NCBI RefSeq assembly: GCF_011386835.1
Contig: NC_088794.1
Location: 2,852,001 to 2,916,000, forward strand
Direction of reading: 5' to 3'
Origin: Chrysemys picta bellii
Lineage: Eukaryota
Length of the DNA stretch: 64,000 nt
In this document: piece by piece, positions 1-64,000 of the stretch
Layout of the letters: the number at the start of each line of letters is the position of its first letter
How positions within the stretch are numbered: position 1 is the stretch's first letter
Notes under the pieces: generated by a model
Seen by the model: the letters and a program-made list of their open reading frames with translations, nothing else
Databases searched by the model: none
What the model was told of the DNA's origin: nothing
Made by a program: the position numbers and the translations under genes

Positions 1-3000
1 GGGGTTCTGCTCCAGGAGCTCCTTGCTGTTCGACAGCAGCTGCCAGGCTTTGGCACGGAGAGACGAGGGGATCCCCTTCCGACAGCGCAGCTTCACCTGC
101 CAAACAAGAGCCCCTGTGTTCGCACCGCGCAGCGCCCCCTGCTGGGGGGGAGCCAGCGCCCCTCGTCCTCCCCACAGCGCCCCCTGCTGGGGGGGAGCCA
201 GCGCCCCTCGTCCTCCCCACAGCGCCCCCTGCTGGGGGGGGGGGGAGCCAGCGCCCCTCGTCCTCCCCACAGCGCCCCCTGCTGGGGGGGGGAGCCAGCG
301 CCCCTCGTCCTCCCCACAGCGCCCCCTGCTGGGGGGGGGGGGGGGAGCCAGCGCCCCTCGTCCTCCCCACAGCGCCCCCTGCTAGGGGGGAGGGAGCCAG
401 CGCCCCTCGTCCTCCCCACAGCGCCCCCTGCTAGGGGGGAGGGAGCCAGCGCCCCTCGTCCTCCCCACAGCGCCCCCTGCTCGGCGAGGCCAGAGTAGCC
501 GGGAGCTCCCCCCCACAGCCAGCGCCCCGCCCCCTCCCCACAGCGCCCCCTGCTGGGACAGGCCAGGCTGGAGCAGCTGGAAGCTCCCCCCACAGCCAGC
601 CCCCCGCCCCCTCCCCACAGCACCCCCTGCTGGGCGAGGCCGGGGCTGGAGCAGCCGGAAGCTCCCCCCACAGCCAGCGCCCCGCCCCTGCCCACAGCGC
701 CCCCTGCTGGGCGAGGCCGGGGCTGGAGCAGCCGGAAGCTCCCCCCACAGCCAGCCCCCCGCCCCCTCCCCACAGCGCCCCCTGCTGGGTGAGGCTGGGG
801 CTGTGGAAGCTACTCACCTTCTGGAATCGCCGCGAGAGCCATTTATCCCAATGGGAAAACATATCGAGCCATTTGAGCTCCCGCTGCCGCGCCACGTCCA
901 CCGGGATGGCGCTCTCCCTGCGGGGGGGGGCAGGAGAGAGGGGATCAGAGACACGGCGCAGCCACACCCCACCGGCCAGGGACAGCGAGCTTCCCCACAG
1001 CAGTGCCCTGGAGAGAGAGCGGGGCTGTGGCGCTGGGAGCTTCCCCACCCAGAGGAGGGCAAGGGAGGGGACAGGGGGGCAGGAAGGAGACTACCCCCGC
1101 TGGGGTACGTCGGCTCCCAGCCTGCAACGGGAACTGGGGCCCGATCAAGCCATCTAGGTTGTTAGTAATTATAATAGGGACCTCGGCTTCCCCTCACAGC
1201 CCTGCCGGTGCCCCTCACTCCCGAGCTGAGGCCCCCTGCCAGCCCAGCCCTGCCCCCCCCAGCTCTGCCGGTGCCCCTCACTCCCGACCCGCAGCCCCTG
1301 CTAGCCCAGCCCTGCCCCCCCAGCTCTGCCAGTGCCCCTCACTCCCGACCTGCAGCCCCTGCTAGCCCAGCCCTGCCCCCCCCAGCTCTGCCGGTGCCCC
1401 TCACTCCCGACCCGCAGCCCCTGCTAGCCCAGCCCTGGGTTCCCCTGCCCCCCAGCTCTACCAAAGCTCCATCCCAGGGATGTGATGAGCAGGCTTGACT
1501 GCGAAGTGAAATTAACAAGGCCCAGAGTGAAACAGACCAGCCCAGTTTCCATTCCCCCAGCAGGAAGAAGGAAACACAGAGGGGCCCAAACGATTCTGCG
1601 GCCGATTGAGCCAGGGAGATTCTGCTCCAGCCCCGCAGCAGCAGCCCCAGAGCTCTCAGTTCCCACTTCAAAACCCCTCGTGCTGCCGCTTCCCAAGCAG
1701 CCCCCCGCCTCTTCCCTGAGCCCTGCAAAGGGGGAGACCCAGCCCCAGGCGGGAACCGGCTGGCTCAGGGGGAAGGGGAATGGGACGCGGAGCCTTTCCC
1801 CTCTAGATGAAAACCGTGAAGCTATCCCAAGCTGATGCCTTGGCATGTGATGAGTCTGCTGGGTCTCAGCCAATGCGTCCCCAGCCTCTCCATTCCCTCC
1901 CCATGGCTGATGACCAGGCCCCCCAGCAGCCTCACCAGACAGGCCAAGGGCAGAACAGTCCATGGAGGAGGCTCTGGGGTATGTGTGTGTGGGGGGGGGG
2001 ACAGACTGAGCTCGGACTCCACAGGACCTGGGTAGGGAGTGGATGGGCGGGGGGAGGGAGGAGAAACAGGAAGAGCAGGGAGGGGAAACAGGAAGTGGTG
2101 GCTTGGGGCTGCCTCATTGAGAAACTCAGGAAGGGAAGCGGGGGCGTTCGCATGAGCACGGGGCGGGGGAAGGGAGATGTGGGGAGATGCCCCTTCTACG
2201 CCATCTCCCCCCACTGCAGAGCTGTGTCTGGAGGGTCTGTCTCCCTGCACGTATCAGCCCCTCCCCACCCTAACTCTCTCCCCCACGGCCCAGCCCCCCC
2301 AAGGCCCAGTCTCTCCCCCCACGGATCGGCCCAGTCTCCCCCACCAGCATCAGCCCCTCCCCACCCAAGCCCCATACACACACCATACACACACCCAAGT
2401 GTCCCCCCATATCTATACCTGGGCCCAATATCCCTACTCAGTCCTTCCCTAACAGGCCCAGGTTCCGCTCCGCATCCCCTCTGATCTGGCCCCTCATCCT
2501 GGTCTCTCCCCGCTCCCTTCCCCGCCTGGATCAGCCGCTCGGCCCAGCCAATCTGGTCTTGCCTTCTCCCCTCCCCTCGGACTTCCCAACCCAGTTTCCC
2601 CTGCCTCCATATCAGCCCCTGGGCCTAGCTTCCATCACCCTGGCTCCTCCACTCAGTCATCCCCTCCCCGCCCCTGGGCCAGCACACAGCCGCCAGGGAC
2701 TTGGCTGCATCACGGGGCAGGCCTTGAGCCCCAGGGATGGGCTAGATCCCAGCCAGCGTGGAAAGACACTTACTTCAGTCAAGCCACCCATGTGCCGAGC
2801 GGGCCAGGTCTCGGCTCCCCCCCCACCCCCCCCACCCCTGACCAGGGCTAGTTTGTGGGGGGCGAGGGGAGGCAGGACTGGGTGGAGAGAGGGGGCCGGG
2901 CGGGGGAGTGATCTCAAGTTCCCTAGGAGTTTTGTTTCGGCCTGGGAGGGGGATGGAGGGACAGAAACTCCCAAGGACAGGCTCCAGGCGTGGCTCCCCC

Positions 3001-4547
3001 AGGGCGAGATGGGGCTGGGCGGGGAGGCTGAGGCCTGAGGAAGGCACAGGAGATGGGTCGGGAGAGCAGGAAATACCCTTGCTCCAGGCACTCCCTCATC
3101 ACAGCTCTCGGCCTCTCTGCTGAGGCTGCCAAGGCTGGGCCGGGCAGCACCCGCGGGCCCTGTGCGGAACTGGGCTGAGACCGCACACACTCGCTGCCTG
3201 CTGGGGACTGTGAATGGGGGTCAAAGGGGAATGGCCGTCTGACCCTGGGAACAGATGGGAGCTGGTGCCCCCTAGAGGGGAAAGGGCCTGGGTCCCATTT
3301 CCCACCCCCGTGAGCCAGCCAGTCCCCTGCCCTGGCGCCAGACTGGAGCCAGCGCCCCCTAGAGAAGAAAGAGCAAACGTGATGGGGGGCAGCTCAGGTA
3401 CTCACGGCATCCCCGAGTGCTGGTTGCCCCCCAAGAAGCCATATTTGTCTGTTCTGCGGTAGGCCAAGCCATTGATCTCCGAGTCCGAGCCCAGGGAGCT
3501 GACGTCGTCCAAGAAGCCGGGGCCACTCAGGGACTCCAAGGTGCCCGACATGAGGCTGACCGAATCCAGGTAACTCAGGGTGTCTGGAGCCGGTGGGCGC
3601 CTGGGAGGTGGGATTCCAGGACCCAGGCTGGACTGCGACCCCATGTCCTGGGAGGCGGTGGACTCCAGGTCTGCAGGCCTCTCCGTCGCAGTGGGAGAGC
3701 TCTTCTCCGGGGCCACCGGGCTGGGCGCCACCACCACCAAGGCCGGCGAGTGGAAGGGCGCCGGGAGGGGTTTCACCGGGGTGCGCGGGGCTGCGGTTTC
3801 CATGGCGGGAGACGGCGTGGGAGAGGCTGCCGCCGTGGTGACCGTTTCCCTCGGGACCCATCGCCATGTCGGCCCCTGCCATCTGCATCGTTTCTGTGGA
3901 AACCATCCCTGCGGTGGCCGCTATGGTGGCTACAGGTGCCATTGCCACAGGAGACGCCACCGGATCGGTGATGTTGCCCGTCGGCCCCGGACACGCCGTC
4001 CCGCTGCTCGTCGCCGCTGCCACAGTGCCGGTTGCTGGTGCGACGCTGCCCAGCGACGCCGTCGCGTTGCCTAGAGACGCCGCCGCATGGCCTGTAGCTG
4101 CCGGAGACGCCGCCAGGTTGCCTGGAGTTGCCGCCACAGTGCCAGTTGCCGTCACGGTGCCGGGAGACGCCGCCCCACTGCCCGCCGCCGCCGGAGACGC
4201 TGCCCCCGCTGCCCGTCACCAAGGCCGGGCTGCCCGTCACCGCCGGAGACGCCGCCCCGCTGCCCGTCACCAAGGCCGGGCTGCCCGTCACCGCCGGAGA
4301 CGCCGCCCCCGCTGCCCGTCACCAAGGCCGGGCTGCCCGTCACCGCCGGAGACGCCGCCCCGCTGCCCCGAGCCGCCGCCCCGCTGCCCCCCGGGGCCCG
4401 GGCGAGGCCGGACGGCGCCGTGGCCGGGGGTCTGGGTGCCAGCGGGGTTGGCGTCGCCATGGCGCTCATCTTGGCGGCGTAGAGCGCCGAGCGGGGGGCG
4501 TTGTACCGGGGCGGGGGCGACGGGGCGTCGCCAGCCCCCATCTCCAT
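1..4547 (-). CDS. TBC1D10B: TBC1 domain family member 10B, copy 1, exons 1-3 (partial; frameshifted as assembled)
   Basis: Exon 1 3406-4547, exon 2 818-917, exon 3 <1-96, with GT-AG ends. Peptides [57 protein letters not shown] and [18 protein letters not shown] match TBC1D10B. Six +1 insertions relative to copy 2 give a stop at 4152. Confidence 0.9.
128..790 (-). repeat. GC-rich minisatellite (45-75 bp units) in TBC1D10B intron 2; each unit carries a CTCF-consensus motif
   Basis: About 12 copies of gcgccccctgctgg (reverse complement CCAGCAGGGGGCGC) or 1-2 mismatch variants. Confidence 0.85.
1195..1460. repeat. ~60-bp minisatellite in TBC1D10B intron 1 (same unit as the DCTPP1 intron array)
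   Basis: About 4 copies of gccggtgcccctcactcccgacccgcagcccctgctagcccagccctgccccccagctct; about 2 copies at 28865-28995 in copy 2. Confidence 0.85.
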
Positions 4548-4749
4548 GGCGACAGCGGGCTCCTCCCCCCCCGGCCCTGCGGGGGCGGCCTAGTGGCCCC
4601 CACCGAAGCCTGGGCTGGAGTGATGGGGGAGGGAGGCGGAGGCAGGAGCCTCGCTGGGTCTCTGCCTCAGCCCGAGCATCCAGCAACCAGAAGCCAGGGC
4701 GCCCCCCCCCCCCCAGGCGGCGCGCGCAGCCCGGCAGTGCCACGTGGGA

Positions 4750-5490
4750 AGGGCGGCCAATCCCAGGCCGGGAGGGCCAGCCAATTAGAAGGGAGGAGGG
4801 GGAGGGTTGTGGGAGGGCGGGTCCGAGTGGGCGGGAGCGGCTCTGGGATGGGCCAGTCAGGGCAAGGAAGGTCGGGGTTCCGGCCAATCGGGGAGATGGC
4901 GATCAAACGAGGAAGGGCGGGTGAGAGAAGGGCTGGGGCGACGGGGCGGGCCAGTGGGGATGTGGCCAATCAGAGCAGAGGTATTGCCCCAGCCGCCCAA
5001 TCGGAAGGTGAGGTTAAACCAATCAACACAGAGACGGGGGAGGCGGATCTAACGCGACATTTAACCAATCCTAGGAGGACCAGCGTTATGTCAACCAATT
5101 AGCGGCAAGAAGGGTCGCAGCTCAACCAATCAATGTCGGGGACACCTCCAGCTTTCACGGGCTGCCCGAGCGCCTTGTCTGCCGGCCAATAAAACATCGT
5201 AGCGGGAAACTGATCGGCGACTCCTCGGACCAATGAGCGCAGACTTAGGGCGGGAGTGGCAGGCTCCTCGACAAATGGACACCCAAGAGCGGGCAGCTCA
5301 GAATGGGGCGGACTCCGCCAAGGGGGAGGGACCGTTGATGACAGTTGGGCAGTTGATTGGCGGTTGTCTCAACCAATAGGAGAGGGGGGCTGGCGGAAGG
5401 GGCAGCCAATGGGAAGGGAGGCGGGGAGGGGGCCCAGCAGCAGCCAATGAGGAAGGGAGGCGGGGCGGGGCCTAGCAGTAGCCAATGGGA
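4750..5490 (-). promoter_or_regulatory. TBC1D10B CpG-island promoter with a dense CCAAT-box cluster, copy 1
   Basis: About 16 CCAAT/ATTGG pentamers plus GGGCGG boxes directly upstream of the ATG at 4547. Confidence 0.65.
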
Positions 5491-7349
5491 AGGGGGCTGG
5501 GGGTTGGCCGAGTTGAAAAGGATTCTGGGAGTTTGGTCAAGTGGTGCTAGCCCAGCTGGAGGATGGGAAGGAACCAGGACTCCTGGGTTCTCTCCCTGGC
5601 TCTGGGAGGGGAGTGGGGTCTGGTGGGTTGGAGCAGGGGGGGCTGGGAGTCAGGACTCCTGGGTTCTCTCCCTAGCTTGGGGGAGGGGCGAGGTCCCAGG
5701 CTTTCTTAGCAGGTGTTGCCCATGGGGGGGAATTGGAGTCACATGAGGTGAAATGGCAGGTCCCTGGGGGGGGGGTTCACCCATGGGGGTGGCAGAAGGG
5801 GGGGCAGGGGAGTGCAGCAGCCCCTGGAAACATCCCAGCGCCTTTCGGGGTTGGGGGTGGGGTGCAGGGTTGGCTCAGCAGGGCCTGTAGGAGCCCCTGG
5901 GGATGGGGCTACCCTGCGCTGGCGGGGGTGGGGATGGCCCCTCCTCCCACTGGACACTTCTCCCTCTTCCTGACTTTCTTCTTTTCTCTTTCGCATGGAT
6001 CAAGGACCCCCCGTTTCCCCCCGGCCGCTTCCCATCCTGTCTTCGTACGCGAGGGCTGGGAGTCAGGACTCCTGGGTTCTCTGGGAGGGGAGTGAGATGA
6101 GAGTGCGAGGTGGGACAGGGAGCCCGAAAAAGCTGATTGTGCTTCCCGTTTATAACCGTAACACACGGTTGCCCCCCCTTCACCTGCATGAGTGTTCACT
6201 CTGGACCTTAAGGATGGCCATTGCATCATTTGGAGCCTGTTTGCAGAGTCCTTTGGCAGGGAGATTCAGCCTGCTCTGGGATTGGAGGTGGAACTCTGAA
6301 TTGTGGGAGGGGCTTATGCACAAGATTCCCCTCCCCGTCAACTTGCCCCTCAACCCATCCCACCTGGTTTATCCAGCTCGGTCTGCCCCCCTCCCCTGTA
6401 CCAGCCTTGGCACATGGGGCAGGTGGTAGATCCCTATGTGTGTTGGGTGCAGGGCACGAGGCTGGCCCCTAACCAGGGATCGGTGTGCCGTTGGGGTGGG
6501 GAGGGCCGCCCCAGGGCTGGGCAGATGGCGTGAGGGCTGCCAAGTTGTCAGTGGCTCGGAGGAGACAGCTGGTGCCGCCCGTCTTGAGAAGGAAACTTTC
6601 TCCAGGACGCCCAGATAGCCAGGGACAGTGAGAGGGATACGGCGCACACAGGACAGTCCCACACAGTCCCTGCCCCAGGGCACGGACACCCCACTAGCCC
6701 ATTCCCACCCAGAGGCGATCTGCCATGTCTGTCCATCCCCCCCACATCCCTCTATTTATCTCTCCCTCCATCTGTGTCCCTCTCATGGAGATACAAAACA
6801 GAGGCCAAGCGGTGGGGTGGGATGGGGTCACCCCATAGTGGGGACCCTTATTGGGGTGACACAAATGAGAGCAACAGGAGAGATTCAGAGTTCAGGAACC
6901 GGAGCCTTGGATCTTGTAGGGGGGCCCATATTGGGGTGCCACACATGGAGACGCAGAGCTGGGAGGCCCATATGGGGGGCAGATGGGGCAGGAGCATGAG
7001 ATCTGGATCTTTTGGGGGGATCCTTATTGGGGTGACACACAGAGGAGAAGCAGATGGGACGAGAGAGGGGGATTCATAAAGATGTGACTCAGGGGGCAGC
7101 AGATGATGCAAAAGTGGGGGGACCCATACTGGGGGTGACAGTGGGGAGCAGGTGGGACCCAATATTGGGGTGACACCGAGGGGCAGCAGAGGGGGTGAAT
7201 GGGGCAGAAGCAGGTCAGGGAAGCTGGATCGACTGAGGCAGGCTCTATGTTGGGGCAAGACATGGGGTCGGGGGACCCTATGGGGGGGTCATATGGGGCA
7301 GCCTGGGGGCCAAGCAGACTGGAGGGATCCCACCTCTCCTGTCTCCTTT

Positions 7350-7574
7350 CTCCAAGAAAGGAGCGGACCAGCCGGGATCTATTTCAAGCCCTAGGCTCCT
7401 CCGAGCCAAACTTGAAGATGCTGCTATAGTTAGCCCTTGGCACGTCACACCCCCCCGGCACCCCCCGGGAGCTCTATATAACCCCAGGGGGATTGGCAGG
7501 GCTCCCCAGCCTGCCCAGCTTCCCCCGCCAGCAGAGACCTCCCAACAGCTGCGCCCGCCCGCTGAGAGGAGATG
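7350..7574 (+). promoter_or_regulatory. Muscle-type promoter and exon 1 of MYL11, copy 1
   Basis: CArG-like CCAAGAAAGG 7352-7361, MEF2-like CTATAGTTAG 7424-7433, TATATAA 7475-7481, E-box CAGCTG 7546-7551, then ATG|gtaagt at 7572-7574. Same elements occur at ~34850-35072. Confidence 0.6.
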
Positions 7575-10500
7575 GTAAGTGAGACGGACACAGGCAGACG
7601 GACGGACCCCGGGGAATTGAACTGAGACCCCCACACATACACACCGCGGCTTTGGGACACTCGGACCCGCCTGTGGAAAGCTACAGTGTGGAGAGAAATT
7701 ACCAAGGGATCAATCGATATATCTGTCCCCACACACACACCCTACCTACCNNNNNNNNNNNNNNNNNNNNNNNNNNNNNNNNNNNNNNNNNNNNNNNNNN
7801 NNNNNNNNNNNNNNNNNNNNNNNNNNNNNNNNNNNNNNNNNNNNNNNNNNNNNNNNNNNNNNNNNNNNNNNNNNNNNNNNNNNNNNNNNNNNNNNNNNNN
7901 NNNNNNNNNNNNNNNNNNNNNNNNNNNNNNNNNNNNNNNNNNNNNNNNNNNNNNNNNNNNNNNNNNNNNNATCTATCTATCTCCATACACCTCCTCTATC
8001 TAATCTATCCCCATAAACCCCTCTAAATCCATCCATCTATCCCTGTACACTCTATCTATCCATCCCCACATACACTCCTCTATCTATCTTTCTAGCCCCA
8101 TCCTCCCACTCCTCTCTCTCTAGATCCATACACCCCATATCTAGCCATCCATCTATCCAACCCAGTCATCTATCTATCCCCCTCATCTCTATCTACCCAT
8201 CCATCCCCCCACACCCCCTCCCTCCTGCACCTGTCCGTCTCCAGGCATCCCCCTAAGATGGCTCAGGCATGTCCTACTCTCCTGCAGGTTTTGGGGGTCA
8301 CTTCTATCCGGGTCCCTTCCCCCGCGATTTCCCCATGCCATAAGGGTGCTCTGGGCATGGAGGGGGGGAGAGATGGAGTCCGATGCACAGACAGACGGCG
8401 CTTGGGTCCCCATCCCGACCGGATCTCTGTCCCCTTCCACCGCCCTCCCATCGCTGAGACTGTGGGGTCATCTGGGTCCCGACGCCCAACTGAGCCATGG
8501 TGGCGCCATCTGGGGGGGGGAGCACAGAGCCAAAAATTAATCCCTCATGTGTATTGGGGGGCATCAGAATCTGTGTCCCTGGAGTATCGTCCAACCCTAG
8601 GGCTAGACTCTTGGGGAGCCCAAACCTCTCCCTCTAGCCTGGGCAAAAACACCCCACCTTTGACTTAGAGCCAGCTCCCCCAAGGGAAAAAACTGGGATA
8701 GCCTTGTTATCCACTGGGGGACTGTTACCCCCTCACAATAGACACCCCATCTCATAACTGCCCCTAAACACAGCTGAGGCCCCCCACTGGCATTGCTTAA
8801 CAGGTGTTTCCCCATGCCCCCCCATTTCCCCCACTAACTCCCATGCACCCCAATTTCCATGTGCCCCCACTAACTGATGTACATCCTATTTCCCCCACTA
8901 ACTCCCATGCACCCCAATAACTCATATGTACCCCTGTTTTTCCCACTAACTCCAATATATTCCACAATAACTGCTGTGCACCCCAATTTCCCCACTAACG
9001 CCCGTGCACATCCCAGTAATTCTCATGCACCCCCAATAACTCCCATACACCTCTCAATGTCCCCCCATGCACCACAATTCCACCCATATCTCCCCTGCAC
9101 CTCCTTCTAGCCCCCCAATATTGCACACTGCACCCCAATTCCCTCGCTAGCTCCCATGCACCCCCAATAACCCCCACTTCTCTAGGTTCACCCCAAGAGC
9201 TCCCCCAGTCCATCTCTTGGGCTCTGCACCCACTGATCACAGACAGGGAGGATGAGGGTGATATGGGGCACCAGACCTATGTCCAGGGCTCAGATTTGGG
9301 GGCAGGGGGAGGGCATGGTGGCTCATGGCACGGCCTGTCTGCTTTTCTTCCCCTCCACTCCCCCCCCAAAAAAAAACCCCAGGCACCCAAGAAGGCGAAG
9401 AGGAAGGCAGCCGAAGGCAGCTCCAATGTCTTCTCTATGTTTGACCAAACCCAAATCCAGGAGTTCAAAGAGGTGAGGAGGAGGAGGTAGGGTGGATGAA
9501 GGGCAGGGAGGGGTGAGGGTGGGGGGTAAGATTGGCCCCTGCAGTCTAGTCCCCTGTCTCCGGGGGGTGGGATCATCCCACCAAACCTTGATGCTCTAGG
9601 GTGGGGTCCAGGGTTCCGTCTCCCCAAGTCCTCCTCGCTCCCACGACTCCCCGAAATGACCCCGCCTCGCCCAATCCGACAGAGAGATGCCTCCCCGCTG
9701 CGTCCTTCTCCCTGGGGGCGGCCGTCTCCCCAGCTCCCATCCCTCCCGGCACAGACGGGGCCGTTTCGTTCCCCGGATCCTGAGGGCCGGGCGTCTATTT
9801 TGGGGGTTGGAGGGTGGAGACACGACATCTGTGATTGGGTTGGAGGCGCCTTACAAGGAAATCCCTGGAGACGTGGAATTGGGGGAGGGAGGGGTGCCAA
9901 TGGGGCATCTCCATCTTTGCTGGGGGGGTAGCTTCCCTCCCCCCCCCGTCTCTGGAGAGCTCGTCAGTTCCTCCGGCATGCAGCACCTGTCCCCCACGGG
10001 AGGGGGGCTGCGTCGGGACGGGGGCATGCCGCCAGACGGGGATTCCTGGCGTTCCTTCCGTCCCCGAGGAGCCGGGAACAGGGGCTGGGTGACAGGTGTC
10101 TCTGGGGGAACAGCTGCAAGGGGGGGCAGTGGGGGGAGGCCGGGCTGCAGAGATCTATACGGCCCTTGGCATCTCTCCATTCCCATGATCCTTTGCTCCT
10201 CTCCCCCTTAGGCCTTCACCGTCATTGACCAGAACAGAGATGGCATCATCGACAAGGAAGACCTGAGAGACACATTCGCTGCCATGGGTAAAGAGGCGGG
10301 GCCAGACCATGGTGGGAGGGGCTTCTCTGGGTGGGAGGGGCTTCTCTGGGTGGGAGGGGCCATTCCAAGTGGAGTGGGTTCTATCTGGGCAGGGAGGGAC
10401 CTGTTCCAGGAGAGGGGGATGGGATTCCCCCCCACACTTTATAACCCTCCCCCCCCGTTGGCAGGGCGCCTGAACGTGAAGAACGAGGAGCTGGACGCCA

Positions 10501-11815
10501 TGATTAAGGAAGCCAGCGGCCCCATCAACTTCACCGTCTTCCTCACCATGTTTGGGGAGAAGCTCAAGGGTGAGTGACTCCCCCCCATCCGGCTTGGTAC
10601 ATCCCCCTCTCCCTTCATCGAGCTCCCCTTTGGTATGCCCCCATCCCCTTGGTACATTCCCATAACCCCCCATTATGTCCTCCTTGGTACATCCCCATTT
10701 CCTCCCCCTGCTTATGTCTCCATCTTTTCTCCCCCAACTTCCACCCCCACCCTCTGACACATCCTCATCCCCCCCCATCACATACTCATCCTGCTTCCTG
10801 TTACCCATTGGTACATCCCATCCCCCCCAATCACAACCCCATTGGTACATCCCATTCCACCCAACCCACTACCCATTGGTACTTCCCATCATGCTCCCCA
10901 ACCTGCTATGCATTGGTACCTCCCATCCTCCCATTCCCTCCCCATTGGTATGTCCCATTACCGCCCCATCCCATCCCATCCCCCCTTAGCCTCTCCCCTA
11001 TTGGTACATCCCATCCTCCCATTCCCTCCCCATTGGTATGTCCCATTTACTGCCCCATCCCATCCCCCCCATTCACTTCCCCATTGGTATGCCCCAGCCC
11101 CCCAATTCTCGCCCTCTCCGCCCCCCCAGGTGCTGACCCCGAGGACGTGATCATGGGGGCGTTCAAGGTGCTGGACAGCGAGGCCAAAGGCACCATCAAG
11201 AAGCAGTTGTGAGTATCCCTGTTCCCAGCAGGGGGCGCTGGGGGGTGAGCGTGGGGGGGTCTCCCCGGGGCAGGGGGTGCTAAGAGTGACCCCAGCCCTG
11301 AGAGCGCGAAGGGAGGGGGGTCTCCCCAGCAGAGGGCGCTCTCCCCAGGTGTGGGGTGTTGGGGGGGGGTACGCCAGGGCTGAGAAATCAGGGATGTCTC
11401 CCCAGAATTTGGGGGTGTCTGATCGCCACTCTCTCTCTTCCCTCCTCGCAGCCTGGAAGAACTTCTGACCACCCAGTGCGACAGATTCACCCCGGAAGAG
11501 GTGAGAAATTTGGGGGTGACCCCCTGAACCCCAATACAAACCCATCCCCCCAATCTAACCCATCCCCCCCAGATCATCCCATCCAACCTGATCCCTCCCG
11601 CAGCAGCAGTGGGTGCGGTCTGGGATCGAGGGGCACAGACCCTAGCTTTGGGGGTGGGGTCACCCCAATTTTAACTCCCCTCTTGCTCCTGTGTCCCCCC
11701 CCCCCCCCAGATCAAGAACATGTGGTCAGCTTTTCCTCCAGATGTGGCTGGCAATGTGGACTACAAGAACATCTGCTACGTCATTACACACGGTGAAGAC
11801 AAAGAAGGGGAGTAA
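7572..11815 (+). CDS. MYL11: Myosin regulatory light chain, fast skeletal (MYLPF), copy 1, intact 168 aa
   Basis: Exons 7572-7574, 9383-9472, 10212-10287, 10465-10569, 11130-11208, 11452-11500, 11711-11815, all GT-AG and phase-consistent. [49 protein letters not shown]...[20 protein letters not shown]. Confidence 0.95.
7741..8200. repeat. (CTAT/CTAC)n microsatellite in MYL11 intron 1, interrupted by a 220-N gap (7751-7970)
   Basis: atct/ctac repeats flank the gap. The equivalent region is resolved in copy 2 at ~35240-35420. Confidence 0.85.
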
Positions 11816-12092
11816 ATCCAGCAGGCCTACCCAAATTCCCCTGCCCCCCCATCCAGGGGGCTGGCGCTGTGGGGTCCCATCCACCCACACCCCCCAGGTT
11901 GGGGGCATCTCCCCCACATGACGCCAAATCAGCTTCAGTTTTGGACCCCCAAACTGCAGATGCCACTCTTATTTATTGTGATTTTCGGGTGGGGAGCTGG
12001 GACCCCACAACCTTGCCCTTCCCCACCCTGCAGCCAGAGTCTTAAGAAACTGATCAGGACCCGTGTCAAGAATTGAGAAAAAAAAAAGTCTC

Positions 12093-12098
12093 AATAAA
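12093..12098 (+). terminator. MYL11 polyadenylation signal (copy 2 at 39562-39567)
   Basis: AATAAA ~280 bp after the stop, followed by a GT-rich tract (tgtcctgtcctgtcctgttg). Confidence 0.7.
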
Positions 12099-12289
12099 GA
12101 TGAGGAAACCTGTTTTTAACTCTTTCGGTGTCCTGTCCTGTCCTGTTGCAACTGCTTCTGGAGTGGAGCACAGTGGCTGTTTAGATAGGGATCAAGGTGG
12201 GCTAATGAGGTGGCAGTGGTTGAAATCCTGGCCCCACTGAAGTCCGTGTTTGTTTTCCTATAACTTCAGTCAGGTCAGGATGTCACAGC

Positions 12290-17717
<5,428 letters not shown>

Positions 17718-19204
17718 GGAAATGGAATTGCATTTGAAATCATGAGATCGCCTATAAGATTTTAACCAAATAACGTCAGAGTAAATTTCAAGGCAGGAAA
17801 TTTAACTGCCCAAGAATGTGAATTTCACCAGCAGGGGTGTTTGAAGACACTGTTCAGAAAAGAACAGAATCTATAGAGAAACCTCCTTCCCCGCCATACT
17901 GATGTTGATTACAGGGAGGTTTTGGCCTCGTACAGCTTTTTTGGCAAACCCCGTTTCTGGAAATGCTGAAGAATCGGAAATAAAGCAGCCCGTGTCACAT
18001 ACACGGCTCAGCGTCACGCTGATCACACGCACGACAAACATGTGAAAAGCACAAAGGGGCTTTGGAGGTTTTGTGAACGTACTTAGCCGGGGGGACCCTA
18101 AATCTTTGGCTCCGTCAGACGTCGGGGCGCACAGTGTACGTGGGCTCACCAGAGAATGGGGAGCAGAGACACTCGAGGAGTTAAGCCCAAGGTTAGTAGC
18201 CCACTCTTGTATGGGCTCACAAAGCCTGTGTTATCTTTGGGAGGGGGTCCCCAGAGTGCAACCCGGACTATGGGACCCCTGACCCCTCCCAACCCACCAG
18301 CCTTTCACACTGTCCCTCTCTAAGGGGCCTCGGGGAGAGTGGATCATTTTCTGATGGGCCACCCACGCCCGTCTGGCCGGCCTGTGCTGCTCCTTTGTTT
18401 GGACTGAAAGGCTGGTGCGGGCGTTCCCAACCTCACAACACACTTCAGTAGCAACTCTTGGCAATGGTAGAGTTACAAACCCCCAGGGCCTAGGGAAGGG
18501 AGGTTGTTCCGACCTCTGAACCCTCCCCAACTCTGAACCAAACGGTAGGGTTTGTTCCTTCAAAAGTTTGCAACTGAACATTGACTTCTATAGCTTGGAA
18601 ACTTTCCTCTGCCGAAGCAAAATGCTGCTTTCCCTTTCTTTGTGTTCCACACAGTATTGTTCTGTGTTTGCTTTTTTGGGCCGGGGTGTCACGGCTGCTG
18701 CCTGATTGCATGCTTCCCGTTCCAAATGAGGTGTGTGTGGTTGGCCAGTCAGTTCATAACTCTGGTGTTCGTGACTCTGCGGTTCGACTGTATTCATAAC
18801 TTCCCAACCAACGACAGCACACACGATCCAACAGGATAGCAACGCTCAACCCAGCAAGAGTTTAAACAAGAGCCCTCACAGGGCAGGCGTTGTACCAAAC
18901 CTCTCATCAGCATCTCACTGTGGTGGACCTGGGGGCTACGTGCAGGTACACAGTGGCACAGCCTTTACTCACGAAATCCGAAGTGACACTTGAGCTGTGA
19001 CAAGCTACTTAGGTGACGTCATCCCAGTACTTAGGAGATAACACTTGAGAAAAAGCAACTTTGTGGAGCGGAGAGGACCTGGCCCCCATGTCTGTGTTTT
19101 CAGGACTGCTCAGAAAGTATTCTACAAGCCGAGTTTCAGAGCTAGTGGATGTAAAACGCTGAATGAACATCTGAGTATTCCTTTATTACTCCTTTCCACT
19201 GCAG

Positions 19205-19327
19205 AGTAGTGACCAGACAGCAAGTGTAAAAAATCGGGGTGCGGGTGGGGGGTAATAGGAGCCTATACAAAAAAAAGCCCCCAAAATCGGAACTGTCGCT
19301 ATAAAATCAGGACATCTGGTCACCCTG
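19205..19327. mobile_element. Short MITE-like element
   Basis: Inverted termini GTGACCAGA (19209-19217) and TCTGGTCAC (19315-19323). Copy at ~46490-46608; a related partial copy at ~47318-47395. Confidence 0.5.
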
Positions 19328-20288
19328 CGTATTAGGAAAGAGACACCGAGTGCCCACAAAACATTGAGAGTCGTGGAAAGCCGTGGAAAGGGTACTTGAG
19401 AGAGCTCCGAATTCTGCTCACAGGCAGAAAATCAACCCTTGTGCTTTACCCAGACCCCCCACTTTTGCCACCGTCACCCAGACCGAACCCCAAGGAAACG
19501 GCACTTCCGCACCGTGGCGCACAGACGTGTCCGCACGCCGCTCTCAGATGGTGGCTCGGGCCTGTTCCCCCACTACTGAAACTCACGGGCCTCGTGTGCC
19601 CTGCGCTGTGACGTCAGGCTAGCTCCAATGCCTTCGTCGCTGCAAAACCGCACCCCGTTTTAGCCGCGAGGAACAGGCCTGTGTCTGCATCCCACAGACA
19701 GAAAATACACTGGACACACCTGGCTTCTCCTGCTGTGGGACCGCGTCAGCTCCTTTCCCAAATCCTCAGCGTCGGCGCCAAACGCAGCCCTCACAGCAGA
19801 CAGGCACTGCTCCTGCGGGGGCCGAAGAGCCGCTCGTGGGACCCGGCTGGACTTTTCCCTCCTCCCGAGACCTGACTGGCTCAGGCCTCAGGCGAATGAG
19901 CAGGACGGGTGGGAGCTGCCAGAGAGATGGCCCACAACAAAACCTGGCCATGGAAATACACACCCACACCCACACCCAGACAAAAGCATGGGTGGGACCT
20001 GCCAGCCCCCTGGGCGTTTCTGGGGTCCCGACAGCCCCCCGCTCTGCGCAGCTGCACACACGGGGTTGGCGTGAGCACCAGCTCACCAGCAGTGTCGCAG
20101 GCGATGGGTGGCTGCTGATGGCGGGGGCACAATGGCAGGGCCCCCCCTCGCCATCACAGCCATGCTCAGCTTCTTGGGGACGGCCAGGGCACCCTCCAGC
20201 AGCACCCCGGGCGGGCGCCCACCCTCAACGCCCACACAGCCTGGATCGGCCATAGGGAAAATGGTGCCCTGGCCCCCGCTGGCCCCCT

Positions 20289-20788
20289 NNNNNNNNNNNN
20301 NNNNNNNNNNNNNNNNNNNNNNNNNNNNNNNNNNNNNNNNNNNNNNNNNNNNNNNNNNNNNNNNNNNNNNNNNNNNNNNNNNNNNNNNNNNNNNNNNNNN
20401 NNNNNNNNNNNNNNNNNNNNNNNNNNNNNNNNNNNNNNNNNNNNNNNNNNNNNNNNNNNNNNNNNNNNNNNNNNNNNNNNNNNNNNNNNNNNNNNNNNNN
20501 NNNNNNNNNNNNNNNNNNNNNNNNNNNNNNNNNNNNNNNNNNNNNNNNNNNNNNNNNNNNNNNNNNNNNNNNNNNNNNNNNNNNNNNNNNNNNNNNNNNN
20601 NNNNNNNNNNNNNNNNNNNNNNNNNNNNNNNNNNNNNNNNNNNNNNNNNNNNNNNNNNNNNNNNNNNNNNNNNNNNNNNNNNNNNNNNNNNNNNNNNNNN
20701 NNNNNNNNNNNNNNNNNNNNNNNNNNNNNNNNNNNNNNNNNNNNNNNNNNNNNNNNNNNNNNNNNNNNNNNNNNNNNNNNNNNNNNNN
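20289..20788. other. Assembly gap (500 N) between the duplicated blocks
   Basis: Run of exactly 500 N. Confidence 1.
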
Positions 20789-21153
20789 TTCCGGTTAAGA
20801 CTTGAGGGGGACACGCCCCACACCCCTGGAAAAGCGCTTGGAGGGAGGGGTGTACCTGTTTGTTCCACCGATGGGAGGGGAGGACACAGAAAAGAGCAGG
20901 GGAGGGAGCACAGTAGTCGTTTGGCTTTCAAAGTCGTTAAGCAGGTCCCCTCCTGGCAGAAGGAAGATTGTGGGGCGCCCCCTGGAGGCTAGCTCAGAGC
21001 TCAACCCTCTCTTGTCCTTTAGATTCCAGCTTCCTCCCAGCCAGCGACCCCACCCCCATCTGAGTCTCCCCACCCCTTGGTCCTTGGCTGAATCTGTGGT
21101 GGGTCGGAGGCAGCAGGGGCCCCCCCGCTGTCCCGCCCCCACCTCTCCCCAGC

Positions 21154-24100
21154 TCAGAAGTAAGTGTCCTGCAGCACAGAGCCTGCTGGGGGATCCCCTT
21201 CTTGCCCCCCGTCCTCGGCACGGGGCGGGGCTTTGGCCTCCTTCCGGCGCATGGAGACCTTCCTCTCTTTCTTCTGCTTGGCCTCCTCCTTGGCGCGCTC
21301 CTTCTGCTGCTTCCGCTCCAGCTTTTCCTTCTCCTTCTTCTCCTGCTTCTCCCGCTCCTTCTGCAGCCGCTCCCGCTCCTTCTCCTGCTTCTCCCGCTCC
21401 TTCTGCAGCCGCTCCCGCTCCTTCTCCTTCTTCTTCTCCTTCGCTCCCCCCTTCTTGGGGCCCCCCAGCGGCGTGTTGTTCCCCGTGGGGGAGGGCAGAA
21501 CAGGGTGGAGCCCTTCCGACACCACCTGGCCTGGGGCAGCGGCTGGAGCGGGGGCAGCAGAGACGGCCAGGATGCCCCACGGGGTGGGCAGGGGAGAAGT
21601 TGCTCCCCGCACTTGCCCCACTGCCGCCGCGGGCCGCCCGCTGTTTGAAGCCGGTGAGGCTAAGCAGGCTGGCGCTGGAGGTCAGCGGGGGGTTCATGCG
21701 GTGACACTCTTCGTGGATGGCACGGGAGCCGTGGAGGCGGCGGGAGGGTTTATACTGCAGCTCCCCGCGGGTCTCGCGCCACTTCTTGAGCTGCGTGGCG
21801 TTCTCACGCTCAATCAATGCTTCCGTCACGGGCAGGCTCACCACCTGGGGGCGGGAGGCGCAGGTCAGACACCGGCGGCACAGTGCCCTCTAGAACTAGC
21901 TTGGGATCTGCACCGACCCAGAGCGCCCCCTACTGGGTAATCCGCGCCCCCATCCCCTGCAGCACAGCACCCCCTAGTGCAGGGGTGGGCAAACTACGGC
22001 TCACCAGCCGTTTTAAGCCGGCCCGCAAGCTCCCGCTGGGGAGCGGGGTCTGGGCTTGCCCAGCTCCGGCCAGGGCGCTGGGTCAGGGGCCGTACCATGC
22101 GGCTCCTGGAAGCCGTGGCATGGCCTGCTCCGGTTCCTACGTGCTCCAATGGCCCCATCCAGTGCTCCAATGGGAGCTGCAGGGGCGGTGCCTGCAGACG
22201 GGGCAGCGTGCAGAGCCGCCTGGCCGCGCCTCTGCGTAGGAGCTGGAGAAGGGACAAGCTGCTGCTTCCGGGAGCTGCGTGAGGTAAGCGGCGCCTGATG
22301 CCTGCACCTCTGAGCCTCTCCCCATGCCCCAACCCCCTGCCCCAGCCATGATCCCCCTCCACCCTCCGAACCCCGCGATCCCAGCCCGGAGCACCCTCCT
22401 GCACCCCAAACCTCCCAGTCCCACCCCAGAGCCTGCACCCTACCCCAATCCCCCTCGGTCCCAGCCCAGAGCCACCTCCTACACCCCAAACCCCAACTCC
22501 AATTGTGTGAGCATTCATGGCCCGCCATACAATTTGTATTCCCCGACGTAGCCCTTGGGCCAAAACCTTTGCCCACCCCTGCCCTACTGCCGCACTGGGG
22601 AAGGCACCAACTGCCAGGGGAGAGCCCGTACTCACTCCCTGAAGCTCAGCGCCCTCGGGTGTCGGGGCAGCCTTGACTGCCAGGGGAGAGCGCCCCCTGC
22701 TGAGTCCCTGCCCCGCCCCCTAGTGCCGCATTGGGGCCAGCTCTGACTGCTACGGGAGAGTGCCCCCTGCTGAGCCATGGTGGTCTCCCTTCCACATCCT
22801 GACCCAGCCAGGCCCTTACTCAGCACCGTCGGGGCGGGGCTCACCTCCTGGATGAGGAAGTCCTCTTGCATGCTCTGAGCTGGCAGGTTGCGCAGCTTCT
22901 CCATGGTTTCATACATGCCTTGGCAGCTGCGCAGCTTGTCCACCGAGCCCAGAGCGTTGCGGAGAAGGACCAGGCCCACCCGGAAGACGATCTTCACCCC
23001 TGGGGTGGGGAAAGGGTAGAGAGACTGGTGTGAGTCATGGGGTTTCAGGGACCTGGTGCTGGGTGTCAGCCATGCACACACATGGAGGAGAGCGGAAGTG
23101 GGGTCAGCTGGATGGATAGTTGGGTTGGAAGGGACGTCTGGGTTGATGGATTAGGTTGCGTTGGATAGGATGACTGGGTTGGGTTGGGTTGGGTTGGACG
23201 GGATGGTTGAGTTGATGGAAGATGAGTTAACAGATTGGGTTGATACAGTGCGTTGGGTTGAACGCATGGTCGATATGTGTTGGGTTGATCAGATGGATGG
23301 TTGGTTTGGAGGGACTGGGTTGGATTGGTTGTATAGAGTGGTTGAGGGGTGGACGGTTTGTTCGACGGTTGGTTGGTGCGATGGCTGGGTTAGATGGATC
23401 AATGGATGGTTGGCTGGTTGGGTTGGATGGGGAATGGGTGGATTGGTCAGATGTATGGATGAGGGGTGGGTTGGATGGTCAGATGGCTGGACAGTGGGTT
23501 GGATGGGACAGTTGGATGGATAGGAAATGGGTTGGGCTGGTCAGGAGATGATGGATGGATGGTTGTCGGATGGATGGCTAGTTGGGATGGGACGATGGAT
23601 GGATGGTTGGTAGGGTTGGACTGGTCAGGAAGATGGATGGTTGGCTGGGATGGGAGATCGGTTGGCCTGATCAGATAGATGGGATGGCTGGATGGAGGCA
23701 GGATGGTTGGTCACATGGATGGATGGTACCATTGGTCAGGTGGAGGGATGGTTGGCTTGATGCACAGATGGGACAGCTGGATGGACAGGGAATGGGTTGG
23801 GTTGGTCGGACGGATGGCTGGCTGGTTGGGTTGGGACGATGGATGGGTGGGTTGGTCAGACGAATGGATGGAGAATGGGTTGGGTTGGTCAGACGAATGG
23901 ATGGGGTTGGTCAGATGGCTGGCTGGTTGGGATGGGATGATGGATGGTTGGGTTGGTCGGATGGATGGAGAATGGGTTGGGTTGGTTGGATGGACGGCTG
24001 GCTGGTTGGGATGAGATGATGGCTGGTTGGGTTGGTCGGATGGATGGTCGGATAGATGGAGAATGGGTTGGGTTGGTTGGATGGATGGGTTGGGTTGGTT

Positions 24101-27100
24101 GGATGGATAGATGGATGGGTCAGACGGATGGATAGCTGGTTGGGATGGGATGCTGGAGAATGGGTTGGTCTGGTCGGATGGAGAATGGGTTGGGTTGGTC
24201 GGATGGATGGATGGCTGGTTGGGATAGGATGGGATGATGGATGGATGGCTGGGTTGGTCGGATTCATGGTCGGATAGATGGAGAATGGGTTGGGTTGGGT
24301 TGGTTGGTTGGATGGATGGATGGGTTGGGTTGGGTTGGGTTGGGTTGGGTTGGTTGGATGGCTGGCTGGGATGGGACGATGGATGGTTGGATTGGTCAGA
24401 CGGATGGATAGCTGGTTGGGATGGGATGCTGGAGAATGGGTTGGGCTGGTCGGATGGAGAATGGGTTGGGTTGGGTTGGTCGGATGGATGGATGGAAAAT
24501 GGGTTGGGACGATGGATGGTTGGATTGGTCAGACAGATGGCTGGCTGGTTGGGATGGGATGGGATGATGGAGAATGGGTTGGGTTGGTCGGATGGATGGA
24601 TGGAGAATGGGTTGGGTTGGTCGGATGGCTGGTTGGGATAGGTTGATGGCTGGTTGGGTTGGTCGGATGGATGGGTGGAAAATGGGTTGGGTTGTTCGGA
24701 TGGATGGATGGAAAATGGGATGGGATGATGGATGGTTGGATTGGTCAGACAGATGGATTGGGAATGGGTTGGCTTGGTCAGACGGTTGCATGGCTGGTTG
24801 GGATGGGATGGTGGATGGTTGGCTTGGTCGGATGAATGGATGGAGAATGGGTTGGCTTGGTCGGATGGATGGATGGATGGATGGAGAATGGGTTCGGTTG
24901 GGATGGGACAATGGACTGAGTTGGAGGGTTGGTTTGGTTTGGTTTGATTGGCTGGTTGGACTGAATTGGCTGATGGATTTTGCTGGAAGTGACACTCATA
25001 CAGAGGGCTGGACGGACATACAGAATGGGGGGACATCTCACCCTCGCAGAAGGAACATATCCCAGACGCGCAGCACAGAAGCCCAGGGCAGGGTGCGGGA
25101 GAAGATACACATGAACCACTCCGTCATGTAGAGGATGGGGTCGATCTTGTATTTCTTCAGGTGCCGATAGGCCATGGGGGATGCCCGGCGCAGCAGGGGC
25201 AAAGAAGATCTCTCCATCCAGCTGGATGGCTTCCTGCCGGGGGGAGGGGAACACATTAGCCCCCGCCCCACCTGCTGTCCCACCCCATCCCCAAACACGC
25301 TCCTCTGTCCCCCATCCCCCAACACTCCCCTTTCAACTCCATTCCTCACTGCTCTCCCCCACAAGGCTCCACATTCGCTGCCATCAACCCCTCTCCTTCC
25401 CCATATGCTCCTCCCTGTCCCCATCCCCCAACACCAACACAACCCTCTCCACCAGTGATCACTCGGCAGAATCCCCTCCCAGAGAGGGGGAGGCCGACCC
25501 CAGCCCCGAGACCACCCTGCCCTGCTCCACCAGCGGTGGTGCTACTCACCAGCCCGGCGCTGTAATAACCTGGCAGGTACTTCTCACAGATCTGCACCAG
25601 ACACCAGAAGGCTTGCTGCGGGGATGGAGAGAAGGGAGAGACATCAGACAGACAGAACCTAGAGACCAAGAGACGCAACGGACACCAGAGAGAGAGGCTC
25701 CAGCCCCAGGGCATATCTGTGCTACAGCGGTACCACTATGGTGTCCTACGTCCACAGACGGGGTTTCTCCCCTCCATGTGGTTAATCCAGCTCCTTCTGT
25801 CGACCGAGCCACGTCTACCCTGGGGCTTAGGTCGACCTCACTGTGGTGCTCAGAGTGAGATTTTCCCAGCCCAGAGCGACACAGCTAGGTCACTTGAAGT
25901 TTGAGGTGTAGACCAGGTCTCAGACACCCCCAGAGAGGAGACCCAGACACACACCTAGGAGACGTTTACACACACAAAGGCATGTTCCTAACCCACATTA
26001 GCTAACTCAGATGGAAACAGCAGGTGCGGCGTTACTGGTATTTTAACCCCAGCTAGCTCCCGCGGGTTAACACACACACTGAGGTTTTTGCAGTGCAGAC
26101 GCGCCCTAAGCGAGTCCCAGGCACACCCACAGCCAGAGTCAGACAACGCAGGAATGGCGGAAGAAGGGGGGGAAACCCCCAACATGTGTGACAGGGGAAC
26201 GAAGATGCACGCAGCGGACAGACTGACCAGACTGGGATGGACAGAGCAACAGACCACGCTTCGGGCTGGAGAGAGAGAGAGGAAGAAATGGGAGCCGGAA
26301 AACAGACACACAAAACACAATCATGCAATAGAGACATGGACAGACGGACAAAATGCACAGATGCTATGTCAGATGGGAGGGGTATTGCCCAGAGGAGGGG
26401 ACAGAACCCAGGAGTCCTGGCCCTCGGCCTCCCCAGCTCTAACCACTAGACCCCACTCCTCTCCCAGAGCTGGGGAGAGAACCCTGGAGTCCTGGCTCCC
26501 AGCCCCAAATCCAAGAAGTGCCCGGAGATAAAACCAGCCAGACATGTAAGAAGCAAGAGGAGATCGGGGGAGGCGCCACGCTGGGGCTTTCCCAAAGGGA
26601 AGACAGGGCTCTCGCTCAGCCACGGGGGGCGCTAGAGGGCTCCTCGTACCTCAGCGGGCATGTGCATCAGCAGGACAGCAGCCACGGGGGCCTGGGCCTG
26701 GCAGTACCCTTCGTCGGGCCGGTAAATGGTGTAGGCCTTTAGGATGCGGTACAAGTCCTGCTGCCTGTGGGCAGGAAAGGGACGGGGGTTAGACACACAG
26801 AGGGGCCTTGTCCCTAGGGGGCGCTGGCTCCAGCCCCAGGGCGGGACCGGCTGGCTCAGGGGATGGGGGATGGGACACAGACCTTGCCCCTAGGGGGCAC
26901 TGGCTCCAGCCCCAGGGCGGGACCGGCTGGCTCAGGGGATGGGACACGGGGCCTGTCCCTCTAGGGGGCGCCGGCTCCAGCCCCAGGGCGGGACTGGCCG
27001 GCTCAGGGGATGGGACACGGGGCCTGTCCCCTCTAGGGGGCGCCGGCTCCAGCCCCAGGGCAGGACCGGCCGGCTCAGGGGATGGGACACGGGGCCTGTC

Positions 27101-30100
27101 CCCTCTAGGGGGCGCCGGCTCCAGCCCCAGGGCGGGACCGGCTGGCTCAGGGGATGGGACACGGGGCCTTGCCCTCTAGGGGGCGCCGGCTCCAGCCCCA
27201 GGGCGGGACCGGCCGGCTCAGGGGATGGGACACGGGGCCTGTCCCCTCTAGGGGGCGCCGGCTCCAGCCCCAGGGCGGGACTGGCCGGCTCAGGGGATGG
27301 GACACGGGGCCTGTCCCCTCTAGGGGGCGCTGACTCCAGCCCCAGGGCGGGACCGGCTGGCTCAGGGGATGGGACACGGGGCCTGTCCCCTCTAGGGGGC
27401 GCCGGCTCCAGCCCCAGGGCGGGACCGGCTGGCTCAGGGGATGGGACACAGACCTTGCCCCTAGGGGGCGCCGGCTCCGATCCAGCTCAGGAAAGGGACT
27501 AGGAGGTTCTGGTGCAATGGAGGCTCCCCCCCGTCACTCACCCATGGCCTCCCCTGGCGGCAAACATCTCGTGGAAGGGGAACTGCCGGTGCAGATCCTT
27601 TTCTATCACATCCAGCCACTTGGGGTCCCCGGGCTGGCGCTCCAGCTCCTAGGAGTCACGGGGACAGGGGTGAGACTCTGCCCGTCACCCCCCTGCCTCT
27701 CCCCGCCCCCCAAAACCACCCCGGAGGGGGAGGCCACGCACCTCAAATTTGCTGGGGTTCTGCTCCAGGAGCTCCTTGCTGTTCGACAGCAGCTGCCAGG
27801 CTTTGGCACGGAGAGACGAGGGGATCCCCTTCCGACAGCGCAGCTTCACCTGCCAAACAAGAGCCCCTGTGTTCGCACCGTGCAGCGCCCCCTGCTGGGG
27901 GGGAGCCAGCGCCCCTCGTCCTCCCCACAGCGCCCCCTGCTGGGGGGGGAGCCAGCGCCCCTCATCCTCCCCACAGCGCCCCCTGCTGGGGGGGAGCCAG
28001 CGCCCCTCGTCCTCCCCACAGCGCCCCCTGCTGGGGGGGAGCCAGCGCCCCTCGTCCTCCCCACAGCGCCCCCTGCTGGGGGGGAGGAAGCCAGCGCCCC
28101 TCGTCCTCCCCACAGCGCCCCCTGCTGGGGGGGGGGGGAAGCCAGCGCCCCTCGTCCTCCCCACAGCGCCCCCTGCTGGGGGGGGGGGGAAGCCAGCGCC
28201 CCTCGTCCTCCCCACAGCGCCCCCTGCTGGGGGGGGGGGGAAGCCAGCGCCCCTCGTCCTCCCCACAGCGCCCCCTGCTCGGCGAGGCCAGAGTAGCCGG
28301 GAGCTCCCCCCCACAGCCAGCGCCCCGCCCCCTCCCCACAGCCAGCGCCCCGCCCCCTCCCCACAGCGCCCCCTGCTGGGACAGGCCGGGCTGGAGCAGC
28401 CGGAAGCTCCCCCCACAGCCAGCCCCCCGCCCCCTCCCCACAGCACCCCCTGCTGGGCGAGGCCGGGGCTGTGGAAGCTACTCACCTTCTGGAATCGCCG
28501 CGAGAGCCATTTATCCCAATGGGAAAACATATCAAGCCATTTGAGCTCCCGCTGCCGCGCCACGTCCACCGGGATGGCGCTCTCCCTGCGGGGGGGGGGC
28601 AGGAGAGAGGGGATCAGAGACACGGCGCAGCCACACCCCACCGGCCAGGGACAGCGAGCTTCCCCACAGCAGTGCCCTGGAGAGAGAGCGGGGCTGTGGC
28701 GCTGGGAGCTTCCCCACCCAGAGGAGGACAAGGGAGGGGACAGGGGGGCAGGAAGGAGACTACCCCCGCTGGGGTACGTCAGCTCCCAGCCTGCAACGGG
28801 AACTGGGGCCCGATCAAGCCATCTAGGTTGTTAGTAATTATAATAGGGACCTCGGCTTCCCCTCACAGCCCTGCCGGTGCCCCTCACTCCCGACCCGCAG
28901 CCCCTGCTAGCCCAGCCCTGCCCCCCCAGCTCTGCCAGTGCCCCTCACTCCCGACCTGCAGCCCCTGCTAGCCCAGCCCTGGGTTCCCCTGCCCCCCAGC
29001 TCTACCAAAGCTCCATCCCAGGGATGTGATGGGCGGGCTTGACTGCGAAGTGAAATTAACAAGGCCCAGAGTGAAACAGACCAGCCCAGTTTCCATTCCC
29101 CTGGCAGGAAGAAGGAAACACGGAGGGGCCCAAACGATTCTGTGGCCGATTGAGCCAGGAAGATTCTGCTCCAGCCCCGCAGCAGCAGCCCCAGAGCTCT
29201 CAGTTCCCACTTCAAAACCCCTCGTGCTGCTGCTTCCCAAGCAGCCCCCCGCCTCTTCCGCTGCGCTGTCCTCTTCCCTGAGCCCTGCAAAGGGGGAGAC
29301 CCAGCCCCAGGCGGGAACCGGCTGGCTCAGGGGGAAGGGGAATGGGACGCGGAGCCTTTCCCCTCTAGATGAAAACCGTGGAAGCTATCCCAAGCTGATG
29401 CCTTGGCATGTGATGAGTCTGCTGGGTCTCAGCCAATGCGTCCCCAGCCTCTCCATTCCCTCCCCATGGGTGATGACCAGGCCCCCCAGCAGCCTCACCA
29501 GACAGGCCAAGGGCAGAACAGTACATGGAGGAGGCCCTGGGGTATGTGTGTGTGTGGGGGGGACAGACTGAGCTCGGACTCCACAGGACCTGGGTAGGGA
29601 GTGGATGGGCGGGGGGAGGGCGGAGAAACAGGAAGAGCAGGGAGGGGAAACAGGAAGTGGTGGCTTGGGGCTGCCTCATTGAGAAACTCAGGAAGGGAAG
29701 CGGGGGCGTTCGCATGAGCACGGGGCGGGGGGAGGGAGATGTGGGGAGATGCCCCTTCTACGCCATCTCCCCCCACTGCAGAGCTGTGTCTGGAGGGTCT
29801 GTCTCCCTGCACGTATCAGCCCCTCCCCACCCTAAGTCTCTCCCCCACGGCCCAGCCCCCGCAAGGCCCAGTCTCTCCCCCCACGGATCGGCCCAGTCTC
29901 CCCCACCAGCATCAGCCCCTCCCCACCCAAGCCCCATACACACACCCAAGTGTCCCCCCATATCTATACCTGGGCCCAATATCCCTACCTCTTCCCCCGG
30001 CCCCCGCTCAGTCCTTCCCTAACAGGCCCAGGTTCTGCTCCGCACCCCCTCTGATCTGGCCCCTCATCCTGGTCTCTCCCCGCTCCCTTCCCCGCCTGGA

Positions 30101-32044
30101 TCAGCCGCTCGGCCCAGCCACTCTGGTCTTGCCTTCTCCCCTCCCCTCGGACTCCCCAACCCGGTTTCCCCTGCCTCCATATCAGCCCCTGGGCCTAGCT
30201 TCCAACACCCTGGCTCCTCCACTCAGTCATCCCCTCCCCGCCCCTGGACCAGCACACAGCCGCCAGGGACTTGGCTGCATCACGGGGCAGGCCCTGAGCC
30301 CCAGGGATGGGCTAGATCCCAGCCAGCGTGGAAAGACACTTACTTCAGTCAAGCCACCCATGTGCCGAGCGGGCCAGGTCTCGGCTCCCCCCCCACCCCC
30401 CCGCCCCCGACTCTGACCAGGGCTAGTTTGTGGGGGGCGAGGGGAGGCAGGACTGGGTGGAGAGAGGGGGCCGGGCGGGGGAGTGATCTCAAGTTCCCTA
30501 GGAGTTTTGTTTCGGCCTGGGAGGGGGATGGAGGGACAGAAACTCCCAAGGACAGGCTCCAGGCGTGGCTCCCCCAGGGCGAGATGGGGCTGGGCGGGGA
30601 GGCTGAGGCCTGAGGAAGGCACAGGAGATGGGTCGGGAGAGCAGGAAATACCCTTGCTCCAGGCACTCCCTCACCACAGCTCTCGGCCTCTCTGCTGAGG
30701 CTGCCAAGGCTGGGCCGGGCAGCACCAGCGGGCCCTGTGCGGAACTGGGCTGAGACCGCACACACTCGCTGCCTGTTGGGGACTGTGAATGGGGGTCAAA
30801 GGGGAATGGCCGTCTGACCCTGGGAACAGATGGGAGCTGGTGCCCCCTAGAGGGGAAAGGGCCTGGGTCCCATTTCCCACCCCCGTGAGCCAGCCAGTCC
30901 CCTGCCCTGGCGCCAGACTGGAGCCAGCGCCCCCTAGAGAGGAAAGAGCAAACGTGATGGGGGGCAGCTCAGGTACTCACGGCATCCCCGAGTGCTGGTT
31001 GCCCCCCAAGAAGCCATATTTGTCTGTTCTGCGGTAGGCCAAGCCATTGATCTCCGAGTCCGAGCCCAGGGAGCTGACGTCGTCCAAGAAGCCGGGGCCA
31101 CTCAGGGACTCCAAGGTGCCCGACATGAGGCTGACCGAATCCAGGTAGCTCAGGGTGTCTGGAGCCGGTGGGCGCCTGGGAGGTGGGATTCCAGGACCCA
31201 GGCTGGACTGCGACCCCATGTCCTGGGAGGCGGTGGACTCCAGGTCTGCAGGCCCCTCCGTCGCAGTGGGAGAGCTCTTCTCCGGTGCCACCGGGCTGGG
31301 CGCCACCACCACCAAGGCCGGCGAGGGGAAGGGCGCCGGGAGGGGTTTCACCGGGGTGCGCGGGGCTGCGGTTTCCATGGCGGGAGACGGCGTGGGAGAG
31401 GCCGCCGCCGTGGTGACCGTTTCCTTGGGACCCATCGCCATGTCGGCCCCTGCCATCTGCATCGTTTCTGTGGAAACCATCCCTGTGGTGGCCGCTATGG
31501 TGGCTACAGGTGCCATTGCCACAGGAGACGCCACCGGATCGGTGATGTTGCCCGTCGGCCCCGGACACGCCGTCCCGCTGCTCGTCGCCGCTGCCACAGT
31601 GCCGGTTGCCGGTGCCACGCTGCCCGGCGACGCCGTCGCGTTGCCTAGAGACGCCGCCACATGGCCTGTAGCTGCCGGAGACGCCGCCAGGTTGCCTGGA
31701 GATGCCGCCACAGTGCCGGTTGCCGTCACGGTGCCGGGAGACACCGCCCCACTGCCCGCCGCCGCCGGAGACGCCGCCCCGCTGCCCGTCACCAAGGCCG
31801 GGCTGCCTGTCGCCGTGGGAGACGCCGCCCCGCTGCCCGTCACCGCCGGAGACGCCGCCCCGCTGCCCCGAGCCGCCGCCCCGCTGCCCCCGGGCCCGGG
31901 CGAGGCCGACGGCGCCGTGGCCGGGGGTCTGGGTGCCAGCGGGGTTGGCGTCGCCATGGCGCTCATCTTGGCGGCGTAGAGCGCCGAGCGGGGGGCGTTG
32001 TACCGGGGCGGGGGCGACGGGGCGTCGCCAGCCCCCATCTCCAT
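21154..32044 (-). CDS. TBC1D10B: TBC1 domain family member 10B (Rab-GAP), copy 2, all 9 coding exons (three +1 frameshifts as assembled)
   Basis: Exons 30981-32044, 28486-28585, 27742-27849, 27542-27648, 26650-26764, 25550-25615, 25042-25233, 22845-22999, 21154-21844, all GT-AG. TBC motifs [10 protein letters not shown] and YCQAQ; C-terminus [10 protein letters not shown]...QDTYF. Confidence 0.93.
21980..22581. mobile_element. hAT-type non-autonomous DNA transposon in TBC1D10B intron 8
   Basis: 14-bp TIRs caggggtgggcaaa / tttgcccacccctg; 8-bp TSD ccctagtg / ccctactg (1 mismatch). Confidence 0.85.
23090..24980. repeat. 1.9-kb degenerate (GGATG/GGTTG/GGAT)n simple-repeat array in TBC1D10B intron 7
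   Basis: Continuous tggatggatggttgggttgg-type sequence that produces spurious W/G/M-rich ORFs. Confidence 0.9.
26805..27478 (+). repeat. 72-bp minisatellite in TBC1D10B intron 4 with CTCF-like motifs
   Basis: About 10 units; cctctagggggcgc recurs at 72-bp spacing (26961, 27033, 27105...). Confidence 0.85.
27881..28460 (-). repeat. CTCF-motif minisatellite, TBC1D10B intron 2, copy 2
   Basis: About 11 copies of gcgccccctgctgg or variants. Confidence 0.85.
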
Positions 32045-32244
32045 GGCGACAGCGGGCTCCTCCCCCCCCGGCCCTGCGGGGGCGGCCTAGTGGCCCCCAC
32101 CGAAGCCTGGGCTGGAGTGATGGGGGAGGGAGGCGGAGGCAGGAGCCTCGCTGGGTCTCTGCCTCAGCCCGAGCATCCAGCAACCAGAAGCCAGGGCGCC
32201 CCCCCCCAGGCGGCGCGCGCAGCCCGGCAGTGCCACGTGGGAAG

Positions 32245-32990
32245 GCGGCCAATCCCAGGCCGGGAGGGCAACCGGGCCAGCCAATTAGAAGGGAGGAGGG
32301 GGAGGGTTGTGGGAGGGAGGGTCCGAGTGGGCGGGAGCGGCTCTGGGATGGGCCAGTCAGGGCAAGGAAGGTCGGGGTTCCGGCCAATCGGGGAGATGGC
32401 GATCAAACGAGGAAGGGCGGGTGAGAGAAGGGCTGGGGCGACGGGGCGGGCCAGTGGGGATGTGGCCAATCAGAGCAGAGGTATTGCCCCAGCCGCCCAA
32501 TCGGAAGGTGAGGTTAAACCAATCAACACAGAGACGGGGGAGGCGGATCTAACGCGACATTTAACCAATCCTAGGAGGACCGGCGTTATGTCAACCAATT
32601 AGCGGCAAGAAGGGTCGCAGCTCAACCAATCAGTGTCGGGGACACCTCCAGCTTTCACGGGCAGCCCGAGCGCCTTGTCTGCCGGCCAATAAAACATCGT
32701 AGCGGGAAACTGATCGGCGACTCCTCGGACCAATGAGCGCAGACTTAGGGCGGGAGTGGCAGGCTCCTCGACAAATGGACACCCAAGAGCGGGCAGCTCA
32801 GAATGGGGCGGACTCCGCCAAGGGGGAGGGACCGTTGATGACAGTTGGGCGGTTGATTGGCGGTTGTCTCAACCAATAGGAGAGGGGGGCTGGCGGAAGG
32901 GGCAGCCAATGGGAAGGGAGGCGGGGAGGGGGCCCAGCAGCAGCCAATGAGGAAGGGAGGGGGAGGGGCCTAGCAGCAGCCAATGGGAAG
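32245..32990 (-). promoter_or_regulatory. TBC1D10B CCAAT-rich promoter, copy 2
   Basis: Homologous to 4750-5490. Confidence 0.65.
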
Positions 32991-35069
32991 GGGGCTGGGG
33001 GTTGGCCGAGTTGAAAAGGATTCTGGGAGTTTGGTCAAGTGGTGCTAACCCAGCTGGGGGATGGGAAGGAACCAGGTCTCCTGGGTTCTCTCCCCGGCTC
33101 TGGGAGGGGAGTGGGGTCTGGTGGGTTGGAGCAGGGGGGGCTGGGAGTCAGGACTCCTGGGTTCTCTCCCTAGCTTGGGGGAGGGGCGAGGTCCCAGGCT
33201 TTCTTAGCAGGTGTTGCCCATGGGGGGGAATTAGAGTCACATGAGGTGAAATGGCAGGTCCCGGGGGGGGGGGGTTCACCCATGGGGGTGGCAGAAGGGG
33301 GGGCGGGGGAGTGCAGCAGCCCCTGGAAACATCCCAGTGCCTTTCGGGGTTGGGGGTGGGGTGCAGGGTTGGCTCAGCAGGGCCTGTAGGAGCCCCTGGG
33401 GATGGGGCTAACCTGCGGGGGCGGGGATGGCCCCTCCTCCCACTGGACACTTCTCCTCTTCCTGACTTTATTCTTTTCTCTTTCGCATGGATCAAGGACC
33501 CCCCGTTTCCCCCCGGCCGCTTCCCATCCTGTCTTCGTATGCGAGGGCTGGGGGTCAGGACTCCTGGGTTCTCTGGGAGGGGAGTGGGGTGAGAGTGCGG
33601 GGTGGGACAGGGACCCCGAAAAAGCTGATTGTGCTTCCTGTTTATAACCGTAACACACGGTTGCCCCCCCCCCTTCACCTCCATGAGTGTTCACTCTGGA
33701 CCCTAAGGATGGCCATTGCATCATTTGGAGCCTGTTTGCAGAGTCCTTTGGCAGGGAGATTCAGCCTGCTCTGGGATTGGAGGTGGAACTCTGAATTGTG
33801 GGAGGGGCTTATGCACAAGATTCCCCTCCCCGTCAACTTGCCCCTCAACCCATCCCACCTGGTTTATCCAGCTCGGTCTGCCCCCCTCCCCTGTACCAGC
33901 CTTGGCACATGGGGCAGGTGGTAGATCCCTATGTGTGTTGGGTGCAGGGCACGAGGCTGGCCCCTAACCAGGGATCGGTGTGCCGTTGGGGTGGGGAGGG
34001 CCGCCCCAGGGCTGGGCAGATGGCGTGAGGGCTGCCAAGTTGTCGGTGGCTCGGAGGAGACAGCTGGTGCCGCCCGTCTTGAGAAGGAAACTTTCTCCAG
34101 GACGCCCAGATAGCCAGGGACAGTGAGAGGGATATGGCGCACACAGGACAGTCCCACACAGTCCCTGCCCCAGGGCACGGACACCCCACTAGCCCATTCC
34201 CACCCAGAGGCAATCTGCCATGTCTGTCCATCCCCCCCACATCCCTCTATTTATCTCTCCCTCCATCTGTGTCCCTCTCATGGAGATACAAAACAGAGGC
34301 CAAGCAGTGGGGTGGGATGGGGTCACCCCATAGTGGGGACCCTTATTGGGGTGACACAAATGAGAGCAACAGGAGAGATTCAGAGTTCAGGAACCGGAGC
34401 CTTGGATCTTGTAGGGGGGCCCATATTGGGGTGCCACACATGGAGACGCAGAGCTGGGAGGCCCATATGGGGGGCAGATGGGGCAGGAGCATGAGATCTG
34501 GATCTTTTGGGGGGATCCTTATTGGGGTGACACACAGAGGAGAAGCAGATGGGACGAGAGAGGGGGATTCATAAAGATGTGACTCAGGGGGCAGCAGATG
34601 ATGCAAAAGTGGGGGGACCCATACTGGGGGTGACAGTGGGGAGCAGGTGGGGCCGAATATTGGGGTGACACCCGAGGGGCAGCAGAGGGGGTGAATGGGG
34701 CAGAAGCAGGTCAGGGAAGCTGGATCGACTGAGGCAGACTCTATGTTGGGGCAAGACATGGGGTCGGGGGACCCTATGGGGGGGTCATGTGGGGCAGCCT
34801 GGGGGCCAAGCAGACTGGAGGGATCCCACCTCTCCTGTCTCCTTTCTCCAAGAAAGGAGCGGCCCAGCCGGGATCTATTTCAAGCCCTGGGCTCCTCCGA
34901 GCCAAACTTGAAGATGCTGCTATAGTTAGCCCTTGGCACGTCACCCACCCCCCCGGCACCCCCCGGGAGCTCTATATAACCCCAGGGGGATTGGCAGGGC
35001 TCCCCAGCCTGCCCAGCTTCCCCCGCCAGCAGAGACCTCCCAACAGCTGCGCCCGCCCGCTGAGAGGAG

Positions 35070-35373
35070 ATGGTAAGTGAGACGGACACAGGCAGACGGA
35101 CGGACCCCGGGGAATTGAACTGAGATCCCCACACATACACGCCGCGGCTTTGGGACACTCGGACCCGCCTGTGGAAAGCTACAGTGTGGAGAGAAATTAC
35201 CAAGGGATCAATCGATATATCTGTCCCCACACACACACCCTACCTACCTACCTACCTATCCCCATCCACCCCATCTATCTATCTATCTATCTATCTCCGT
35301 ACACCCCTGCTATCTATCTATCCCCACACACACCCTCTATCTATCTATCTAGCTAGCTAGCTCCGTACACCCC

Positions 35374-35417
<44 letters not shown>

Positions 35418-38400
35418 CCATACACCTCCTCTATCTAATCTATCCCCATAAACCCCTCTCATCCATCCATCTATCCCTGTACACTCTATCTATCCATCCC
35501 CACATACACTCCTCTATCTTTCTAGCCCCATCCCCACACTCCTCTCTCTCTAGATCCATACACCCCCTATCTAGCCATCCATCTATCCAACCCAGTCATC
35601 TATCTATCCCCCTCATCTCTATCTACCCATCCATCCCCCCACACCCCCTCCCTCCTGCACCTGTCCGTCTCCAGGCATCCCCCTAAGATGGCTCAGGCAT
35701 GTCCTACTCTCCTGCAGGTTTTGGGGGTCACTTCTATCCGGGTCCCTTCCCCCGCGATTTCCCCATGCCATAAGGGTGCTCTGGGTATGGAGGGGGGGAG
35801 AGATGGAGTCCGATGCACAGACAGACGGCGCTTGGGCGCCCATCCCGACCGGATCTCTGTCCCCTTCCACCGCCCTCCCATCGCTGAGACTGTGAGGTCA
35901 TCTGGGTCCCGACACCCAACTGAGCCATGGTGGCGCCATCTGGGGGGGAGCACAGAGCCAAAAATTAATCCCTCATGTGTATTGGGGGGCATCAGAATCT
36001 GTGTCCCTGAAGTATCGTCCAACCCTAGGGCTAGACTCTTGGGGAGCCCAAACCTCTCCCTCTAGCCTGGGAAAAACACCCCACCTTTGACTTAGGGCCA
36101 GCTCCCCCAAGGGGAAAAAACTGGGATAGCCTTGTTATCCACTGGGGGACTGTTACCCCCTCACAATAGACACCCCATCTCATAACTGCCCCTAAACACA
36201 GCTGAGGCCCCCCACTGGCATTGCTTAACAGGTGTTTCCCCATGCACCCCCATTTCCCCCACTAACTCCCATGCACCCCAATTTCCATGTGCCCCCACTA
36301 ACTGCTGTACATCCTATTTCCCCCACTAACTCCCATGCACCCCAATAACTCATATGTACCCCTATTTTTCCCACTAACTCCAATATATTCCACAATAACT
36401 GCTGTGCACCCCAATTTCCCCACTAACGCCCGTGCACATCCCAGTAATTCTCATGCACCCCCAATAACTCCCATACACCTCTCAATGTCCCCCATGCACC
36501 ACAATTCCACCCATATCTCCCCTGCACCTCCTTCTAGCCCCCCAATATTGCACACTGCACCCCAATTCCCTCGCTAGCTCCCATGCACCCCCAATAACCC
36601 CCACTTCTCTAGGTTCACCCCAAGAGCTCCCCCAGTCCATCTCTTGGGCTCTGCACCCACTGATCACAGACAGGGAGGATGAGGGTGATATGGGGCACCA
36701 GACCTATGTCCAGGGCTCAGATCTGGGGGCAGGGGGAGGGCATGGTGGCTCATGGCACGGCCTGTCTGCTTTTCTTCCCCTCCACTCCCCCCCTCCCCCA
36801 AAAAAAACCTCAGGCACCCAAGAAGGCGAAGAGGAAGGCAGCCGAAGGCAGCTCCAATGTCTTCTCTATGTTTGACCAAACCCAAATCCAGGAGTTCAAA
36901 GAGGTGAGGAGGAGGAGGTAGGGTGGATGAAGGGCAGGGAGGGGTGAGGGTGGGGGTAAGATTGGCCCCTCCAGTATAGTCCCCTGTCTCCGGGGGGCGG
37001 GATCATCCCACCAAACCTTGATGTTCTAGGGTGGGGTCCAGGGCTCCGTCTCCCCAAGTCCTCCTCGCTCCCACGACTCCCCGAAATGACCCCGCCTCAC
37101 CCAATCCGACAGAGAGATGCCTCCCCGCTGCGTCCTTCTCCCTGGGGGCGGCCGTCTCCCCAGCTCCCATCCCTCCCGGCACAGACGGGGCCGTTTCGTT
37201 CCCCGGATCCTGAGGGCCGGGCGTCTATTTTGGGGGTTGGAGGGTGGAGACACGACATCTGTGATTGGGTTGGAGGCGCCTTACAAGGAAATCCCTGGAG
37301 ACGTGGAATTGGGGGAGGGAGGGGTGCCAATGGGGCATCTCCATCTTTGCTGCGGGGTAGCTTCCCTCCCCCCCCAGTCTCTGGAGAGCTCGTCAGTTCC
37401 TCCGGCATGCAGCACCTGTCCCCCACGGGAGGGGGGCTGCGTCGGGACGGGGGCATGCCGCCAGAGGGGGATTCCTGGCGTTCCTTCCGTCCCCGAGGAG
37501 CCGGGAACAGGGGCTGGGTGACAGGTGTCTCTGGGGGAACAGCTGCAAGGGGGGGCAGTGGGGGGAGGCCGGGCTGCAGAGATCTATACGGCCCTTGGCA
37601 TCTCTCCATTCCCATGATCCTTTGCTCTTCTCCCCCTTAGGCCTTCACCGTCATTGACCAGAACAGAGATGGCATCATCGACAAGGAAGACCTGAGAGAC
37701 ACATTCGCTGCCATGGGTAAAGAGGCGGGGCCAGACCATGGTGGGAGGGGCTTATCTGGGTGGGAGGGGCCATTCCAAGTGGAGTGGGTTCTATCTGGGC
37801 AGGGAGGGACCTGTTCCAGGAGAGGGGGATGGGATTCCCCCCCCCCACTTTATAACCCTCCCCCCCGTTGGCAGGGCGCCTGAACGTGAAGAACGAAGAG
37901 CTGGACGCCATGATTAAGGAAGCCAGCGGCCCCATCAACTTCACCGTCTTCCTCACCATGTTTGGGGAGAAGCTCAAGGGTGAGTGACTCCCCACCATCC
38001 GGCTTGGTACATCCCCCTCTCCCCTCATCGAGCTCCCCTTTGGTATGCCCCCATCCTCTTGGCACATTCCCATAGCCCCCCATTATGTCCTCCTTGGTAC
38101 ATCCCCATCTCCTCTCATCCTGCTCCCCCTTGGTACATCCCCATTTCCTTCCCCTGCTTATGTCTCCATCTTTTCTCCCCCAACTTCCACCCTCACCCTC
38201 TGACACATCCTCATCCCCCCCCATCACATATCCATCCTGCTTCCTGTTACCTATTGGTACATCCCATCCCCCCAATCACAACCCCATTGGTACATCCCAT
38301 TCCACCCAACCCACTACCCATTGGTACTTCCCATCATGCTCCCCAACCTGCTATGCATTGGTACCTCCCATCCTCCCATTCCCTCCCCATTGGTATGTCC

Positions 38401-39284
38401 CATTACCGCCCCATCCCATCCCCCCTTAGCCTCTCCCCTATTGGTACATCCCATCCTCCCATTCCCTCCCCATTGGTATGTCCCATTACTGCCCCATCCC
38501 ATCCCCCCCATTCACTTCCCCATTGGTACGCCCCAGCCCCCCAATTCTCGCCCTCTCCGCCCCCCCAGGTGCTGACCCCGAGGACGTGATCATGGGGGCG
38601 TTCAAGGTGCTGGACAGCGAGGCCAAAGGCACCATCAAGAAGCAGTTGTGAGTATCCCTGTCCCCAGCAGGGGGCGCTGGGGGTGAGCATGGGGGGTCTC
38701 CCCGGGGCAGGGGGCGCTAGGGGTGGGTGTGGGAGTCTCCCCTAGGCAAGGGGTGCTAGGAGTGACCCCGGTCCTGAGAGCGCACAGGGAGGGGGGTCTC
38801 CATAGCAGAGGGCGCTCTCCCCAGGGTGTGGGGTGTTGGGGGGGGTATGCCAGGGCTGAGAAATCGGGGGTGTCTCCCCAGAATTTGGGGTGTCTGATCG
38901 CCACTCTCTCTCTTCCCCTCTCACAGCTTGGAAGAACTTCTGACCACCCAGTGCGACAGATTCACCCCGGAAGAGGTGAGAAATTTGGGGGTGACCCCCT
39001 GAACCCCAATACAAACCCATCCCCCCAATCTAACCCATCCCCCCAGATCATCCCATCCAACCTGATCCCTCCTGCAGCAGCAGTGGGTGGGGTCTGGGAT
39101 CGAGGGGCACAGACCCTAGTTTTGGGGGTGGGGTCACCCCAATTTTAACTCCCCTCTTGCTCCTGTCCCCCACCCCCAGATCAAGAACATGTGGTCAGCT
39201 TTTCCTCCAGATGTGGCTGGCAATGTGGACTACAAGAACATCTGCTACGTCATTACACACGGTGAAGACAAAGAAGGGGAGTAA
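35070..39284 (+). CDS. MYL11: Myosin regulatory light chain, fast skeletal, copy 2, intact 168 aa
   Basis: Exons 35070-35072, 36814-36903, 37641-37716, 37875-37979, 38569-38647, 38927-38975, 39180-39284. Protein appears identical to copy 1. Confidence 0.95.
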
Positions 39285-39759
39285 ATCCAGCAGGCGTACC
39301 CAAATTCCCCTGCCCCCCCATCCAGGGGGCTGGCGCTGTGGGGTCCCATCCACTCACACCCCCCAGGTTGGGGGCATCTCCCCCACATGACGCCAAATCA
39401 GCTTCAGTTTTGGACCCCCAAACTGCAGATGCCACTCTTATTTATTGTGATTTTGGGGTGGGGAGCTGGGACCCCACAACCTTGCCCTTCCCCACCCTGC
39501 AGCCAGAGTCTTAAGAAACTGATCAGGACCCGTGTCAAGAATTGAGAAAAAAAAAAGTCTCAATAAAGATGAGGAAACCTGTTTTTAACTCTTTCGGTGT
39601 CCTGTCCTGTCCTGTTGCGACTGCTTCTGGAGTGGAGCACAGTGGCTGTTTAGATAGGGATCAAGGTGGGCTAATGAGGTGGCAGTGGTTGAAATCCTGG
39701 CCCCACTGAAGTCTGTGTTTGTTTTCCTATAACTTCAGTCAGGTCAGGATGTCACAGCA

Positions 39760-42175
<2,416 letters not shown>

Positions 42176-42941
42176 TTACCTGCAACTGCCACTCGGTGGA
42201 GTCCGGGAACCAGGGGCAGCTGGACAGAGAGCTGGAGCAGGACACACGTCCGGGTGTGGAAGGAGCAGGGGTGTGGGAGGGGCTGGCCAGGAGGTGGGAC
42301 TGGCCAGGCAGGGCGGGGGTCTGAGAAAACACCTAGGATGCACTTCACACAGAGTATAAACGGCTTCCCCCCGAAAGGGGCCGCGTCCCAGCGCCGGGCA
42401 AGGGGTCCCCATGTGCCCAACCCCACCCCCACCCCCCAGAGCCAGCCGCATCCCAGCACCAGGCAAGGGGACCCCATGTGCCCAGGCCCCGTCCCAGAGG
42501 GGCCACGTCCCAGTGCCAGGCGAGGAGTCCCCATGTGCCCAGCCCCCCCTCCCCACCCCAGAGGGGCCATATCCCAGTGCCAGGCGAGGAGTCCCCGTGT
42601 GCCCAGCCCCCACCCCAGAGGGGCCACGTCCCAGTACCGGGCGAGGGATCCCCATGTGCCCAGCCCCCTGACTCCACCCCAGAGGGGACACGTCCCAGTA
42701 CCGGGCGAGGGATCCCCATGTGCCCAGCCCCCCGACTCCACCCCAGAGGGGACACGTCCCAGTACCGGGCGAGGGATCCCCATGTGCCCAGCCCCCCGAC
42801 TCCACCCCAGAGGGGACATGTCCCAGTACCAGGCAAGGGGACCCCATGTCCCATCCTCCAGAGATAGCAAATTCTGGCCGATGTGGGTGTAAAAGACATT
42901 TCAGAAGCTACATAGCAGATGCCTCCGAGTCCAAAATTCAC

Positions 42942-44966
42942 CTTTTTGCTCTCCACAGGAGTGTCCATTTTGCTCTCCACGGGGGAGTGCAGCGTTACGG
43001 CCTTTCTCCCCTTCTGGCACTTCACACATCGCTCCACCTAGTTGGGACGGAACCACACGACGACATTAACGTTCTCGTACAACAGGACAATCGCACGGGA
43101 AAGGTGGTTACATTTTCACATTTCAGATCGGCACGGCCACGGCCCGTGACGTGGAGCAGGGTTTGGTTCCGTTACAGACCCACTCGACGATGTCCTTAGT
43201 CATCCCAGGCCAATAGTATTGGGTGGTCAGCGAGGTTCCTTGGTGCCCACCCCGGGGACCCCCGTGATGCTGTTCGAAGAGCTGCAGGGCTTGTTCCCTC
43301 GTGTGCACCACGACGACCTTTCTCCCTTTGCCAGTATGGAAAAGCGTCCCGTCTGCGGATCAGAGACGAGGGGGACACTGATGAGGAGAGAAGCAATTAT
43401 CAGATATTTTCAAAGTCACTGGCAGGGCCGTCCTTAGCTATTCTGGGGCCCTACGCAGCCCCCCTGTGGGAGGGTGTGGGGGGGCAGGCCTCCGTGGGGG
43501 GGGAGGGGGCTGGCTTGGGGAGCAGGGGGGCCCAACCCAGCTGCAGAGCTCAGGGCAGTGGGGGAGGGGCTGGGGCAGAGCAGGGGTGGGAAGAGGCGGG
43601 GGCGGAGCAGGGTGGGGGCTTTGGGGAAGGAGTGGAGTGGGGATGGGGATGGGGCGGAGCAGGGTTGGGAAGAGGCAGGGCAGGGGCAGAGCAGGGTGGG
43701 GGCTTTGGGGAAGGGGTGGAGTGGGGGCGGGGCTGTGGCAGAGCAGGGCGGGGCCATGGGGAAGAGGCGGAGCAGGGGCTGGAGCAGCACGCAGCAATGT
43801 GGTGCCCCAAATCCCCTGGTGCCCTATGGAGCTGGGGAGAGGCAGCCCCGCTCACCGGTTCATTATAAGTAGGGCCACGCTTTGGTCATGGAGGTCACAG
43901 AATCCGTGACTTACAAAGGCCTCCGTGACTTGAGCACCCAGGAGCTCGGAGCAGCTGGGAGCCACAGGCAGGGGGATGCCCCACAGCTCCCAGCCGGGCC
44001 CCAGGGGTGGTGTGGAGACCCCACAGCTCCCCATTTTGTCGAGCCTATTTTCAGTAAAAAACAGGGATAGGTCACAGGCTTCCATGAATTTTTCTTTATT
44101 GCCCGTGACCTGTCCGGGACTGTTACTAAAAATACGTGTGACAAAATCTTAGCCTTAATTATAAGGCATCTGCATATGGAAGATATCTGAACACTGTCTG
44201 GCTCGTCACGGCTTGAATACAACGTGGGGCGGGAGGAATTTCAGTAGCTGGTTATAATTAGATGTTGAAATGTTTTTTAAACTAGATATCCTTGCTCGAG
44301 GAATGTCTGGGGATTGCTGTTGTTTGTCGATACCCTGGATCACCTACTTGAGAAATAAAGTTAAACCATAGGGGTTTGTTTGGTGCTATTTATCATTTAT
44401 GCTCCTGTGCCGTGTAACTGACACACACGTTTGTTACGGCGCCCACGTGTGGAGCACAGGGCATGTTCTGGGAAATGTGAAAAAACCCTAACCGTGGTCC
44501 CAGTCGGTCAGGTGAACGCTCCAAAGAAACCCAGTCTCGGGGCATCGGGACCATAAGTTACATGCCGAAAAGTCCATTGTATTCTGTGTGGGTATTCCGT
44601 GAAAAAAAGGATTGCTTGCCTTCCAAAGAAAAGTTGGCAGCAAATCGATGCAGATTAAGTCTGCCGGCTTTATTCACTCCTTCAGGATACTTGTTTCTTC
44701 TCTTTAATGCCAACACCTGGGCGATTTTTTCCTCAAAGGATTTCCCTGAGTACTGTTCACAGAAGCTAACATTTACATAATGGCAAACATGCACTATCTA
44801 GCCATATAACAATCGGATTTTATTTTGTAGGTAAACTTGTGGCCATATAACCAGGGTAAGCCAAACTCAACGACGCAGCATTCATAGAGTGACACAAGTC
44901 AATTTGAACTACATGTCTACGTTTGGAGTATTTGTGGCTTACAAAGTCTGGCTGCCTTTGATCCAT
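42942..44966 (-). CDS. GIN1/Ginger-like integrase H2C2 zinc-binding-domain exons, copy 2, open 142 aa
   Basis: Exons 44943-44966 (tentative), 44620-44752, 43180-43352, 42942-43037. Spliced product: [142 protein letters not shown]. Confidence 0.78.
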
Positions 44967-46699
44967 GGAAATCGAATTGCATTTGAAATCATGAGATCGC
45001 CTATAAGATTTTAACCAAATAACGTCAGAGTAAATTTCAAGGCAGGAAATTTAACTGCCCAAGAATGTGAATTTCACCAGCAGGGGTGTTTGAAGACACT
45101 GTTCAGAATAGAGAAACCTCCTTCCCCGCCATACTGATGTTGATTACAGGGAGGTTTTGGCCTCGTACAGCTTTTTTGGCAAAACCCGTTTCTGGAAATG
45201 CTGAAGAATCGGAAATAAAGCAGCGCGTGTCACATACACGGCTCAGCGTCACGCTGATCACACGCACGACAAACATGTGAAAAGCACAAAGGGGCTTTGG
45301 AGGTTTTGTGAACGTACTTAGCCGGGGGACCCTAAATCTTTGACTCCGTCAGACGTCTATTGCAGGGCGCACAGTGTACGTGGGCTCACCGGAGAATGGG
45401 GAGCAGAGACACTCGAGGAGTTAAGCCCAAGGTTAGTAGCCCACTCTTGTATGGGCTCACAAAGCCTGTGTTATCTTTGGGAGGGGGTCCCCAGAGTGCA
45501 ACCCGGACTATGGGACCCCTGACCCCTCCCAACCCACCAGCCTTTCACACTGTCCCTCTCTAAGGGGTCTCGGGGAGAGTGGATCATTTTCTGATTGACC
45601 ACCCACGCCCGTCTGGCCGGCCTGCGCTGCTCCTTTGTTTGGACTGAAAGGCTGGTGCGGGCGTTCCCAACCTCACAACACACTTTGGTAGCAGCTCTTG
45701 GCAATGGTAGAACCTCAGAGTTACAAACCCCCAGGGCCTAGGGAAGGGAGGTTGTTCCGACCTCTGAACCGTCCCCAACTCTGAACCAAACGGTAGGGTT
45801 TGTTCCTTCAAAAGTTTGCAACTGAACATTGACTTCTACCGCTTGGAAACTTTCCTATGCCGAAGCAAAATGCTGCTTTCCCTTTCTTTGTGTTCCACAC
45901 AGTATTGTTCTGTGTTTGCTTTTTTGGGCCGGGGTGTCTCGGCTGCTGCCTGATTGCACGCTTCCCGTTCCAAATGAGGTGTGTGTGGTTGGCCAGTCAG
46001 TTCATAACTCCGGTGTTCGTGACTCTGCGGTTCGACTGTATTCATAACTTCCCATCCAACGACAGCACACACGATCCAACAGGATAGCAACGTTCAACCC
46101 AGCAAGAGTTTAAACAAGAGCCCTCACAGGGCAGGCGTTGTACCAAACCTCTCATCAGCATCTCACTGTGGTGGAGCCTTTACTCACAAAAGCATCTCAC
46201 TGTGGTGGACCTGGGGGCTACGTGCAGGTACACAGTGGCACAGCCTTTACTCACGAAATCCGAAGTGACACTTGAGCTGTGACAAGCTACTTAGGTGACG
46301 TCATCCCAGTACTTAGGAGATAACACTTGAGAAAAAGCAACTTTGTGGAGCGGAGAGGACCTGGCCCCCATGTCTGTGTTTTCAGGACTGCTCAGAAAGT
46401 ATTCTACAAGCCCAGTTTCAGGGCTAGTGGATGTAAAACGCTGAATGAACATCTGAGTATTCCTTTATTACTCCTTTCCACTGCAGAGTAGTGACCAGAC
46501 AGCAAGTGTAAAAAATCGGGGTGCGGGTGGGGGGTAATAGGAGCCTATACAAAAAAAAGCCCCCAAAATCGGAACTGTCCCTATAAAATCAGGACATCTG
46601 GTCACCCTGCGTATTAGGAAAGAGACACCGAGTGCCCACAAAACATTGAGAGTCGTGGAAAGCCGTGGAAAGGGTACTTGAGAGAACTCCGAATTCTGC

Positions 46700-47726
46700 T
46701 CACAGGCAGAAAATCAACCCTTGTGCTTTACCCAGACCCCCCACTTTTGCCACCGTCGCCCAGACCGAACCCCAAGGAAACGGCACTTCCGCACCGTGGC
46801 GCACAGACGTGTCCGCACGCCGCTCTCAGATGGTGGCTCGGGCCTGTTCCCCCACTACTGAAACTCACGGGCCTCGTGCACCCTGCGCTGTGACGTCAGG
46901 CTAGCTCCAACGCATTCCTCGCTGCAAAACCGCACCCCGTTTTAGCCGGGGGGGCAGGGCTGGGAGAGGGGCTGGCGCTGGGGGGGGGGGCAGGGCTGGG
47001 GGAGGGGCTGGCGCTGTGGGTGCGGGGGGCAGGGCTGGGGGAGGGGCTGGCGCTGTGGGTGCGGGGGGGCAGGGCTGGGGGAGGGGCTGGGGGTGCGGGG
47101 AGCAGGGCTGGGGGAGGGGCTTGTGCTGTGGGTGCGGGGGGGCAGGGCTAGGGGAGGGGCTGGCGCTGTGGGTGCGGGGGGCAGGGCTGGGGGAGGGGCT
47201 GCTGCGGGGGGGGGCAGGGCTGGGGGAGGGGCTGGCACTGGGGGGCAGGGGGCACGCACTGATAATAGCGGGGCGGGGGGCTGGCCAGGTTCCCCTCCCC
47301 CGCAGGGGTTGCAGGTGGGGTGACCAGACAGCCGGACGGGGGGGGGGGGGGGCAATAGGAGCCTATATAAGAAAAGGACCCAAAACTCGGGATCTCCGCT
47401 CACCCCAGGTGCAGGGGGTGCAATGGCTCCTGCCCCGCCCCCGCTCAGACCCCGCCCCCTCGGCTCAGACCCCGCCCTCCCACGTGCCACCCGCTCGGCG
47501 CGGGCACGAGACTCGCACTCCCGGCAGGGGCCGGGCAGTCGCGTCAGCAGCGTCACTGCGCATGCTCGGTACAAACTCGGTCCCCTCGCGCCCCCCTCCC
47601 GTTGCCTCGGGCACCCTGATTAGCTGCGCCGCCGGTCGGGCAAGCCCATTGGTCGGCCAGGGCGGGCGCCCGCTCTGATTGGCTGGAGGGGCGCGAGGCG
47701 GCGCGGTACCGGGGCTCGAAGGAGGC
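46700..47726. promoter_or_regulatory. CpG-rich, probably bidirectional promoter between the integrase-like/QPRT unit and DCTPP1, split by a G-rich ~38-bp repeat (46949-47250)
   Basis: CRE TGACGTCA 46891-46898, NRF1-like TGCGCATGC 47557-47565, ATTGG at ~47648 and ~47678, GC boxes. Confidence 0.55.
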
Positions 47727-50700
47727 ATGGCCGGGCAGAGCCCGGAGGGTGGCCAGGTGCGGGGGGAGGGGCGGGAATTGCAGCCTGGGGGGCGGGGGGG
47801 GCAGTTCGGGGCGTTTCTCCAGATGTGGGGTCAGCTGGGCGGGGGGGGGGGCAGAGCCCCGGAACCCGCTGGGGGCCCCCCGACCCGCCCCCTCCCGACC
47901 CGCAGCCCCCCCAGCCCTGCCCCCCTCCCGCCATGTGCCCCCTCCCGACCCGCACCCCCTCCCCCCCCGGTCACTGGTGCACGGACCTCGAATGCTGACC
48001 CCCCCCCCCACGGCGTGGGGGGCGTATGGGGGCGGGGCCGGGTGAAGTTGGGGTTCTGGGGTCACCTTGTTGTTCCCTCCGGCTCCTGCAGGGGGCGCAG
48101 GCTGCTGTCAAGATCTCCGGAGCCGGAGACCAGGGAGCAGAGGGGGGGACCTCGGGGGGATTCACATTCAGCGCCGACCCCTCCCTGGAGGACATGTGAG
48201 TGACCCCCCCCCGCCGTGCCGGTGCCCCCACTCCCGACCCGCAGCCCCTCCCCCCCCAGCCCTGCCCCCCCGCAGCCCTGCCGGTGCCCCTCACTCCTGA
48301 CCCACAGCCCCTGCCAGCCCAGCCCTGCCCCCCCCAGCTCTGCCGGTGCCCCTCACTCCTGACCCACAGCCCCTCCCCCCCCAGCTCTGCCCCCCACCCC
48401 AGCCCTGCCGGTGCCCCTCACTCCTGACCCACAGCCCCTCCCCCCCCCAGCTCTGCCCCCCACCCCAGCCCTGCCGTGCCCCCCACTCCCGACCCGCAGC
48501 CCCTGCTAGCCCAGCCCTGTCCCCCCCAGCTCTGCCGGTGCCCCTCACTCCCGACCCGCAGCCCCTGCTAGCCCAGCCCTGCCCCCCCCAGCTCTGCTAG
48601 TGCCCCTCACTCCCGACCCGCAGCCCTGCTAGCCCAGCCCTGCTCCCCCCCAGCTCTGCCGGTGCCCCTCACTCCCGACCCGCAGCCCCTGCTAGCCCAG
48701 CCCTGCCCCCCCTGCTCTGCCGGTGCCCCTCACTCCCGACCCGCAGCCCCTGCTAGCCTAGCCCTGCCCCCCCCCAGCTCTGCCGTGCCCCTCACTCCCG
48801 ACCCGCAGCCCCTGCCAGCCCAGCCCTGGGCCCCTCCAGCTCTGCCGGTGCCCCTCACTCCCGACCCGCAGCCCCTGCCAGCCCAGCCCTGCTCCCCCCC
48901 AGCTCTGCCGGTGCCCCTCACTCCCGACCCGCAGCCCCTGCTAGCCCAGCCCTGACCCCCCAGCTCTGCCGGTGCCCCTCACTCCCGACCCGCAGCCCCT
49001 GCTAGCCCAGCCCTGCCCCCCCCAGCTCTGCCCGTGCCCCTCACTCCCGACCCGCAGCCCTCTGCTAGCCCAGCCCTGGGCCCCCAGCTCTGCCACTGCC
49101 CCCCACTCCCGACCCGCAGCCCCCTGCTAGCCCAGCCCTGCTCCCCCCCAGCTCTGCCGGTGCCCCTCACTCCCGACCCGCAGCCCCTGCCAGCCCAGCC
49201 CTGCTCCCCCCCAGCTCTGCCGGTGCCCCTCACTCCCGACCCGCAGCACCTGCCAGCCCAGCCCAGCCTCCCCCCCAGCTCTGCCGGTGCCCCTCACTCC
49301 TGACCCGCAGCCCCTGCCAGCCCAGCCCTGCCCCCACCCCTAGCTCTGCCGGTGCCCCTCACTCCCGACCTGCAGCCCCTGCCAGCCCAGCCCTGCCCCC
49401 CCCCAGCTCTGCCGGTGCCCCTCACTCCCGACCCGCAGCCCCCTGCTAGCCCAGCCCTGCCCCCCCCCCAGCTCTGCCGGTGCCCCTCACTCCCGACCCG
49501 CAGCCCCTGCCAGCCCAGCCCTGCTCCCCCCTGCTCTGCCGGTGCCCCTCACTCCCGACCCGCAGCCCCTGCCAGCCCAGCCCTGCCTCCCTCAGCTCTG
49601 CCGGTGCCCCTCACTCCCGACCTGCAGCCCTGCCAGCCCAGCCCTGCTCCCCCCCCAGCTCTGCCAGTGCCCCTCACTCCCGACCCGCAGCCCCCTGCCA
49701 GCCCAGCCCTGCTCCCCCCTGCTCTGCCGGTGCCCCTCACTCCCGACCCGCAGCCCCTGCCAGCCCAGCCCTGCCCCCCCCAGCTCTGCCGGTGCCCCTC
49801 ACTCCCGACCCGCAGCACCTGCCAGCCCAGCCCTGCCCCCCCCCAGCTCTGCCGGTGCCCCTCACTCCCGACCCGCAGCCCCTGCCAGCCCAGCCCTGCC
49901 TCCCTCAGCTCTGCCGGTGCCCCTCACTCCCGACCCGCAGCCCGGCTGCTCACACTTGTCTAACCCCCGCCCCCCCTTTCTCTTTGTCCAGCCGGCGGCT
50001 CCAGGCCGAGTTCGTGGCCGAGCGGGGGTGGGGCCAGTTCCACCAGCCCCGAAACCTGCTCCTGGCGTTGGTGGGCGAAGTGGGGGAAGTGGCCGAGCTC
50101 TTGTGAGTATGGGGGGGATAAGGGGGGGAACCCCCGGGAGAGACCCGGGGAGGGGATCGAGGGACGCACCTGACACCCCCCTCCACACACACACAGAGGG
50201 CAGGGGCAGGCTGATCCCCAGGCACTTGAGAGACTGGGGGGGGGTGGGTGGTTGAACAACGTCGCCACCTAGTGGCTGCACCTGACAATTCCAGGCACAA
50301 GGGATGGGGTGCGGGGGGGTGTCCTGTTACCCCGCTTGCCCTGGGACAGTCTGTCTGTCCCGGCGCCCCTGCCCTGGGTCTGTCCATCCCGGTGCCCCCC
50401 GCCAGAGCCCGGCCGCTCGTGACCGGCGTGCGTGTGTCTCTCCCTGCAGCCAGTGGCGGGCGGAGCCGGAGGCGCGGGCGTTGCTGCCGGGCTGGGCGCC
50501 GGGCGAGCGGGCGGCGCTGGAGGAGGAGCTGAGCGACGTGCTGCTTTACCTGGTGTCGCTGGCCCAGCAGTGCCGGGTGGACCTGCCCGCGCCGCCCTGC
50601 GCAAGCTGGAGCGGAACCGGGCCCGGTACCCGGCCGACCGCGCCCACGGCTCGGCCCGCAAGTACACCCACTACCAGGCCGGACCCACGGACGCCCAGCG

Positions 50701-50740
50701 TCGGGATGGACCCACGGACACCTGCTGCCCCCAGGACTGA
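47727..50740 (+). CDS. DCTPP1: dCTP pyrophosphatase 1 (one -1 frameshift as assembled)
   Basis: Exons 47727-47756 (tentative), 48092-48195, 49992-50102, 50450-50740. FTFSADPSLEDIRRLQAEFVAERGWGQFHQPRNLLLALVGEVGEVAELFQW...EEELSDVLLYL. One C is missing at 50586-50588 before AALRKLERNRARYP. Confidence 0.9.
48205..49945. repeat. ~60-bp minisatellite (~28 units) filling a DCTPP1 intron
   Basis: Tandem gccggtgcccctcactcccgacccgcagcccctgccagcccagccctgccccccccagctct. Confidence 0.9.
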
Positions 50741-51017
50741 CGGCCGGGCCTGGACGGACGGACTCCACCCTCTGCTGGGGGGCAGATCCCATCCCCTGGC
50801 AGAGAGATGGGGTGTGTCCCCCCAGCCCCACCACTTCAGCACCCCCCAGTTCCAGCTTTGCCCCTGTTCATTACACCTCAGCTCCCCAATTTCTACAGTA
50901 ACCCCCCTGCCCCCAGTTTATCAACGACCCCCCGTCCCAGGCCATGCCCCGCCTGTCACCCCAGGCCCCCCCAAAGTTCAGGCCTGAGTTTGTCTCTTTT
51001 TCTTGGTGGTTTTAAGT

Positions 51018-51179
51018 AATAAAAAGCTTCTCTTTGTGGGGAGGCCCATTTCTCTGTGGTGTCCATTCTGGGGCTCCCCTCTCCCCACACATGCGCTGCG
51101 GTGGGCTGGAAAGAAGGGGAGGGGTCATGCCCCCAAACAGCCACAGGGAGCAGTGGTGCAAAGCCAGGCTGAGTTTATT
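51018..51179. terminator. Convergent polyadenylation signals of DCTPP1 (+, 51018-51023) and SEPTIN1 (-, 51174-51179)
   Basis: AATAAA on each strand downstream of the respective stop codon. Confidence 0.65.
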
Positions 51180-51380
51180 GAAGGAGGCGTTGGGGCAAAG
51201 CTGGGAAAGGGGAGAATTGGGGGTGACTGTGGGGAACAGGGAATTTAGGGTCTGGGGGGGCTGCGAGTGCTGCTCAGGCTGTCCCAGAGAATCGCCCCCG
51301 TCCCTTCTGCTGTTGCTGCTCTGGCCAATAGACGCTGGCTCGGTGGGGGGGCACTGCCCCCGGGGGGGCCCCCAAACTCC

Positions 51381-54300
51381 TCACAGGGCGTCCGACTGCT
51401 CCCCCTGGCTCTGCTGCATCTGGGCCTGCATCTTCTGCAGCATTTCCTGCATCCGGCGCAGCTGGGGGGAGCGAGACAAGGGGGGGGGAAGGTGAGACAC
51501 CGCCGCTCGGGGGGGGGCTGGGAACGGGGGACCCCTTGCCTGGCGCTGGGATGCAGCCCCTCTGGGGTGGGGGCTGTGTGTAACGGAGGACAGCCCCCCC
51601 CCCCCCCGGTGCCCCACTCACCTCTTCATCCTTCTCCCGGATCAGTTTCTCCGTCTCCAGCGGCAGCAGTGGGAGCTCGGTGGCGCTTTGCCGGGACAGT
51701 TTCCTGAGGGGGAGATGGGTCAGGGGAGGTGGGGCCGGGTGTCTCCCAAAGCACCCATGTTCATTTCAAGCCTGGCTGCCCCCATCCCTGCCCCCATCTC
51801 TGCCTGCTGCCCCCCATCTCTGGCTGCCCCCCATCCCCGCTGCCCCCAGCTCTGCCCGCTGCCCCCCATCCCTGCTCCCAGCTGCCCCCCGTCCCCGGGC
51901 TCACATGCGGCTGGCGCGGTCGCGGGCGCCCACGCGGGTCAGGCTCTGGATGCAGTGCGCCCGGTAGTTCTCGTAGTGGATCTCCTGGGTCACCTCCTTC
52001 AGGTCCTGCATGTGGGTCCGCACCAGCATCGTGCGCAGCTTCAGGAAGTCGCAGTGCGACGGGTTCTCCACTGGGGGGCGACAGAGTCATGGGGCCTCTG
52101 CTCCCCCCCTCGGCGTCCCCTGGTGCCCCCCACTGACCTGCTGTGCCCCCTGACACCCCTTTCTGCGGTGCACTGACTGCTCTGCCCGCTGGTGCCCCCC
52201 TCTGCCCTGCCAGTGCCCCCCCACTGACCCCCCTCTGCCTCCTGGCACCTCCCTCTGCCCCCACTGACCCCTCTGCCCCTGGCCTCCCCCACTAGCCCCT
52301 GGTGCCCCTTACTGAGCCCAGTGCCCCTCCAACCCTTCTGCCTGGCACCCCTCACTGACCCCCAGCCCCCAACCCGTGGTCCCCCAAAGTGACCTCCACC
52401 CCCTGGTGCCCCACGCTGACCCCCGGTACTCCCAGGTACCACTCACTGACCAATCTGCCTCCCAGTGTCCCCTGGCGCCCCCCACTGACCCCCTCTTTCT
52501 CCCGATGCTACCCAGTGCCCCCCCGACCCCCCTGTGCGAGCCAATGACCCCAGCACCCCCTAATTATCCTCCCCACCCCCTGGTGCCCCAGTTGACCCCA
52601 GCACTCCCTAGCCCCCCACTACACTCCCCCTGCCCCACAATGCCCCTCAGCCCCAGCCCACCCCCTACCTTCCACAGCCCCCCAGGGGTACGTGCGCCCC
52701 CGGAAGGCCTTTTCCTTGGTCTCCCGGACGATGTCATTGGAGCCAACAACGGCGAACGGGATGCTGCGCTGGGAGGGGAGGAGGCAGAGGAGGGGGGTTA
52801 TGGGGTGTCTAGGGCCCCCCTTTCCTGTAGCCCCCCCAGAACTCCCCCTCCCTGGCACTGGGCCCTTCTCACCTTCAGCTCCGCGTCCTGTGCCTTGAAG
52901 TCCTCGTCCTCATCCGAGTCACAGTCAGGGAACTGGTAGATGCTGATGGCGTTTTCCTCCAGCTCCTGCCGGATCTGGGGATGTCGGGGGGGAACGTCAC
53001 CCCAAAACCCTCATGCACAACACAGACCCACCACCCACCCCTGTGGGAAAAGCAGGGAGTCTGGGGTGGGGGTCACCAGGGGAATCAGGGTACAGGAAGA
53101 TGTGGTTGGGGATTGGGGGAATTTGGGGTACAGGGTGACATGGGCTGGGATTGGGAGAAAATTGGGGGTACATGGAGGGAAATTTGGGATGCAGAGGGAT
53201 GTGGCGAGGATCTGGGAGGGATGTGGGGGTCAAGCAGCAAATTTGAGGTGTGGGGATATGTGGCTTGGAATTGGGAGGGGTGCAGGGGAAGGGGCTTTCC
53301 GTTGGGGAGGGATATGGGGGTGCAGGGAATGGGGGTTGGGATTGGAGGCATGTGGGGTGCAAGAAGAGAAATTGGGGGCACTGGGGCAGGCTGTGAGGAC
53401 TGGGGAGGGATTTGGGGTGCAGGGGGACGTGGCAATTGGGGAATGTGGGGTGCAGGAGGAGGGTTGGGGACATGGGTTGGGATGGGGCACTATTTGGGGT
53501 GCAGAGGGATACGGGGCACATGGGATGGGGCACTATTTGGGTGCAGGGGGATACAGGGCACATGGGCTGGGGTCCCTGCCCCCTCTAGAAGCCCCCCTGA
53601 CTCTCACCTTCTCCTTCATGGCCCCCACCTCCCNNNNNNNNNNNNNNNNNNNNNNNNNNNNNNNNNNNNNNNNNNNNNNNNNNNNNNNNNNNNNNNNNNN
53701 NNNNNNNNNNNNNNNNNNNNNNNNNNNNNNNNNNNNNNNNNNNNNNNNNNNNNNNNNNNNNNNNNNNNNNNNNNNNNNNNNNNNNNNNNNNNNNNNNNNN
53801 NNNNNNNNNNNNNNNNNNNNNNNNNNNNNNNNNNNNNNNNNNNNNNNNNNNNNNNNNNNNNNNNNNNNNNNNNNNNNNNNNNNNNNNNNNNNNNNNNNNN
53901 NNNNNNNNNNNNNNNNNNNNNNNNNNNNNNNNNNNNNNNNNNNNNNNNNNNNNNNNNNNNNNNNNNNNNNNNNNNNNNNNNNNNNNNNNNNNNNNNNNNN
54001 NNNNNNNNNNNNNNNNNNNNNNNNNNNNNNNNNNNNNNNNNNNNNNNNNNNNNNNNNNNNNNNNNNNNNNNNNNNNNNNNNNNNNNNNNNNNNNNNNNNN
54101 NNNNNNNNNNNNNNNNNNNNNNNNNNNNNNNNNCTCTCGTCCGGAAGAACTGCTCGAATTGCTGGTCAATATAGTCCACTATGGACCCCCAACTGGGACC
54201 GGCCCGGGGGAGCAGAGGAGGAGGGGTTAGTGCGGGTCTCCCACAATGCACTGCTCCACCAGCCCCAAATCTCCCCTTCCCCCCCCTTCAATCCCTGCTG

Positions 54301-56783
54301 GTCCATATAGTCCGGTATGGACCCCCAGCTGGGATCGCCCATTGTGAGGGGTTAGAGCCTGGGTCCTACAAGGCACTGCTCTGACAGCCCCCCTCCCTTC
54401 CCTAACTTGCCCCAGGATCCCTGCTGGTCCATATAGTCCAGTATCAGCCACCAGCAGGGACCAGCCCTGGGGAGGGGTTAGAGCCTTTGTCCCCACAATG
54501 CACTGCCCTGACACACCCCACCCCCACTCTCCCAATTTCCGCCCCCACCTCCTCTGAATCTCCTCTCCCCGCTCCCAGAATCCCTACTGGTCAGTATAGT
54601 TCAGTATGGGCCCCCAGCTGAGACCAGCCCAGGGGAAGGGGGAGGTTGGTGAGGGGTTCCCACAATGCACTGCTCTGACAGCCCCCGCCCCCCAAGCTCC
54701 CCATTCCTGCCAGTCCATATAGTCCTCTATGGGCTCCCAGCTGGGACTGGCCTGGGGAGAGGAAGGGAGGTGGTTTTGTGAGCGTATCCCACAATGCACT
54801 GCTCTGCCCTCCCCCTATCCCTCACCCGGTCAATATAGTCCACTATGGACTGGGCTGGGGCAGGGGTGTCCCCCTCCCCCCTCACCAGTCAGCGTTGTCC
54901 ACGGCGTCCCCAAAGCCTGGGGTGTCCACAACGGTGAGTTTCCACCCGGACGCCGCCTTCCTCCAGCTCGACGGCGTGCCGCTCGATCGCCAGGGTCTGC
55001 GGGACGCGCGCTGGGGGGGACGGGGTCAGTGCTGGGGGACAAGGTCCCCCACCCCGATCCGCCCCCGGGTCCTGCCCCGTGCTGCACCCCAGCCCCCCCG
55101 ATACACCCCTGCGTCCCACCCACCCTTGCCCTGATACACCCCCAGGTCCTCCCCTGCTGTGCCCCAGCCCCCCCACCCCGATCCGCCCCAACCCCCCCGA
55201 TACACCCCTGCGTCCCACCCACCCCCTGCCCTGATACACCCCCAGGTCCTCCCCTGCTGTGCCCCACCCCGGCCACATCCCAATACACCCCTGGCTCCTG
55301 CCCTACCCCTGCCGTACCCCCAGACTCACCCCCCAATTCACCCCACCCAACTCCCCACCCCCCATACACACCCCAGGTCCCGCCACACCCCTCATTCACC
55401 CTGCTACACCCCCAGATCACCCCACCCAACTCCACAGCCCCGATACACCCTGGTACCACACCACGCCGGCTGCACCCCAGCCCCCTCACCCACCCCCAAT
55501 ACCCCCTGGGGTTCTGCCCCCCCCCCCCAGCCTAATACAGCCCTGGGTCCCACCCCCCACTCACCCTGGGCGTCCAGCAGGGTCCGATCCTTGTACAGAT
55601 CCGTCAGGAACAGGCTGTCGATCAGCGTCGACTTCCCGAGCCCAGACTCCCCTGCAGGGAGGGGCGGGGGTGAGCCAGGACTCCTGGGTTCTATACTTGC
55701 TCTGGGAGAGGCGGGGGGTCTAGTGGGTTAGAGCGGGGTGGGGGGGCTGGGAGCCAGGACTCCTGGGTTCTCTCCCCGGTTCTGAAAGGCGAGTGGGGGC
55801 TGGTGGGTTAGAGCGGGGGGGCTGGGAGCGAGGACTCCTGGGTTCTCTCCCCGGCTCTGGGAGGCAAGTGGGGGCTAGTGGTTAGAGCGGGGTGGGGGAC
55901 TGGGAGCCAGGACTCCTGGGTTCTCTCCCCGGCTCTGGGAGGCGAGTGGGGGCTACTGGTTAGAGCGGGGGGGGGGGGCTGGGAGCCAGGACTCCTGGGT
56001 TCTCTCCCCGCCTCTGGGAGGCGAGTGGGGGCTAGTGGTTAGAGCGGGGGAGAGGGGCTGTAGGGGCACATGGGGTTTAAGCCTTTACCTGCCACCATCA
56101 GAGTAAAGTCGAATCCCTTCTTCACAGATTTCCGATGCAGCTGGTTGGGGAGGGTGGCGAACCCGACGTATTCCTTGTCCTGAGACAGAGAGAGCCTGGA
56201 TCTGGGGCCTGCAGACCAGCAACAGCACCCCGGAGTCCTGGCTTCCACCACCCCCGCTCTAACCCAGCAGACCCCACTCCCCTCCCCTCCCTGGGGACAG
56301 AACCCAGGAGTCCTGGCTCCCAGCCCACCCTGCTCTGACCCACTAGACCCCACTCCCCTCCCCAGAGCTGGGGAGAGAACCCAGGAGTCCTGGCTCCCAG
56401 CCCCCCCTGCTCTAACCCAGCAGACCCCACTCCCCTCCCCTCCCTGGGGACAGAACCCAGGAGTCCTGGCTCCCAGCCCCCCCTGCTCTGACCCACTAGA
56501 CCCCACTCCCCTCCCAGAGCTGGGGAGAGAACCCAGGAGTCCTGGCTCCCAGCCCCCCCCCCCCGCTCTAACCACCAGCCCCCACTCCCCTCCCAGAGCT
56601 GGGGAGAGAACCCAGGAGTCTGGGCTTCCAGCACCTCTCCCAGCAGGGGGCGCTGTGGGGAGGGGGCGGGAGGCGGGCTGTGGGGGGGAGCTCCCGGCTA
56701 CCCCAGCCCCAGCCTTGCCCAGCAGGGGGCGCTGTGGGGAGTGGGGCAGGAGGTCCGGGGATACGCCGTGGGCTGCTCACCAT
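51381..56783 (-). CDS. SEPTIN1: Septin 1 (partly in gap; two frameshifts as assembled)
   Basis: ATG exon ends at 56781 (gccaccATG|gtgag). Exons 56089-56179, 55565-55651, 54886-55010, gap-54192, 53608-gap, 52873-52974, 52669-52768, 51905-52070, 51622-51703, 51381-51461. [10 protein letters not shown]-loop, DTPGFGD, and the SEPTIN1-type C-terminus [26 protein letters not shown]. Confidence 0.92.
53634..54133. other. Assembly gap (500 N) within SEPTIN1
   Basis: Run of exactly 500 N that removes middle exons. Confidence 1.
54160..54860 (-). repeat. Tandem array (~110-160 bp units) built from the SEPTIN1 intron 4 acceptor plus the start of exon 5
   Basis: A ggtc(c/a)atatagtcc..tatgg.ccccca.ctggg motif recurs at ~54164, 54300, 54426, 54589, 54712 and 54828. 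Confidence 0.8.
55670..56640. repeat. ~60-65-bp minisatellite clusters in SEPTIN1 introns 1-2
   Basis: gggagccaggactcctgggttctctccc...ctctggga...gtggttagagc units in both orientations; related copies at ~5570-5690, 26400-26520 and 63622-64000. Confidence 0.8.
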
Positions 56784-58131
56784 GGTGGCGTCTGCTCTGC
56801 TCTCAGCTCCGGCTGCACCTGGCCGCGTCTGCTCTGCCCACTTCCTCTCGCACCGAGAAGCGAAAGGAAACGGTGACGCGCCCGGTGACGCCCTCCCATT
56901 GGCCACCCCATCCCTGCGCTCCCCCGGCAGGCAGGGCTGGCCCCCATGGGGCAGTAGGGGGCGCTGTGCTGCAGGGAACGAGGTGCGGGGCCCAGCAGGG
57001 GGCGCTCCCCCTTGGCAGTCCTGGCTGGGCCCTGTGGGGCGCCGTGGGGCACAGAGACAGACAGACACTCAGGGAGCCCTTTTCTCTCATCCGGTATTTA
57101 TTGGCCTCCTGCCCAGAGCCCGGGCGCGACCCACACCGAGCTCCCCACTCCGCCGTCTCCTCATGCCAGTGACGAAGAAAAGTCCCCCAGAGCCTTGCAG
57201 TGAGGTGCTGGCCTCGGCGAGAGCCAGGCTCTGAACTGTCCCAGGGGGGCCCGGGCTTTGGGGGAACCGAGCTAGGAAAGCCCAGAGCCAGCCCGAGAGA
57301 GAAGGATTTGACCAGACCCATGGGCCCATCTAGCCCGGTATCCCGCCTCCACCCTCAGAAACATCCCCCGGCTCAGACCCATCGGCCCAGCCAGTTTTAG
57401 GGGACAGGGGAATGGCTATAGGGGGCAGGGGGAGTGAGTGAGGGGGTTGGGGGCGATTTGGGGGGCATGGCTATGGGGCAGGGAATGGATGAGGGGACAG
57501 GTGTAGCTGAGGGGGCGGGGAGAGGATTTGGGGGGCTGGGAGGTGATTTGGGGGTACAGTGGGCAGATGGGGGGCTGGGGCTTAGGGAGGGGACGGAGAA
57601 TTTGGGAGCTTGCCTCCACACAGCCCCACAGCAGACACCCCACTTGACATCCGCATCCCCTTCCCACCGCCCCACCCCGCGGCTGGGCCCAAGCAGCGTC
57701 TGCAGCTTCCCGCCGAGCGTCTCCGTCCATGGCCAAGTCTCTGCTGAGCCCTGAGCTTCCCCTGAAGCCGGGCATTTCCTGTGTCCGGCCGGCACTGAGA
57801 GCCCCCTGGGCGGCTCGTCCGTCGGGGTGTCTGTGCCGTGGGGGGTCTCCCATGTCCTAGGCTGCCTGTGGTCACAACAGCCCAGCCGGCTCCTGGTGAT
57901 GCACCTCCGGCAGCCCGGTGAGGTGCCCCATGGCTCCTGTGTCCTGGGCTGCCCCGTGGCAGAGTCTCTCAGGGGTCCGGTGGCCGGAGCTGTCCCCTGT
58001 GGGAGCTGTCCCCATAGGCCGTCTTCTCCCGATCTCACCTCCCTCCGGCTCCTCCGCCCCCATCTCCCCTCCTCCAACTCATCTGCCCCCATCTGCCCCC
58101 CGATCGCCCCCCATCTCACCCCCCCGCCCCC

Positions 58132-58778
58132 TCAGGGCTTGCCCCGGCTGTGGACCCGGCGGTGTTTGACCACGTGGGAGCGCTGGCTGAAGCCGCGCCC
58201 GCACTCCCCGCAGGTGTAGGGCTTCTCCCCAGTGTGGACGCGCCGGTGCTTGAGCAGGTCGGAGCTCTGCAGGAAGCTCTTGCCGCAGTCGGCGCAGCCG
58301 AAGGGCCGCTGGCCGGCGTGGACCCGCTGGTGCTGGAGCAGGCTGGAGCTGTGGCCGAAGCGCTTGCCGCAATCGGCGCAGCCGAAAGGCCGCTCACCAG
58401 AGTGGGTGGCCTGGTGCTTGAGCAGGTGGGAGCTGCGGCCGAAGGCCTTACCGCACTGGGTGCAGCGGAAGGGGCGGGCGCCGGAGTTGGCGCGCCGGTG
58501 CTGGAGCAGGTTGGAGCTCTGGCTGAAGGCCCGGCCGCAGTCGGGGCAGCGGTAGGGGCGCTCGCCCGTGTGGACGCGCTGGTGCCGCACCAGGTCGGAG
58601 CTCTGGCTGAAGGCCCGGCCGCAGTCGGGGCAGCGGTAGGGCCGCTCGCCCGTGTGCGTGGTCTGGTGCTGGAGGAGGTGCGAGCTCTGCCGGAAGGATT
58701 TCCCGCACTCCGGGCACTGGTAAGAGCGGCCGGCCGGCTTGCGGCAGTGGGTCGGGGCTGCAGCCGCCCCGGCAGCTG
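58132..58778 (-). CDS. Terminal exon of a C2H2 zinc-finger gene, 7 fingers (upstream exons outside the window)
   Basis: Acceptor ctctctccccAG|CAG. Seven CxxC...H repeats with TGERP-type linkers; TGA at 58132; AATAAA on the minus strand at 57097-57102. Confidence 0.85.
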
Positions 58779-58834
58779 CTGGGGAGAGAGAAAGGAAATC
58801 GGGATGTGAACAGGGCAAATTGATCCCCCAGGAC

Positions 58835-61800
58835 TGGAAGAGGAGGTTATGTACCTGTAACTGGAGGTTCTTCGAGATGGGCGGTCCCGATCTGTATTCC
58901 ATGGAGGGCCGTGCGCCCAGAGCCGGAGAATTTGAAAGTAGCGTCTGTTACGACTGCATCTCCAGTTCCTTCTCCACTGCAAATCTAACAGCTCCATGGC
59001 AGAGGGGAAGGAGGGCGGAGTTGGAATCCAAATAGGGGACAACACATCTCCAAGAACCTCCAGTTACAGGGAAGTAACCTCCTCTCCTTCTCCGAGCGAT
59101 GGTCTCTATTGCGTTCCGCTCAGGGCGATGACCAAGCAGTGCCGAATTCAGAGGAGGGTGTGAGGAAGAGGATGGAGGCCCGCCGAGACCTCGCACCAAG
59201 GCGTGTGCCGAACTCCGCATGGCCGCTCGACTGTGACACTCTGTACCCCAAAGCAACACCCTGGCACCCCCATATTGACAGGGCAATGGGATTACGATAT
59301 GGTTTGTACAGTGCATGCCTTGTGAGGTAACCCTTTAAAAGTCTTGATCTGTTGATCATTAACACCCTGTTGGATGGTGTGAGCTGTCCCTGGATGGGAA
59401 GTTATGAAGTTTTGCTCTGTGTGTGTGACTGAAATATGTTGTGAGGTTGGGAACACCCACAACCAGCCTTTCAGGTGCAACAATGGAGCAGCCAGACGTG
59501 CTGGTGGCCCATTAAAGGAATCCACACTCCCAAGGACTGTTGTAGGAGCTGTATACAATGGAGACTTCTCAGAGAGAGCACGTGGACAATGGAAGCTGCT
59601 TGACTCACGTCATAGCAAAGGGTCTTTCCAGAGAGCTGGAAGAGGGGAAATGACATCATCACTTGGCCTCACCCCCCCTCACCTCCAACTGAACACCTGG
59701 AAACACGTCTGGAGAACAAAGACTGAACTGGGGCGGGGGGCCTAGGCTGGACAGGAGAATACCAGCCTGCGTAGTAAGGAACTAGACCATCAGGGTGAGA
59801 CACGGCTTGATTCAAATCCTGTCTAGTTTATAGAACTCAGGTTGCGATTTGACGTTTACTTCTTAGGAAACCGACTTTGATCTGTGCGCTTATTACTTAG
59901 AATCACTTCACACCCGTCTGTCTGTAGTTAATAAACCCGTTTTATATTTTACCTAAAGCAGTGGGCTTTGGTTGAAGTGCTTGGGAGATCTGCTCCGGAA
60001 CCAGAGCTGGTGCATGTCCTCTCCGCATTGAGGGAGGGGTGGACTGGGTAATGAACTCGCACCGGCCAGGCTTCTGAGCAGGGCAGGACAGCACAGCCCT
60101 GGGGTTGTAGGCTGGGGATCTGGGGGCGAATTGGCTGGATCCCCTCTATTGACAGTTCACGAGTGGCTGGGAGATCAATCACATAACTCAGCTGGGTGTG
60201 TCCCTGGCGGGGTGAATGCAGGACCTGGAGGGGTCTGCAGCTTGTCACAGCATCCCAGTGTGAGAGGGAGCCCAGGTTGGTGGGACAGAGGGCTCAGCGG
60301 TACCCCAGTTCCAGGCTGCACCCCAGGGAACCCGTCACACCGACATACGTCCGAAAGCGGCAGGTCGCACAGGGTGGCTGTAGTTGGCACTCGCGCGCTT
60401 GAGGAAAGGGGCCCTCACCCCACGGGGTGGAGACCATCCTGACAACCGATAGAGCCGAACGCCCCCCAAATGCACTTAGAAACCCTCCATGTGGAGACTG
60501 TTTAGCGCCAGAACCGAAAGGATCATGGGGCGGGCAGTCTAGGGGACGTCCGGAAAGGTCTTGTCCTCTGCAGGTGGAAGGCCAGGGCCTGGTGGACGTC
60601 GAGGGAGGGAAGGCGCCGCTCCTCCGCCAAGGCGGGAGGCTTCGGAAAGAAGCGGATGGGCTGGTTGAGCTGAAACCGGGGGATGACCTTTGGGAGAAAC
60701 TCGGGGTGCAGGCGCCAGGAGGCTTTGGGGGGGCCCCCCCTCCCGGCCCCCCGTTCACCGACCTGTCTTGCGGAAGGAATTGCTCCAAGGAAGTGCGATT
60801 TCATTCACATCGCGCGGACGAGGTTGAGGTCCCGCAGGGGCGTGATGGGCGGGAAGGTTCGGAGCAGATCTGGCCGTCAATGGCTGCGTACGGATGGACG
60901 GACGGCGTGTCCGCGCACAGGGGGGCGAAGGGTGCTGAGAGCCGCTAGGTGGACCGTGATGGGACGGAGAGCAAGTCCTGACATGGTCAAGCATAGAGAA
61001 GGGGCACGTTCATGTCGTCGGGGGGTGTCGGGCCCAGGAGGTGAAATGCTTCCACTTGTCCGGACAGGAGCCTGGTGGACGCCTGCCTGCCGCTCGAAGG
61101 TACGTCTTGTGCTGCCGACGAACATTCCCGTGCGACACGGCCTCCCCGAAGCGTGGGGATATTGATGTGCATTCTGGATCCCCGAGAGGTCCAGGTCCCA
61201 TGTGGGCGCCGAGGCCGGCGAGCAATGTGCCCGTGACGATCGTGTCCAGAGAAGACAGGAGGAAAGGCATCACGTGCCTGGGGACCGTCTACCACTGGAG
61301 CGAGGAGAACACCTCCGGTGGGGGTGGGGGAGACGACAGAAAGCCCATGGTCTGTCGCACGGGTGAACCGGCTCTCCGGAGTCACAGCTGAAGACAGCGA
61401 AGGCAGAAGCGAGTGAAGATGGTGACTGACGTACGTGTGGCCAAGGAGGGATAGGAAGGTCCTGACCGGAACAGAAGGACCATTGATTACTCAGGTGACG
61501 AGTTCCCGCAGGGTCTGGAACCTGTCCCTCACCAGGTCGACCCGTGCCGAGACCACATCGATGGAGGCCCCTGTGATATCCAGGGACCATGTGGGAACTG
61601 AAGTCGATTTTTCGACACTGACACTCGTGTCCAGGGGAGGAATGGCAGCGTCCTCGGATCGCGCGGCTAGCAGCCAGTGGTCGAGGGAGGGGAATCTAAA
61701 GACCCTGTGATGCCAGCGGTGGGTGGCTACGACAGAGGAAACTTTGGGGAAGACCCGTGGAGCAGGGGTGAGTCCAAAGGGTAGGACCCTGGATTGGAAG

Positions 61801-63615
61801 TGCGGAGGGCCCACCGCGAATCTCAAGAGCTTTCTGGGGGTTGGGTGGACGTCTCCGTGAAAACAGGCATCTCGCACATTGAGAACCATGAACCATCCAG
61901 AGACGGGAAGATGGCTGCCACGGTGACCATCCGAAACTTGGGCTTGTGGATGAAGCGACTGAGGAGACGGGGATCCAGGATTGGTCTCCACCTTCTTCTG
62001 GGGTACCAAGAAATACGTGGAACAGAACCCCGTGCCCTGAGAGTCCACAGGAACCTGCTCTATCGCCTCCCCTTTGCCGTAGGGAGCTGACCGCTAGAGC
62101 GAGGACGCTGTCGTGAGCGGGGTCCCTGAGGAGGGATCAGGGTGCGGGAACATGGACGAGGCAGCGCTGTGAACTCCATCGTATAGCCATGTCGAACGGC
62201 AGCCGGGACCCGCTCGTCCGTTGTTACCGCACTCCAAGCTGGTACGAAGAGCGCTAGGACCACTCCCCCCCCGAGGGGGTGTGTGTGTGTGTTTGCCCCG
62301 TTCTTCCTCCGGTGGAATACGGAAGTGCCCCGCCACCCTGCGTAGGAGGTCCCGGAACCGGCGAAAGCCGTCTGGAGCCAAGGACACAGGTGTATCTGGA
62401 AGGGCTCCTGTGCCGGCGGCACCGAGCTGAGCGGCTCACCCTCCAGAACCGGTTCTGAACGCCTACGCGAGAGTGCCCAAAGCCATCCGACTCCTCCGAG
62501 GCTGAAAACGCAGATCCTGGTCCCAACGGCGGTACCGGTGGAGCCGTATACACCATAGGGGAACGGGGAGTGAGAGCACGACTGGACCGAGGTACGTCCT
62601 GGGCTGGAGCCAGGCAGACGGCAGAGGGAGACATGCAGAATTCGGCTCCGCAAGGGCAAAGAGTTCACGTGGCTCCGGCGCCGTCTCTCACCTCCTCGGT
62701 GTGACTATTTCGAAACCACCAGTTCCCCTAACTGAAGGGGAGCCAGTAGGGAAGGCGTGTGCGGCTCGGGGCTTCGTCCCAGTGGATCCCCCGGCCTACA
62801 CGATTTCTTGTCCTGCTTGTGAGCCTGGGAAGGCGGCGTTTCTCCGGGGCGGGAACTCACGGAAGGTGCATCGTCTCCTTAGGCCTGGAGGAAGACTTAC
62901 TGCCGTGCTTACGCGCCTGCTTCCTTGCGTCCGGGCTAGGCGCCGGCATAGTAGTGGTACCCCCGGACCCGGACCCGTTCTCCGCTGTCGGAGGCGCGTT
63001 CCTGGGTTTCTCAGGGGCTGCCCGGCTGGGTCCGACGGCGGCCTCATGGCACCCCTGGGAGATGCTTGCTGAGGTCAAGAGCCCGGCCTTCCCGGGTACG
63101 GCTGGGAGGAGAAGCAGCCATTGCACCTGGATGCAATGTGGGCTTCCCCCAAGCAGGAGAGGCGGCATTGATACGAGAACGAACACGGGCCGGCAGCGCA
63201 GGCCTCGAACCCCGGCGTCTTCGGCATAATCCAGTACACAGGCGCAGGTGCTGGGGTGGGAGGGGCTGGTAAACGGAGTCCCCAAAGTCTCTCATCTCCT
63301 AAGAACTACTGCTCAAGGCTCAACGCCACGAAGAACAGCAGAAACTAGAATGAAACGAGCTCTGGACAACTCTACCACGGGTCAGAGACGCGAGGACAGC
63401 AGCGGCTCCGGCTCCGACCATGCGGCAGTGGAGAAGGAACAGGAGGTGCGGTCGGTCCACCCCGCCCTTTATGGCCTTGGACGACACCATGAGGCGAAGG
63501 AAGGGCGCATGCGTGGACCAGTGGACACTATTACTTTCAAATTATCTGGGGCCAGAGAACGCGTCAACCCTTAATGGATAACAATAGGGAACATCGCTCG
63601 AAGAAGAACTGAATG
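58835..63615 (-). mobile_element. Decayed DIRS-type tyrosine-recombinase retrotransposon
   Basis: Cys-rich gag-like start MPKTPGFEAC...CLGEAH..RC at 63227. RT GFCSTYFLVPQK...LPFGLTPAPRVF...LDHWLL at 61491-62048. YR remnant EFLPKVIPRF...SLDVHQALAFHLQRTRPFR at ~60520-60800. Inverted repeat gaggaggtta...ctgtaactggaggttctt.gagatg at 58840-58878 versus 59040-59090. Many frameshifts. Confidence 0.85.
59232..60339 (+). mobile_element. Solo LTR (1108 bp) inserted in the DIRS recombinase
   Basis: TGTGAC...GTCACA termini, 5-bp TSD tcgac/ccgac, AATAAA at 59930-59935, no internal pol. Confidence 0.85.
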
Positions 63616-63621
63616 TGAAGG

Positions 63622-64000
63622 TAGAACCCAGGAGTCCTGACTCCCAGCCCCCCCCTGCTCTAACCCATCAGACCCCACTCCCCTCCCAGAGCTGGGGGGA
63701 GAACCCAGAAGTCCTGACTCCCAGCCGCCCCTGCTCTAACCTACCAGACCCCACTCCCCCCCAGAGCTGGGGGGAGAACCCAGGAGTCCTGGCTTCCAGC
63801 CCCCCCCCCCCCCCCCCCGCTCTAATCACTAGACCCTGCTCCCCTCCCAGAGCTGGGTAGAGAACCCAGGCGTCCTGGCTCCCAGCCCCCTCCACTCTAA
63901 CCCACAAGCCCCCCACTCCCCTCCCAGAGCTGGGGAGAGAACCCAGGAGTCCTGGTTCCCAGCCCGTCCTGATCTAACCACCAGACCCCACTCCCCTCCC
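63622..64000. repeat. Minisatellite of the same family as in the SEPTIN1 introns
   Basis: agaacccaggagtcctg.ctcccagcccc...ctctaacc...agaccccactcccctcccagagctggg units. Confidence 0.8.

Follow-up and report, generated by a model that had tools for sequence, protein, structure and literature searches.

The host-transposase fusions known so far almost always combine the DNA-binding domain of a transposase with a regulatory domain. KRABINER, SETMAR, and KRBA2 are host-transposase fusions that were generated by splice-site capture (Cosby et al., bioRxiv 10.1101/2020.05.07.082677). In Ginger1 transposons, the TIRs measure 40-270 bp and have TGTNR ends, and the target duplications are CCGG/CCGT (Bao, Kapitonov and Jurka 2010, PMC2836005), and the vertebrate host genes GIN1 and GIN2 descend from them (PMC3424704, PMC2836005). 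At the QPRT gene of turtles there is either a host-transposase fusion or an exonised fossil, and a published description of a turtle transposon-QPRT fusion was not found in the literature.

The four exons identified in the painted turtle very probably represent the fossil remains of the front part of a Ginger-type transposase gene, lying in frame upstream of QPRT. In the explanation that we prefer as a whole (probability about 0.8), an ancient, intron-bearing Ginger1-like element would have inserted between DCTPP1 and QPRT in an early turtle, and would since have lost its catalytic and Ulp1 exons. The exons found today would be the surviving 5' part of its transposase gene, which encodes the YPYY N-terminal extension and the HHCC zinc finger.

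Exons, domain and splicing into QPRT

The window, which is the whole stretch of 64,000 nucleotides that was analysed, belongs to Chrysemys picta bellii and is 100% identical to CM062321.1. The locus order is DCTPP1-QPRT-MYLPF, and the module is situated between DCTPP1 and QPRT. All exon coordinates are given on the minus strand.

45319-46777, minus strand: 5' non-coding part of the element fossil (blastn blocks, 67-87% identity to the loci L001, L002, and L005)
45126-45276, minus strand: exon A', ancestral first coding exon (MFVV...SMAG; ORF 45103-45276)
44943-44966, minus strand: exon A of the original prediction (MDQRQPDF; donor TTT/GTAAGC)
44620-44752, minus strand: exon B, YPYY-motif region (...FSLE)
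43180-43352, minus strand: exon C, beta-hairpin region, His-His half of the zinc finger, and a stretch of 13 residues
42942-43037, minus strand: exon D, CVKCQK (Cys-Cys half) and two 24-nt TPVESK repeat units
42376-42860, no strand: 64-bp tandem repeat array in the D-E intron (TRF)
42180-42320, minus strand: linker exon E, a stop-free stretch of 141 nt (47 codons) rich in Pro and Ser
41132-41692, minus strand: exon F, first coding exon of QPRT (canonical ATG at 41683, in frame with A-E)
15532-18041, minus strand: second copy of exons A'-D, in a 27.4-kb duplicate within the window

The original prediction of four intron-separated exons encoding 142 aa is confirmed by the splice sites and the frame. 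Spliced in silico, exons A-D (phases 0,1,0) give a frame of exactly 142 codons, and the product contains all motifs that had been named (a stretch of 43 residues and CVKCQK). The YPYY-type region (KYPEG...RF..NF..TLF) precedes the HHCC motif, whose zinc ligands are all kept in the spliced frame (HHGGPRGGH and CVKC); as predicted, 24 residues separate the last His from the first Cys. Exon B is bordered by ACAG/TAC and GAAG/GCAAGC, which results in a GC-AG intron; its ancestral acceptor is CTCAG/GG at 44745, and the GC donor is kept in six turtles and in four of the six dispersed copies of the element. The acceptor and donor are CCGCAG/AC and TGG/GTCTGT for exon C, and CTAG/GTG and AAG/GTGAAT for exon D, which in addition has an in-frame ATG in good Kozak context. 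Dispersed copies share the position of the exon D donor, which is used for splicing in P0002 and P0017 and read through in P0013.

The assignment to the gypsy/Ginger-type Integrase_H2C2 module was likewise borne out. Exon C alone matches Pfam PF17921 (Integrase_H2C2) with 34.7 bits (E 2e-8, well beyond chance; gathering cut-off 25.5 bits) over profile positions 4-49 of 59, and the tortoise orthologs reach 67 bits (E about 1e-18). The family profile aligns to residues 1043-1148 of Ty3 integrase (E 1.4e-10), and a model of the tortoise module shows a fold that agrees with those of the integrases of Ty3 and PFV. A catalytic core had been predicted to be missing, and tblastn searches with rve-bearing relatives found no DDE/rve core in the whole window. 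A C-terminal Ulp1 or OTU protease domain is absent at the QPRT locus. The module is neither GIN1 nor GIN2, given the missing core and the different locus, between DCTPP1 and QPRT.

The expression data are assembled contigs, not reads, from runs that are only guessed to be RNA; the spliced joints on the contigs speak in favour of RNA. Contigs of the runs X16, X17, and X18 join 42942 to 42320 (exon D to exon E, GT..AG ends), and contigs of X16 and X17 join 42180 to 41692 (exon E to the QPRT exon, GT-AG). These joints, found in three runs and two species, have an RNA depth similar to that of the QPRT exons. Thus, position 42942, which had been taken as the end of the gene, is a used splice donor, and what was proposed as a self-contained gene is spliced via a linker to QPRT, with the frame entering QPRT. 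Spliced transcripts were obtained for the D to E to QPRT joints but not for B to C and C to D, which are not among the joints listed for the RNA contigs. All three runs (X16, X17, and X18) have contigs on exon C, two of them (X16 and X18) also on the C-D intron, and only one on exon B (X17 contig 44620-44787, ending exactly at the donor). From end positions only, contig ends of X17 hint at a B to D junction with exon C skipped, and those of X16 at a branch at the exon D acceptor. A Logan contig with a QPRT ORF (L007) was unspliced and genome-like, and was discarded as uninformative on the 5' exons.

In silico, the open frame runs from exons A-D through exon E to the ATG of QPRT. Exon E is not transposon-derived. 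It is conserved in six turtles, Carettochelys included, and is a stop-free multiple of three in five of seven sequences (both Chrysemys copies, Gopherus, Chelonoidis, and Chelydra); Caretta has a 2-nt insertion and Carettochelys several indels. The annotation agrees with the splicing. The RefSeq painted turtle QPRT (P0221, 388 aa) runs through exons C, D, E, and F and starts at a Met inside exon C (MTKDIVEW), and the annotations of seven turtle species assign the orthologous exons to QPRT. QPRT isoforms of the tortoises Gopherus and Chelonoidis, which are automatic (Gnomon) models, comprise 495-567 aa with an intact PF17921 domain followed by QRPTase_N and QRPTase_C, the Pfam domains found on QPRT orthologs; UniProt automatically names these fusions 'Gypsy retrotransposon integrase-like protein 1'.

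A stand-alone, domesticated, non-catalytic gene of about 142 aa consisting of the H2C2 module only would explain the open 142-codon spliced frame with its significant domain match. However, exon D ends in the used donor joined to QPRT exons, no stop follows the exon D end, the orthologous exons belong to QPRT in the annotations of seven species, and Carettochelys lacks exons C and D. In addition, no protein of 127-402 aa that shares the exon D peptide (region 1-40 of a 230-aa ORF) turned up in a search of 5.8 billion proteins. Such a gene is largely refuted and very improbable. The four exons are part of QPRT and not a missed gene, and TE masking or ORF-only views separate them from QPRT. Under the preferred reading, the donor of the fourth exon joins the 141-nt linker exon and then the first coding exon of QPRT in one frame, and since it is joined in this way, the fossil would act as the upstream exons of QPRT, providing a leader, probably a promoter, and an N-terminal extension. 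In the painted turtle, exons D and E would still be present on most QPRT mRNA, and in tortoises the result would be the annotated H2C2-QPRT chimera, which is about 500-570 aa long and has its zinc finger intact. We infer that the extension is translated and that the fossil has a promoter role.

The whole structure has a second copy in the window (about 15532-18041), beyond the locus of the original prediction, and the RefSeq QPRT model is placed on this copy. It contains a 1-nt insertion in exon C, which is missing from the X16, X17, and X18 RNA contigs on that exon and may be an assembly error; X15 has one 1-nt gap that is unplaceable. A comparison of the constraint between the copies (three differences in exons B-D, all synonymous) was set aside, the count being tiny and the duplicate maybe an assembly artefact.

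Source and age of the insertion

The module goes back to a Ginger1-like family that contains introns and of which several old copies are dispersed in turtle genomes. The predicted relationship to Ginger stands. The nearest homologs found are dispersed, turtle-specific copies that are 65-80% identical. Exon ends coincide in all copies, and the DNA homology to the window continues through the introns and 1.8 kb upstream, where the block at 45319-46777, judged by these alignments, is the probable promoter or leader region of the element. At the other end, the DNA match to other element copies breaks off at about 42903, and the tandem repeat array occupies the place of the missing downstream exons (rve core and others). 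These parts are found elsewhere: the paralog P0002 keeps rve, the paralog in L002 has a Peptidase_C48 (Ulp1) gene behind it, and C48 is present in the fish homolog P0005.

Many dispersed, TIR-flanked copies had been named as the sign of a plain transposon remnant. Several old turtle paralogs exist, but a self-comparison of three dispersed, old loci revealed no inverted terminal match. The 5'-end alignments of the copies stop short of a clear element terminus, and no CCGG/CCGT target duplications were found for the element. Copies compared across species occupy the same genomic position. Weaker homologs (plant RT fragments, contigs) have uninformative names, and a protein-atlas look-up returned generic integrase clusters only.

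The QPRT-linked copies form one clade, which branches as the species tree (97/95 support). As far as the comparison of sequences tells, the insertion upstream of QPRT is ancient, because a remnant is present upstream of QPRT in Carettochelys. The syntenic site of this species contains remnants of exon B (L008, 7463-7561) and exon E; exons C and D are missing.

Erosion and constraint across turtles

The original prediction tentatively started with exon A. The ancestral first coding exon is instead exon A' (45276-45126), the homolog of exon 1 in the H2C2-QPRT isoforms of tortoises, and it aligns to the N-terminus of Gopherus P0146. Its donor has changed from GT to GG in Chrysemys (GGAAGG in both copies in the DNA alignment), and the GT is kept in all four other genera (ATGGCGG/GTAAGG in Gopherus, Chelonoidis, and Chelydra, ATGGCGG/GTAGGG in Caretta). 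The RNA depth of exon A' is zero. Exon A is a cryptic ATG-plus-donor within the ancestral intron 1 and is unsupported as an exon. Exon C has suffered a lineage-specific, in-frame deletion of 15 nt just after the second His, by which five residues present in every other turtle ortholog and paralog were removed. The middle helix between the second His and YYWPG, with the conserved G-x-x-K-T stretch, is thus not intact in the painted turtle; projected onto the modelled tortoise module, the deletion falls into helix 84-94 and takes away 5 of the 11 helix residues. Because the donor of the first exon is destroyed, half of the middle helix of the finger is deleted, and the annotated protein starts at the exon C Met and keeps the Cys-Cys half only, the painted turtle has probably ceased to produce the intact zinc-finger module, and the function of the finger would have been lost with it. 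The label 'domesticated', which had been given to this part, is doubtful for the painted turtle H2C2 part, with its lost donor, its five deleted residues, exons A and A' without RNA, and exon B with RNA in a single run of the three.

It is conceivable that the start has been rewired, exon A being spliced to a new AG, and that the painted turtle still makes a full H2C2-QPRT protein with a short but functional finger. The AG at 44753-44754, through which alone exon A is in frame, is specific to Chrysemys, whereas the exon A sequence is conserved in every turtle compared and thus pre-existed; together they restore the full frame after the donor loss, exactly, with 142 aa continuing into QPRT. The four zinc ligands are all kept, and the substitutions on the Chrysemys branch are eight synonymous to six nonsynonymous. 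However, an in-frame fit is expected by chance in one of three cases, no RNA contig of the three runs covers 44831-45228, and the sole exon B contig extends 35 nt beyond the acceptor, unspliced. The RefSeq CDS begins downstream, at the exon C Met, and the helix after the second His lacks five residues. The constraint on the Chrysemys branch is concentrated downstream of this internal Met, and upstream of it, with four synonymous to 6-7 nonsynonymous substitutions, is weak, although not zero. We regard a rewired start as quite unlikely.

Across species, six pairwise comparisons, which are not independent (counting method, 132 codons), give the module a dN/dS of 0.24-0.47, versus 0.08-0.15 for QPRT. 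For the module, Fisher tests give p 7e-5 to 0.02 in five of the six pairs, and p 0.18, not significant, for Gopherus-Chelonoidis. The chimeric ORFs could be untranslated by-products of the annotation, in tortoises too, with the transposon exons being only a non-coding leader or promoter of QPRT, or nothing at all. The frame has decayed independently in Caretta (two 1-nt deletions and a Cys to Arg change), Mauremys reevesii (Cys to Arg), Carettochelys, and Chrysemys, the Caretta (5 synonymous to 17 nonsynonymous) and Chelydra (3 to 11) branches look neutral, and the canonical QPRT ATG is retained everywhere. Against this, dN/dS is well below 1 across Chrysemys, tortoises, and Chelydra, and also on the tortoise stem (7 synonymous to 6 nonsynonymous), and exon E has stayed an open multiple of three in most sequences. 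In addition, three tortoise species have an unbroken A'-E frame although their coding minisatellite varies. A fossil without any coding role is less likely than not.

Within the preferred reading of a fossil serving as upstream exons of QPRT, we suggest only tentatively that a genuine chimeric enzyme is upheld in turtles, with tortoises as the clearest case. It would be composed of the Ginger1-derived integrase N-terminal/HHCC module, a repeat-rich flexible linker, and quinolinate phosphoribosyltransferase, and might have persisted for over 100 million years and now be disappearing bit by bit in some lineages, among them the painted turtle. If so, an enzyme of NAD synthesis would have gained a handle for multimerisation or nucleic-acid binding, and a host-transposase fusion would have a metabolic partner. 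The series of intact tortoises, trimmed emydids, frameshifted sea turtles, and the nearly erased pig-nosed turtle (Carettochelys) allows asking directly whether such fusions are adaptive or merely tolerated.

Relation to known fusions and integrase-derived genes

The turtle locus shares with Ginger1 (PMC2836005) the YPYY-type region and the H2C2 finger, introns within the transposase gene, one of them GC-AG, and several copies per genome; related copies of the module have the rve core and the Ulp1/C48 domain. Unlike Ginger1, the QPRT locus keeps the first four coding exons only. The copies are old, and neither TIRs nor CCGG/CCGT duplications were found. GIN1 and GIN2 also have a Ginger1-type N-terminal architecture and contain introns, but they keep the integrase core and are free-standing elsewhere in the genome, whereas the turtle module is coreless and fused to QPRT, probably a separate, turtle-restricted event. 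As in NYNRIN/CGIN1 and Imagin (PMC12863088), integrase-derived sequence is retained in a host gene, and as in the amphipod Imagin the core is lost and motifs are eroded. NYNRIN, however, is a retroviral integrase fused C-terminally to an RNase-type host gene, and Imagin is free-standing with a dN/dS of 0.05-0.13, compared to a weaker constraint (0.24-0.47) and lineage-specific erosion in the turtle module.

The turtle QPRT fusion is absent from the accessible part of the catalogue of Cosby et al. (10.1101/2020.05.07.082677). Their fusions are similar in that transposase exons are joined to host exons via a splice site that the transposon brought along, and in that the parental form exists beside the fusion. 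The transposon part of their fusions is under moderate purifying selection; the overall dN/dS of the turtle module would fit this, but the Caretta and Chelydra branches look neutral. The turtle case differs in that the partner QPRT is a metabolic enzyme of de novo NAD synthesis and not a regulatory domain, that the transposon part is N-terminal, upstream of the host gene, and that what was captured is a coreless integrase N-terminal/HHCC module. In turtles, an integrase zinc module is thus fused to a housekeeping NAD-synthesis enzyme via the transposon's own splice donor.

Exons and zinc finger upstream of QPRT

The window is GC-rich vertebrate DNA with the gene order TBC1D10B, MYLPF, QPRT, H2C2 exons, DCTPP1, a septin, and a C2H2 zinc-finger gene. 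The stretch matches the locus of RefSeq QPRT in Chrysemys picta bellii with 100% identity, including its scaffold gaps, and so comes from the western painted turtle. The original prediction was a hidden gene of four exons (A-D) encoding 142 residues with a Ginger-type H2C2 zinc finger. Reading the three reverse-frame translations together with the splice contexts, we obtained the same frame: spliced with phases 0,1,0 the exons give exactly 142 codons, all motifs listed in the prediction are present, and 24 residues separate the last His from the first Cys. Exon C alone matches Pfam Integrase_H2C2 with 34.7 bits (cut-off 25.5, E 2e-8, profile positions 4-49 of 59). The absence of a catalytic core was also borne out, as tblastn with rve-bearing relatives detected nothing rve-like in the window. 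The region of exons A-D is, however, not a separate gene but the transposon-derived front end of QPRT, a host-transposase fusion.

Exons of the module and QPRT (slashes mark exon borders)
44966-44943, minus, predicted exon A; donor TTT/GTAAGC
44752-44620, minus, exon B; acceptor ACAG/TAC, donor GAAG/GCAAGC, GC-AG intron
43352-43180, minus, exon C; acceptor CCGCAG/AC, donor TGG/GTCTGT
43037-42942, minus, exon D; acceptor CTAG/GTG, donor AAG/GTGAAT
42320-42180, minus, linker exon E; 141 nt, 47 codons, both flanking joints in RNA contigs
41692-41132, minus, exon F, the first coding exon of QPRT; ATG at 41683

Exon D (at 42942-43000) and its orthologs (loci L009, L011, L012, L013) contain a 24-nt coding minisatellite, TPVESK[M/T]D, with two units in Chrysemys, three in Gopherus evgoodei, four in G. 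flavomarginatus, and ~6 in Chelonoidis, and the frame is never broken. The intron between exons D and E carries a 64-bp tandem array (42376-42860, about 6-8 units), of which one unit is also found upstream of QPRT in Carettochelys (L008 7895-7934). G-rich tandem repeats and short interspersed repeats are inserted in the introns and the upstream region (43434-43800, 44035-44233, 45627-46024, 46423-46621), and every run has very high contig depth over them. The ORFs with reverse-transcriptase-like sequence at 61491-62668 (minus) look like a retroelement fragment unrelated to the H2C2 exons.

The window contains a 27.4-kb tandem duplicate (1-19666 versus 27754-46948, 95-98.7% identity) comprising the 5' part of TBC1D10B, MYLPF, QPRT, and the H2C2 exons. 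The predicted exons belong to copy 2. Those of copy 1, at about 15532-18041, show three differences over exons B-D that are all synonymous, plus a single inserted nucleotide in exon C. None of the contigs of X16, X17, and X18 (small runs taken to be RNA) aligned to exon C has this insertion, and one 1-nt gap in the DNA run X15 could not be placed. The duplicate may be an assembly artefact, a false (haplotype) duplication, because there is a scaffold gap (20289-20788) at its junction. One X16 contig mixes diagnostic bases of both copies. Copy 1 also has a single unspliced open frame of 670 codons (13615-15627, minus) that extends from exon D across the tandem array and linker into the QPRT exon. 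GC richness probably accounts for this frame.

Splicing into QPRT

Contigs, not reads, of the three RNA runs (two species) and the DNA run were aligned on 41050-47000. The joint 42942->42320 is present in contigs of X16, X17, and X18 and the joint 42180->41692 in those of X16 and X17, both with GT..AG ends on the minus strand. The exon D donor is thus used, and D is spliced to E and E to QPRT. The joint contigs have a depth of 7.7-8.6, comparable to the 7.7-13 of the QPRT exon. In the painted turtle, exons D and E regularly form part of QPRT mRNA. The A-D frame continues without a stop over the 47 codons of exon E and is in phase with QPRT, for which chance is roughly estimated at ~1 in 10; the match is not due to chance because the annotation of other turtles carries the same chain. 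Contigs of X16 and X18 cover the C-D intron, exon B is covered in X17 only (contig 44620-44787, one end exactly at the GC donor), and no contig of the three runs lies over 44831-45228, which includes exon A and part of the ancestral first exon A' (45276-45126).

Restricting the search to the QPRT portion of a longer ORF revealed RefSeq isoforms of QPRT, 495-567 aa long, in Gopherus evgoodei, G. flavomarginatus, and Chelonoidis, in which Integrase_H2C2 (E about 1e-18) and zf-H2C2 are followed by QRPTase_N and QRPTase_C. Their order is exon A' (MFVM...SSMA), B, C, D, E, QPRT, and some are named 'Gypsy retrotransposon integrase-like protein 1' in UniProt. In the RefSeq QPRT of the painted turtle (388 aa) and in that of Terrapene, the first residue is the Met of MTKDIVEW, within exon C; both continue C->D->E->F, retain only the Cys-Cys half, and have no H2C2 match in the domain search. 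In the painted turtle, exons D and E could provide an N-terminal extension of QPRT starting at this Met or at a well-placed ATG in exon D.

Origin from a Ginger1-like family

An exhaustive HMMER search with exon C gave only 23 matches, the best four of which (68-70% identity) are turtle proteins. Their loci align with the window at 65-78% across exons, introns, and ~1.8 kb upstream (46777 down to 42903), with identical exon ends including the G/GC or G/GT donor after exon B. The dispersed units span at least 10 kb; one copy (P0002) has kept the rve core, a Peptidase_C48 gene lies downstream of another, and a fish homolog unites H2C2, rve, and C48. This matches the architecture of Ginger1, which comprises a YPYY motif, H2C2, DDE, a C-terminal Ulp1 or OTU, and 1-4 introns, one of them GC-AG (Bao et al., PMC2836005), and the predicted Ginger-type assignment holds. 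Self-comparison of three dispersed loci revealed no TIRs. All turtles compared have the GC donor (window 44620) in their QPRT-linked copy, and four of six dispersed copies (L001, L003, L005, L006) have it too; Ginger1-5_HM, placed closest to GIN1 and GIN2, has a GC-AG first intron (Bao et al., PMC2836005). Locus L001 (Mauremys mutica CM035636.1) contains two diverged copies head to head, ~4 kb apart, one with H2C2 and an rve core in which Gly occupies the position of the second catalytic Asp.

The modules linked to QPRT group in a single clade (97/95 support), which has species-tree order and is nested in the turtle family, and they therefore represent one orthologous insertion. The syntenic site in Carettochelys has no recognisable exon C or D but retains exon E and a remnant of exon B of the same length (58% amino-acid identity, GC donor kept). 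The insertion is therefore older than the divergence of the remaining hidden-necked turtles from the lineage of soft-shelled turtles and their relatives. The fusion arose when the splice donor of the transposon's fourth exon was captured.

Constraint, decay, and known fusions

By Nei-Gojobori counts over the 132 codons of exons B-D, a simple method with small numbers, pairwise dN/dS values for Chrysemys, Gopherus, Chelonoidis, and Chelydra lie at 0.24-0.47. Fisher p ranges from 7e-5 to 0.02 for five of the six pairs, and the Gopherus-Chelonoidis pair is non-significant (p 0.18). The corresponding dN/dS of QPRT exon F is 0.08-0.15. Parsimony assigns seven synonymous and six nonsynonymous substitutions to the tortoise stem, 8 and 6 to the whole Chrysemys branch, 3 and 11 to Chelydra, and 5 and 17 to Caretta. 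On the Chrysemys branch, four synonymous and 6-7 nonsynonymous changes lie upstream of the internal Met, and four and none downstream. These counts suggest moderate constraint on the module during part of its history, with relaxation in several lines.

In tortoises every exon is open, with intact splice sites and a complete finger, and in Chelydra exons B-D are open. Caretta has two 1-nt deletions in exon C, Arg for the first Cys, and a 2-nt insertion in exon E; Mauremys reevesii has Arg for the second Cys. Both painted turtle copies have GG instead of GT at the exon A' donor, an extra AG 7 nt upstream of the ancestral exon B acceptor, and a 15-nt deletion directly after the second His, which arose in the emydid line because it is absent in Platysternon, tortoises, Chelydra, and Caretta. 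The tortoise module model (mean pLDDT 77) resembles in its fold the N-terminal extension and HHCC domain of Ty3 and foamy-virus integrases. We infer that the painted turtle finger is weakened, because the deletion, mapped on this model, takes the first five residues of the 11-residue helix after the second His. This species probably no longer makes the intact zinc module. The tentative exon A was not supported: it is conserved intron sequence, in frame only through the Chrysemys-specific AG and without RNA cover, although together they might represent an intriguing repair of the frame.

The H2C2-QPRT chimera is visible in automatic annotation, and our literature search found no published description combining QPRT, integrase, and turtle. 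QPRT does not appear in the text or the searched supplementary tables of the catalogue of 94 tetrapod host-transposase fusions, which does include turtle fusions and the Ginger-derived KRBA2 (Cosby et al., bioRxiv 10.1101/2020.05.07.082677).
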